DNA of 64,000 nucleotides from Macrostomum lignano (GCA_002269645.1 NIVC01000382.1:372001-436000), one strand, 5' to 3'. Counted from the stretch's first letter, positions 1 to 64,000 are shown. Numbers and translations are program-made. The notes: a model not told the origin generated them from the sequence alone.

Positions 1-206
1 CCCATATTCCAGATCCCTAATCCCATATTCCAGATCCCTAATCCCTTATTCCAGATCCCTAAATCCCATATTCCAGATCCCTAAATCCCATATTCCAAAT
101 CCCTAATCCCTTATTCCAGATCCCTAATCCCATATTCCAAATCCCTAATCCCTTATTCCAGCACCCTAAATCCCATATTCCAGATCCCTAATCCCTAATC
201 CCATAT
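1..206. repeat. 20-21 bp minisatellite (cccatattccagatccctaat), intronic upstream of the UPF2 last exon
   Basis: About 10 visible copies; each unit contains CCCTAA. Confidence 0.9.
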
Positions 207-274
207 AGATCCTCTTATTGATTAAGCCCTCTTGATTAAGCCCAAGGGCAACCCTTAACCCAAATCATTCGCAG

Positions 275-1101
275 AACGCGTGGCCGCCAAGCTTCAACAG
301 CAAAGCGACACAGCAGCTCGCGGTCAGTTGACCACGATAGTTGAAGCCTCCGGCGTCGCAGGTGCCACCTCGACAGCTTCGGGCACGTCAGCGACTGAAG
401 ACGAAGACGATGAGGACGATGATGATGAAGAAGAGGACGGAGATGACGAGAGAGGCGGCGGGAAGCGACGTTCCGGTGGACGGAATCATCGTCGGGATGA
501 CGCTGGCACCGACGGTGATAATCCAGAAGGCGAAGACGACGCCGACAGAGCATCATCGAACTCGGCGACTCCCCAGCGGCGACAGTCGCCCAGGCCGGAG
601 CTGATGGCCTGCCCGGAGGACGAGGAATTCATTCGAGCTTTCGAACGAACTCTGGCTGTGGAAGGTGGCGTGGGCGGCGGCGTCGGCGGCGGCGTCGGTG
701 GCCCGCCCGGGTTTCTGTCCGCTTCCGGCGATCCGAATTCCATCGCCTGTGCCTCCAATTCTCCAGCCGCTGACGCTCCGGCTGCTGGCACCGTGGCCTT
801 CACCGTCATGGCCCGCCGTGGCGGCAACTTGCGCAACCAGCCTGTGGTGCGGCTGCCGGCCGACAGCCACCTGGCCAGGCGTTACCTGGCCGCCGTTGAA
901 GCCGACGCCAGAGAGCGAGAGGCTGTCAAACGAGCCACGCTGAGCATCACGGAGGCGCAGATGCGGCGAGACGAAGCTGCGGATGAGGCGGCAGCGGCAG
1001 CTGCGATTGCCGATGCGGAGGTGCCGCATCTCATCGGCCACAGGCAGCGCGGCGGCGGCGGCGGGCGCTGGCAGCACCGACAGGGCGGAGCTGGCAGGTA
1101 A
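275..1101 (+). CDS. UPF2: Regulator of nonsense transcripts 2 (UPF2), 3' terminal coding exon; upstream exons lie outside the window
   Basis: Acidic D/E tract, then CPEDEEFIRAFERTL...TVAFTVMARRGGN...LPADSHLA...EREAVKRATLSITE. This aligns motif by motif with the UPF2 C-terminal UPF1-binding region (human CVEDEDFIQALDKMM...TMPFVMLTRKGN...VPMSSQLA...ERMRMKKLTLDINE). Acceptor cattcgcag at 266-274; stop TAA at 1099-1101. Confidence 0.88.
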
Positions 1102-1120
1102 TTGGCGTGCGGGTCTGTGT

Positions 1121-1312
1121 CCCAGATCCCCAGTTTCTGGGCCAGCCTCCCAGATCCCCAGTTGCTGAGCCAGCCTCCCAGATCCCCAGTTGCTGGGCCA
1201 GCCTCCCAGATCCTCAGTTGCTGGGCCAGCCTCTCAGATACCCAGTTACTGGGCCAGCCTCCCAGATCCCCAGTTACTGGGCCAGCCTCCCAAATCCTCA
1301 GTTGCTGGGCCA
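1121..1312 (+). repeat. 28-bp minisatellite (cccagatccccagttgctgggccagcct) at the start of the UPF2 3' UTR
   Basis: About 7 tandem copies directly after the stop codon. Confidence 0.9.
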
Positions 1313-2029
1313 GGAAAAACCGCTTCTACAAGCTAAGCAGCAATTAAATTTCATTTCCAGATATTGAACCCGAGTTTCTGCTGCTATCAACTCTGCTTTT
1401 TTAACTTAAAAAACTAAAGTCTGTCTTCAAGTAAAAAATTAACAATTCTTGTAGTTAGTACTTGTCTGCCTTTTATTTAGCAAATTTATAAGGTAACAAA
1501 ACGTGCATCTGCTTGGTATGTTCCCAGCTAATCTGTACAGCTTATAGCTCATGCCTGTGTAATTTTGTGTTGCCAAATATATATAAAATATGCATAAAGT
1601 CAAGTTGGTTTATTACCTGTTCACAATATTCAGACATTAAAGAAACTTCAAACAAAAATTATTGTGCAATTTTATTATTATTAATTCACCATAATTATTT
1701 TATTAACATCAAGCAATCAGCAATAAGTATTAATTGAAGAGAGAGATTAATCGGTGCTATTAAAACTTACAGCAAGAAGTAATACGCATTTATGAGTAGA
1801 AAGACGAATAACAGGTCTGCATTGACATAAATCAAGAGGAAAAGCATGATAGCTCGTGTTATTAACAATGCGGCGATGGGAATGAGATTGGGATATCATT
1901 GAAGTTTTAATTATACATAATTGATTGGTTGCGAGTATGGTTGCGATGAATTACGGTTACCAAGCATTCTTGATATATGTTAATCTGCTTAAACCTTTGC
2001 TGTGGCAAATTAGACAACTACAGATACAG

Positions 2030-2590
2030 GATTCCTAGTTGCTAGGGATTTTCCACGGTTCCTAGGGATTTCCTATAGATACTAGGGATTTCCTATAAAT
2101 ACTAGGGATTTCCTATAGATACTAGGGATTTCCTATAAATACTAGGGATTTCCTATAGATACTAGGGATTTCCTATAAATACTAGGGATTTCCTATAGAT
2201 ACTAGGGATTTCCTATAGATACTAGGGATTTCCTATAGTTGCTAGGGATTTCCTATAGACGCTAGGGATTTCCTATAGACGCTAGGGATTTTCCACGGTT
2301 GCTAGGAATTTCCTATGGATACTTGAAATTTTCATTGTTGCTAGGGATTTTCTATGGTTGCTAGGGATTTCCAATAGATGCTAGGGATTTCCATTGTTGC
2401 TAGAGATTTTCTATAGATACTAGGGATTTCCCATGGTTGCTAGGGATTTCCTATAGACGCTAGGGATTTTCCACGGTTGCTAGGAATTTCCTATAGATAC
2501 TAGAAAATTTCATTGTTGCTAGGGATTTCCTATGGTTGCTAGGGATTTCCTATAGTCGCTAGGGCTTTCCCATGGTTGCTAGGGATTTTC
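2030..2590. repeat. 20-bp minisatellite (actagggatttcctatagat)
   Basis: About 28 copies, degenerate at the edges; the unit contains a tagg/ccta mini-hairpin. Confidence 0.9.
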
Positions 2591-2804
2591 CATAAATAAT
2601 TGAGTTTTAATAGTTGCATAGATAACCTATTTACTCATATATTTATATACCTAAGATTTTGCATAGTTACTGGGGCTTCCCCTTATAATTATCTATTTTT
2701 GCCATGCCCAACCATGATAAAATGCCATTTTGATGCGCTGTTACATAATGAAGAAGCGAGCTGGTCGTACAATATATGAATAATGTTACACGTAAGTCAA
2801 TCCG

Positions 2805-3064
2805 TCAGACGAAGCTGACTGTGAAATACGAGGATTTCCCTTCACCTGACGATGACGGTTGCGAGGGACGCCGTTTTGAGTCGATCATCATTTTCTGCCC
2901 GCTGTTGCCGCCACCGTCGCCAGGGTAACGGAAAGTCATGTAGGCATTTTGCACCTCAGCTGCTGCGGTTTGCTGATTGGCTGCCGGCAAGACTGTCTGA
3001 TAGGTGGGCTGCTGGAGTCGCCTCGAGTTAACGCCGTCTGCGTAGTGACTCGGGCCTTTGAGCG
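2805..3064 (-). CDS. Protocadherin exon 6 (terminal cytoplasmic exon, ends ...YFTVSFV*)
   Basis: Acceptor tttactgtattccag; open frame to TGA; phase-compatible with exon 5; the C-terminal S-F-V is a class I PDZ-binding-like motif. Confidence 0.7.
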
Positions 3065-3653
3065 CTGGAATACAGTAAATAAAATTGTTTGCATGGCTAA
3101 GGGAATTACACTTGTATTAGTGCAGTACAGTCCAAGCGTACATGTATCTACGAGTATATCAGTGGCAGGTGTCCAGAGGTAATATATTGGCGGACCTCCA
3201 AGTCTCTTTGTTGAGTGTCCAAGGGGAATTACTGGAGATCGAATTTCAGAGGAAATTTTCGATGGGTCTTTAGGAGAATTTTTGTCGGTGTGCAGGAAAG
3301 TTATTGGAGGTTTTTCAGGAGAATTACTGACGGGTGTCCAGGGGAATTACTGAAGTGTGTCAAGGGGATTTACGGGGGCTGTCCAGGAAAACAGTCAATT
3401 ACAGTACTGTTCATGCAATACAATGTCAAAGACAATGTACATGGGGGGCGTCAAGGCTTACAATCAAGTTGGGACAGATTTATCAATTGCTTTCCTAATT
3501 TTATTTACGAGTAAATTATACATAACATGTCGTTCCACATTCTTTAGAGTAAAAAATCCTATTTCGCTGTAATCCTACTATAAGTAAGCGATTAAAAATC
3601 TGAGCATAAAAATATAAACAAAATTAAAATAAAATTACAAGGCCAACTCTTAC

Positions 3654-3750
3654 GCATTCTACAGTCGTCAGCCAGTTCGAACAGCGAGTCCTGACCGCGG
3701 CTTTGCACCGGCTGCTCCGCACCCAGTGTGGCACAGTTGCCATAGCGACC
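3654..3750 (-). CDS. Protocadherin exon 5 (GRYGNCATLG...LADDCRM)
   Basis: Acceptor ccctcacag and donor GTAAGA; 97 nt, phase 0 in and phase 1 out, which fits both neighbours. DDCRMP across the junction weakly resembles the protocadherin CM2 ending DxCWMP. Confidence 0.6.
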
Positions 3751-4104
3751 CTGTGAGGGGAGGGTGTTACATATATAGTTTTGAGCTTGCGTTTCGGTAA
3801 GCTTTCTGTCAATTATTTATGAAGAATTTTATTAATTTAAAAGATACTGTGTAGAACATTTACACAGTTGATCAACATGCAAATTTTTAGCTCGTAGTTT
3901 AATCGCTGAAGTGGGAATTTTTCGGACCCCCCTGGCTCGAGTGAATAAATGCATTAAATTATGAGCCTAATTCAACAACTTTTTCATCTTGCAGTTTGCC
4001 AGCATTCAAGTGTATCGTCCACAATTGTTATTGCGTTGAATTCTGCATGACTGTGCACTAAATACACCGCTTCTGGCTAAAATTCTTGAAAGAAGAAATT
4101 CTAG

Positions 4105-4505
4105 ACAGACAGGGAGATAGACGAGAGGGAGATAAATGAGAGGAGATAGATGATGTAGAGATAGATGAGAGAGAGATAGATGAGAGGGAGATAGGAGAGG
4201 GAGATAGATGAGAGGGAGATAGATGAGAGAGAGATAGATAAGAGAGAGATAGATGAGAGGGAGATAGATGAGAGGGATATAGATGAGAGGGAGATAGATG
4301 AGAGGGAGATAGATAAGAGAGAGATAGATTAAAGGAGATAGATGAGAGGGCGATTGATGAGAGGGAGATAGATGAGAGATAGACGGATGAGAGGGAGATA
4401 GATAGAGGGAGATGGGAGAGATGGAGAGGAGATGTATGAGAGGGAGATGAAAGGCAGATAGATGAGATGGAGATAGATGAGATGGAGATAGATGAGAGGG
4501 AGATA
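4105..4505. repeat. GA-rich low-complexity repeat (gatagatgagaggga)n
   Basis: Visible period of about 15 bp. Confidence 0.85.
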
Positions 4506-5117
4506 AATGTGATCCCGGCAGATCTACAAGAACCCTCCTACTAAACCGTTACTTTGCCCTTTCAATTGCTGAGGATAGAACAGCTACACAACAAAGAGCC
4601 AACCCCAAGATAGATGAGACGGTTGACTGCACAAAGCAAGCTATGGAAACTCCTTTCTGCGTGTTATAAGAGCCATGGCTGCTGCAGTTGGCAGCCGAAG
4701 GCCTGTCAGGATGGCCAAGCCAATATTCCTTAATAGACCCGCCTCAGAATTGATTGTCAACAGATGACGCACTTAGTTCTCTTCGGTTGGTTGCTAAGGG
4801 CTGTTCTGTCTGCCTGGTGGTATGTAGGCGGCAACTGGGCGGCGGTGCTGTTCCAACTACAGGCGTTTTTTTTTCTTGCTCGGCAAAATACCAAAGTTGT
4901 AAAACCAAGTGAACAGGCCTTGGCTTGCCCGACTGTCTGTCTGTCTTTGTCTGCAGAATGCGTTCTGCATCACCTGTTCAGCGATGGCTCCTGTGTAGCT
5001 TCTGCCTTCTGGCTTTGCCTCGGCAAACATTTTCGGAGTCTTAAGTATGAAAGCTTTGGCACTTTACTCATTTCCTGGTTCACACTAGTCTTCTCCCACT
5101 GACACCTGCAGAGGTCT

Positions 5118-5465
5118 CTCCCCTGACAACCTGCTGTCTTCCCCTGACAACCTGCTGTCTTCCCCTGACACCCTGCTGTCTTCCCCTGACACCCTGCTGT
5201 CTTCCCCCTACACCCTGCTATCTTCCCCCTACACCCTGCTGTCTTCCCCTGACACCCTACTGTCTTCCCCTGACACCGTGCTGTCTTCCCCTGACACCCT
5301 GCTGTCTTCCCCTGACACCCTACTGTCTTCCCCTGACACCCTATTGTCTTCCCCTGACACCCTGCTGTCTTCCCCTGACACCCTGCTGTCTTCCCCTGAC
5401 ACCCTACTGTCTTCCCCTGACACCCTGCTGTCTTCCCCCAACACCCTGCTGTCTTCCCCTGACAG
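5118..5465. repeat. 21-bp minisatellite (ccctgacaccctgctgtcttc)
   Basis: About 16 copies. Confidence 0.9.
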
Positions 5466-5561
5466 CCTGCTGCCTCTCAACGCTGGTTGTGTTGACGATG
5501 TCCCCAAAGCCGTGGCGCCAGGGGTGCCCGCAGTGTCCCACCGGGTCCCACAGTTCCTCAC

Positions 5562-5791
5562 CCCGACGCCTCCAACAGCTGCCGCTTTGCCATCGAGTCG
5601 AACAGTAGTCTGCAGGCCGGAGCTCGGCGAGATAAACTGCCGCTGCACGCCAGTCTCTGCGCTGCATTTCTCCTCTTCATCGATTGTCACGGAGTCGTCA
5701 GTGAAGGAGTCGCGTCTCTGTTGCTGTGGGCGCTGGACTGAGTGCAGCTGCGGGCCCGCCGTGGCCTTCGGCATCAGAAACATTCGGCCAC
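5562..5791 (-). CDS. Protocadherin exon 4 (cytoplasmic); donor position uncertain
   Basis: Acceptor gactcaacag at 5792-5801; phase 1 joins exon 3. The best phase-0 donor is GGG|GTGAGG at 5561. Confidence 0.6.
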
Positions 5792-5827
5792 CTGTTGAGT
5801 CAGGAATGAGGCGAAAATCTGGCGTTT

Positions 5828-6800
5828 AATTCTATTATATTATATTCTATTCTATTCTATTCTATTCTATTCTATTCCATTCTATTCTGTTCTATTCTGT
5901 TCTATTCTATTCTATTCTATTCTATTCTATTCTATTCTATTGTATTCCATTCCATTCCATTCCATTCCAGTCTATTCTATTCTATTTTATTCTATTCTAT
6001 TCTATTCCATTCTATTCTATTCTATTCTATTCCATTCCATTCCATTCCAGTCTATTCCATTCTATTTTATTCTATTCTATTCTATTCTATTCTATTCTAT
6101 TCTATTCTATTCTATTCTATTCTATTCTATTCTATTCTATTCTATTCTATTCTATTCTATTCTATTATATTCTATTCTATTCTATTCTATTTTATTCTAT
6201 TCTATTCTATTCCATTCCATTCCATTCCAGTCTATTCTATTCTATTCTATTCTATTCTGTTCTATTCTATTCTATTCTATTCTATTCTATTCTATTCTAT
6301 TCTATTCTATTCTATTCTATTCCATTCCATTCCATTCTATTCTATTTAATTCTATTCTCTTCTATTCTATTCTATTCTATTCTATTCTATTCCATTCTAT
6401 TCCATTCCATTCCAGTCTATTCTATTCTATTTTATTCTATTCTATTCTATTCCATTCTATTCTATTCTATTCTATTCCATTCCATTCCATTCCATTCCAT
6501 TCCAGTCTATTATATTCTATTTTATTCTATTCTATTCCATTCTATTCTATTCTATTCTATTCTATTCTGTTCTATTCTATTCTATTCTATTCTATTCTAT
6601 TCTATTCTATTCTATTCTATTCTATTCTATTCTATTCTATTCCATTCCATTCCATTCTATTCTATTTTATTCTATTCTCTTCTATTCTATTCTATTCTAT
6701 TCTATTCCATTCTATTCCATTCCATTCCAGTCTATTCTATTCTATTTTATTCTATTCTATTCCATTCTATTCTATTCTATTCTATTCTATTCTGTTCTAT
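5828..6800. repeat. (ATTCT)n/(ATTCC)n microsatellite, about 970 bp
   Basis: Direct reading of the sequence. Confidence 0.95.
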
Positions 6801-7209
6801 TCATTCAGCCCTATCACCGGCTTTGCCCATATAACATGCCAACTTAGCATAACGCAACTTTGCCTGCAAGACGCAATCAAAAGTAAATCTTGCTTTTTTC
6901 ACGGAAATGTTGCCAGTTTTTGCAAATGCGCAGCTCCCTGAGCCACATCGAGAGGGTTGTATTTCAACCGGGGTAACATTTTGCTACATTGGCATCATTA
7001 ACTGCAGCGTCATCATGTTCTGAGGAAGACCTGCACTGTAAAAGTTATCAACTTTTCCTGTACCAAAACTTCTTTCCAGCTTCGGGGGCTTCTCTTTGTG
7101 ACGGCAAAGTTTTGCTTTAATGACTGACTCTCGGTACAGAATTAGAATAAATTCGAACCATTGGATGGACTGTGAAACTGTACTCTGCTTTTCCACATCG
7201 CTTTCTGTT

Positions 7210-7556
7210 GCCTGCTGTCTGCTGTCTGCTGTCTGCTGTCTGCTGTCTACTGTCTGCTGTCTGCTGTCTACTGTCTGCTGTCTACTGTCCACTGTCTGCT
7301 GTCTGCTGTCTGCTGTCTGCTGTCTGCTGTCTGCTGTCTACTGTCCACTGTCTGCTGTCTGCTGTCTGCTGTCTGCTGTCTGCTGTCTGCTGTCTACTGT
7401 CTGCTGTCTGCTGTCTACTGTCTGCTGTCTACTGTCCACTGTCTGCTGTCTGCTGTCTGCTGTCTGCTGTCTGCTGTCTGCTGTCTGCTGTCTACTGTCT
7501 GCTGTCTGCTGTCTGCTGTCTGCTGTCTGCTGTCTGCTGTCTACTGTCTGCTGTCT
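7210..7556. repeat. (CTGTCTG)n heptamer repeat
   Basis: Direct reading of the sequence. Confidence 0.95.
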
Positions 7557-8024
7557 GGTGTATTAGAAGTCACTCATTGCTTGACACAGGGGGAAAATCT
7601 CCAGGGAATCCAATGCAGATGGGGTGGTGGTGCTAATCTCAACCATCGTCTCAAATTTCTAATCTAAAATCAATGTCGCTCTTTAATCGCGGCTCTAAAA
7701 ATCTAGGAAGAGGTGGGCGATGAAGAGGAAGCTGGGTGAAAAACCAACAGCCTGCTGGTGATGAGGGTATCAAACGCTTCACAATATGAGTCACGAACAT
7801 ACTTAGATTGTCAATATACAATATATCTAAGTCTCTTAGGGATTCAAATCGTGATCGTGATTAGCTCGCACCATTCAGACTAGCGACTCAATTCTAGCCA
7901 TCTCAAGTGACTGCTGAGTCGCTTGTTGCTGAATTGCAATTGCTGTTGAAGAGATTCTTTTTCCTTTGAATTTCACCACTCTCAAATATGCGGCTTTTAT
8001 CGCGGGCTTCATTTGTAGGGCTTG

Positions 8025-8360
8025 CTCTATCTCTCCCCAATATCTTTCCCCCCTAATCTCTCTCTTCCTTATCCCTCTCTCCCTTATCTCTCTCCCTTAT
8101 CTCTCCCCCCTATCTCTCTTCCTTATCTCTCTCCCTTACCTCTCTCCCTTATCTCTCTCCCTCATCTCTCTCCCTTATCTCTCCCTTATCTCTCCCTCTA
8201 TCTCTCTCCCCTATCTCTCCCTTACCTCTCTCCCTTATCTCTCCCTTATCTCTCTCCCCTATCTCCCCCCTTATATCTCTCCCTTACATGTATCTCCCTC
8301 TTTCTGATCTCTCTCCCTTATCTCTCTCTCTCTCTCTCCCCCTCTCTCTCTCTCTTTTCC
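8025..8360. repeat. CT-rich low-complexity repeat
   Basis: Direct reading of the sequence. Confidence 0.85.
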
Positions 8361-10047
8361 TTTATCTCTGTTTTCCTTATCTCTCTGCTTTTGTGTTTCC
8401 AGTTTGTCTATATTTTTTCCTTCTCCCACTGGGGGCCCCTTTATCTCTCTCCCCGTACCTTTCTTGTATTCTTTTTTCTCATAATCTGTCCACATTAACA
8501 CCTTTCGTTTTACGAGTATCCAATCCCCTGCCTTAAATCTGCAGCTGTCCCACTTTTTTTCCAATTCTTCCCTTTTATCTCTAAAATTTTTTATTGGCGG
8601 CCTTACCCGCGGGAGACAGCGGTGGATGAGACAGATGAATTCAAGCTACTCATGTTTTTCCTTGTCCTTCAGAAATATCAGACAAAAGCTCTGCTTCTTC
8701 AGGAAGGGAACGGGACGGCTCGATACATTTGTGACTAGCAGGGGAAGAGCCAAAAAGAAGTGGGGGAAAGCCAATATTTTAACTGCCGGTGAATGAATCT
8801 ACACAGCTAGGGGAAGGTGAAAAAATCCCCCTAGGTGTCAATACATTTCTATTGTTCCCCAACGCTCTTACAAGCAAACGCGTTTCTGTTTCCTACAAAA
8901 CTGGCTTTTCGACTGTTCAAATACTCGTAATGAGGCTTCTTCAATAGACGGAGAATTGCTTCTTTTAGAAGCACGCGCAACACGAGCGGGTAATTAAAGT
9001 ATATAGATTTTTTTCGGAACGCACCGAAAGATCCATCAATGTTTTCCAAGCTCTCCTCTCCTGTCTGTCTGCTCTGCCCGGTTTTTTAATCATCATCAGC
9101 TAAGACAAATAGCTGGTACCGCAGTTCCAGACTCTCCAGATTTCTGCTAAAACGTTTAGTTGCCAAGGCCAATGGGGGTTTTGGGGCGTCGAATGTTTTG
9201 ACAGGAATGCGTTACGCTATGGCTGACTCCCTTCATTGGCCAGTAGCCTAGAAGCGGCATAAATCTTCGATTTCTAATTAGCTGACAAAACAGTCAAAGC
9301 GGACCAGTTTGTACTGAATTATTGGAGCTGTAGCTATCTGACAGTGGGGAGCTAACTTAGCCAGAAGGGTAGATATATCTCAGCCAATTCCCAGGGGAAA
9401 TTATTCCCCACTACACTATACTCTACCTACTTAACTCAATATCAATCAAGACAGTGAAATTGTTAACTGTAACAGACACTGCTATTCAATTGGCAATTAT
9501 CTATATGCCTCTGTGTCTATCTACTTATATACACATATATATTCTCCCATAGGATTAGCGCAAGTCTTCAGTGTCTGATTTGATTTGGCTCCCCGCGCGA
9601 TATCCGTGTTAATTTTAACAGGAGTGGGCCGGACTGAAAGTTGTTGTATAGAATGAGTGCAGTGGGCCGCAGTGCAAGCCTTCCCTATAAGCGTGGATTA
9701 AGTCTGAGAGCTGCTTCGGACTGTCCGATGAAAGATATCAGTTGTGCTGGGCAAACTAATTAGGCCCGTTTCCTTCATCTGAGCTCAATCCGCCAGTCAG
9801 GCGAGTCTCTGTGTGAGGGTTGAGGGGTCAGTTAGAGTCGCAGGCCATGCAGCATTAGAGGGGTGAGAGAGAGTGACACAGGACCAGCGAGAGAGGAATA
9901 TAAAGAGAGGGATGGGCATTTAATCAGCCAATTTCCTGTCTTAATCCGACTTGCGACTTGGGCTAAAACCCCTCACCCTATCCTGGCTTATAGCCCGCGG
10001 TTCTGGCTCTCAGCTACTCTCTGATGAGACAAGTGCGCTGCAGATTG

Positions 10048-10576
<529 letters not shown>

Positions 10577-11004
10577 CTTTCATGTAGGTTCCAGTGCCGC
10601 CGTATGCGGACGGTCCAGCAGCTTCCGAGGCCGCCGCCCTAGCCACCGCGGCTGCACTGGCATCCTTCCTGAGCCTCTTGCGCAGCAGCACCACGGACAG
10701 AATAAGCACAGCAGCCAGGATCACGGATGCCACCACCAGAGCGGCAATCACGATGCCCTCGGTGTTGGAGCTTCTCAGCGACAGGTTGCCCCTGAACCCG
10801 CCGCCTCCCTTCGGCATCCTGGAGTCATCGATAGAGTGTCCGTCACCCGGCCTCGAAGGCGGCTGGGACGAGCCGCCAGGTGCGCGGTCTCCGGGACGGG
10901 AGCCTCCGGGCTGCCTGCCGCCGCCTTCGAAAGTCACCACGATTGACTTTCGGCTGACCTCGCGCGGGTGACTCGGCTCAAATACTTCCAGGTTGAGCTT
11001 GTAT
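10577..11004 (-). CDS. Protocadherin exon 3 (end of EC7, transmembrane helix, start of cytoplasmic tail)
   Basis: Hydrophobic stretch GIVIAALVVASVILAAVLILSVVLL followed by RKRLRK; acceptor aaaccccag, donor G|GTTAGT. Confidence 0.85.
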
Positions 11005-11039
11005 CTGGGGTTTAGGTTTTTATGGTGCATGAACAGGTT

Positions 11040-11305
11040 CAGTTGGATAAAGACTCTCTAGGAGGGTTCTGTTGGATAAAGACTCTTTAGGAGGGTTCTA
11101 TTGGATAAAGACTCTTTAGGAGGGTTCTATTGGATAAAGACTCTTTAGGAGGGTTCTGTTGGATAAAGACTCTTTAGGAGGGTTCTATTGGATAAAGACT
11201 CTTTAGGAGGGTTCTGTTGGATAAAGACTCTCTAGGAGGGTTCAGTTGGATAAAGACTCTTTAGGAGGGTTCTGTTGGATAAAGACTCTTTAACAGGTTC
11301 TGTTG
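11040..11305. repeat. 30-bp intronic minisatellite (ttggataaagactctttaggagggttctg)
   Basis: About 8-9 copies. Confidence 0.9.
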
Positions 11306-11379
11306 GAAAAGTCGGAGAAAGTTAATAGAAAAGTCGGAGGCACATATGCACATACGCGGGTAAGAGCTAGTCTACTCAC

Positions 11380-12386
11380 CTAGCAAAGTGGCATAATTTA
11401 GGAGCAGACTTCACAAAAATCTGTCCAGTATTTTTGTCCACAGCAAAACTGTGCCACTGTTGCTGCTGTTGCTGTCTGCCCTGACGCCCCTGCACCACCT
11501 GCAGAGACAGGGTTGCCACCCCAGCTAGTCGGTAACTGCGCTGTTTGAAAGCTTCGCTAACATCCTCGTCGACAGCTTCCAGCTCCTTGTTAGCAATCGG
11601 CAGGATGTGATTCTCAACCGATTCGTCGCAAGTCACATTGACAGCCACCGGAGCGGCGGACCGGAACTTCGGCCGGTTGTCGTTGCAGTCCAGCACGCGG
11701 ATCACCACGCTGGCTGTGCTGCTGAGCTTAGGCAAGCCGACATCTGTGGCCAGAATGTCCAAGTTGTGCTGCGACAAACCAGACGGTCCTTCCAGGTCAA
11801 GTCGGCCACGGAGAGAGATCTCTCCGGAGTTGGAGTCAACTCGAAACAGGCGCTGCAATTCCTGCAGCTGCTGCCGCTGTTGCTGGCTGTGAAAGTACAG
11901 GGAGGAGAGCTGAGGCGGCGGAGCTAGGGAGTACAGTACCCGACCGTTCTCGCCCAGATCCCTGTCGGTAGCGAATACTGCCCCGATCGCACTACCAACG
12001 CTAGCATTTTCGAATACTTCGAAGATTAACGGGCCAGTATGATTGAACTCAGGTGAGCAGTCGTTCACGTCTAGAATTCTTGCCGAGACTTCAACGGTGG
12101 CTCGGTGATGCTTTGGTGGTTCCACTGTTGTAGAGGGAGCATCGCTGTTGCTATGCATGGATGGGCTGTCGATCCAGTCGATTACCGTGATATTGAAGCG
12201 ATAGAAGTCGCAAGTTTCCCTGTCAAAATCTTTCGTAGTGGTCAAAGAGTAATGAAAACTACCAGAGTCGCTAGGGAAGCCTCCTTGATTCACCACCCGG
12301 AAATTCTCGGCGCCGTCCCCTGTCAGTACGAATTCGCGTTGCTTTGAAGAGCCGAATCTGTCCAAGTCTGGGTCGATTATTTTGAG
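11380..12386 (-). CDS. Protocadherin exon 2 (EC5-EC7)
   Basis: Cadherin motifs IIDPDLD, DFDRE, ILDVNDCSPEF, ATDRDLGENG, VLDCNDNRPKF; acceptor ttcccgcag, donor AG|GTGAGT. Confidence 0.92.
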
Positions 12387-12429
12387 CTGCGGGAAGGCGT
12401 TTTGGATGATGGCCAGTGTGTACACTGAT

Positions 12430-13170
12430 GGGGTGGTGGGTGCTAGTTGGGGCTATAGTTTATGGTCAGTGTGTAGATTGTTGGGGTGGGGTGCTAGTTG
12501 GGGCTATAGTTTATGGTCAGTGTGTAGATTGTTGGGGTGGTGGGTGCTAGTTGGGGCTATAGTTTATGGTCAGTGTGTAGATTTTTGGGGTGGGGTGCTA
12601 GTTGGGGCTATAGTTTATGGTCAGTGTGTAGATTGTTGGGGTGGGGGTGCTAGTTGGGGCTATAGTTTATGGTCAGTGTGTAGATTGTTGGGGTGGTGGG
12701 TGCTAGTTGGGGCTATAGTTTATGGTCAGTGTGTAGATTGTTGGGGTGGGGTGCTAGTTGGGGCTATAGTTTATGGTCAGTGTGTAGATTGTTGGGGTGG
12801 GGGTGCTAGTTGGGGCTATAGTTTATGGTCAGTGTGTAGATTGTTGGGGTGGTGGGTGCTAGTTGGGGCTATAGTTTATGGTCAGTGTGTAGATTGTTGG
12901 GGTGGGGTGCTAGTTGGGGCTATAGTTTATGGTCAGTGTGTAGATTGTTGGGGTGGTGGGTGCTAGTTGGGGCTATAGTTTATGGTCAGTGTGTAGATTG
13001 TTGGGGTGGTGGGTGCTAGTTGGGGCTATAGTTTATGGCCAGTGTGTAGATTGTTGGGGTGGTGGGTGCTAGTTGGGGCTATAGTTTATGGCCAGTGTGT
13101 AGATTGTTGGGGTGGTGGGTGCTAGTTGGGGCTATAGTTTATGGCCAGTGTGTACAGTGATGGGGTGGTG
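12430..13170. repeat. 48-53 bp G-rich minisatellite filling protocadherin intron 1
   Basis: About 14 copies of ttggggctatagtttatggtcagtgtgtagattgttggggtggtgggtgctag. Confidence 0.92.
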
Positions 13171-13226
13171 GGTGCTATTTGAGGCTGGTTCATGTAAGTG
13201 CGGCGAGACACAAACCAGCAACTTAC

Positions 13227-14774
13227 CTTGTAGACCTGACTGTCCCGAGCCACACTCTCTAGAAAGCTGATGTCGATGGGCGAGACTGGAAAGGCCGGCG
13301 GATTGTCGTTCTCATCCTGGATGCTGACGTAGACTGTAGCGGAACTGCTGAGCGACGGCGTGCCAGCGTCGCTGCACTCAATCGACACGGTGTACTGGCT
13401 AATTAGTTCTCGATCAAACGATCTATTAGCGTACAGATTGTAGATTTTATTATCCCTATTGTTCAGCTTGACCTCCAGGTAGAAAACTTGTCGCAGCTCG
13501 GATGGTCCAACCTGGCAGGTGACCGCCCCGTTGAGTCCGGGATCCCGATCGGAGACGTCCAGGGTGTGGATAAACAAAGGCACCGGGTTATTTTCAATGA
13601 CGGATTTGTACTGATTGTCCAGATTGATTCTCGGACGGTTGTCATTGGCGTCTAGCACGTTGACGGTGACTGTGGCGGTGACGCTGAAGGCCGGCTTGCC
13701 ATTGTCTATGGCCGCAACCAGCAGCAAGTGCTGGCTAGCAGTCTCGTAGTCAAGTCCGTTGACGCGTCTCAAAGTGACCTCGCCGATAGAGTTGACGGCG
13801 AACAGTGGGTCGTCTCGGAGAAGCCGGTAGTGCACCAGGCCGAAGTCGCTGTCGGCGTCAGTGGCCGAGAGTCGCAGCAGCAGAGCTGGTGGGTTGGCCT
13901 CGGACACGTTCACGACAAAGACCTGACTAGGCGACCAGACTGGCGAGTTGTCGTTGTGATCGTGCACCCGCACGGTCAGGGTTGCAGTGGCCGTTGCACC
14001 GCCAAGTCTGCTGGACGCAGCGATGCAGAACCGGTAGCGGGACACGGTCTCCTTGTCCAGATGGCGCATCAGCTGCAGCTCGTATTCAGGAGGTCCCACG
14101 AATGAGGCGGTGGAAGACTGCTTCCTGACCAGCGAAAATGTCTTGTCGTATGCCGGATCGCCCGGTGAACACGGCGTCAAGCTGTAGACCAGCTGGCAGG
14201 TGGCGTGGCCGCCCTGATCCAAGTCCACAGCTCGCGGAAGCGGTATAGCGTGGCCCAGAGGACTATTCTCCCAGATCTCAGCCTCGGACAGAGACCGGTC
14301 AAACTTCGGCGACGAATTATCAATGTCGAGTACATCGATCAGCAGCTCTAGAATGAGCAGCTCGGCCGGGTTGTCCGAATCCCTGATCTGGACCAGGCCG
14401 GATATCTGGCACGAGTCGGCCGGGTCCGAGTCGGAACAAGCCAGCGTCGAGATAGACGGAGGGCACAGCAGTTCGCGTCTCAGCTGAGACACCAACCGCA
14501 GTTCACCTGTTGACCTGTCCAGCGATAGACTTCTGGCCGCCATCGGGGGCTTCCTGACGATCAAATTGTAGGAGATGGCGGACCACTGGGGCAGTCGGTT
14601 CAGCTGCGTCAATCGGGTCGACAGATTTTCGATGTCTATCGGCAGTCGCGAGTTCGATTCATCCGAAGTCTCTCTAACGTTGAGCTGCAGTCTGAGTGGA
14701 TCGGTTTGAACTGATCTGGCGGTTGCTAGTAGCAACCAAATTAGGAGTTGATGGTGTAGCGATGCTGGCGGCAT
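13227..14774 (-). CDS. Protocadherin (7 cadherin repeats, delta1-like architecture), exon 1: signal peptide plus EC1-EC5 start. Full model: complement join(14774..13227,12386..11380,11004..10577,5791..5562,3750..3654,3064..2805), about 1189 aa
   Basis: Signal peptide LLIWLLLATARS; repeated DxNDNxPxF linkers (DIDNSSPKF, DHNDNSPVW, DANDNRPRI, DENDNPPAF), LDKE/LDYE/FDRE and AxDxD motifs; donor AAG|GTAAGT. All six exon phases are mutually consistent. Confidence 0.93.
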
Positions 14775-14839
14775 GACTAGAGAGACTGGCGTTGCCCCTG
14801 GTTACTGAAATTATGATGGGAAGACTGTTTATGCAGGAT

Positions 14840-15305
14840 ATTTCTCACTGAGATTATCGAGAGATTCTCACTGAGATTATCGAGAGTCTCACTGAGATGA
14901 TCGGGAGATTCTCTCTGAGATGATCGGGAGATTCTCACTGAGATAATCGGGAGATTCTCACTTAGATGTTAAGAGATTCTCACTGAGATTATGAAGAGAT
15001 TCCCGCTGAGATGATCGGGAGATTCTCACTGAGATTATGAAGAGAGTCCTACTGAGATTATCGAGAGATTCTCACTGAGATGATCGGGAGATTCTCACTG
15101 AGATTATCGAGAGATTCTCACTGAGATGATCGGGAGATTCTCACTGAGATTATCACCGAGATTCTCACTGAGATTATCAAGAGATTCTCACTGAGATTAT
15201 CAAGATATTTTCCCTGAGATTATCACCGAGATTCTCACTGAGATTATCGAGAGATTCTCACTTAGATTTTGAGAGATTCTCACTGAGATGATCACCGAGA
15301 TTCAT
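14840..15305. repeat. About 21-bp minisatellite (gagattctcactgagattatc)
   Basis: About 22 degenerate copies. Confidence 0.88.
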
Positions 15306-15919
15306 TTAGAGATAAATGTGACACAGGAAAATACTAGTGGGTCTATTTTATACCCCATAGTCAGTCACGAGAAGATCCCAGCAGTGAAACTCAACCCTAA
15401 TTACTTATCCCAAAATATTGCTGGTTTAGTAGATTTGGTAGATTTGCCCCGGACAAGCGCAGCCTAATGACCCGACCAGCATGAATATAATAAATATGCA
15501 TACAAGGTTAGAGAACACTTATTATATTACCTCCAATCGGATTACTATTGAAGTGAGCATCAGTGAGACGCAGGGTTTGCTCCACAATTCCACTTGACCG
15601 AACTTGACGAAGGGGCTGAGCCCGCGGATAAATATATTGGGGATTAATTCAGATGTTATCTCATTCCATCTTACAGTCAATCATGTAGCTGAATGCTTTC
15701 AAGGTATCCGATGACCTTAAACACCTTTATAGTATCATTGCTTGCCTCCGTGAAGATATTTGCAGTTCTGCAGATATGATAAATATTTGGATATATGAAT
15801 ATAATTGTATTGCATTGAGTCTCGGCTGCAGACTGAGAGCTCATTTGAGCTAATCATATTATAGATGAAGTTTTTGATAAATAGATCGCAACTGATGCGC
15901 TGGAATGCCTCATTCGAGA

Positions 15920-18900
15920 CAGGGAATAGTCACTCTATTCTCACTCAGTCAGTCATTCTATTCTCACTCATTCAGTCATTCTATTCTTACTCATTCAGTC
16001 ACTCTATTCTCACTCATTCAGTCACTCTATTCTCACTCATTCAGTCACTCTATTCTCACTCAGTCAGTCATTCTATTCTCACTCATTCAGTCATTCTATT
16101 CTTACTCATTCAGTCACTCTATTCTCACTCATTCAGTCACTCTATTCTCACTCATTCAGTCACTCTATTCTCACTCATTCAGTCACTCTATTCTCACTCA
16201 TTTAGTCACTCAATTCTCACTCATTCAGTCACTCTATTCTCACTCATTCAGTCACTCTATTCTCACTCAATCAGTCATTCTATTCTCACTCATTCAGTCA
16301 CTCAATTCTCACTCATTCAGTCACTCTATTCTCACTCATTCAGTAACTCTATTCTCACTCATTCAGTCACTCTATTCTCACTCATTCAGTCACTCAATTC
16401 TCACTCATTCAGTCACTCAATTCTCACTCATTCAGTCACTCTATTCTCACTCATTCAGTCACTCTATTCTCACTCACTCAGTCACTCAATTCTCACTCAT
16501 TCAGTCACTCAATTCTCACTCATTCAGTCACTCTATTCTCACTCATTCAGTCACTCTATTCTCACTCATTCAGTCACTCAATTCTCACTCATTCAGTCAC
16601 TCTTTTCTCACTCATTCAGTCACTCTATTCTCACCAATTCAGTCACTCCATTCTCACTCATTCAGTCACTCTATTCTCACTCATTCAGTCACTCTATTCT
16701 CACTCATTCAGTCACTCAATTCTCACTCATTCAGTCACTCTATTCTCACTCATTCAGTCACTCAATTCTCACTCATTCAGTCACTCTATTCTCACTCAAT
16801 CAGTCACTCTATTCTCACTCATTCAGTCACTCAATTCTCACTCATTCAGTCACTCCATTCTCACTCATTCAGTCACTCTATTCTCTTTCATTCAGTCACT
16901 CAATTCTCACTCATTCAGTCACTCTTTTCTCACCAATTCAGTCACTCAATTCTCACTCATTCAGTCACTCTATTCTCACTCATTCAGTCACTCTATTCTC
17001 ACTCATTCAGTCACTCTATTCTCACTCATTCAGTCACTCTATTCTCACCAATTCAGTCACTCTATTCTCACTCAATCAGTCACTCTATTCTCACTCATTC
17101 AGTCACTCTATTCTCACTCATTCAGTCACTCAATTCTCACTCAATCAGTCACTCTATTCTCACTCATTCAGTCACTCAATTCTCACTCATTCAGTCACTC
17201 AATTCTCACTCATTCAGTCACTCAATTCTCACTCATTCAGTCATTCTATTCTCACTCATTCAGTCACTCTATTCTCACTCATTCAGTCACTCAATTCTCA
17301 CTCATTCAGTCACTCTATTCTCACTCATTCAGTCACTCTATTCTCACTTATTCAGTCACTTTATTCTCACTCATTCAGTCACTCTATTCTCACTCATTCA
17401 GTCATTCTATTCTCACTTATTCAGTCACTCTATTCTCACTCATTCAGTCACTCTATTCTCACTCATTCAGTCACTCTATTCTCACTTAATCAGTCATTCT
17501 ATTCTCACTCATTCAGTCACTCAATTCTCACTCATTCAGTCACTCCATTTTCACCAATTCATTCACTCTATTCTCACTCAATCAGTCACTCTATTCTCAC
17601 TCATTCAGTCACTCTATTCTCACTCATTCAGTCACTCTATTCTCACTCATTTAGTCACTCAATTCTCACTCATTCAGTAACTCTATTCTCACTTATTCAG
17701 TCACTCTATTCTCACTCATTCAGTCACTCTATTCTCACTCAATCAGTCATTCTATTCTCACTCATTCAGTCACTCTATTCTCACTCAATCAGTCACTCTA
17801 TTCTCACTCATTCAGTCACTCAATTCTCACTCATTCAGTCACTCTATTCTCACTCAATCAGTCACTCTATTCTCACTCATTCAGTCACTCAATTCTCACT
17901 CATTCAGTCACTCCATTCTCACTCATTCAGTCACTCTATTCTCTTTCATTCAGTCACTCAATTCTCACTCATTCAGTCACTCTTTTCTCACCAATTCAGT
18001 CACTCTATTCTCACTCATTCAGTCACTCTATTCTCACTCATTCAGTCACTCTATTCTCACTCATTCAGTCACTCTATTCTCACTCATTCAGTCACTCTAT
18101 TCTCACCAATTCAGTCACTCTATTCTCACTCAATCAGTCACTCTATTCTCACTCATTCAGTCACTCAATTCTCACTCATTCAGTCACTCAATTCTCACTC
18201 AATCAGTCACTCTATTCTCACTCATTCAGTCACTCTATTCTCACTCATTCAGTCACTCAATTCTCACTCATTCAGTCACTCTATTCTCACTCATTCAGTC
18301 ATTCTATTCTCACTCATTCAGTCACTCTATTCTCACTCATTCAGTCACTCAATTCTCACTCATTCAGTCACTCTATTCTCACTCATCCAGTCACTCTATT
18401 CTCACTCATTCAGTCACTCAATTCTCACTCATTCAGTCACTCTATTCTCACTCAATCAGTCACTCTATTCTCACTCATTCAGTCACTCTATTCTCACTCA
18501 TTCAGTCACTCTATTCTCACTCATTCAGTCACTCTATTCTCACTCATTCAGTCACTCTATTCTCACTCATTCAGTCACTCTATTCTCACTCATTCAGTCA
18601 CTCCATTCTCACTCATTCAGTCACTCTATTCTCTTTCATTCAGTCACTCAATTCTCACTCATTCAGTCACTCTTTTCTCACCAATTCAGTCACTCAATTC
18701 TCACTCATTCAGTCACTCTATTCTCACTCATTCAGTCACTCTATTCTCTTTCATTCAGTCACTCAATTCTCACTCATTCAGTCACTCTATTCTCACTCAT
18801 TCAGTCACTCTATTCTCTTTCATTCAGTCACTCAATTCTCACTCATTCAGTCACTCTATTCTCACTCATTCAGTCACTCTATTCTCACCAATTCAGTCAC

Positions 18901-19865
18901 TCTATTCTCACTCAATCAGTCACTCTATTCTCACTCATTCAGTCACTCTATTCTCACTCATTCAGTCACTCAATTCTCACTCAATCAGTCACTCTATTCT
19001 CACTCATTCAGTCACTCAATTCTCACTCATTCAGTCACTCAATTCTCACTCATTCAGTCACTCTATTCTCACTCATTCAGTCATTCTATTCTCACTCATT
19101 CAGTCACTCTATTCTCACTCAGTCAGTCACTCTATTCTCACTCATTTAGTCACTCTATTCTCACTCATTCAGTCACTCAATTCTCACTCATTCAGTCACT
19201 CAATTCTCACTCATTCAGTCACTCAATTCTCACTCAATCAGTCACTCTATTCTCACTCATTCAGTCACTCTATTCTCACTCATTCAGTCACTCTATTCTC
19301 ACTCATTCAGTCACTCTATTCTCACTCATTCAGTCACTCTATTCTCACTCATTCAGTCACTCTATTCTCACTCATTCAGTCACTCCATTCTCACTCATTC
19401 AGTCACTCTATTCTCTTTCATTCAGTCACTCTATTCTCACTCATTCAGTCACTCTATTCTCACTCATTCAGTCACTCAATTCTCACTCATTCAGTCACTC
19501 TATTCTCACTCATTCAGTCACTCTATTCTCACTTATTCAGTCACTCTATTCTCACTCATTCAGTCACTCTATTCTCACTCATTCAGTCATTCTATTCTCA
19601 CTTATTCAGTCACTCTATTCTCACCAATTCAGTCACTCTATTCTCACTCATTCAGTCACTCTATTGTCACTCATTCAGTCACTCTATTCTCACTCATTCA
19701 GTCACTCTATTCTCACTCATTCAGTCACTCTATTCTCACTCAATCAGTCACTCTATTCTCACTCATTCAGTCACTCTATTCTCACCAATTCAGTCACTCT
19801 ATTCTCACTCAATCAGTCACTCTATTCTCACCAATTCAGTCACTCTATTCTCACCAATTCAGTCA
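15920..19865. repeat. 23-bp minisatellite, about 3.9 kb (cactctattctcactcattcagt)
   Basis: About 170 copies; explains the spurious 1094-aa and 591-aa ORFs. Confidence 0.97.
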
Positions 19866-20332
19866 CATTTTATCCCTCACAGCTGGTTTGGATGAAGCTT
19901 CAGTAGATTTAAAGGAGGCTGGAGATGCTGGTGGGTTTATCCAGATCAGCTCTGACCCAAATTCAAGACTCATCTCAATTTCCTATCGCCTCCACTTTTT
20001 TGACTCTCAAAGGCGGCCGTCACAATGAGATGCAGATCCGCACCAGCATGCGGGTTTTTTCGAATTTTGGAAAACTGGCATGATTGGGGGGGAATACGAG
20101 CTTAAAAAAGCCTGTCCGAGATCTGGGCGAAAAAAATAATTTTACCTCAAAATTTTCGAATAATAATTATTCGATACGAAAACTATGAATAATTAGCCGC
20201 CTTGGAGGTTGGCATCGAAAGACTTTTTTTGCGATTTCCAGAGCTGAACTTTTCCTGCATCTTTTAAAGTGATTCATGTAGTGACAAAGCCTTTAAAATC
20301 CTCAATTATGGCGGATTCTGGCGCCTGATGGA

Positions 20333-21005
20333 CTCAAATGTGGCGCCTTCTCCCAAAAACTCAATTTGGCGCCTTCTCCGAAGGACTCAAATGTGGCACC
20401 TTCTCCCAAGGACTCAAATGTGGCGCCTTCTCCCAAGGACTCAAATGTGGCGCCTTCTCCCAAGGACTCTAATTTGCAGGCGCCTTCTCCCAAGGACTCA
20501 AATGTGGCGCCTTTTCCCAAGGACTCAAATGTGGCGCCTTCTCCCAAGGACTCAAATTTGCAAGCGCCTTCTCCCAAGGACTCAAATGTGGCGCCTTCTC
20601 CCAAGGACTCAAATTTGCAGGCGCCTTCTCCCAAGGACTCAAATGTGGCGCCTTCTCCCAAGGACTCAAATGTGGCGCCTTCTCCCGAGGACTCAAATTT
20701 GCAGGCGCCTTCTCCCAAGGACTCAAATATAGCGCCTTCTCCCAAGGACTCAAATATAGCGCCTTCTCCCAAGGACTCAAATTTGCAAGCGCCTTCTCCC
20801 AAGGACTCAAATGTGGCGCCTTCTCCCAAGGACTCAAATGTGGCGCCTTCTCCCAAGGACTCAAATTTGCAGGCGCCTTCTCCCAAGGACTCAAATATAG
20901 CGCCTTCTCCCAAGGAGTCAAATGTTGTGCCTTCTCCCAAGGACTCAAATTTGCAGGCGCCTTCTCCCAAGGACTCAAATGTGGCGCCTTCTCCCGAGGA
21001 CTCAA
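20333..21005. repeat. 27/33-bp minisatellite (ggcgccttctcccaaggactcaaatgt)
   Basis: About 23 copies in two length variants. Confidence 0.93.
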
Positions 21006-21806
21006 ACGTGACGTATTCACATAACCTCTTGCTTAGAAGAAAAAAATTGAAACAAACATTCTCGAATTATATAAAAATTCGCATAGACGACAGAACCGCT
21101 AAAATACGTGTTTGGAATGGCAACGCTCCCAATGAATGCTAACGATATGTAAATATTGCTCTTCTGATGAGATAAGATAAAAAAGCCACAATTTTGTTAT
21201 AATTCGGCTTTATCTTGTCCTGACCACGCTCGAACCGACTTGAACTCCAACCCAAGCCGGGGAGAACCAACTGCTGGTATAGCCATCCTTCAGGCACATA
21301 AGGATGCTTCACTTTTTGAATGATGCCTAAAGATTTATGGAAAGTCAGATGAGTGCCAGCCCTGATCCCAAAAGTCTCCAATCCAGATCTTCGTTCGAAA
21401 TCTCCTTGATCTTCAATTCTCAGACAGCGGAGAGAACGGAGAAACAAAAATCGAGTTGGTCACTTGCTACCGCCAAGTTCGTGCAGATCTTGGCGCTTTT
21501 CTTATTTCAGAAATTTCTTGTCCTGGCATATATGGGATATTGGTTGCCGATCGACAGGCGAGTTCTGCGCAACTCATTGATCGGTTGAGAGGGAAGAATT
21601 ATAGAAGAGAAGGAAATCTTCATCGAGAGGGATATCTGCATCGGGTATCTGCATATCGATAAATGTCCAGCGATCATTATTCGACAAGATGGGCTCATCG
21701 GATATAATCTAACTTAATTCCGTTCAGATCGGATTTGCCGCGAGCGGAACCTTTAATAGAAACTCATGGACTGCATTTTGCTGCGATATTGATGAGGGAC
21801 AGGCTC

Positions 21807-22883
21807 CACTAAAGAATCAGGGAGGGTATAGCGGCACCCACTGAAGAATCAGGGAGGGTATAGCGGCACCCACTGAAGAATCAGGGAGGGTATAGCGGCA
21901 CACACTGAAGAATCAGGGAGGGTATAGCGGCACACACTGAAGAATCAGGGAGGGTATAGCGGCACACACTGAAGAATCAGGGAGGGTATAGCGGCACACA
22001 CTGAAGAATCAGGGAGGGTATAGCGGCACACACTGAAGAATCAGGGAGGGTATAGCGGCACACACTGAAGAATTAGGGAGGGTATAGCGGCACACACTGA
22101 AGAATCAGGGAGGGTATAGCGGCACACACTGAAGAATCAGGGAGGGTATAGCGGCACACACTGAAGAATCAGGGAGGGTATAGCGGCACACACTGAAGAA
22201 TCAGGGAGGGTATAGCGGCACACACTGAAGAATCAGGGAGGGTATAGCGGCACACACTGAAGAATCAGGGAGGGTATAGCGGCACACACTGAAGAATCAG
22301 GGAGGGTATAGCGGCACACACTGAAGAATCAGGGAGGGTATAGCGGCACACACTGAAGAATCAGGGAGGGTATAGCGGCACACACTGAAGAATCAGGGAG
22401 GGTATAGCGGCACACACTGAAGAATCAGGGAGGGTATAGCGGCAGGCACTGAAGAATCAGGGAGGGTATAGCGGCACCCACTGAAGAATCAGGGAGGGTA
22501 TAGCGGCACACACTGAAGAATCAGGGAGGGTAAAGCGGCACCCACTGAAGAATCAGGGAGGGTATAGCGGCACACACTGAAGAATCAGGGAGGGTATAGC
22601 GGCACACACTGAAGAATCAGGGAGGGTATAGCGGCACACACTGAAGAATCAGGGAGGATATAGCGGCACACACTGAAGAATCAGGGAGGGTATAGCGGCA
22701 CACACTGAAGAATCAGGGAGGATATAGCGGCACACACTGAAGAATCAGGGAGGGTATAGCGGCACACACTGAAGAATCAGGGAGGGTATAGCGGCACACA
22801 CTGAAGAATCAGGGAGGGTATAGCGGCACACACTGAAGAATCAGGGAGGGTATAGCGGCAGGCACTGAAGAATCAGGGAGGGT
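21807..22883. repeat. Highly homogeneous 32-bp tandem array (ctgaagaatcagggagggtatagcggcacaca)
   Basis: About 33 head-to-tail copies with no spacers. Confidence 0.96.
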
Positions 22884-24002
22884 AACAATGTGAATTGGGC
22901 CTTCCAATTTAAAAGCTTGAGTTTGAAAATGAACTTTGAAGAAGTTTGGGCGGTGCGCGAAGCTATTGAACTGGACTGACTTGGAGTTTGACTGACTCAA
23001 CAGTCCAGGCTGGTTGGCTGACTGACTGACTGGCTGAAGTGGATTTCGTTCAGAAATTCTTACAGGTTCCTACAGGTCGCTAGCCGCCACCCCACCCCCC
23101 CCTCCCCAGCTTCCAAGTCCCCAACTAACTGCATCTTCAAGCGAGGAGGGCCGGGGGGGGCACTTCAAACCTAAAAAGCTGCTTTGCTTCGTGCTGCTTT
23201 CCGTCATGACTCGTGAGATGAGTTGGAGAGCTCAGCCAACCAACCCAGCCGTGCACACACATACATATGACATTGCAATCCAGAACACTCCTAGAGGTAC
23301 CTTCCAGCAGTTTGTTCCAAAGCGATGAGAGAGGCAGTAAGGAGAAGTTATGCCCGCTAGAGCCGCTAAACTATAATATTAGTTGAAGATTTCTGAATAA
23401 ATATTTTATTGCTTCAAGGAGCAGAGGAGGCTGTTAGAAGTGGCTGCACGCCTCTCTTCCCGGGAGCCAGCAAAATTATGGAATTCATATAGAAAAAACC
23501 GGGAAAAACTCCAAGAGGAGAACAACCAAGAATTTCTCCCATTTTTTCTCTTTTTGTTGCCTCTAAAGACTTGCTAATTAAATAAAATTTGTACCGCAAA
23601 CTGCCTGCTGCCACCCATGCTGCTTTGACTGTTTTTGAAGAGAGAAAGAAGTCTAGTCTTCCAAAAGGAAGAGGAATGAATTTCTTCTTGGAGTCTGCAC
23701 CGCTGCTTGCATGACTCATCGCTCACTGAGCCATTCATACCCGGCCCTCTGCCTCCCATACTCCCAGAGTCCCAACCAGAGATCTTTCTGCTTTTCTAAT
23801 TGAATTTCGGCCTCCTGCCTTATTACAGAATTTATTAATTGGCTTTGACAAAAGCCTCCAACTAATAGAGAGAGGCCGGACAAGGGCCTTGTTTGCTTCT
23901 GGGAGACATGAAGGCTTTGGGATTTTGTCAGGTGAGAATATTTAAATCATCATGCTTTTTGGATTCGCTGGGATCTGGGAAAGCGCGATGGCAAAGCAAC
24001 TG

Positions 24003-24575
24003 AGAATCTGGGAGGCTGGCAGCCCAGCAACTGAGGATCTGGGAGGCTGGCAGCCCAGCAACTGAGGATCTGGGAGGCTGGCAGCCCAGCAACTGAGGAT
24101 CTGGGAGGCTGGCAGCCCAGCAACTGAGGATCTGGGAGGCTGGCCCAGCAACTGAGGATCTGGGGGGCTGGCCTTAGCAACTGGGGATCTGGGAGGCTGG
24201 CCCAGCAACTGAGGATCTGGGATGCTGGCCCAGAGACGGGGGATCTGGGAGGCTAGTGGTCCAGCAACTGGGGATCTGGGAGGCTAGTGGTCCAGCAACT
24301 GGGGATCTGGGAGGCTAGTGGTCCAGCAACTGGGGATCTGGGAGGCTGGCCTTAGCAACTGAGGATCTGGGAGGCTGGCCCAGCAGCCGAGGATCTGGGA
24401 GGCTGGCCCAGCAGCCGAGGATCTGGGAGGCTGGCCCAGCAGCCGAGGATCTGGGAGGCTGGCCCAGCAGCCGAGGATCTGGGAGGCTGGCCCAGCAGCC
24501 GAGGATCTGGGAGGCTGGCCCAGAGACGGGGGATCTGGGATGCTGGCCCAGAGAGGGGATCTGGGAGGTTGGCCC
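24003..24575 (-). repeat. 28-bp minisatellite, reverse complement of the array at 1121-1312
   Basis: Unit ggatctgggaggctggcccagcaactga is the reverse complement of the UPF2 3' UTR unit. Confidence 0.9.
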
Positions 24576-25134
24576 AATTGTCACGAGAATGGATGCCAGC
24601 TGACTACCCAGTTCGCTGCGCTAAACTCAAACATATTTCATTTGCCGGAATGGCAATAGCAGTGCAAACAAAGGATACAAATGTCTGAGCAGGCCCAGCT
24701 TCCTACCAGACTCGCCCGAACGAATCCAGGGTTTTTTGTTAATTCAGCTTGGCAACACGTCACTCATTCATGGAGAGCTCCTCCTTATATTGCTTAGCAG
24801 TAAAAAACAGAAATTTTAGAAAATAAGCAGTAGGAAACTACGCATCAATGCTGTTGGAAGTTCAGAGACCGTGCAAGGAGTCTAGCGGAGAGATGCTGCA
24901 GATGATGAGGCTCCACCCAAAGCACGACTCGGTTCGCCTGGCTGAATCCGTCGGTTGCAACAAAAACAAAGGAGGCTGCATGATGAAGCATTTTACGGGC
25001 CTCTTCTGTCGGAACATCTCTCCCGATGCAGGGTTTGCTCAGAGCATGCAATACAACATGCCGTTCGCGTCAATGTTTTGAAGAAGCCGCTTAGTGGGCC
25101 TTGAAAACCTGGGAGGTACTTTTGTACACTTTCA

Positions 25135-26680
25135 GACCCTCAGTTTCTCAGAGCCCTCAGTTTCACAAAACCCTCAGCTTCACGAAACCTTTAGCTTCAC
25201 GAAACCCTCAGTTTCACAAAACCCTCAGTTTCACAAAACCCTTAGCTTCACAAAACCCTCAGTTTCACAAAACCCTCAGTTTCACAAAACCCTCAGTTTC
25301 ACAAACCCTCAGCTTCACAAAACCCTCAGTTTCACAAACCCTCAGCTTCACAAAACCCTCAGTTTCACAAAACCCTCAGCTTCACAAAACCCTTAGCTTC
25401 ACAAAACCCTCAGTTTCACAAAACCCTCAGTTTCACAAAACCCTCAGCTTCACAAAACCCTCAGTTTCACAAAACCCTCAGTTTCACAAAAACCCTCAGC
25501 TTCACAAAACCCTCAGCTTCACAAAACCCTCAGTTTCACAAAACCCTCAGTTTCACAAAACCCTCAGCTTCACAAAACCCTCAGCTTCACAAAACCCTCA
25601 GCTTCACAAAACCCTCAGTTTCACAAAAACCCTTAGCTTCACAAAACCCTCAGCTTCACAAAACCCTCAGTTTCACAAAACCCTCAGCTTCACAAAACCC
25701 TCAGTTTCACAAACCCTCAGCTTCACAAAACCCTCAGTTTCACAAACCCTCAGCTTCACAAAACCCTCAGTTTCACAAAACCCTCAGCTTCACAAAACCC
25801 TCAGCTTCACAAAACCATCAGCTTCACAAAACCCTCAGCTTCACAAAACCCTCAGCTTCACAAACCCTCAGCTTCACAAAACCCTCAGCTTCACAAAACC
25901 CTCAGTTTCACAAAACCCTCAGCTTCACAAAACCCTCAGCTTCACAAAACCATCAGCTTCACAAAACCCTCAGCTTCACAAAACCCTCAGCTTCACAAAA
26001 CCCTCAGTTTCACAAAACCCTTAGCTTCACAAAACCCTCAGTTTCACAAAACCCTTAGCTTCACAAAACCCTCAGTTTCACAAACCCTCAGCTTCACAAA
26101 ACCCTCAGTTTCACAAAACCCTCAGCTTCACAAAACCCTCAGCTTCACAAACCCTCAGCTTCACAAAACCCTCAGTTTCACAAAACCCTCAGCTTTACAA
26201 AACCCTTAGCTTCACAAAACCCTCAGTTTCACAAAACCCTCAGTTTCACAAAACCCTCAGCTTCACAAAACCCTCAGCTTCACAAAACCATCAGCTTCAC
26301 AAAACCCTCAGCTTCACAAAACCCTCAGCTTCACAAAACCCTCAGTTTCACAAAACCCTTAGCTTCACAAAACCCTCAGTTTCACAAAACCCTTAGCTTC
26401 ACAAAACCCTCAGTTTCACCAAACCCTTAGCTTCACAAAACCCTCTGTTTCACAAAACCCTCTGTTTCACAAAACCCTTAGTTTCACAAAACCCTTAGCT
26501 TCACAAAACCCTCAGTTTCACAAAACCCTCAGCTTCACAAAACCCTTAGCTTCACAAAACCCTCAGTTTCACAAAACCCTCAGCTTCACAAAACCCTCAG
26601 CTTCACAAAACCCTCAGTTTCACAAAAACCCTTAGCTTCACAAAAACTTCAGCTTCACAAAACCCTCAGTTTCACAAAAC
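25135..26680. repeat. 17-18 bp minisatellite (cttcacaaaaccctcag)
   Basis: About 85-90 copies. Confidence 0.95.
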
Positions 26681-28477
26681 CGCCAGCTTCTCATAGCCCC
26701 TAATATTAAGAAAACTCAAACTACCAAGGAAAATGAACATTTCATATATACCATAAACTTTCGATCTGATAACAATATTGACAGACTCTTCAAGGATGAA
26801 CTTAATCCCTCCCCAGCTATACATTCTCAAAGTGAAATGGCTTTCTATCCATATAGATACTAGCATCTATTTTGATTGTCTCTTATCTCTTCATGCCTGT
26901 CCAGATCAATCGTCTTTCGCCCGGAGCCCGCTCGCGTGTATCCGTGACGGAATTTGCTTCAATACTTCTTTACTTAGCATAGTATTTAGATTAAAGAGTC
27001 AATTTGAGTTAAATCGCTAAATACTAGCGTCCCTACAATGTATGTATACAGGCACGTGTTGTACTAATTCCCAACAGCACGCCTGGATAGATGGAGGCGT
27101 GCTGTGGGGAGAGGGAAAAGGTAAGAGAGAAGCAGAGAGGGAAAGGGAGAAGAGGGAGAGGGGGAGAGATTGAGATAGGGAGAGATGGAGAGCGGGAGAG
27201 AGGGAGAGAGGGGAGGAGAGGTTGTTGGATTAACGCAAACTCACCATTATGTTATTCTATGGCCCAAAGTATGCACTAGTATAAGTGCCCGGCCGCCCCG
27301 CGATAATAAAGAAAATATAATAACCTACTGCCAGAATTAAGGCAGCATTGCTTGGGCGCATCAGCCCCAAAACAGAACAGAGGGGGAGAAGGGGAGAGGG
27401 ATAGATGGAGAGAGGGAAAGGAGAGACTGAGAGAGGGAGAGATTGAGAGAGGGAGAGGGGAGAGGAAGGGAGAGAGGGAGAGGGAGAAGGGGAGAGACAG
27501 AAGCACAGAGATCTGATAATAAAGCATGACTCAGATTAAACGGTCAGCATATCCAGAAGAAGGCCGAAAAATCGATAATTCTGCTGCATGACTGGCGTTG
27601 CCACAGCAAATACTAGTAGCTGGCCAAATATTTCACGGGCAGGTCAGCATCGCGTGCACCAGGACCCTGCCAAGATCCAGACTCGTCTCCAGTTATATTG
27701 ATTTGATTGACACGAGGGTTTATACAGGCAGAGAGGTGGCAGCAGTGGCGCACACGCAGCAGACATTTTTCAACCAATTGAAACTAGGATCCGTGCAAGA
27801 CTGATGACAAATTGGAATACAAAAAAATCTTAAGCCTATAGTGCTTCTGCGAAAGAAGAAATTAGTATGAAGAATAAATCCGGAATCTCTATAGGCAGTC
27901 AACAAAAAGTATAGGGGTTATGGGGGCTGGAAGAGAGAGAAGCACAGCTGGGATTTCTGGTTGGGAATTTGATTTGAAGAAAAAGCGAGAACTATTGAGA
28001 GAAATTTCTTCATCAACGCATGAGGATGAAGGGGAGTGGAGGCTGATGAGACAGGAGGGAAGAGCGGGTCGACTCACTCACGGGCTGTCAAAGTGCGCAT
28101 TGTGATTTGGGGCGATGGAAGAAGCATTTCTGCTTGACTCGAGAATTGCTGCATGAAGGACTCCAAGAAAATGTTGGGAATATAAGATTTGAGATTAGGC
28201 ACACACTGGAACTGCGAGAGGCGCTTAATAGAGTCCACATGCAGAGCAAACAGAGTGAAATGTATTTATTAATTATTACCTATTTAGCTAACACAGTAAT
28301 AAAAATAGCGATATGTATCGAAATGACAGTTTGTTAAAAAAACTTTGAAGATGGCAGGAAAGAAGAAAAAAATTCGTTTTTTGTTTTAATGAACCTAATA
28401 TTTTCGATTTGAAATTATATTTGTTTTTATAACTAAAAATTAAGCGCAAACTCTGAATTCTCAGCTCAATCTCTAAT

Positions 28478-28965
28478 TTGGCGCCCAATCTCTAATTTTG
28501 GCGCCCGATCTCTAATTTTGGCGCCCGATCTCTAATTTTGGCGCCCGATCTCTAATTTTGGCGCCCGATCTCTAATTTTGGCGCCCGATGTCTAATTTTG
28601 GCTCCTGATCTTTAATTTAGGCCCCCTATCTCTAATTTTGGCTCCTGATCTTTAATTTAGGCACCCTATCTCTAATTTTGGCGCCCGATCTCTAATTTTG
28701 GCTCCTGATCTTTAATTTAGGCCCCCTATCTCTAATTTTGGCTCCTGATCTTTAATTTAGGCACCCTATCTCTAATTTTGGCGCCCGATCTCTAATTTTG
28801 GCGCCCGATCTCTAATTTTGGTGCCCGAGATCTCTAGTTTTGGCGTCCGATCTCTAATTTTAACGTCCGAGATCTCTAGTTTTGGCGTCCGATCTCTAAT
28901 TTTAACGTCCGAGATCTCTAATTATGGCGCTTGATCGCTAAATTTTGGCGCCCAATCTCTAATTT
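28478..28965. repeat. 20-bp minisatellite (tctaattttggcgcccgatc)
   Basis: About 24 copies. Confidence 0.9.
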
Positions 28966-29629
28966 CGCCCCTACATGTATTCCATAAAATTGGTGTCCAT
29001 TTAATAAATTTGGCACCCGATCTCTATTTGTCTCCCAATCAGCATCTTAGTGTCACAAAACTAATAATGTAATACATAATATTAACTAGTGTTTAACTAC
29101 AGTATCGCATTTATGCTATATTAATGCTCTATAAAACTTGATTAGTAGGTGTCACAAGCCAATAAGCACATATACAAAAAGATTTGACGTACATGTACAC
29201 CTTTCGTATCCAGAAGACTCAGAAAAAGAAGCCAATTGATTCTAATACTTTATCGGGGCTGTCCACTATAAAAGAGTCTGCGCTGGCATTGCACTGCCCC
29301 GATCAAATATTGACCAAGAAAACACCCTGCCATTGGTGTTCAGCTTTGCTTCTATGCATAAATGCCCGAAGAAACTGATAAGAGGATTCGATAGTATGAT
29401 TTACCTATCGCTAATAAGTATAGAGGTTTGTATAGCATGGCAAATGTGGCTTCTGTGAACGCCCCCTCCCTATATTATAGTTGCTGATAAGGTATTGTAT
29501 ATTTATAAGAATGCCGTAAATTGAACTGGATTCTGTGTTAAGATATTCTTTTTAAAATCAAGGCATTTCTGAAAGACCGAGGATTCAGAAATAATAAATT
29601 CTTAATTAAAATAGATAAAATGGATAGCT

Positions 29630-30530
29630 TCTCATAGAGAACAGATTACCGATTCTCATAGAGAATAAATGACGATTCGCATAGAGAATAGATGATTTGC
29701 ATAGAGAATAGATGGCGATTCTCATAGAGAATAAATGACGATTCGCATAGAGAATAGATGATTTGCATAGAGAATAGATGGCGATTCTCATAGAGAATAA
29801 ATGACGATTCGCATAGAGAATAGATGATTTGCATAGAGAATAGATGGCGATTCTCATAGAGAATAAATGACGATTCGCATAGAGAATAGATGATTTGCAT
29901 AGAGAATAGATGGCGATTCTCATAGAGAATAAATGACGATTCGCATAGAGAATAGATGATTTGCATAGAGAATAGATGGCGATTCTCATAGAGAATAAAT
30001 GACGATTCGCATAGAGAATAGATGATTTGCATAGAGAATAGATGGCGATTCTCATAGAGAATAAATGACGATTCGCATAGAGAATAGATGATTTGCATAG
30101 AGAATAGATGGCGATTCTCATAGAGAATAAATGACGATTCGCATAGAGAATAGATGATTTGCATAGAGAATAGATGGCGATTCTCATAGAGAATAAATGA
30201 CGATTCGCATAGAGAATAGATGATTTGCATAGAGAATAGATGGCGATTCTCATAGAGAATAGATAACGATTCTGACAGAGAATAAATCGCGATTCTTAAA
30301 TAGAATAGATGGCGATTCTGGACTCTCATTAGAATAGAGATTGTGATTCGCATAGAGAATAGATGGCGATTCTCAAAGAGAATAGATGCGATTCTCGTAT
30401 AGAAAAGGTGCCGATTCTCAAAGAGATAAGATTGCGATTCTTATATAGAGAATAGATGGAGATTCTCATAGAGAATATAAGGTGATTCTCAATCTCATAT
30501 AGAGAATAGATGGAGATTCTTATAGAGAAG
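29630..30530. repeat. Minisatellite with a 66-bp higher-order unit (23+20+23 bp; core cgattctcatagagaatagatg)
   Basis: 22-aa periodicity in the ORF translations; about 9 near-perfect higher-order copies plus degenerate flanks. Confidence 0.92.
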
Positions 30531-30949
30531 TGATTGCACTAAAGAGAATATATGCAGGAAGATTAAAACCCGGCAGGATAGATAAATAGTATCAGCATGG
30601 AGGACTACATATATACAATTGTCAGCTTTACAACTGCACAACGTTGTCAATTACTTACCAAATATTTCCTTAACAAATCGGTCCTTCAAGGTTGCAGACT
30701 CAGAAAGATGCTATATATTAATTTTTTGCTGAAATCCACAAGTTTAAAAGCCGAGCTGGCTGATGTTGAACTGCAGGAAATTTAGCCGGCATCAAATGCC
30801 ATATATTATATATTATAAAAGCGGCTAAATCCTTTATCAGCATACGTTACCTCTAGCTATCTAAGGCCAACTATCATTGGCTCCCATAGGAACTATCAGG
30901 TAGCCAATGAGTAGTTGAGGACATTCTTCTTGTATAGAAATTCGATGAA

Positions 30950-31250
30950 TATAACAGTAAAACTCATCGTATACTACTGCCCAAGTAGCAGTTTAGCATT
31001 GCACGACTATCTTCCAAAAAGAGGAGGCGATAGTGCAGGAGCCAGACCATGCCACATATCAAGCCACAACAACATCATGCAATGGCAACGAGCTGGTGGA
31101 CCGCTCGGTCGGACTGCCTGCCCTCCCTGACGAAGTCATCCGTTAACCGAGCCATTCTTCAGACGGTTGAGCCACCAACACCAACTGCACTGGAAAAGAC
31201 AATGTTCGACCTGGAGATGCTGCAAAGCCATTATAATTTGTCATAGTTTC
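30950..31250 (+). pseudogene. Possible decayed RNase H fragment of a non-LTR retrotransposon
   Basis: Frameshifted CHISSHNNI + GNELVDRSV resembles the RNase H motif W(V/I)PSHxGIxGNExADxxA; interrupted by stops. Confidence 0.3.
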
Positions 31251-32352
31251 TTCCAGAGACTGCTCGATCCCTCATTGACCCTTTCTGCGGTTTAGAGAAG
31301 GAATTAAACAGCCGAGCACCAACGAGTCACATCCTCTGACCAAACCGGACTTGATCTGTGACCTATGCGCGTTCATATAGCAGAACTCCCGGCGACTTTC
31401 TACTGCTGGCGCTAAAACAGGGGGCCTCGCGGCTAATTAGGCAAGGGCCACGGATGGGACTCGCAGGACACAGCTCATTCCATTAACAAACCCAGAAGTG
31501 CAGGCTGCATAAAAGTACAGTGCGTCCGCGCAAGTTTTATTTTCAATTACCACGTTTTTACCATACTTTTTCCAGGGCTTGATTTTTTTACAATTTTTAG
31601 TGAAGCTTGTTTTTTTTTAAATTCAGTTCATGGTCAAGCATTTTGCGTAAGAAGTTTTTTAACACTTGCCGATTTTTGGGAAATTTTTTAGGTCATTTTT
31701 TGTTATTAAGACTCTTCCCGATTGGGGACGCCCTAGAAATAGCAGTGTTATGGCCTTTGTTTTTGTCATTAAGTCAATCGGGCTGTATAAACCGTGGCCC
31801 ACTTTATCCGCGAGATGCATTACTGCCCATTCCGCGAATCCCCTGAGCAGGCAAGGATATACATACACAGGAGTGTACAGCAGCCCTAACTTTATTTATC
31901 GTTAGGCATGTACACTTCACTGTGTCTTGAGGTTTGGCCCTCAATGACGTTAATTGCACGAGCAGAGCCAAGCAAGCCGTGTTAGTAAAGTAAAAAAGTA
32001 TAGAAAACTTTTTAATTCGCGACAGCAATAAAATTTGCTTTTCATTAGTTTGTGTTGATTAAAAAATCAGGATAAAAAAGCTATCAATCCTACTAATAGT
32101 AGACAGAATCTACCCTACACTGAACCTACTGAAAATATATTTATTTAGGCAATACAGAGAAGTACTTGAAGTACATAGAACAAATGTAAGTAGTCAAAAT
32201 TCTAAAATGTCAAAAAATACTGTTCAAATGATTCCTTTGATGAGATCCGAGAATTCTGAAAATTTGGAGACAAATGAAATGTTTTTGCAATTTTACTACG
32301 TTTAACCGTGAAGTAAAATCAGTAAGAGAAATTCATAAATGGTTTTCTTTCA

Positions 32353-32432
32353 TCAGACGACGCGCATGATTTCGTAATCAGTAGTTGCCAAGATTAACAA
32401 CTTTAGAGAGATTCCCAATAGTTTATCATCAT
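32353..32432 (-). ncRNA. Box C/D snoRNA, dual 28S guide, copy 1
   Basis: Minus strand reads ATGATGA (C)...GGGAATCTCT-CTAA (D' guide + D')...CTGATTA (C')...TCATGCGCGTC-GT-CTGA (D guide + D). The guides are complementary to 28S GAGAUUCCCA and GACGCGCAUGA. Confidence 0.88.
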
Positions 32433-32474
32433 CGATTTCTAATGTTGATTGCAGTGCTGCAAGGGCGTTATTTG

Positions 32475-33675
32475 AGGGCTGAGGGGGATTCTTATAGATG
32501 GTTGAGGGGTGATTCTTACAGATTGCTCAGGGCGATGCTTATAGGCCGAGGGGCGATTCTTATAGATGGCTGAGGGGCGATTATTATAGATGGCTGAGGG
32601 GCGATTCTCATAGATGGCTGAGGGGTGATTCTTATAGATGGCTGAGGGGCGATTCTCATAGATGGCTGAGGGGTGATTCTTATAGATGGCCGAGGGGCGA
32701 TTCTCATAGATGGCTGAGGGGTGATTCTTATAGATGGCTGAGGGGCGATTCTCATAGATGGCTCAGGGGTGATTCTTATAGATGGTTGAGGGGTGATTCT
32801 TATAGATGGTTGAGGGGTGATTCTTATAGATGGCTGAGGGGTGATTCTTACAGATGGCTGAGGGGCGATTCTTATAGATGGTTGAGGGGTGATTCTTATA
32901 GATGGCTGAGGGGTGATTCTTATAGATGGCTGAGGGGTGATTCTTACAGATGGCTGAGGGGCGATTCTTATAGATGGTTGAGGGGTGATTCTTATAGATG
33001 GCTGAGGGGTGATTCTTATAGATGGCTGAGGGGTGATTCTTATAGATGGCTGAGGGGTGATTCTTACAGATGGCTGAGGGGTAATTCTTATAGATGGCTG
33101 AGGGCGATTCCTATAGATGGCTGAGGGGTGATTCTTACAGATGGCTGAGGGGTGATTCCTACAGATGGCTGAGGGGCGATTCTTATAGATGGTTGAGGGG
33201 TGATTCTTATAGATGGTTGAGGGGTGATTCTTATAGATGGTTGAGGGGTGATTCTTATAGATGGCTGAGGGGTGATTCTTACAGATGGCTGAGGGGCGAT
33301 TCTTATAGATGGTTGAGGGGTGATTCTTATAGATGGCTGAGGGGTGATTCTTATAGATGGCTGAGGGGTGATTCTTACAGATGGCTGAGGGGCGATTCTT
33401 ATAGATGGCTGAGGGCGATGCTTATAGGCCGAGGGGCGATTCCTACAGATGGCTCAGGGGTGATTCATATAGATGGCTGAGGGGCGATTCTTATAGATGG
33501 CTGAGGGCGATGCTTATAGGCCGAGGGGCGATTCCTACAGATGGCTCAGGGGTGATTCATATAGATGGCTGAGGGGCGATTCTTATAGATGGCTGAGGGC
33601 GATGCTTATAGGCCGAGGGGCGATTCTTACAGATGGCTCAGGGGTGATTCTTATAGATGGCTGAGGGGTAATTCT
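32475..33675. repeat. 24-bp minisatellite (gctgaggggtgattcttatagatg)
   Basis: About 50 copies. Confidence 0.95.
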
Positions 33676-33884
33676 TTCGATTAAAAAATATCAAACTAGA
33701 CAAAATAGTTCAAAGCAGACATACCGAGGAACATTGGTTAAACCGATTAACCAAGCCCAATGTTAAAAATTTCGGAGCAATGATGTGGTACATCTAAAAA
33801 TAGATTGAATAAAAAAGATGCTTGAGTCTATTTTGACATGAAAATGAAAATTTACGTCATTTAAAATTAGTCAATTATTAAAAC

Positions 33885-33966
33885 TCAGACGACGCGCATG
33901 ATTTTGTAATCAGAAGCTGTCAAAAGATTTTGAAAGCTTTAGAGAGATTCCCAAGGTTATCATCAT
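33885..33966 (-). ncRNA. Box C/D snoRNA, dual 28S guide, copy 2
   Basis: Same C, D', C', D boxes and guides; internal hairpin agct..tcaaa/tttga..agct. Confidence 0.88.
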
Positions 33967-34195
33967 TGAAGAAAACTAAATTAAGCAGATGCATGTGCTA
34001 TAACAGTATGCCTACCTGTGTGTCCGATTGAGGCACTAGAAATGATTTATCTCGATAGAAAGACAATGAAAATTTTCATCTGCCGACATAAATCGAATCT
34101 GAAAGTTTTTTTCAAAGAACGAACCGATATTTTAGAATTAATGATGACAACGTATTAATGTTATAAAACTAAAAAAACATAACGTTTAATTCAAG

Positions 34196-34279
34196 TCAGA
34201 CGACGCGCATGATTTTGTAATCAGTAGCTTAAGATTAAATTTCTAAAGCTTTAGAGAGATTCCCAATAGTTATCATCAT
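34196..34279 (-). ncRNA. Box C/D snoRNA, dual 28S guide, copy 3
   Basis: Same boxes and guides. Confidence 0.88.
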
Positions 34280-34344
34280 TAAAATACAGTGATTTTTTAA
34301 GTATGAGCCAACTCAGGGGCGGTTTGAGAGCGACTCTTAGGAGT

Positions 34345-34945
34345 TGTCTATGGCCGATTCTCATGGATTGTCTATGGCCGATTCTCTTGGGTTGTCTATG
34401 GCCGATTCTCTTGGGTTGTCTATGGCCGTTTCTCATGGATTGTCTATGGCCGATTCTCTTGGGTTGTCTATGGCCGTTTCTCATGGATTGTCTATGGCCG
34501 ATTCTCTTGGGTTGTCTATGGCCGATTCTCTTGGGTTGTCTATGGCCGATTCTCTTGGGTTGTCCATGGCCGATTCTCATGGATTATCTATGGCCGATTC
34601 TCATGCATTTTCTATGGCCGATTCTCATGGATTGTCTATGGCCGATTCTCTTGGGTTGTCCATGGCCGATTCTCATGAATTATCTATGGCCGATTCTCTT
34701 GGGTTGTCCATGGCCGATTCTCATGAATTATCTATGGCCGATTCTCTTGGATTGTCTATGGCCGATTCTCTTGGGTTGTCCATGGCCGATTCTCATGAAT
34801 TATCTATGGCCGATTCTCTTGGATTGTCTATGGCCGATTCTCTTGGGTTGTCCATGGCCGATTCTCATGAATTATCTATGGCCGATTCTCTTGGATTGTC
34901 TATGGGTGATTCTCATGGGTTGTCTATGGGCGATTGTCAGGGTCT
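34345..34945. repeat. 24-bp minisatellite (tgtctatggccgattctcttgggt)
   Basis: About 25 copies. Confidence 0.95.
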
Positions 34946-35159
34946 ATAGACAATTCTAATTCTGATCTATGGGTGACATTGCCAAATTGTATAGTGATGT
35001 TTACTGTGTGAAATACTTACCAAACCTCCGATTTCAAGCCAACAACCGTAAATATTTCAACAAAAACCACGTTGCTCTGAAATTACGCAAAAAATCTGCT
35101 ATGTTTCTCGCACGTAGAAATATCATTGGCTACTGTAAATAATATTAAGTAACTTGGAA

Positions 35160-35238
35160 TCAGACGACGCGCATGATTTTGTAATCAGTAGCTTAGATAT
35201 CCTTAGCTTTAGAGAGATTCCCTATAGATTATCATCAT
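35160..35238 (-). ncRNA. Box C/D snoRNA, dual 28S guide, copy 4
   Basis: Same boxes and guides (D' guide is 9 nt in this copy). Confidence 0.88.
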
Positions 35239-35299
35239 CGATTGTACTTGGAAGATGAAATGCTCTAAAGCTGGTTTTGTGCATTTCTTATAAGAGTTG

Positions 35300-35705
35300 A
35301 AGGGCGATTCTTGAGCTGGTTTAGGGGCGATTCTTAGGGTAGTTTAGGGGCGACTTTTAGGGTGGTTTAGGGGCGATTTTTAGGGTGGTTTAGGGGCGAT
35401 TCTTAGGGTGGTTTAGGGGCGATTTTTAGGGTGGTTTAGGGGCGATTCTTAGGGTAGTTTAGGGGCGACTTTTAGGGTGGTTTAGGCTTTATGGGCGATT
35501 CTTAGGGTAGTTTTAGGGGCAATTTTTAGGGTGGTTTAGGGGTGATTTTTAGGGTGGTTTAGGGGCGATTATTAGGGTATTCTAGGGCTGATTCTTAGGG
35601 TAGTTTAGGGGCGATTATTAGGGTATTCTAGGGGTGATTCTTAGAGTAGTTTAGGCGAGATTCTTAGAGTGGTTAAGGGGCGATTTCTGGGGTGGTTTAG
35701 GGGCG
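35300..35705. repeat. Degenerate 24-bp minisatellite (tttaggggcgattcttagggtggt), rich in TTAGGG
   Basis: About 17 copies. Confidence 0.9.
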
Positions 35706-35970
35706 ATTAATAGAAATACTTCAGGCAAATTGCTAAAAAGGGTTACGGCGATTTTTAAGGGTATTTAAGGTCGAAGATGGAGAACTTTAAAAACAGATTC
35801 ACAACACTTTATTGATCCTACTTACCACATCCTAATATTTACAGTTAACAGACTAATTCCACAACCGCTCTAAAAATAGCGACCTGAAAAATGCGAACGA
35901 TTAAAAATCAAATAAACCCAACTGCTATAACAATAAAGTTTTTAATAAGCAATGAAGCTAAAGATGAAAC

Positions 35971-36057
35971 TCAGACGACGCGCATGATTTCGTAATCAGT
36001 AGCTTTTAGATTCGAAAATCTGAAGCTTTAGAGAGATTCCCAAAATGTTATCATCAT
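35971..36057 (-). ncRNA. Box C/D snoRNA, dual 28S guide, copy 5
   Basis: Same boxes and guides; the internal stem is capped by a UUCG loop (agcttcagatt-ttcg-aatctaaaagct). Confidence 0.9.
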
Positions 36058-36107
36058 TTCTTGAATGTGTACTTGTGCTCTGCAGACTACTTAGTGTGTT
36101 TCTTAGA

Positions 36108-37670
36108 ATGGGCTTCAGGCCTATTCTTGGAAGGGGCTTAAGGGCCATTCTTGGAAGGGGCTTAAGGGACATTCTTGGAAGGAGCTTAAGGGCCATTCTT
36201 GGAAGGGGTTTAAGGGCCATTCTTGGAAGGGGTTTAAGGGCCATTCTTGGAAGGGGTTTAAGGGCCATTCTTGGAAGGTGTTTAAGGGCCATTCTTGGAA
36301 GGGGTTTAAGGGCCATTCTTGGAAGGTGTTTAAGGGCCATTCTTGGAAGGGGTTTAAGGGCCATTCTTGGAAGGGGTTTAAGGGCCATTCTTGGAAGGGG
36401 TTTAAGGGCCATTCTTGGAAGGGGTTTAAGGGCCATTCTTGGAAGGGGCTTAAGGGCCATTCTTGGAAGGGGCTTAAGGGACATTCTTGGAAGGAGCTTA
36501 AGGGCCATTCTTGGAAGGGGTTTAAGGGCCATTCTTGGAAGGGGTTTAAGGGCCATTCTTGGAAGGGGCTTAAGGGCCATTCTTGGAAGGGGTTTAAGGG
36601 CCATTCTTGGAAGGGGTTTAAGGGCCATTCTTGGAAGGTGTTTAAGGGCCATTTTTGGAAGGGGTTTAAGGGCCATTCTTGGAAGGGGTTTAAGGGCCAT
36701 TCTTGGAAGGGGTTTAAGGGCCATTCTTGGAAGGGGTTTAAGGGCCATTCTTGGAAGGAGCTTAAGGGCCATTCTTGGAAGGTGTTTAAGGGCCATTCTT
36801 GGAAGGGGTTTAAGGGCCATTCTTGGAAGGGGTTTAAGGGCCATTCTTGGAAGGGGCTTAAGGGACATTCTTGGAAGGGGCTTAAGGGACATTCTTGGAA
36901 GGGGTTTAAGGACCATTCTTGGAAGGGGTTTAAGGGCCATTCTTGGAAGGGGTTTAAGGGCCATTCTTGGAAGGGGTTTAAGGGCCATTCTTGGAAGGGG
37001 TTTAAGGGCCATTCTTGGAAGGGGTTTAAGGGCCATTCTTGGAAGGGGTTTAAGGGCCATTCTTGGAAGGGGTTTAAGGGCCATTCTTGGAAGGGGTTTA
37101 AGGGCCATTCTTGGAAGGGGTTTAAGGGCCATTCTTGGAAGGGGTTTAAGGGCCATTTTTGGAAGGGGTTTAAGGGCCATTCTTGGAAGGGGTTTAAGGG
37201 CCATTCTTGGAAGGGGTTTAAGGACCATTCTTGGAAGTGGCTTAAGGGCCATTCTTGGAAGGGGTTTAAGGGCCATTCTTGGAAGGGGTTTAAGGGCCAT
37301 TCTTGGAAGGGGCTTAAGGGCCATTCTTGGAAGGGGCTTAAGGGCCATTCTTGGAAGGGGTTTAAGGGCCATTCTTGGAAGGAGCTTAAGGGTCATTCTT
37401 GGAAGGGGTTTAAGGGCCATTCTTGGAAGGGGTTTAAGGGCCATTCTTGGAAGGGGTTTAAGGGCCATTCTTGGAAGGGGTTTAAGGGCCATTCTTGGAA
37501 GGGGTTTAAGGGCCATTCTTGGAAGGGGTTTAAGGGCCATTCTTGGAAGGGGCTTAAGGGCCATTTTTGGAAGGGCTTAAGGGTCATTCTTGGAAGAGGT
37601 TTAAGGGCCACTCTAGGAGGGGAGTTAAGGGCCATTCTTAAAAGGGGTTTAAGGGCAATGTTTTTAAGGA
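36108..37670. repeat. 24-bp minisatellite (ggccattcttggaaggggtttaag)
   Basis: About 63 copies; source of the spurious 465-522 aa ORFs. Confidence 0.96.
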
Positions 37671-37955
37671 GTTAAAGAGCGGTTATTGTAGTGATTTTTA
37701 AAGGAATTATAAAAGTTGTTTTATACCTAGATAGTAACTGACTATTTCCTAGTGAAACAAACATAAAAACATGAAAAATTAGTTTTACATAGATAATAAT
37801 CACGCACCTTACATTAGTTGAACTGGAAATTACAACCGCACGTATTCAGCTCGAATCCGTATCTCTAGAAATATCTAAAAATAAAGATAAATATGATAGT
37901 TACTATAAAAAATTATAAAGCTTTTTATAACTTGTTTATCTAAAAGTTCCCTTAG

Positions 37956-38029
37956 TCAGACGACGCGCATGATACTGTAATCAGTAGCTTATGTAAAGCT
38001 TTAGAGAGATTCCCATTAGTTATCATCAT
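37956..38029 (-). ncRNA. Box C/D snoRNA, dual 28S guide, copy 6
   Basis: Same boxes and guides; shortest internal stem. Confidence 0.88.
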
Positions 38030-38261
38030 TATAGATACCGATATAATTACTAGAATGCTGATATGCACTTACACGGAAAATGAAATCTTGAAAACGCCAT
38101 GAAATAAAACTTCATTTTGAAATATCGTCTTGATAATCGGTGCGTGTTGTTCAAGTCGTTACGATGTTTCTGAAACAAAAAATCAATATGCTACTTTAAG
38201 TAGAAATGTCCAGAAATTAATAAAACTCTTAGTCATGATAATTATAAAGTCGTAATTCTTT

Positions 38262-38790
38262 GAAGGGTATATTGAAGGTCAATCTTGTTTCACAGGGGCG
38301 ATTCTGTAGAGGGTATATTGAAGGTCAACCTTGTGACATAGGCCCGTTTCTGTAGAGGGTATATTGAAGGTCAATCTTGTGTCATCGGCCTGTTTCTGTA
38401 GAGGGTATATTGAAGGTCAATCTTGTGTCATAGGCCCGTTTCTGTAGAGGGTATATTAAAGGTTATACTTGTGTCACTGAGGGAATTCTGTAGAGGGCAT
38501 ATTGAAGGTCAACCTTGTGACATAGGCCCGTTTCTGTAGAGGGTATATTGAAGGTTATACTTGTGTCACTGAGGGAATTCTGTAGAGGGTATATTGAAGG
38601 TCAACCTTATGACATAGGCCCGTTTCTGTAGAGGGTATATTGAAGGTCAATCTTGTGTCATCGGCCTGTTTCTGTAGAGGGTATATTGAAGGTCAATCTT
38701 GTGTCATAGGCCCGTTTCTGTAGAGGGTATATTAAAGGTTATACTTGTGTCACTGAGGGAATTCTGTAGAGGGCATATTGAAGGTCAATC
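38262..38790. repeat. 46-bp minisatellite (gtatattgaaggtcaaccttgtgacataggcccgtttctgtagagg)
   Basis: About 11 copies. Confidence 0.92.
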
Positions 38791-39693
38791 TTGCGTTTAA
38801 ACTAAAAAGAACAATTAATCATATAGGATCTAAATATAGTCAAATAAGCAAAACAAGAATAGAGAACAGGTCCAGTAAAAAAGCACAAACTTCGAAAATG
38901 GTGTGCCACAAACTCGCATAGCCCGGAACTTAATAAATAAGCCTAGACATTACAGGCCCGAGCTGAGCTTTACACGACAAACAGCAGCATTATTCATTTA
39001 GTATTATTATTCATATATATATTATTGTATTGTAGATTTAGTAGGTCAATTAACTGCAAAATAGAAACATAATTAACAAACTTAACGATTGGCCAATTAC
39101 AGCTGTTTAGCATGTACTACTATAAGTATTAACTAGTTATATTAGAAACGAGAATAGTTACATTTTATTAATAGTTATAACTTTGTTATTATGATAACTT
39201 TGAAAAATAACTTTCTAAATGCAAACGACACCAATAAAACAAACCACATACACTACTCAAATATGCAACTCATTATTCACCCAATAAACCAACATTATAA
39301 TCAATAGTTTTTATTAAAACACGACACAACAGTGACACCGGATTTAGTACAAAAAACCAACTGAAAACAAGTTTCGCTTCCGATGAAATTTGTTGGTTTA
39401 GAAACGAACAATGCACAGCGTACACAACTCACTACCTGCCTGTGTATGTAAGTAGAAATGACGGAGCATTGGAATTAAAATTTTTAGTTGCGCATAAAAA
39501 TAGAGACCAAAATATAGTGCGATATTTTTAATATTCCCAGATTTGACAATAACTGCGGCACAAAGATGAGAATAAATGAATATTGTTTTGGATTATCCAG
39601 CAGCTACCAAAATTAGGGATGGGTGGCTCACAGTTTACAGACTGTTTTTTGCATAAACAAAAATTGCCAGTATTAATATCCGCCATCTACTGC

Positions 39694-39782
39694 TCAATCA
39701 TCCTCGTTTTCGTCAGCGTTGTCTTCCTCTTCACCGACGTCCTCTTCGTCCAGATCCTCTTCTTCATCGTCGTCTTCCTCGT
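39694..39782 (-). CDS. SET: SET / TAF-I beta exon 4 (acidic tail DEEDDDEEEDLDEED...EDD*)
   Basis: Acceptor aattcccgcag, phase 1, stop TGA. Confidence 0.88.
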
Positions 39783-40889
39783 CTGCGGGGAATTAGTGGG
39801 TCCACGATGCTTCAGTGACTGCACAGATACCCCCCTGATGCTTCAGATATCACACAGATACCCTCTGATGCTTTAGATATCACACAGATACCCTCTGATG
39901 CTTTAGATATCACACAGGTACCCTCTGATTCTTCAGTTATCACACAGGTACCCTCTGATGCTTCAGTTATCACACAGGTACCCTCTAATGCTTCAGATAT
40001 CACACAGGTACCCCCTGATGCTTCAGTTATCACACAGGTACCCTCTGATGCTTCAGTTATCACACAGGTACCCTCTAATGCTTCAGATATCACACAGGTA
40101 CCCCCTGATGCTTCAGTTATCACACAGGTACCCTCTGATTCTTCAGTTATCACACAGGTACCCTCTGATTCTTCAGTTATCACACAGGTACCCTCTGATG
40201 CTTCAGTTATCACACAGGTACCCTCTAATGCTTCAGATATCACACAGGTACCCCCTGATGCTTCAGATATCACACAGGTACCCTCTGATGCTTCAGATAT
40301 CACACAGGGAACCCTCTAATGCTTTAGATATCACACAAGTACCCTCTGATGCTTCAGTTATCACACAGGTACCCTCTAATGCTTCAGATATCACACAGGT
40401 ACCCCCTGATGCTTCAGATATCACACAGGTACCCCCTGATGCTTCAGATATCACACAGGTACCACCTGATGTCTCAGATATCACACAGATACCCTCTGAT
40501 GCTTCAGATATCACACAGGTACCCCCTGATGCTTCAGATATCACACAGATACCCCCTGATGCTTCAGTTATCACACAGATACCCCCCGATGCTTCAGATA
40601 TCACACAGGTACCACCTGATGCTTCAGTTATCACACAGGTACCCTCTAATGCTTCAGATATCACACAGGTACCACCTGATGCTTCAGATATCACACAGGT
40701 ACCCTCTGATGCTTCAGATATCACACAGGTACCCCCTGATGCTTCAGATATCACACAGGTACCCTCTGATCAGTGGTGTGATTGGAAAGTTTGCCAAATT
40801 TCGCGCCGACTGAAAATTTTCGCGCCATGCCAATGATATTCTACTGACAGCCAAATAAGTCAATTGATGACACTTTTAAGATGCGTCTG

Positions 40890-41164
40890 CATACATACGC
40901 AACTGCTGGCCGACCTGGCCGATCTGGCCACTGTAAATTGTGGTGGACCAGGGGTAAGTCGCAAAAATGCCCACCCCAAAGAATAGACATAGTACTAGTT
41001 AGATGACGAGGCATTCAGCCCTTGTAAGAGAGTCATAGTTACTCCTGCCGTTTACCCAAAATTGCGTTAATGTTGCTCTAGGGTTTTTTTCACAGGTAAG
41101 TCGGATTTTTGGTCAAAAAGTAAGTCGCATGGCCAGTGTAAATCAGGGGGGTTGCGCATGTATG
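40890..41164. mobile_element. hAT-type MITE carrying a 28S rRNA fragment (copy A), nested in the element above
   Basis: TIR catacatacgcaac/gttgcgcatgtatg; 8-bp TSD tgcgtctg (40882-40889 and 41165-41172). Confidence 0.9.
40994..41057 (-). pseudogene. 64-nt 28S rRNA-derived fragment (helix 69-71 region) inside the MITE
   Basis: 55/64 ungapped identity to the conserved GGGTAAACGGCGGGAGTAACTATGACTCTCTTAAGGTAGCCAAATGCCTCGTCATCTAATTAGT (compared from memory). Confidence 0.85.
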
Positions 41165-42115
41165 TGCGTCTGGCTACCAATTAGCATGTCTCTCAAGTCC
41201 CAGCCGTGTCCCGCCTGAACTTCTTGTTGGCGATGTTGGGTGGAATCTTTGAATCTGGGCAAATGGCCATCAGATCCTCGGCAAAGGTCCTCTTCTGATT
41301 CGAAGCTGCGATTCTTCAGTGCAATCCTGACAACACATCTGATCTCTGCCACCCTTGCAGACGTAGCAGCCACATCTTCAGTGTCACTTTGCTTCTTTGC
41401 GACCACGAAATTCTCTACGAATCTCGAAATTCTCGAGATTAATCTCCTAAGCTATGACATTCTTGTATTTCATACTGTCTGACAAGAGAATAAGTGTAAA
41501 AAGCAGAAAATAAGAATGCAATTTTCGCGCCCATGGTTCCACAAAATTTCGCGCCAGACCCCCAGGATTCGCGCATTCGCGCCATTTTCGCGCCTGGCGC
41601 GAATTCGCGCCTGAATCACACCACTGCCTCTGATGCTTCAGATATCACACAGGTACCCCCTGATGCTTCAGATATCACACAGGTACCCTCTGATGCTTCA
41701 GATATCACACAGGTACCCCCTGATGCTTCAGATATCACACAGGTACCCTCTGATGCTTCAGATATCACACAGGTACCCCCTGATGCTTCAGATATCACAC
41801 AGGTACCCTCTGATGCTTCAGATATCACACAGGTACCCCCTGATGCTTCAGATATCACACAGGTACCCTCTGATGCTTCAGATATCACACAGGTACCCCC
41901 TGATGCTTCAGATATCACACAGATACCCCCTGATGCTTTAGATATCACACAGGTACCACCTGATGCTTCAGATATCACACAGATACCCCCTGATGCTTCA
42001 GATATCACACAGGTACCCCCTGATGCTTCAGTTATCACACAGATACCCTCTGATGCTTCAGTTATCACACAGATACCCCCTGATGCTCCGCATGCAATTG
42101 CTAATCGAAACTCAC

Positions 42116-42434
42116 CATCCATACCGCTGCCATCCATTTCCGAGGCCAGATAATACTGCAACGGATTTGGCCAAATATCGTCTTTGATCACTTCGCCAAG
42201 CTCGTCCTGGGTAGCGTCGCCCTGGCTGGTGAACCAGGCAAAGAACGATTCGACTTCTTCATAGCCGCGCTTTTTACCGGCTTTGCCGGGTCCGCCCGAA
42301 CCGGCTTTCTTAGTGGGATCTTTGCCCGGATACCAGTCGATTGGCGAAATCTCCGTACGGGGCTCGCCGCCTTCGCCAAGATGGAATTCTTTCCACAGCA
42401 CTTCATTCTTGAAGTAGGAGTTCTTTTCGAAAGT
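42116..42434 (-). CDS. SET: SET exon 3
   Basis: [19 protein letters not shown]...SFFAWFT...[20 protein letters not shown] is the hallmark of the SET/NAP domain; acceptor cccccag, donor G|GTGAGT. Confidence 0.95.
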
Positions 42435-42484
42435 CTGGGGGCAGTTTAGGGTGGGTTGGTTAGTATTATAGAGTAGATTGCATC

Positions 42485-43025
42485 ATAAATATTCACTGGA
42501 TTGCTAGACTATCACTCACCTGAATTTTCAGTGGATTGCTAGACTGACACTCACCTGAATATTCACTGGATTGCTAGACTGACACTCACCTGAATATTCA
42601 CTGGATTGCTAGACTGACACTCACCTGAATATTCACTGGACTGCTAGACTGACACTCACCTGAATATTCACTGGATTGCTAGACTGACACTCACCTGAAT
42701 ATTCACTGGACTGCTAGACTAACACTCACCTGAATATTCACTGGACTGCTAGACTAACACTCACCTGAATATTCATTGGATTGCTAGACTGACACTCACC
42801 TGAATATTCACTGGATTGCTAGACTGACACTCACCTGAATATTCACTGGACTGCTAGACTAACACTCACCTGAATATTCACTGGACTGCTAGACTAACAC
42901 TCACCTGAATATTCATTGGATTGCTAGACTGACACTCACCTGAATATTAATTGGATTGCTAGACTGACACTCACCTGAATACTCAGTGGATTGCTAGACT
43001 GACACTCACCTGAATACTCAGTGGA
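42485..43025. repeat. 35-bp minisatellite in SET intron 2; each unit reads ...atattCAG|GTGAGT... on the gene strand
   Basis: About 15 copies of aatattcactggattgctagactgacactcacctg. Confidence 0.95.
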
Positions 43026-43143
43026 TTACTACATCAAATCACAATACACTTTTGTAGTTTCATAAGTGACTTTTATTCACCCAAAAACTATTCCCTATTT
43101 AACCGATTTTAAATTGATGAAAGATTATTAAAAAATCACTCAC

Positions 43144-43448
43144 AAAGGACACTTTGTATCCGGACTTGATGTCCTCAAACTCGGTGACGTCAACTTTCTT
43201 CAGGTACTGCAGAATGTCTTCGTCATCCTCAGTAAGCATGCTGGACACCTGGGGATGATTGACAAACGCAGTAACCCAGAAGTTCGGTATTTTAGCAATC
43301 AGCTCGGATCGTTTGACGAAATGCGGCTGACGCAGCTTGTTGTACTTTTGCTCAACTTTGAGAATCTCTTCGCTAGCAGACTCGTTCAGCTTGTCAATCT
43401 CCGTTTGAACCTCGTCGATTTTGTCAACAGCATCTTGGGCGGCTCGCT
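43144..43448 (-). CDS. SET: SET exon 2
   Basis: [59 protein letters not shown] is nearly identical to human SET; acceptor ggaacag, donor TTT|GTGAGT. Confidence 0.97.
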
Positions 43449-44516
43449 CTGTTCCAAATTTTGGCAAATAATTTCAGTCTAGATTAGAATTTGATAGGCC
43501 ATAAAAAGTTGCAATATGAATTACATAGTACCATAGACAAAGTAGAAGACTTAGATACTTGTCTGAATAAATCTGTAGATACATGTAACTTGCAGCTGTA
43601 GCTCTGGTGACAGGCTACTGCTAATTCCTCATTTATACTTTAGTTTTTTATGCACATAAAACAGGAACATCCAATCTGGTTTGCATAGATGTGCATCTAA
43701 TTTCCATTGGCATTCACTGTATATACTACTGCACAAGTTTTTTTTAAAAACCTAAAAACCGGAATTTTTTTTAACTCCAAATCTCTCAATTATTTTACCT
43801 TTTTTAATGTTGCTAATCTAATTTGTCTAATTGTGCTGCAAATTCCAATATGCTAGTCTTCCAAGGATTGCCTTAATTAAATATAACATTGTGTGCTTTT
43901 CAAAGGCAAAATTATTTAAATTGGTTATGTAATAGATGCTACCAAAATTAACAAGTCAGCACACTTGGCCTCACAATCTAGATGATAATTGAATTCCTAC
44001 GTCAATTTGCAGTACTTGCAGATTTGCTTTACTGTAGTTAGAGCAAGGCAAATAGGACAATGCACTACTAATATGTGACTCTTAAATCTAAAGTCCATCT
44101 TCTAGAAGCCAATGTCCCAAAATGGTCAACCAAGTGTAAAAAGTATATCCATTACTCCCTGATATAACAATTGGATGCAACAATTAATTCTGAAGTTGTT
44201 AAGGTCCGGTCCTTCTATATCAGCCCAATTGGCAAGGTGATACCCCACAGGTGCAACAGACCCATAAGACTGGAGAATGCTAGAGTATTAATGCAGGCAG
44301 CCTCTCCAGAGTTCCAAGAGTGGCTAGCTACCACGATTGTGTGGCAGAAGCTTCTAATGTCAGGCTCATGTGTAGATATAGCCTTGGGTTTGCCATGCTG
44401 GCATTGAATGCAGGCTGCACAATGTGACTCACTGTAATCGATAACCTTTCAAGTCGTCAGTGGTCTTGACAATTGAAAAAATTCAATCTAAAAAATAAGC
44501 TGCTTAATTGGAGCAA

Positions 44517-44857
44517 CATATATGCCCAACACCCATCCGACCTGTCTAAACTGGATGGGTGAAATGGCCACCAGCCAAGGTAAGTTGCAGAATTAAAAAT
44601 GTGAAAAATGAAAATTTGGGGAAGAAAGGAGAGGAAGAGAAAATGAAAAGAAAGGAGGGAGAAGAGAGAGAAGGGAAAGAGGAGAGAGAAAGAGAAAGAG
44701 AAGAAAAGAGAAAAAGATAAGAAAAGTCATACAAAGTGATAATTAAGTCACAATCAAGATTCAAGAGGAACTAAGTTGCAATTGGGAGGAACTAAGTTGC
44801 AAATCTGGACAAAACTAAGTTGCACTGGACTGGTAAAATTTTGAGGTTGGGCATATG
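44517..44857. mobile_element. Older relative of the hAT MITE, without the rRNA fragment
   Basis: TIR catatatgcccaac/gttgggcatatg; near-TSD tggagcaa/tggaacaa; taagttgca subterminal repeats homologous to taagtcgca of copies A and B. Confidence 0.65.
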
Positions 44858-45992
44858 TGGAACAAGATGGACACTGTGCTCTGCAGCCTCTGGTCTTTAT
44901 TGGGTACTCCAAGTATAAAGGGCAATATCTAGTAGACTCTAAAGGAGATGAATTATGAACTAGATGATTGAGTTTATTAAAGAGAAAGGTGAGCAGACTC
45001 TTGCTAAATAGTAAGTTGTGATATACTTTGATGTTAAACTACTAGGTTGTCTAATTGTACATCATTAGCTATAAGAAGAATCAATTGTCAATAAAATTGG
45101 AATAGATATAGAATTTTTAATATTTTTTTTATTTTTGACTAGGTTATGTGTATATATTGGAAAAAAGCAATTAAAAGGATATTTGATCTTTTCTAGTTAT
45201 TTATAAGCATAAAAATCATTATATTATACAACTATAAGACAAGACTTCTATCATTATGCTCTTAATATTTTTAATTTTATTTGCAAATGAGGACACACAA
45301 TCTGTCAATGACACAATGTCACTATCATATACACCAGGATATAAGCTGATATATACCAAAAATGGCAAGTACCTTGTTATACAACAGGAAATCCCAGCAT
45401 ATATGTTGCCTTCCGAACTGGCAGCTATGGCATATAGACCCCCCTTTTATGGTGGAAAACTACAAAAGTTTTTTTAAAAAGTAACAATATTACTGATTCA
45501 AGACAATGATGAAGTTCCAAGAATATTGAAATTAGATAAGAAAATTGAAACTTATAGTCAGGATCATGGCATGCCTGCACTGGAACTATTACTAATAAAA
45601 AGTTTGCTCACACCATGCCATAGTCTGGATCATGCTGGGTGCACACCCGAACAAAAATTGAATAATTATAAATGCACTCTGGAAAAAATGTAGTGCATGC
45701 CCATTCTCAAAAATACGCCGGTGTTGTGACAATAAATGACCTTTTTACATTGTGACAATAAAATACTTTTTTAAATTGCATAATAGACCCTTCTTACCAG
45801 ATAATTTGGTTGCTTTTTATGCTTTTTCGGCGATACTATTTAGAGTGAAAGATTAATACACAATAAGATTTGTTTAAATTCTCTTTTACAAGCTTGAAAA
45901 ACTGAAAAGCTTGAAATTTGCGCTTAAAAAAGTTTTTTTTTCACTTTTTTTCTACTTTACATTAACTCTTACGCGTGAGTCTATAAAGTGCA

Positions 45993-46542
45993 TACTAGGT
46001 GTGCACGCATCCTATTTTCTCAGGAGTGATGCACGCCAACTATGCACGCCTCATTTTGGCGTGCATGGCCAATGCACACCCGAATTTTTGGGCATATACT
46101 ACATGATCTGGAGTGTGGACACTATGTACTGCAACTTTTTGAAAAAAAAAATACAAAAGTCAGTAATTTTCCATTTAACCCTTGAAAGATTTTGGTATCC
46201 ATTGGACCCCAATAGTATCTTTAAGTTAGAACAAAATCATACTAAATATTAGCTCTTAGCCTTTTGAAAAAGTAATTGTTTAAATTTTTTAAGAAATAAA
46301 AATAAAACAATAGTAGTTAAAAAGTTTTTTTGGTTTAGTAAAAATTCACTAGTTTTTAGTATTCCTTTTCTTAAATATTAAAATTTTCAAGTATAAATAT
46401 TACATGATCTTGACTTCCACACTTTGGATCATTTAGTATACATCCAAAAATTTAGGGCATGCATTAGCCTTGCATACCAAAAGTAGATATGCATAGTTGG
46501 TGCATTACTCCTAAGAAAATATACCTAGCATCCACACTTAGG
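45993..46542. mobile_element. MITE-like insertion with imperfect inverted repeats of about 125 bp, inside the left arm of the fold-back element
   Basis: ctaggtgtgcacgcatcctattttctcaggagtgatgcac... matches the reverse complement of ...gtgcattactcctaagaaaatatacctagcatccacacttagg. Confidence 0.55.
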
Positions 46543-47539
46543 AAGGTGTCACATGTGCGCGGGAATATATTTCAGCATATTTTTGGTGTGCGCTATGCGC
46601 GAAGCTAAAATATGAATTTTTGCGCCGAGGTCTACATTTGTTTATTGACAAATACATAGCTAGAGTACTAATCCACCGTAGCACTAAAAACTTGGTAAAA
46701 GTCCAATTAAAACAAAACTAAAAAATGGATAAATTTTCGTATATTATGTAGGCTTTTTTCCAACTCAAAACTTTTGCTTTATTTTAGCTTACATAGAGAA
46801 TTTTTTAAAGAAATAGCTCTAACTTTACATTAAAATCCAATTTTGAATTTTATTATTTGTTTTACTTACCAAGAAACAATTTTTTTATTGATATTGTGGT
46901 AGGCGCAAGCACAGCCTCCCACTGCGCGTAATCCACTGGCTGGATGACTCAATGAACCGTCATTCCCGGCGTGTAAATCTGTGACACTCAATGTAACTTT
47001 CTTTCCCACCCCCCTGGCAAAGTTTTGTTTTTCTGTGCCTTTCCCTGGGGTCCACCCAGTGCTATTTTCGTCACCACCCGGTGTACCCGATCTTTTCTTT
47101 TGCGTGTAACTCTCTTCCCACCCAGGGTAACCCGCTTTCTCCTAGTGGTTCCTGAGAGCCTAATTTGAGTCTGCGCCCTGCCTTTCCTAGCCAGACTCTC
47201 GTGGCCTTTGCCCGAACTCCTGAGGATTCCAGTAGACCCTACTCAGACCATTACAAGAGGCCCCATATTTTGTAAGCCTAACCTCCCAACCCGACCAGCT
47301 CCTTGCCTTTTCAATTTAACAGTTTGACAGCAATATCTAAGTTTTAATCATCGCTTATAGTGCGTGCAACCTAAGTTTTAATAATAATCTAAATATCCAG
47401 CTTTGGCCACTATTTATTCTCAGCCTGACTTTATTGTGTGTGAAACGGTGTCTTAGCCTTTATGACCTAGGAAGCACTCTATTTAGACCTTAGAGGTCTT
47501 CTGAGACGCGCTAGAGCAAACTCAAGCCAGTTTCAAGCT

Positions 47540-47946
47540 TTAGAGCTTTCCCACGTACAATTGTGGTGGAGGTAGCGACCTACTACCTATAGTAATCACT
47601 CTCGACGAATTAGCTTATTTTGAAGAGCCCTCTATTCAGCTACAAATCTCTGCATTTGGCATTCTAAACGTCGGCAAACTAGACCGCTCAGCCGCAACCA
47701 CAGCTACCCTCCCCCTGAGCCTGAGGAACTCAGCAGCAGAGCTGCCTGCCATCTGCAAGCCAAAATCTTTGTTAAGTTTTGTTGGAAACGACAAAGTGCA
47801 CCGATTCGAACGGCTGGAACAACCAAATCAAAACCCCCACAGCTTCAGAGTTTCTCTTTTCAAACCCCCTGACCTCAATATGCTTGGAAAAAACGTAATC
47901 TTAAAGCATAATTTATGCACTGCATATGCAGATTATACATTTAGGT
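47540..47946 (+). pseudogene. Possible decayed LINE ORF2 fragment (end of the AP endonuclease)
   Basis: An ATG-less open frame of about 130 codons contains GGGSDLLPIVITL, resembling the APE motif SDHxPI; nothing else recognisable. Confidence 0.3.
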
Positions 47947-48508
47947 GACTCAATGTGAGCTAAATTTTTCTAATCAAGTTTTGCTGTGTGCCACTGTGTG
48001 CTAAAAACTTCTGCTAAGCCTTTGTTGTACGCCATATGCGCCACTTTGCGCATATTTTTTGTTGATATGCGCCGGAATTTTCCGCCATAATGTACACCTT
48101 CTTAAGTGTGGCCTAGCATGCACTTTATAGAATCATGCAGGAGTTATTATGAAGAAGAAAAAATGTGAAAAAAGTTCATTTTAAAAGTAAATTTTCTGCT
48201 TTTTTGGGTCTTTAAGCTTGGATTAAAGCATTTAAACACATCTTTGCATATATTAATTTTCTACTATAAATATAGTATCACCAAAAAAGCAGAAAAATTA
48301 ACCAAATTATCTGTCAAAGAGGGTCTATTAGGCCTATGCAATGAAAAAAGGCCATTTATTGTCACAATGTAAAAAAGTCATTTATAGTCATATTATTAGT
48401 GGAGTTTTAAGAATGGGTATGCACTTATTGTTTGGCATGCATTTATAACTATCAATTTTTGTTTAGGCGTGCACCCAGCATGATCCAGACTATGGCTTGA
48501 CCCTAGCT

Positions 48509-48806
48509 CATACATGCGCAACAGTCGGCCGAGTCGGCCGATCCGGCCGACCGATTTGGCGGCCAACCAAGGAAGTCGCAAAAATGCCCACCCGAAAAAA
48601 TAACGAAGTAAGAGTACTAAGTAGCTGATGAGGCATTTTGGCTTAATAAGACAGTCATAGTTACTCCTGCCGTTTACCCAAAGTTGCGTTAATTTTGCTT
48701 TAGGGTTTTTTTACATCTAAGTCGCATTTTTGGCCAAAAACTACGTCGCATTTTTGTTAAAACTAAGTCGCATGGCCGACCGAATTTCAGAGGTTGCGCA
48801 TGTATG
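48509..48806. mobile_element. hAT-type MITE carrying a 28S rRNA fragment (copy B; fragment at 48616-48679)
   Basis: Perfect 14-bp TIR catacatgcgcaac/gttgcgcatgtatg; 8-bp TSD ccctagct (48501-48508 and 48807-48814). Confidence 0.92.
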
Positions 48807-49263
48807 CCCTAGCTGCTAGTGATGTCTTTGATTAAAATGCAGTTTCCATATGGGGAAATCCAAAAATCGGGGGCAAGTTTTATGAAAATTCATTTTTTGG
48901 CAATTTGAAAGCAATAAAGCTATAAAATAAATTTATTCAAGTTTTTAAAAAGTAAAAAAGTCTATTAAAGCACAAATTATTTTCGGAATGCTTTATTTCT
49001 AATAAAATGATTTGTTAAAACGGTAAGTTTAATTACGACCTAAAATGAGTCTAATGAAAATGATTGAAAAGCTATCATAATGTATTTTATTAACTTTAAC
49101 TATCTTATAATGTTACACTCTATAATTCTACAACATATTTAACATTATTTTAAGGTTTTATTTGTTTATCACTTTCGTTACTCTTGACAACGTGTATTTT
49201 GTAGAGTTTGTTTGCAATAAATTGTATTCAACAAGTTTATTATTTAAACATACAAATTCCCGT

Positions 49264-49955
49264 AAGGATCGGAAAATTGCATTTTACTCAGCTTCTACTG
49301 AAGCGATTTGGAAAATTCTTTTTTTCCTGCATACACGCCGCGATGATACATGTTTTAGTGTAATTTCATTGTTCTTCGTCGCTTAATAAGCATACAGTAA
49401 GCATCTGATTGGAAGCCGGGTAACACATTGGAATTCCCATAAGGATTGGAAAATTGCATTTTACTCAGCTTCTACTGAAGCGATTTGGAAAATTCTTTTT
49501 TTCCTGCATACACGCCGCGATGATACATGTTTTAGTGTAATTTCATTGTTCTTCGTCGCTTAATAAGCATACAGTAAGCATCTGATTTGGAAGCCGGGTA
49601 ACACATTGGAATTCCCATAAGGATTGGAAAATTGCATTTTACTCAGCTTCTACTGAAGTGATTTGGAAAATTCTTTTTTTCCTGCATACACGCCGCGATG
49701 ATACATGTTTTAGTGTAATTTCATTGTTCTTCGTCGCTTAATAAGCATACAGTAAGCATCTGATTTGGAAGCCGGGTAACACATTGGAATTCCCATAAGG
49801 ATTGGAAAATAGCATTTTACTCAGCTTCTACTGAAGCGATTTGGAAAAATCTTTTTTTCCTGCATACACGCCGCGATGATACATGTTTTAGTGTAATTTC
49901 ATTGTTCTTCGTCGCTTAATGAGCATACAGTAAGCATCTGATTTGGATGCCGGTT
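49264..49955. repeat. 177-178 bp tandem repeat, about 4 copies
   Basis: Unit starts at 49264, 49441, 49619 and 49797; copies are nearly identical. Confidence 0.95.
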
Positions 49956-51220
49956 TCACATTTTGTGGTACCATTTTTTACCCAAAATTTTTAAGTCTAA
50001 ATATAGGCATATTACAAATACTAATACTATGCAAGTTGATATTTAAATGAAAGAAAACAACTTAAAGATTATTTTGCAACAAGGAATTAGTGATATATTT
50101 ACTTTTAGAAAAAGATGTTTGCTGGCAAACTTTGCACTTTATATTAGTATGAATTTTTGCGAGTTTATATGGTTTTAGAAAAACTTTGAAATCCTTAGAA
50201 ATACTTCATCTTTTTGAATTGAATAAAAAGTAAAACACAGATTACTTTCTGTTTTGTAAGTAGTAAAAAAATTAGCCTTCTCTAAGGCCTACAAGTCTTA
50301 AAATTAATTGTTTAATAATGAAAAAAAGTGAAACAAAAAATTGCAAATCGGTCAACTCGGACTTTCAAAATGCTTTTTTGTGGTTTTTTCTTATTTATTC
50401 AACAATATAAAGCATGAAAACAATAGTTTTTATCCAGAACTATTTTCTAAAGACCTATCTATCTTTCAAAAACCTTTTTTAGATACATTACTTTCCATCG
50501 AATGTCCGCAGATTTGTTTTACCGTTTTATCCCACGTTTTTGGATTTCGCCATATGCATAGCAGGACATTTGTTAAGTACTCCTTATATTTGAAATTTGA
50601 ATGTTTATTACTAGAGGTCGGACGGGAATCAGGATCAGGTCTTTGTTTTAAATTTTAGTGTATTGTCCATATAAAGTTAAACAAAATTGAGAAAAGATTG
50701 TCAAGATCAAGAATGAAGAAGTAAAACACAATGAAATTGATATGAAGTTTTGTAACCAACAAAGTAAATAATGTAACAAGTACAAGTTAAAGCAAAATAC
50801 TTTCAATAATCACTAATTCTACAAATTATTAATCAAAAGACCTGTTCCCAAATCTCGAGTTTTTTAGGGTCGGGATTCAGGTCCCGTGGGAATTCAATTT
50901 TCCTTGGGATCCCGAGATTACAATTAGCTATTAAAACTTTTGTTTGTAAACCATATACTAATAAACTTTCTAATGCTAGAATAAGATTTCCCTAATGAGA
51001 TTTCTCAAATTTCACCAATGTTAGATTCTCCAAAATAAACTTATAGAAATGATCTCTAGTCTTGTCATTGAAACTGTAATCCTTATCCTTACTGACATAT
51101 GATAAATGTAAGCCACATATTTTGTTGTTTTCCACAAATTGAAATTAATGACTTAGATTAGTCCAAAGACGCATTCACAGCATAGTATAGCATAAGAATG
51201 TATACAAGTTGTTGGCCTAC

Positions 51221-51287
51221 CTTGTTCTGTTATGCCATCACCATCACCAGAATTCGGATCTAGTTTTGCTTGCTTTGCATTTGACAT
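51221..51287 (-). CDS. SET: SET exon 1 (MSNAKQAKLDPNSGDGDGITEQ). Full model: complement join(51287..51221,43448..43144,42434..42116,39782..39694), 259 aa
   Basis: ATG plus donor G|GTAGGC; the phase matches exon 2; comparable in length and character to the SET beta N-terminus. Confidence 0.75.
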
Positions 51288-54200
51288 TTTCAAACAGAAA
51301 ATAGGCAATTGACGTAGATAAAGGTGATTTGTAACTTTCCTTACAATTACTGAACTCGAACTTATATAAGTAATGTACAATTAAACGTTCCGGGGAAAGA
51401 AAGCGAGTGTTAAGTAGCTTAGTAGCGTCCTTGCTCCGCGGGCGCTGCAAACGATGCTTTTCAAAAAAAAATTTAAATGTTGTGACTAGAAAATAAATAA
51501 GAGGAAAAAACAATTAAATTAAATTTTTTAGGTTTTACTTTTATTTATTTAAGAATTTACTTATTTTTTACCAAAATATTTTTCTACTTTTGTTATTCCT
51601 AAGCTAGCAGAAGCTACCTAAATTCCGTTGGAAATTATTGCATCAGACGTTTAGGCCCTAAGTGCAGATCAGATTGAGTTAAGCCTACTGAACTGTACTG
51701 CTGCCTGTACTACCTACCTTACCTATTTTAGTATCCTGAATTTATTTGAATTTAGTGAAGCACTTTCCTCTTAACATTTAATCCATATAGGCTCTATTTA
51801 GGGCCTATACTACTTTAGAGATACTTAGGCAATATATTATATAGACAATTGCCATTGGCAAACAAATATTATAATGTCTTCAGAAATAGATTTTGACATA
51901 ATCCAAGGTAAGATGTTGCTACTTGATGATAATACATAGTTTTTTATGTTTATGAATATGTTTAATATATAGTTAATAAGCCTATATCATATTATCATAG
52001 TATGAACTATAATTGTTATTATTCAAAAAGTAGGCCTAAGTATAATATAAAAATAGCATAGCTTATTGTTTTATTATAGGCTAATTATATTACAAGTAGT
52101 ATGAAGATGCACACGTCTTTTTGCCACCAGTGAACGGGCTTCTTTTTAGACGTGGGTCTTCAGGTTCCTAGTCATTTCGTTATCTGCCATTTCGTCATGG
52201 TAATGGCTAGAGTTCCGGCACTGGAACCCATTTTCTAACAGCTAGGGATCCGGCAGTGCCATACAGAAGCATATAAAGACTGCTAAGAACATATCTTAAG
52301 AAGTCTAAATATTAGAAGCATCTCATCCTGAATCTTATCATATTGTCTTAAATGTCTTGCAATTCAAATGTTCAGTTAAAAAGCTAAATTTAATACAAAA
52401 TTATAATCATGTGATGCCTATTTATTGATCTAATTTTCCTTGGTCTGTGTGCGAAGCAAATGAAGCGCTATTATATGCCCTCCCAACCAAGCTGCCAAGC
52501 CCTCTCATGTTGCCACAACCCCACTTGGAAGCAACAGTGTGTACATTATATGTAAGATTAATTCCTTCCTTTTCCTTTCCTTTCTAACCAGCTTAACTCA
52601 GCCCAAGGCCAAAGCCATGCAAGCAATCGCATGCAAATTGCAAATGCAGATTATGCAAAGTGGTATGCAGCTTAATCTGATGAATTTCGATGCAAAAAAA
52701 ATGATTTTTTATATGAAAAAAACATCGAATGCTTATAAAATTCAAGAAGTTTGTTAAATTAACTATATGAAACACTGTGCATTGGTTTCAGTGCAAAATT
52801 CCTACCATTTCCAGCTTAAATAGCTCCAAAACTAACATAAAAGTAAAAAGTCAAGTTTTCAGTTTTTTATTGATAATTTTTTACTCAATTAACTGAATCT
52901 CTAGAAATTGCACACAAATATGCCTCTTTTTGTGGGAAATCAGCCGTCATAAAAATAATGCCATCTTATTGCGTTATTTTGTTTGATTTCAAGCCAAATA
53001 TTAAAAAATCACTATTCTGATTGATTTCCAATCACTTTTGATACATGAGAACTTGTTGCAGACACTCAAAAACTTGGTAAATTTTAGCCAGACATTAGTA
53101 CAATTTGTTGCAGTATCCGCATTTGATCTACCATTCTTTTAACAATTTAATCACCTATTTTTCTGGCACCCAATCAGCCAAAAATCACAAATTATCAATT
53201 TCTGATTGATTTTTCAACCCGAAAGCAGCAAAATCAGATGGCGGCAATTCAAACCAATATAGTATAGCAACTATGCTATAGAAATTCAAAGTTGGATTAT
53301 TTGCACCATGTTCTCAAAATTATAATGAGCAATAATATAAAAGTCATGTGATTTTTTTCAAAATCAATCTTTGTTGATTTTCTTAGCACTGCAAAATCGT
53401 AAGAAAACAAAACTTTAGACACTTGTAGATTTTTGCATTGTGCATCTAACTGCACTGCTTTGAAGCCAAAACTTGAAAAGCTTTGTAGGAAAAAGTGGGG
53501 AAATAATAAAATGAGGGTCATTTTTTTACCCAAAAAACCCACCAAAACTGAATAAAGATGTCAAAATAAATTAAAGCGCCATATACCATTTTGTAGGAAA
53601 TTTAGTTTTACAACTTTGATCCTCAGATGTCAAAGCCATATCTCGTAAGGTGTACCAGAATTTTGAGATCTCCCAGAAGCACTTTTGAAAAAATCATTTT
53701 TTCAGTTAATTTATGGCTTATTTAAAGAATCTTTGCACTTGAGAGTATATTCATTCAATAGATCTAAAAGTTTTCTATCGATCAACATCTCACTCAACTC
53801 AATTGGCGCAGTAGTTGCAAAATAAGAGCATTTTTTAGAGAAAAAATGTGAAATTTCAAAATATGGGAGTCTAACTTATTTACTCACCCTTGGCCCCTGG
53901 CAGGGCTTCGGGTTCTCTTGCTCTTGCCCGACGCAGCCTTTAGTGGCGCCAGGCTTGGATCGTTCACTGGTGGAAATATAAGGATGTCACGATGCCAGGT
54001 TGTGCCATTTTAGCCATTTTAAATAAATTTGAATTCATAATTTGTATATATATTTTAAATTAAAATATTTTTAATTTATAAAAGACTTGGGGTGTCCAGT
54101 GAGCCCATTTTTAGCGTATGCAAAAACAAAAAAGGTAAAAAGTGGTCTTCTTTAAATGGCTAGGCCTATAACTTTTTCAATATATAAGATAAGATAATGA

Positions 54201-56039
54201 GATAATGAAAAGAAGGCAAACAGATCTTTCAAATGAAATATAAATGACATATGTTTAGTACATACAATTACAAAGATAAAGACTATCAAACATTGTATAC
54301 ATTTTCATACATTTTCAAAACTGTGCTGAATTTGTTTGAAAATATGAGATTAGTTTTTTAGTAAATGAATACATAACTGCTAAGAATATTTGCACACTGA
54401 GTGTAGGTAACTTCCTGCATGTCATTTTAAGTAAATTTTTTTGTTCAAAAATATGTACATATACATTTAAAATTTAAAATGGCTATAACTTTTGAATGGA
54501 AAGAGGGGCCACCCTAATTCTTTTTGCTACTTACTTCTAGTGACAAAATGAAATGTTTAAACAAGACAAGATGAGTGTAACTCTTGCCGCAATATGCTTA
54601 ATAGAAATTTTCTAAATGCATGCAAATCATAATGGCAATCTCCTAGTTTACTATGAGTACGTTAAATTATTTTTAGGTAGAAATGAAAAGTTACATATTT
54701 CAACAGTCTACGGTAGTTAGAAGGCAGTCCAAAATGTCAATAATAATGCATAATCCAATATAAAACATTGCCAAATGCTTTCTTTGGCAAGTGGCGGCAC
54801 CACAGGTACTCATTGAGGTGGGTCTCAAACAGGGCATTGCTGGTGCCGTGCATCGCCCTGAATTTGGCCTTGACGTGTGCCCATGACCTCTCAATGATGT
54901 TTGTATGGACAGTCGGGTTGTGGGGGTCTACAAAATGGAGTTGGTGATTGTAGTTGGTGCTCTAGGCCTCCTAGCCATATGGGTAGTCAGCAGGTAGGCT
55001 GAAAAGTTTTGAAAGTGGGCAAATAGTTTAATGCAGTAAAGTAAAAGATTGCCATCTCCATAAGAGACAAAAATTAGGAAATTTTCTAAGCTTGAAAGAA
55101 AGGCCAATTAGTTTCTTTGATAAAATGATAGCAAAACAGGCCAAACTCTTTGTCCTAAAGGCACATCCTGATAACTTTTGCTGACTGAAGTTATTTAGCA
55201 TATTTGGCAAAGCTGTACAAGCAAATACACTATAGAGATAGGAAAAATATACATGAAGGGCTGTATGTTCCACAAATCAGTCACACTTGCAATTTCTTTT
55301 CAAAAGAAGATAGCTGGACTCAGGATACACTTAATCCTTTATGCACATCTTACCAATTCGTATAATTGCTATATCCAGTAAATTTAGGGCATGGTTAAAT
55401 GAAAATACATAGAAAAAATATGGGAAATGGGTATGTGAAAAGAGATGCACCTATTAATATCTACTGTAGGTCCTGCGCCTATGGTATGATGTTTGTTGAG
55501 GTAAAATTTAATGACTACATTATGTTAATATATTGTTTTAGTTATATTCTTTTATTGGTAAATGTGTATATTTCTATACATGAAAGGATAGAAGTAAAAA
55601 AGGCTTCCACTGGAAGGTTTGCTGCTGGAAATGGACCCTAGCAGAGCTATCCCAACAAGCAATCTTTGGCATATGTCTAGTCAACTGGTCAATGCTAATT
55701 GACCTTTCTGATATTACTTTAAAAACTGTATAACTTATTAATAATGAAGGAAGTTTAAAAACTGTTATTGGTAGGGCAACCTACATGTATATACATTGTA
55801 CAGACAGTATAGTACATCTTAGACTTAAAAAAATTAAATTCAGTATTGGATTTAGGGTATAGTGCAAAGGGCATGCCATTCAACAATTTTGCTTTTATCA
55901 CTTTCTCTATTGGTAGTACATTATTATGTACATATACCATACTTACATATACATGTAACCTTAGTGCTCTATATCCCCATTCAAAATTTTCTGGATCCAT
56001 GTCTAGTAAAATTTAAGCCTAAGGAAAAGTATGTCACTA

Positions 56040-56760
56040 ATTGTCTTCATTGTCTAGCACAGAAAGTCATTGTCTAAGTAGTCTTTGTAAAGGTTGTAGG
56101 TAAAAACTTCATTTGGGCCAGTCTCATCAAAGGTGACCTCAAAGTTCTATGAGAATACATCATGGCTGGCGCATGGCAGTTGACACTGAACATAGCCTTC
56201 CTTCCATTGCTCAGAACCATCAGCATAGCCAAATTGCATTTCAATGTGTCAACACTCAAAGACTGATAAGTTCTAAAGCGATGGTGCCTGTCTGGGTTGG
56301 GCCTTGGGCTTGGCATCAAACTCCTGCTCGGACTTGGAAGTCAAGTTATGAGGGCGCTTGGTACTTGCATGGATACCCGCATGCACGCCCACGCCTAAGC
56401 CCATGTCCTTGCCTAGTAGTTCCCTGTCCTTCTCCATGTCTGCCTTTGCTAGTGCCCTGAGCCTGAGCTCTATTGCCTGCGCTGCCTTGGCCACAACCAT
56501 GCCTCATCCCATGCCTATGCAATCTGGCAGCTATAGATAAGGCTGTTTGTGCAGGCTCCAGCTTCTTTGCAATGGCTACCTTAACATGGTCAGCATGCTC
56601 GTTGGCAGATTGTACCGACACAGCCTGCGAGTCATCCTCCTTGGCTATGGCAGTTTTTCCCCCTGCAGATAGGCCAGGAATTCTTGCAGGTTGTCAGTGA
56701 GGAGTTGCACTGACCTTTTCGTGCCAGAATCTATAAGGTTAAGGCAGCCTGCCATGTCAT
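56040..56760 (-). pseudogene. GC-richer decayed coding-like segment, probably a transposon remnant of unknown family
   Basis: Overlapping broken frames with Ala/Lys/Glu-rich helical peptides; no diagnostic motif. Confidence 0.25.
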
Positions 56761-56949
56761 TGGGGATTGTTGGCTCTGTTTAAGAAGGGTGTTAGTAGGT
56801 AACTAGTAATCTTCGCCCCCCGATGGGGGACATCTGGATAGAATCTCTGTTCTCTACAAGTAACAAAAAAACAGCCAAAAATCCTTCAAAAAGACAACAG
56901 ACAAACTGCTCAAATGAAGTGCATTGCAAAAAGAAATCATCCCAAGACC

Positions 56950-57410
56950 GCAAGCATCCCCCAGATAGCAAGCATCCCCCAGATAGCAAGCATCCCCAAG
57001 ATAGCAAGCATCCCCAGATAGCAGGCATCCCCAAGATAGCAAGCATCCCCCAGATAGCAAGCGTCCCCCAGATAGCAAGCATCCCCCAGATAGCAAGCAT
57101 CCCTCAGATAGCAAGCATCCCCCAAATAGCAAGCATCCCCCAGATAGCAAGCATCCCCCGGATAGCAAGCATCCCCCAGAGAGCAAGCATCCCCCAGATA
57201 GCAAGCATCCCTCAGATAGCAAGCATCCCCCAGATAGCAAGCATCCCCCAGATAGCAAGCATCCCTCAGATAGCAAGCATCCCCCAGATAGCAAGCATCC
57301 CCCAGATAGCAAGCATCCCCCAGATAGCAAGCATCCCCCAGATAGCAAGCATCCCCAAAATAGCAAGCATCCCCAAGATAGATAGCATCCCCAAATAGCA
57401 AGCATCCACC
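56950..57410. repeat. 18-bp minisatellite (agcaagcatcccccagat)
   Basis: About 25 copies. Confidence 0.95.
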
Positions 57411-57514
57411 AGACAATAAGTAGCTAGTGCGACAATTTCCTTAGCATTATAGCGGCTCCTTTAAAATTCGCTTACTTTTACGTTTGAAATTGTGTATCTT
57501 TTATGTTTAACAGG

Positions 57515-60500
57515 GTGGCTCTTTTATGTTCTACATTGTGGCTCTTTTATGTTATACATTGTGGCTCTTTTTTGTTCTACGCTCGTACATGGTAACTCTT
57601 TTATGTTTGATACGGTGGCTTTTCAATGTCTGACATGGTGGCTCTTCTATGTTTGACATGGGGGCTCTTCTATGTTTGACATGGGGGCTCTTCTATGTTT
57701 GACATGGGAGCTCTTCTATGTTTGACAAAGTGGCTTTTTAATGTTTGACATGGTGGCTCTATTATGTTTGACATGGTGGCTCTATTATGTTTGACATGGT
57801 GGCTCTTTAATGTTCAAAAAGTTGGCTCTTTTATGTTTGACATGGTGGCTCTTTAATGTTTGACATGGTGGCTCTTTAATGTTTGACATGGTGGCTCTTT
57901 AATGTTAGACAAAGTAGCTCTTTAATGTTTGACATGATGGCTCTTAAATGTTAGACATGGTGGCTCTTTACTTTTTGACATGGTGGCTCTTTAATGTTGG
58001 ACATGGTGGCTTTTTAATGTTAGACATGGTGGCTCTTTAATGTTCGACATAAAGTCACTTATATGTTTGACATGGTGGCTCTTTAATGTTTGACATGGTA
58101 GCTCTTTTATGTTCGACATGGTGGCTCTTTTATGTTCGACATGGTGTCGCTTCAATGTTCGACATGGAGTTACGTATATGTTTTACATGGTGACTCTTTT
58201 ATGTTGGACATGGTGGCTCTTTAATGTTTGACATGGGGTCTCTTCAATGTTTGACATGGAGTTACGTATATGTTTGACATGGTGGCTCTTTAATGTTTTA
58301 CATGGTGGCACTTTCATGTTTGACCTGGTGGCTCTTTAATATTTGACATGGTGGCTCTTTTATGTTTGACATGGTGGCTCTTTTATCTTTGACATGGTGG
58401 CTCTGTAATGTTCGACATGGAGTCATGTACATGTTTCACATGGTAGCTCTTAAATGTTCGACATGGTGGCTCTTTAATGTTCAACATGGAGTCATGTATA
58501 TGTTTGACATGGTGGCTCTTTAATGTTAGACATGGTGGCTCTTTTATGTTTTGCATGGTGGCTCTTTTATGTTCGACATGGTGTCTCTTCAATGTTTGAC
58601 ATGGCGTCATGTATATGTTTGACATGGATGCTCTTGTATTTTTAACATGTTGACTCTTTAATTTTCGAAATGGTGGCTCTTAATTGTCTAACATGGAGTC
58701 ACGTATATGTTTGACATGGAGTCATGCATATGCCTGATATGGTAGCTCTTTAATGTTTTACATGGAGTCACGTATATGTTTCACATGTTGGGTATTTTAT
58801 GTTTGACCTGGTGGCTCTTTAATGTTTGACATGGTGGATCTTTAATATTTGACATGGTGGCCCTTTTATGTTCGATATGGTGGCTCTTCAATGTTTGACA
58901 TGGAGTCACGTATATGTTTTACATGGTGGCTCTTTTATGTTCGACATGGCGTCATGTATATGTTTGACATGGTGGCTCTTAAATGTTCGGCATGGTGGCT
59001 CTTTAATGTTAGACATAGTGTCTCTTTAATGTTTTGCATGGTGGCTCTTTTATGTTCGACATGGTGTCTCTTCAATGTTTGACATGGAGTCATGTATATG
59101 TTTGACATGGTGGCTATTTTATGTTTGACATGGTGGTTCTTAAATGTTCGACATGGTGGCTCTTTAATGTGTTACATGGTGGCACTTTCATGTTTGACCT
59201 GGTGGCTCTTTAATGTTTGACATAGTGTCTCTTTAATGTTTGACATGGAGTCATGTATATGTTTGACATGGTAGCTCTTGAATGTTCGACATAGAGTCAT
59301 GTATATGTCTGCCATGGTGGCTCTTTAATGTTAGACATGGTGGCACTTTCATGTTTGACCTGGTGGCTCTTTAATGTTTGACATGGTGGCTCTTTAATAT
59401 TTGACATGGTGGCCCTTTTATGTTCGATATGGTGGCTCTTCAATGTTTGACATGGAGTCACGTATATGTTTTACATGGTGGCTCTTTTATGTTCGACATG
59501 GCGTCATGTATATGTTTGACATGGTAGCTCTTGAATGTTCAACATGGAGTCATGTATATGTTTGACATGGTAGCTCTTGAATGTTCAACATGGAGTCATG
59601 TATATGTTTGACATGGTGGCTCTTAAATGTTCGACATGGTGGCTCTTTAATGTTAGACATAGTGTCTCTTTAATGTTTTGCATGGTGGCTCTTTTATGTT
59701 CGACATGGTGTCTCTTCAATGTTTGACATGGAGTCATGTATATGTTTGACATGGTGGCTCTTGTATTTTTAACATGTTGGCTCTTTAATGTTCGACATGG
59801 TGGCTCTTTAATGTCTAACATGGAGTCACGTATATGTTTGACATGGAGTCATGTATATGTCTGATATGGTAGCTCTTTAATGTTTTACATGAAGTCACGT
59901 ATATGTTTCACATGGTGGCTATTTTATGTTTGACATGGTGGTTCTTAAATGTTCGACATGGTGGCTCTTTAATGTGTTACATGGTGGCACTTTCATGTTT
60001 GACCTGGTGGCTCTTTAATGTTTGACATAGTGTCTCTTTAATGTTTGACATGGAGTCATGTATATGTTTGACATGGTAGCTCTTGAATGTTCGACATAGA
60101 GTCATGTATATGTCTGCCATGGTGGCTCTTTAATGTTAGACATGGTGGCACTTTCATGTTTGACCTGGTGGCTCTTTAATGTTTGACATGGTGGCTCTTT
60201 AATATTTGACATGGTGGCCCTTTAATATTTGACATGGTGGCCCTTTAATGTTCGACATGGTGGCTCTTCAATGTTCGACATGGAGTCATGTATATGTTTG
60301 ACCTGGTTGCTCTTTAATGTTCGACATGGTGGCTCTTTTAGGGTTGAAATGGTGGCTCTTTAATGTTTGACATGGTGGCTTTTTAATGTTCGACATGGTG
60401 GCTCTTTTATGTTCGACATGGCGTCATGTATATGTTTGACATGGTAGCTCTTGAATGTTCAACATGGAGTCATGTGTATGTTGGACATGGTGGCTCTTTA

Positions 60501-60665
60501 ATGTTCGACATGGTGGCTCTTTAATGGTCGACATGGTGGCTCTTTAATGTTCGACATGGTAGCTCTTTAATGTTCGACATGGTGGCTCTTTAATGGTCGA
60601 CATGGTGGCTCTTTAATGGTCGACATGGTGGCTCTTTAATGTTTGACATGGTGGCTCTTTAATGT
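57515..60665. repeat. Diverged 23-bp minisatellite, about 3.1 kb (catggtggctctttaatgtttga)
   Basis: About 135 monomers with internal block duplications. Confidence 0.95.
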
Positions 60666-60732
60666 TTGACATTGTGCTTTTTTGTGTTTAGCATTTTGTG
60701 TTTTTAAGATTTTTGAATAAAAAAATCTTTTT

Positions 60733-60798
60733 GCACTACTAAGATTCGAACCCAGGTCGCAGCATTAGCAGTCCAGTCTGTTCGCATCTATGCTATCT
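60733..60798 (-). pseudogene. tRNA-derived fragment or SINE head (tRNA-Ser GCT-like)
   Basis: ggactgctaat anticodon-loop-like sequence and B box GGTTCGAATC; acceptor stem and D arm are not intact. Confidence 0.5.
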
Positions 60799-60859
60799 CT
60801 TGTCTTGAATTGTGGCCCTTATAATTAAATTCTTATTGCAAATCGGTTAGAGTTAAAAT

Positions 60860-61272
60860 TTATGACATAATCAATTTCTCAGTCAGCCAGTATCAGTCTC
60901 AATTTAAGTTAGCAATGTGGTTACGCAATTTAAATCAAGTTTTGTGTGCATTTCTTCGGCACTGTTTTCAACTGGTTGTGATGCAATCCTTATCACAATT
61001 GGAATTCAGTCAGTCAGTTTTTTCTCTAGCATTCTTACAACGCATTTCAGGTCGAAAGAGCTGCTTGACCTTTGCAAAAAAGCACGTTTTTCGAATATTT
61101 AATCCCTTTAACATTGAGCAATTTCTTAGCCAAGATGCATGTACCGTCCCAGGAAAATTTCTGATCGAATGGTGCAAGTTTGAAGAAAATCTGTTGAGCC
61201 ATTTTTTCTGAAATCTATCGCATACCTACCTACCTACCTACCCACAGACAACTCATTTTTAGTATATAGGAT
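60860..61272 (+). mobile_element. Possible Helitron/Helentron-derived (DINE/HINE-like) non-autonomous element
   Basis: The 3' architecture aagtttgaagaaaatc...(ccta)n...acagaca...ttttagtatatag resembles microsatellite-bearing rolling-circle elements; the 5' end is undefined. Confidence 0.35.
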
Positions 61273-61289
61273 GCATATTCAGTGATGAC

Positions 61290-63085
61290 AATTAATCCTA
61301 AAAGTGGGATATGCATGAGCACAGGCAGTAATGAATACTGTATATATTACCTATTGCCTTGTGCAGTTGCAGTTGGGAGAGCACAGCTGGCTCATGCAGC
61401 CGCTCAGACAGGGCCAAAAGCCTGTTCTGCATCTCAGCAACTGTGAGCCATAGGCCACCGTAGTCCTGCACCGCATTGATCAGGTCGTGGAGCAAACTCT
61501 CCCTGGCAATCTTTCTGCACTGATTCTGAGCAATTCAAGCCTGCTGCTATGCAGCTCAAACAGCCCTGGGATCCACCTTGGCCTGCATCTCCACTTTCTT
61601 TGTGATATGACGTGCTCACAATAGCATTGCGTCCTGCTCTTCCAGTGACTTCTGGCAAAGCCACTTGCTTGTTCCATTCTGGTTAAAAAGCATGAAAGTC
61701 TCGTGAGCTAGGGGCCACATGTTGGGCTTCAACCTTACAGTACTGTCCAGTACTGCAAAAGATACCTCACATGCCACATTGTCCTTGGGAGCAGCAGCAG
61801 CCAAATGGGAATTGTTGTCTGGCAGATTGTGCAGCGCACCACCTGGCAGGTGATCACCCTGTGTCTTCTCTTTTCTACCTGCAGAACACTCTAATGGTTG
61901 CCCCATTTGCTTGTAGCATCAGTTATCAGTGTCAAAGGTTGTTTGTCTATGATGCAAGCAGGATGCTCTCCATGGCCTTCACCTTGGCAAGGCTGTTGCC
62001 AACACCGTATGTGACCAAGCTGATAAGCAAGGGCAGCTTGTCGCTGATCTGCAACTCTACAGAGCTGCATGGCGACAGTGACAATAGTGTCGCGGATGGC
62101 TCAAACAGGGATGTGGCACTTTAGCACCAGATTTGTGCAGGTGGCAAGGACATGGTTGGTATACTGCTTTCTACCAGCAGCTCTTAGCTCCTGCGTCTGC
62201 AGTACATGCATCTGGCCAGCTTGGAATATGACCTGGAGCTGTTGGATCTGTTTGGTGTTTAGAGTACTGTATGTTTGAAGAACAATCCTTCCCAATCTCA
62301 GTCATTCCCAATCTGACACCCAACCCTTGCACTATATCCAATGCACCATAGTGACAAGTCAACAACAATCTTACTCATGCAACTTATGCGACTTTTCAAA
62401 GTAGCCAGCATTTCATGCATCTCGCGCAGCTCGGCATGCACCAAGGCATTTCTACGCTCAGCAGCAGCTTCCACTTGAGCAGCCTGGTGACGTTTCTTGG
62501 CTAGCTTGGCCTCACTCATCTCTACCAGTTGCCGGCTTTTGCTGCTCAATTGCTGTCAAACTACATGCAGCCAATCTTTCAGATGCCGGACACACTGCAA
62601 CCACACTTTTCGCTGTGGACACTTGGCCAGCTTATTGTGCAGCTTTTGTATAGTCACCTCTGACCGTTCCAGCTAGGCCAAAAGATAGCATACAGCTTCT
62701 CAAAGGCCTGTATTGGTGCCCCACTCCTCTTCAGGGGACCAAGCAGCAGCAGTAGCAGAAGAAGTTTGGGTTGGCATGCTAGGAGCCGGCTGTGGCACAT
62801 TTGCAGCTGGGACTAGTACCACTGCAGGAAAGGCGAACACTTTGTCCATATAGATGGCCCAGGCACTCTGCTTGCTAGCAGCTTTCTTGCGCACCTTCAA
62901 ACTTTCCAGATCCAGTGCCTTTGCTTTCACTTTTGTTGCACATCTGCTTCAGTGTCAGCAGGCAGACAAAGACTGTCAGCCTAGGCTTTCTGCACCTCGG
63001 AGCTGGGTAACTTAGCCTTGATAGATGCCTCCAGGGTGGCAAGCATCAGACTGTTGCTACATGTAACTGGCTCAGTCATTGCACT
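61290..63085 (-). pseudogene. Decayed DDE transposase with a hAT-like C-terminus
   Basis: Broken frames encode LTLITDATSKWGNH (candidate first catalytic Asp) and APKDNVACEVSFAVLDSTVRLKPN...KSLEEQ, which resembles the PxxNxxxExxF motif of hAT-like dimerisation regions; many stops and frameshifts. Confidence 0.45.
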
Positions 63086-64000
63086 GCAAAGTGGTTATAG
63101 TGAAAAATTCAATGAATCAATCAAATGATGCAGGTAAACTATAAAGGTAGAGTCCATTACTGAATTGGGGCATGGCCTTTTAAAACATTAAAATCCATGA
63201 TTTAGTAGCATACTACTTAGTAAAGCATGAATCCCTCCTTGTCAGCTATAATAGTGCTATAGACATTTTTGGACAAGTATTTTGTGATGAATAAATAGAC
63301 TCCTACTCTAAACTTCCAGTGTTTGTATAACAACTACTAGTTATATTGACTCAAACAGTTACAAAAATAATTAAGACAACAATACATAAGAATTAAAAAA
63401 TCCACATGCAGTCCAGAAATGTACATACACAGCTGTATACTTGCAATCTTAAAGTGGGGATCAAGGACCACTATAACTTAGTTGAATCAGGAGATAACAC
63501 TCAAAATTGTTGCACATTTTTGAGGGCTCGCTTGTTTATGTATGTACTTGCATTGTTAAAGCTTTAATTCCTATTAAATCTATATTATTCTAGTGGTCCT
63601 AGTACCCAGTGGTACTAACACTGACCATATCACCCTGGCATCCACCAGCATCATATATACATCTATATACATGTACACTCATGAATAGATATAGCAGTTA
63701 TTCCTCATTTATAGTACATGATTTAGTATATTGTGATATTTGAAGTACATGATATTTGGAGTACATGATATTTGGAGTACATGATATTTGGAGTATGCTA
63801 TCTAGAAAGGCAGATCAGTTAATGGGATTTGGAGCTGGCTCTTCATTGTTTAAAAAAGGCTGGGCAAGGGTGAGAACCAGGTTGTTCACCTTGTCTTCGT
63901 AGTAACTAGGAATCCCGCTGGCTAAAGCTGAGGCTGTTAGGACATCGTTAAACAGAGTAGACCAATTTATGTCACCACTCATGTTAGTTTACCATACTAT

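What the first reader, a model, noticed from the sequence alone, without database searches (positions are those of the whole stretch)
32256..38800. Hidden non-coding host gene: one snoRNA paralogue per intron, fixed distance from the 3' splice site
Seen: minus-strand acceptors at 37875, 35884, 35077, 34099, 33794 and 32256 lie 81, 87, 83, 97, 91 and 97 nt downstream of the six D boxes. Five are followed after 56-83 nt by strong donors (37812, 35825, 35020, 34015, 33724). Established: intronic C/D snoRNAs typically sit about 70-90 nt from the 3' splice site, and GAS5/UHG-type hosts have short non-coding exons. Unusual point: known hosts mostly carry different snoRNAs, whereas here one exon-intron-snoRNA module appears serially duplicated. 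The gene is invisible in the ORF track and lies just downstream of SET on the same strand, so it could be independent, read-through or polycistronic.
Basis: partly seen in the sequence, partly recalled or inferred. Interest (0 to 1): 0.75.

Follow-up and report, generated by a model that had tools for sequence, protein, structure and literature searches.

The report
Six-copy snoRNA host gene below SET
Just downstream of the SET gene lies what looks like a spliced, non-coding "host" gene with six introns, each carrying one copy of the same small RNA that guides two ribosomal RNA methylations; this layout is already known from flies and mammals.

Summary
Six copies of one box C/D snoRNA lie on the minus strand. 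Each is followed 81-97 nt later by a TTTYAG acceptor. Five acceptors are followed by a 56-83 nt AT-rich exon and a GTRNGT donor. I add an upstream exon (38169-38073), so copy 1 also sits in a 198-nt intron, and a terminal exon with AATAAA at 32145. The spliced model has stops in all frames.

The snoRNA is a double guide. Its D' element is the SNORD79 guide (human 28S A3809 equivalent, assigned from memory). Its D element pairs with GUGACGCGCAUGA (C3787, SNORD10 equivalent). Boxes and guides are invariant, while spacers, flanks and exons are saturated and an internal hairpin is kept by compensatory changes.

The interpretation as a UHG/GAS5-type host is well supported by sequence but has no RNA evidence. 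The claim of unusualness fails. Drosophila mfl/Uhg6 (four DmSnR60 isoforms, one per intron, about 70 nt from the 3' splice site), other fly Uhgs and SNORD116 arrays are precedents.

The promoter is unresolved: the gene's own, or a SET 3' extension as in mfl/Uhg6. A related contig carries SNORD79 inside a SET intron. Verdict: a new member of a known kind, of moderate to low interest.

The parts
37956..38029 (-). snoRNA copy 1 (C box to D box, 74 nt), in a 198-nt intron
   Evidence: 95.6 bits
35971..36057 (-). snoRNA copy 2 (87 nt)
   Evidence: 104.5 bits
35160..35238 (-). snoRNA copy 3 (79 nt)
   Evidence: 101.2 bits
34196..34279 (-). snoRNA copy 4 (84 nt)
   Evidence: 104.5 bits
33885..33966 (-). 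snoRNA copy 5 (82 nt), in a 222-nt intron
   Evidence: 103.2 bits
32353..32432 (-). snoRNA copy 6 (80 nt). Its internal hairpin carries two compensatory pair changes.
   Evidence: 101.9 bits
38073..38169 (-). Acceptor tttgtttcag| at 38170, donor CCGT|GTAAGT at 38072.
37813..37874 (-). Predicted exon b (62 nt, or 67 nt if the overlapping donor at 37807 is used)
35826..35883 (-). Predicted exon c (58 nt)
35021..35076 (-). Predicted exon d (56 nt)
34016..34098 (-). Predicted exon e (83 nt)
33725..33793 (-). Predicted exon f (69 nt)
32120..32255 (-). Predicted terminal exon. It has AATAAA at 32145-32140 followed by a GT-rich stretch; the 3' end is approximate.
36100..37656 (-). 24-bp minisatellite (65 units) in intron 2, entirely 5' of the snoRNA
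35302..35708 (-). 23-bp minisatellite (17 units) in intron 3, 5' of the snoRNA; unit related to those of introns 2, 4 and 6
34334..34935 (-). 24-bp minisatellite (25 units) in intron 4, 5' of the snoRNA
32477..33676 (-). 24-bp minisatellite (51 units) in intron 6, 5' of the snoRNA
38264..38793 (-). 46-bp minisatellite upstream of exon a. It lies either in a first intron or outron, or in the spacer between SET and the host gene.
39290..39782 (-). SET last exon: acidic tail, stop codon at 39696-39694, 3' UTR, and AATAAA at 39315-39310. Candidate donors at 39435/39432 lie inside the 3' UTR.

Best explanation
A Pol II transcript on the minus strand, running from at least 38169 to about 32120, is spliced into at least seven short AT-rich non-coding exons. 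Each of its six introns releases one copy of the same box C/D snoRNA by exonucleolytic trimming of the debranched intron.

The snoRNA is a double methylation guide for two sites 22 nt apart in domain IV of 28S rRNA. The D' element (GGGAAUCUCU followed by a CUAA D' box) is the SNORD79 guide and targets the A of CGAGA*UUCCC, the human A3809 equivalent. The D element (AUCAUGCGCGUCGU followed by CUGA) pairs over 13 bp with GUGAC*GCGCAUGA, the human C3787 (SNORD10) equivalent.

The copies lack terminal stems. Their snoRNP assembly is therefore inferred to depend on splicing, which would explain why every copy is held 81-97 nt from the 3' splice site while minisatellites have expanded freely on the 5' side only. 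The spliced exons are a by-product and probably unstable.

What is shown: the sequences, boxes, guides, complementarity, splice-site geometry and lack of an ORF. What is inferred: transcription, splicing, processing and methylation. The promoter is not resolved. It is either the gene's own, in 39.3-38.2 kb, or the SET promoter through read-through and alternative 3' splicing.
For: - Six copies, with boxes and both guides invariant (47 positions), while the spacers, the loop and all flanks differ.
- The D'-C' hairpin is kept in all six copies despite lengths of 15-27 nt, with two compensatory pairs.
- The D' guide is identical to the Rfam SNORD79 consensus and similar to fly Me28S-Am2634.
- The target strings are confirmed as 28S: GTGACGCGCATGAATGGA, ACGAGATTCCCACTGTCCC, and the Rfam LSU consensus ...UAAUUAGUGAC.
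- C3787 is methylated under SNORD10 guidance (PMC5027482). The predicted 22-nt spacing equals 3809 minus 3787.
- All six acceptors are TTTYAG at 81-97 nt (P about 1e-9 or less).
- The only strong donors in the 6 kb are the exon ends.
- The spliced model is non-coding.
- AATAAA follows the last acceptor.
- No conserved upstream motif was found.
- No terminal stems were found.
- The same architecture is experimentally established in Drosophila mfl/Uhg6.
Against: - There is no RNA evidence of any kind, and the organism is unidentified.
- The splice PWM is generic and not calibrated on this species. The acceptors score only 5-8 on it, and the claimed acceptor of module 4 (34099) is not among the four best-scoring AGs downstream of its D box on this PWM; it is recognised only by the TTTYAG motif.
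- The TTTYAG motif was defined after seeing the data.
- The 5' exon and promoter were not found, and no 5'TOP-like start was found in 39.3-38.2 kb.
- The snoRNA fails Rfam gathering scores (22 vs 47 bits).
- No homologue of the double-guide form was found elsewhere.
- The D' box is CUAA rather than CUGA.
- The A3809 assignment for SNORD79 rests on my memory.
Confidence: 0.8

Rival explanations
1. The cluster is not an independent gene but an alternative 3' extension of SET. A fraction of SET pre-mRNAs would bypass the AATAAA at 39315. They would splice from a donor in the SET 3' UTR (39435/39432) or from an upstream SET exon to the acceptor at 38170, and end at 32145. SET would then be the host, and the extended isoform would be an NMD substrate. 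This is a sub-variant of the intronic-host model that concerns only the promoter.
For: - Exon a begins with a strong acceptor (38170), so an upstream donor is required.
- The only donors scoring at least 5 upstream of it are 39435/39432, inside the SET 3' UTR. None lies between SET's poly(A) site and 38170.
- The cluster is on the same strand, only 1.1 kb away.
- In the related contig L001 a bona fide SNORD79 (47.4 bits) lies inside a SET coding-region intron.
- There are two Drosophila precedents in which an annotated non-coding Uhg proved to be fused to the upstream coding gene: mfl/Uhg6 and RpL23A/Uhg7.
Against: - SET has a canonical AATAAA followed by a GT-rich element.
- The spacer holds a CCAAT box and a TATA-like run that could serve as an own promoter (read).
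- A real SET donor scores only 4.6 on my PWM, so the weak donors at 39280 (4.9) and 39161 (4.3) cannot be dismissed.
- The other SET loci fetched show no snoRNA.
Confidence: 0.4
2. The six snoRNAs are made without splicing. They would come either from one unspliced polycistronic precursor cut by endonucleases, as in plant and yeast clusters, or each from its own promoter. The splice-site-like motifs would be incidental.
For: Polycistronic and independently transcribed snoRNA genes exist in plants, fungi, nematodes and trypanosomes (established knowledge). No RNA data exclude this here.
Against: - The regular acceptor-exon-donor pattern at every unit is far beyond chance.
- Spacing to the acceptor is constrained, while spacing to the previous donor varies 40-fold.
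- There is no conserved upstream promoter element, and the 5' flanks are unrelated or made of minisatellite.
- Units are 0.3-2 kb apart rather than tightly packed.
Confidence: 0.08
3. The short exons belong to a protein-coding or micropeptide gene, and the snoRNAs are ordinary passengers in its introns.
For: Most animal snoRNAs reside in protein-coding hosts (established knowledge). A 40-aa ATG ORF exists in the spliced model.
Against: - All three frames of the 561-nt spliced model carry many stops.
- Exon lengths do not keep the reading frame.
- Exons are 61-66% A+T and show no similarity to each other.
- No non-repeat ORF of 90 aa or more lies in the region.
Confidence: 0.03

Closest known systems
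Drosophila mfl (dyskerin) 3'-UTR introns / 'dUhg6' with DmSnR60 a-d (Riccardo et al. 2007, PMC1821038)
   Same: Several isoforms of one bifunctional C/D snoRNA, with both the D and D' guides directed at 28S. There is one per intron, and all sit at a near-constant distance (about 70 nt) from the 3' splice site. The exons are short and non-coding. The cluster lies immediately downstream of a housekeeping protein-coding gene on the same strand, and is attributed to local duplications.
   Different: Here there are six copies rather than four. The spacing is 81-97 nt. Four introns are inflated by minisatellites. The snoRNA targets different 28S sites, and the upstream gene is SET. Linkage to the upstream gene is proven in the fly and only a possibility here.
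GAS5 / UHG-type non-coding snoRNA host genes (human GAS5 hosts SNORD79)
   Same: Spliced non-coding exons without sequence constraint, one C/D snoRNA per intron near the 3' splice site, and a snoRNA carrying the SNORD79 guide.
   Different: GAS5 introns carry ten different snoRNAs; here there is one snoRNA six times. A 5'TOP start, which defines GAS5/UHG, could not be located here. The snoRNA here also carries a second guide (SNORD10 function) that human SNORD79 lacks.
SNORD116 / SNORD115 tandem arrays in SNHG14 (IPW-A exons; PMC4742849, PMC12429941) and SNORD113/114 in MEG8
   Same: A repeated unit of non-coding exon plus intron carrying one copy of the same C/D snoRNA, transcribed as one long host RNA.
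   Different: The mammalian arrays have 24-48 highly similar units with alignable exons. They are imprinted, eutherian-specific, and hold orphan snoRNAs without rRNA targets. Here there are six old units with unalignable exons and canonical rRNA guides.
Rfam SNORD79 (RF00152, clan CL00069) and fly snoMe28S-Am2634 (RF00537)
   Same: An identical or near-identical D' antisense element, GGGAAUCUC(U).
   Different: Scores are 22.4 and 21.4 bits against gathering thresholds of 47 and 50. The D' box is CUAA, and there is an additional 13-bp D guide absent from those families.

Membership tests
Box C/D snoRNA (2'-O-methylation guide) | C box RUGAUGA near the 5' end and D box CUGA at the 3' end | tested here: met
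   AUGAUGA and CUGA are invariant in all six copies, 74-87 nt apart.
Box C/D snoRNA (2'-O-methylation guide) | Internal D' and C' boxes | tested here: met
   D' is CUAA (one change from CUGA) and C' is UGAUUA (one change from UGAUGA). Both are invariant in six copies and are bridged by a conserved hairpin.
Box C/D snoRNA (2'-O-methylation guide) | An antisense element of at least 10 nt directly upstream of D or D', placing a known rRNA methylation site at the fifth pair | tested here: met
   D guide: 11 Watson-Crick plus 2 G-U pairs with GUGACGCGCAUGA, with the fifth position at the C methylated in human (C3787, SNORD10). D' guide: 10 bp with GAGAUUCCCA, the same guide as SNORD79. The human numbering of A3809 is from memory. 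The species' own rRNA was not available.
Box C/D snoRNA (2'-O-methylation guide) | Terminal stem bringing the C and D boxes together | tested here: not met
   Flank duplex energies are only -0.1 to -2.9 kcal/mol. This is common for intronic snoRNAs that rely on splicing-coupled assembly and is not disqualifying.
Box C/D snoRNA (2'-O-methylation guide) | Stable RNA of about 70-90 nt bound by fibrillarin/Nop56/Nop58 | not testable with these tools
   No expression data.
Rfam SNORD79 (RF00152) | Score at or above the curated gathering threshold (47 bits) | tested here: not met
   Best copy scores 22.4 bits, E=6.1, and there is no hit at gathering. The L001 snoRNA passes with 47.4 bits.
UHG/GAS5-type non-coding snoRNA host gene | One snoRNA per intron, located about 70-90 nt upstream of the 3' splice site | tested here: met
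   Six of six predicted introns, with distances of 81-97 nt. The splice sites are predicted, not observed.
UHG/GAS5-type non-coding snoRNA host gene | Spliced exons lack a conserved ORF and are less conserved than the intronic snoRNAs | tested here: met
   Stops in all frames and a longest ORF of 40 aa. Exons are mutually unalignable while the snoRNAs are 84% identical with invariant functional parts.
UHG/GAS5-type non-coding snoRNA host gene | 5'TOP transcription start (a C followed by a pyrimidine tract) | tested here: inconclusive
   The first exon was not located. No purine followed by C and at least seven pyrimidines was found in 39.3-38.2 kb. One YYCTTTYY match at about 38813 coincides with an acceptor tract (read).
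UHG/GAS5-type non-coding snoRNA host gene | Polyadenylated spliced RNA, unstable through NMD | not testable with these tools
   Only AATAAA at 32145 can be shown.
Coding-gene 3' extension host (mfl/Uhg6, RpL23A/Uhg7 type) | The cluster lies directly downstream of a coding gene on the same strand, and transcripts join the two | tested here: inconclusive
   Position and strand are met (SET AATAAA at 39315, exon a at 38169). Candidate donors at 39435/39432 lie in the SET 3' UTR. Joining transcripts cannot be tested.
SNORD115/116-type tandem repeat array | Many near-identical repeat units including the exons; orphan snoRNAs | tested here: not met
   The exons and flanks show no significant similarity, and the snoRNA has canonical rRNA guides.

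The most novel reading that the evidence does not exclude
SET is the true host. An ancestral SNORD79 in a SET intron, as still seen in contig L001, would have been replaced in this lineage by a six-fold amplified version placed in an alternative, NMD-prone 3' extension of SET. That version would have fused the SNORD79 and SNORD10 guide functions into one RNA. This would couple the dosage of two H71-region 28S methylations to SET transcription and to its choice of poly(A) site. The one-sided minisatellite expansions would also provide a natural in vivo demonstration of the position rule for splicing-dependent C/D snoRNP assembly outside vertebrates and flies.
Probability: 0.3. Interest if true: 0.45.

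Novelty: new member of a known kind. Interest (0 to 1): 0.3.

Why it matters
If confirmed, this adds a clean invertebrate example of a UHG-type or 3'-extension snoRNA host. It shows six old paralogues each kept functional. It shows one snoRNA doing the jobs that two separate snoRNAs (SNORD79 and SNORD10) do in humans.

It also offers a natural experiment. Kilobase-scale minisatellites are tolerated between the 5' splice site and the snoRNA, but nothing is tolerated between the snoRNA and the 3' splice site. This agrees with the splicing-coupled assembly model.

For genome annotation, it is a reminder that such genes are invisible to ORF-based callers. It is also a reminder that 'independent' non-coding hosts lying just downstream of a coding gene should be tested for fusion to that gene. 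None of this changes current understanding.

Tried and rejected
- Rfam at gathering thresholds over the whole window gave no hit. At E up to 10 there were only weak C/D hits, plus spurious mir-765 hits on the minisatellite.
- One scan of metagenome contigs for the two-guide pattern returned a single GC-rich bacterial coding sequence, L005. This is a chance match.
- Nine SET loci from related eukaryotic contigs were fetched: L001-L004 and L006-L010. Only L001 carries a related snoRNA, and none has the six-copy cluster or the D guide.
- Organism identification failed. The best SET matches (81% or less) are unnamed metagenome or Logan contigs. The only named relatives are a jellyfish, an oyster, insects and vertebrates at 66-78%.
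- Exon-versus-exon similarity was tested to prove module duplication and was not significant.
- The search for a 5'TOP start or a strong first-exon donor between SET's poly(A) site and exon a found nothing convincing.
- The bacterial-type promoter and terminator scan is irrelevant to a eukaryote and was ignored.
- Branch-point motifs are uninformative in sequence this AT-rich.
- I first misplaced the rRNA target at the yeast C1437 region from memory. I corrected it to domain IV (H71 region) using the Rfam LSU alignment and the literature.
Full report
OBSERVATION

On the minus strand, the 18-mer ATCATGCGCGTCGTCTGA occurs six times with no mismatch, against 0.01 expected by chance. Each occurrence ends a 74-87 nt unit that begins with AUGAUGA. 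A covariance model built from the six units recovers exactly these six in the window (95-105 bits). It finds nothing else in the window or in nine related loci.

- 37875, 35884, 35077, 34099, 33794 and 32256 are the G of AG in TTTTAG or TTTCAG contexts.
- They lie 81, 87, 83, 97, 91 and 97 nt after the D boxes.
- 37812, 35825, 35020, 34015 and 33724 are the G of GTAAGG, GTAAGT, GTAAGT, GTAGGC and GTATGT.
- The resulting exons are 62, 58, 56, 83 and 69 nt long.

IS IT MORE THAN CHANCE?

TTTYAG occurs only 42 times on the whole minus strand. A random anchor has one 81-97 nt downstream with probability 0.012, or 0.032 for a generous 60-110 nt window. Six of six therefore gives about 1e-12 to 1e-9. 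Using the higher local density of the AT-rich flanks it is still about 3e-8. The motif was chosen after seeing the data, so these figures are indicative only.

Independently, a generic donor matrix finds very few donors scoring at least 5 on the minus strand between 38.1 and 32.3 kb. They are the five claimed donors, the overlapping 37807, and one more at 38072. Every strong donor is preceded 56-97 nt upstream by a TTTYAG acceptor.

- The acceptor at 38170 (tttgtttcag|) and the donor at 38072 (CCGT|GTAAGT) define a 97-nt exon upstream of copy 1. Copy 1 therefore lies in a 198-nt intron.
- After the last acceptor there is AATAAA at 32145-32140, followed by GT-rich sequence.

The model therefore has seven exons (97, 62, 58, 56, 83, 69 and about 136 nt) and six introns (198, 1929, 749, 922, 222 and 1469 nt). 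The 561-nt spliced product has stops in all frames, and its longest ATG ORF is 40 codons.

THE snoRNA

The organisation, 5' to 3', is:
- C box AUGAUGA
- a 7-9 nt variable spacer
- GGGAAUCUCU
- D' box CUAA
- a 15-27 nt hairpin
- C' box (A/U)CUGAUUA
- a 4-nt spacer
- AUCAUGCGCGUCGU
- D box CUGA

All boxes and both antisense elements are invariant in the six copies. The spacers and the loop differ freely. The hairpin is maintained in every copy, and copy 6 has two compensatory pair changes, AGCUU/AAGCU to AGUUG/CAACU.

Flanks on both sides are essentially randomised. The copies are therefore old, and each has been kept by purifying selection or gene conversion limited to the functional RNA.

TARGETS

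The D' element is identical to the guide of the Rfam SNORD79 consensus (AUGGGAAUCUCUCUGAA). It is close to that of fly Me28S-Am2634. It pairs over 10 bp with GAGAUUCCCA of 28S; the sequence ACGAGATTCCCACTGTCCC is confirmed as 28S in PMC1919474.

The D element pairs through 11 Watson-Crick and 2 G-U pairs with GUGACGCGCAUGA.
- GTGACGCGCATGAATGGA is a human 28S primer (PMC12391393).
- The Rfam eukaryotic LSU consensus reads ...UAAUUAGUGAC at model position 2310.

By the fifth-nucleotide rule, the modified residues are the C of GUGAC*G and the A of GAGA*UU, 22 nt apart. Human C3787 is fully methylated under SNORD10 guidance (PMC5027482). From my memory of snoRNABase, SNORD79 guides A3809, and 3809 minus 3787 is 22. 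The RNA is therefore a double guide that combines the SNORD79 and SNORD10 functions.

It does not reach any Rfam gathering score (22 vs 47 bits). I describe it as SNORD79-related, not as a member of that family.

HOW IT MOST LIKELY WORKS

The geometry is that of splicing-dependent intronic C/D snoRNP assembly. The distance to the 3' splice site is held at 81-97 nt, while the distance from the 5' splice site ranges from 43 to 1755 nt. All four intronic minisatellites (24, 23, 24 and 24 bp units; 17-65 copies) lie 5' of the snoRNA, and none lies between a snoRNA and its acceptor. The copies have no terminal stem.

By contrast, the SNORD79 in the related contig L001 has a 9-bp external stem and sits 161 nt from its acceptor. 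This matches the known dichotomy between position-dependent snoRNAs and stem-assisted ones, which I recall from Hirose and Steitz. The 70-nt rule is quoted in PMC1821038.

No conserved upstream element that could be a snoRNA promoter exists. I therefore give about 0.8 to a spliced non-coding host and about 0.1 to unspliced or independent expression.

MODULE DUPLICATION

The snoRNAs are clearly paralogous. The minisatellite units of introns 2, 3, 4 and 6 are related to each other (RAGAAUCRCCC...). All ten pairwise comparisons among these four units and a related downstream array at 29633-30477 are best in the same orientation. Several pairs score above most control comparisons, although the best control score (16) matches or exceeds all but two of the ten. 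The ancestral unit therefore probably included an intronic repeat seed. The exons are not significantly similar to each other. Duplication of the whole module is thus plausible but not demonstrated at the exon level.

RELATION TO SET

SET lies on the minus strand.
- Its NAP exons are at 43449-43144 and 42422-42116.
- Its acidic-tail exon starts at 39782, with the stop codon at 39696-39694.
- AATAAA is at 39315-39310 and is followed by GT-rich sequence.

Exon a starts 1.1 kb further on. Because it starts with a strong acceptor, an upstream donor, or a trans-spliced leader, is needed. The only upstream donors scoring at least 5 are 39435/39432, inside the SET 3' UTR. Between the SET poly(A) site and exon a there are only weak donors, 39280 (4.9) and 39161 (4.3). 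A genuine SET donor scores just 4.6, so these cannot be dismissed. A CCAAT box (about 39092) and a TATA-like run (about 39012) could form an own promoter (read).

In L001 (SET exon 78% identical), a bona fide SNORD79 (47.4 bits) lies in the SET intron between the ...QYYL exon and the next exon. A SET-SNORD79 linkage therefore exists in two lineages.

In Drosophila, two annotated non-coding hosts turned out to be 3' extensions of the upstream coding gene. These are mfl/Uhg6 (PMC1821038) and RpL23A/Uhg7 (PMC5932544). I cannot decide between an own promoter and a SET extension, and I rate them roughly equal.

COMPARISON WITH WHAT IS KNOWN

The 'unusual point' is not unusual.
- mfl/Uhg6 carries four isoforms of one bifunctional 28S-directed C/D snoRNA. 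There is one per intron, and all lie about 70 nt from the 3' splice site.
- PMC5932544 calls its mixed cluster Uhg-46E3 atypical partly because its members cannot have arisen through local duplications, which implies that typical fly Uhgs do arise that way.
- The SNORD116 array consists of non-coding IPW-A exons with intronic snoRNA copies (PMC4742849).

The locus is therefore a new member of a known kind. Its modest particularities are the fused SNORD79 and SNORD10 guide set, the SET linkage, and the one-sided minisatellite expansions.

LIMITS

- No RNA data were available, and the organism is unidentified.
- The species' own rRNA was not available.
- The splice matrices are generic.
- No orthologous locus with the same cluster was found.

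Noticed in passing
window 40992-41075 (minus strand), inside the last SET intron (42115-39783): There is a fragment of about 55-80 nt resembling eukaryotic 28S rRNA (Rfam LSU model positions 2255-2310, 25.8 bits, E=5e-4). It covers GGAGUAACUAUGACUCUCUUA...AAUGCCUCGUCAUCUAACUAGU and breaks off exactly where the snoRNA's D-guide target (GUGACGCGCAUGA) would begin. It could be a remnant of an rDNA-specific retroelement junction or an rRNA pseudogene fragment. The coincidence with the snoRNA target is unexplained.
   Followed up: partly
L001 12651-12735 (+), ENA metagenome contig ERZ25767047 ctg39108: A bona fide SNORD79 (47.4 bits, just above gathering) lies in a coding-region intron of the SET orthologue. 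It has a 9-bp external stem (CTGTCATGT/ACATGACAG) and sits 161 nt upstream of the 3' splice site. It has the D' guide only, with no SNORD10-type D guide.
   Followed up: yes
window 29569-30728 (minus strand): There is a further host-like unit about 1.4 kb below the predicted poly(A) site. It has a 70-nt AT-rich exon (acceptor 30729, donor TATTTG|GTAAGT at 30658). This is followed by a 1.09-kb intron filled by a 23/66-bp minisatellite (29633-30477) whose unit (GAGAATCGCCATCTATTCTCTAT) is related to the host-intron units, and then an acceptor at 29569. It holds no snoRNA. It could be a decayed seventh module, a continuation of the host transcript, or another gene.
   Followed up: partly
window 42488-43031 (minus strand), first SET intron seen: A 35-bp minisatellite (15.5 units) carries in every unit a perfect consensus 5' splice site (TTCAG|GTGAGT). 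It lies directly downstream of the real and much weaker SET donor (TTT|GTGAGT at 43143). That makes about 15 tandem decoy donors inside an intron of a housekeeping gene.
   Followed up: no
whole window: Minisatellite load is extreme. About 25 kb of the 64 kb (roughly 39%) lies in about 30 tandem arrays with TRF score of at least 200 and periods of 4-178 bp. These include a 3.9-kb 23-bp array (15928-19866) and a 3.1-kb 23-bp array (57587-60676). The same 30-bp unit occurs twice in the last SET intron (39822-40770 and 41630-42087). All long 'ORFs' in the finding's region are translations of these arrays.
   Followed up: partly
window 11376-14774 (minus strand): Two long open exons (349 and 550 aa) look like a protocadherin or cadherin-type protein, judged by eye only from the translations; no family or homology search was run. 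They are separated by a 53-bp minisatellite. They are unrelated to the finding.
   Followed up: no
window 37807/37812 and 35870/35884 (minus strand): There are alternative splice-site pairs. At exon c, tandem TTTYAG acceptors lie 14 nt apart.
   Followed up: no
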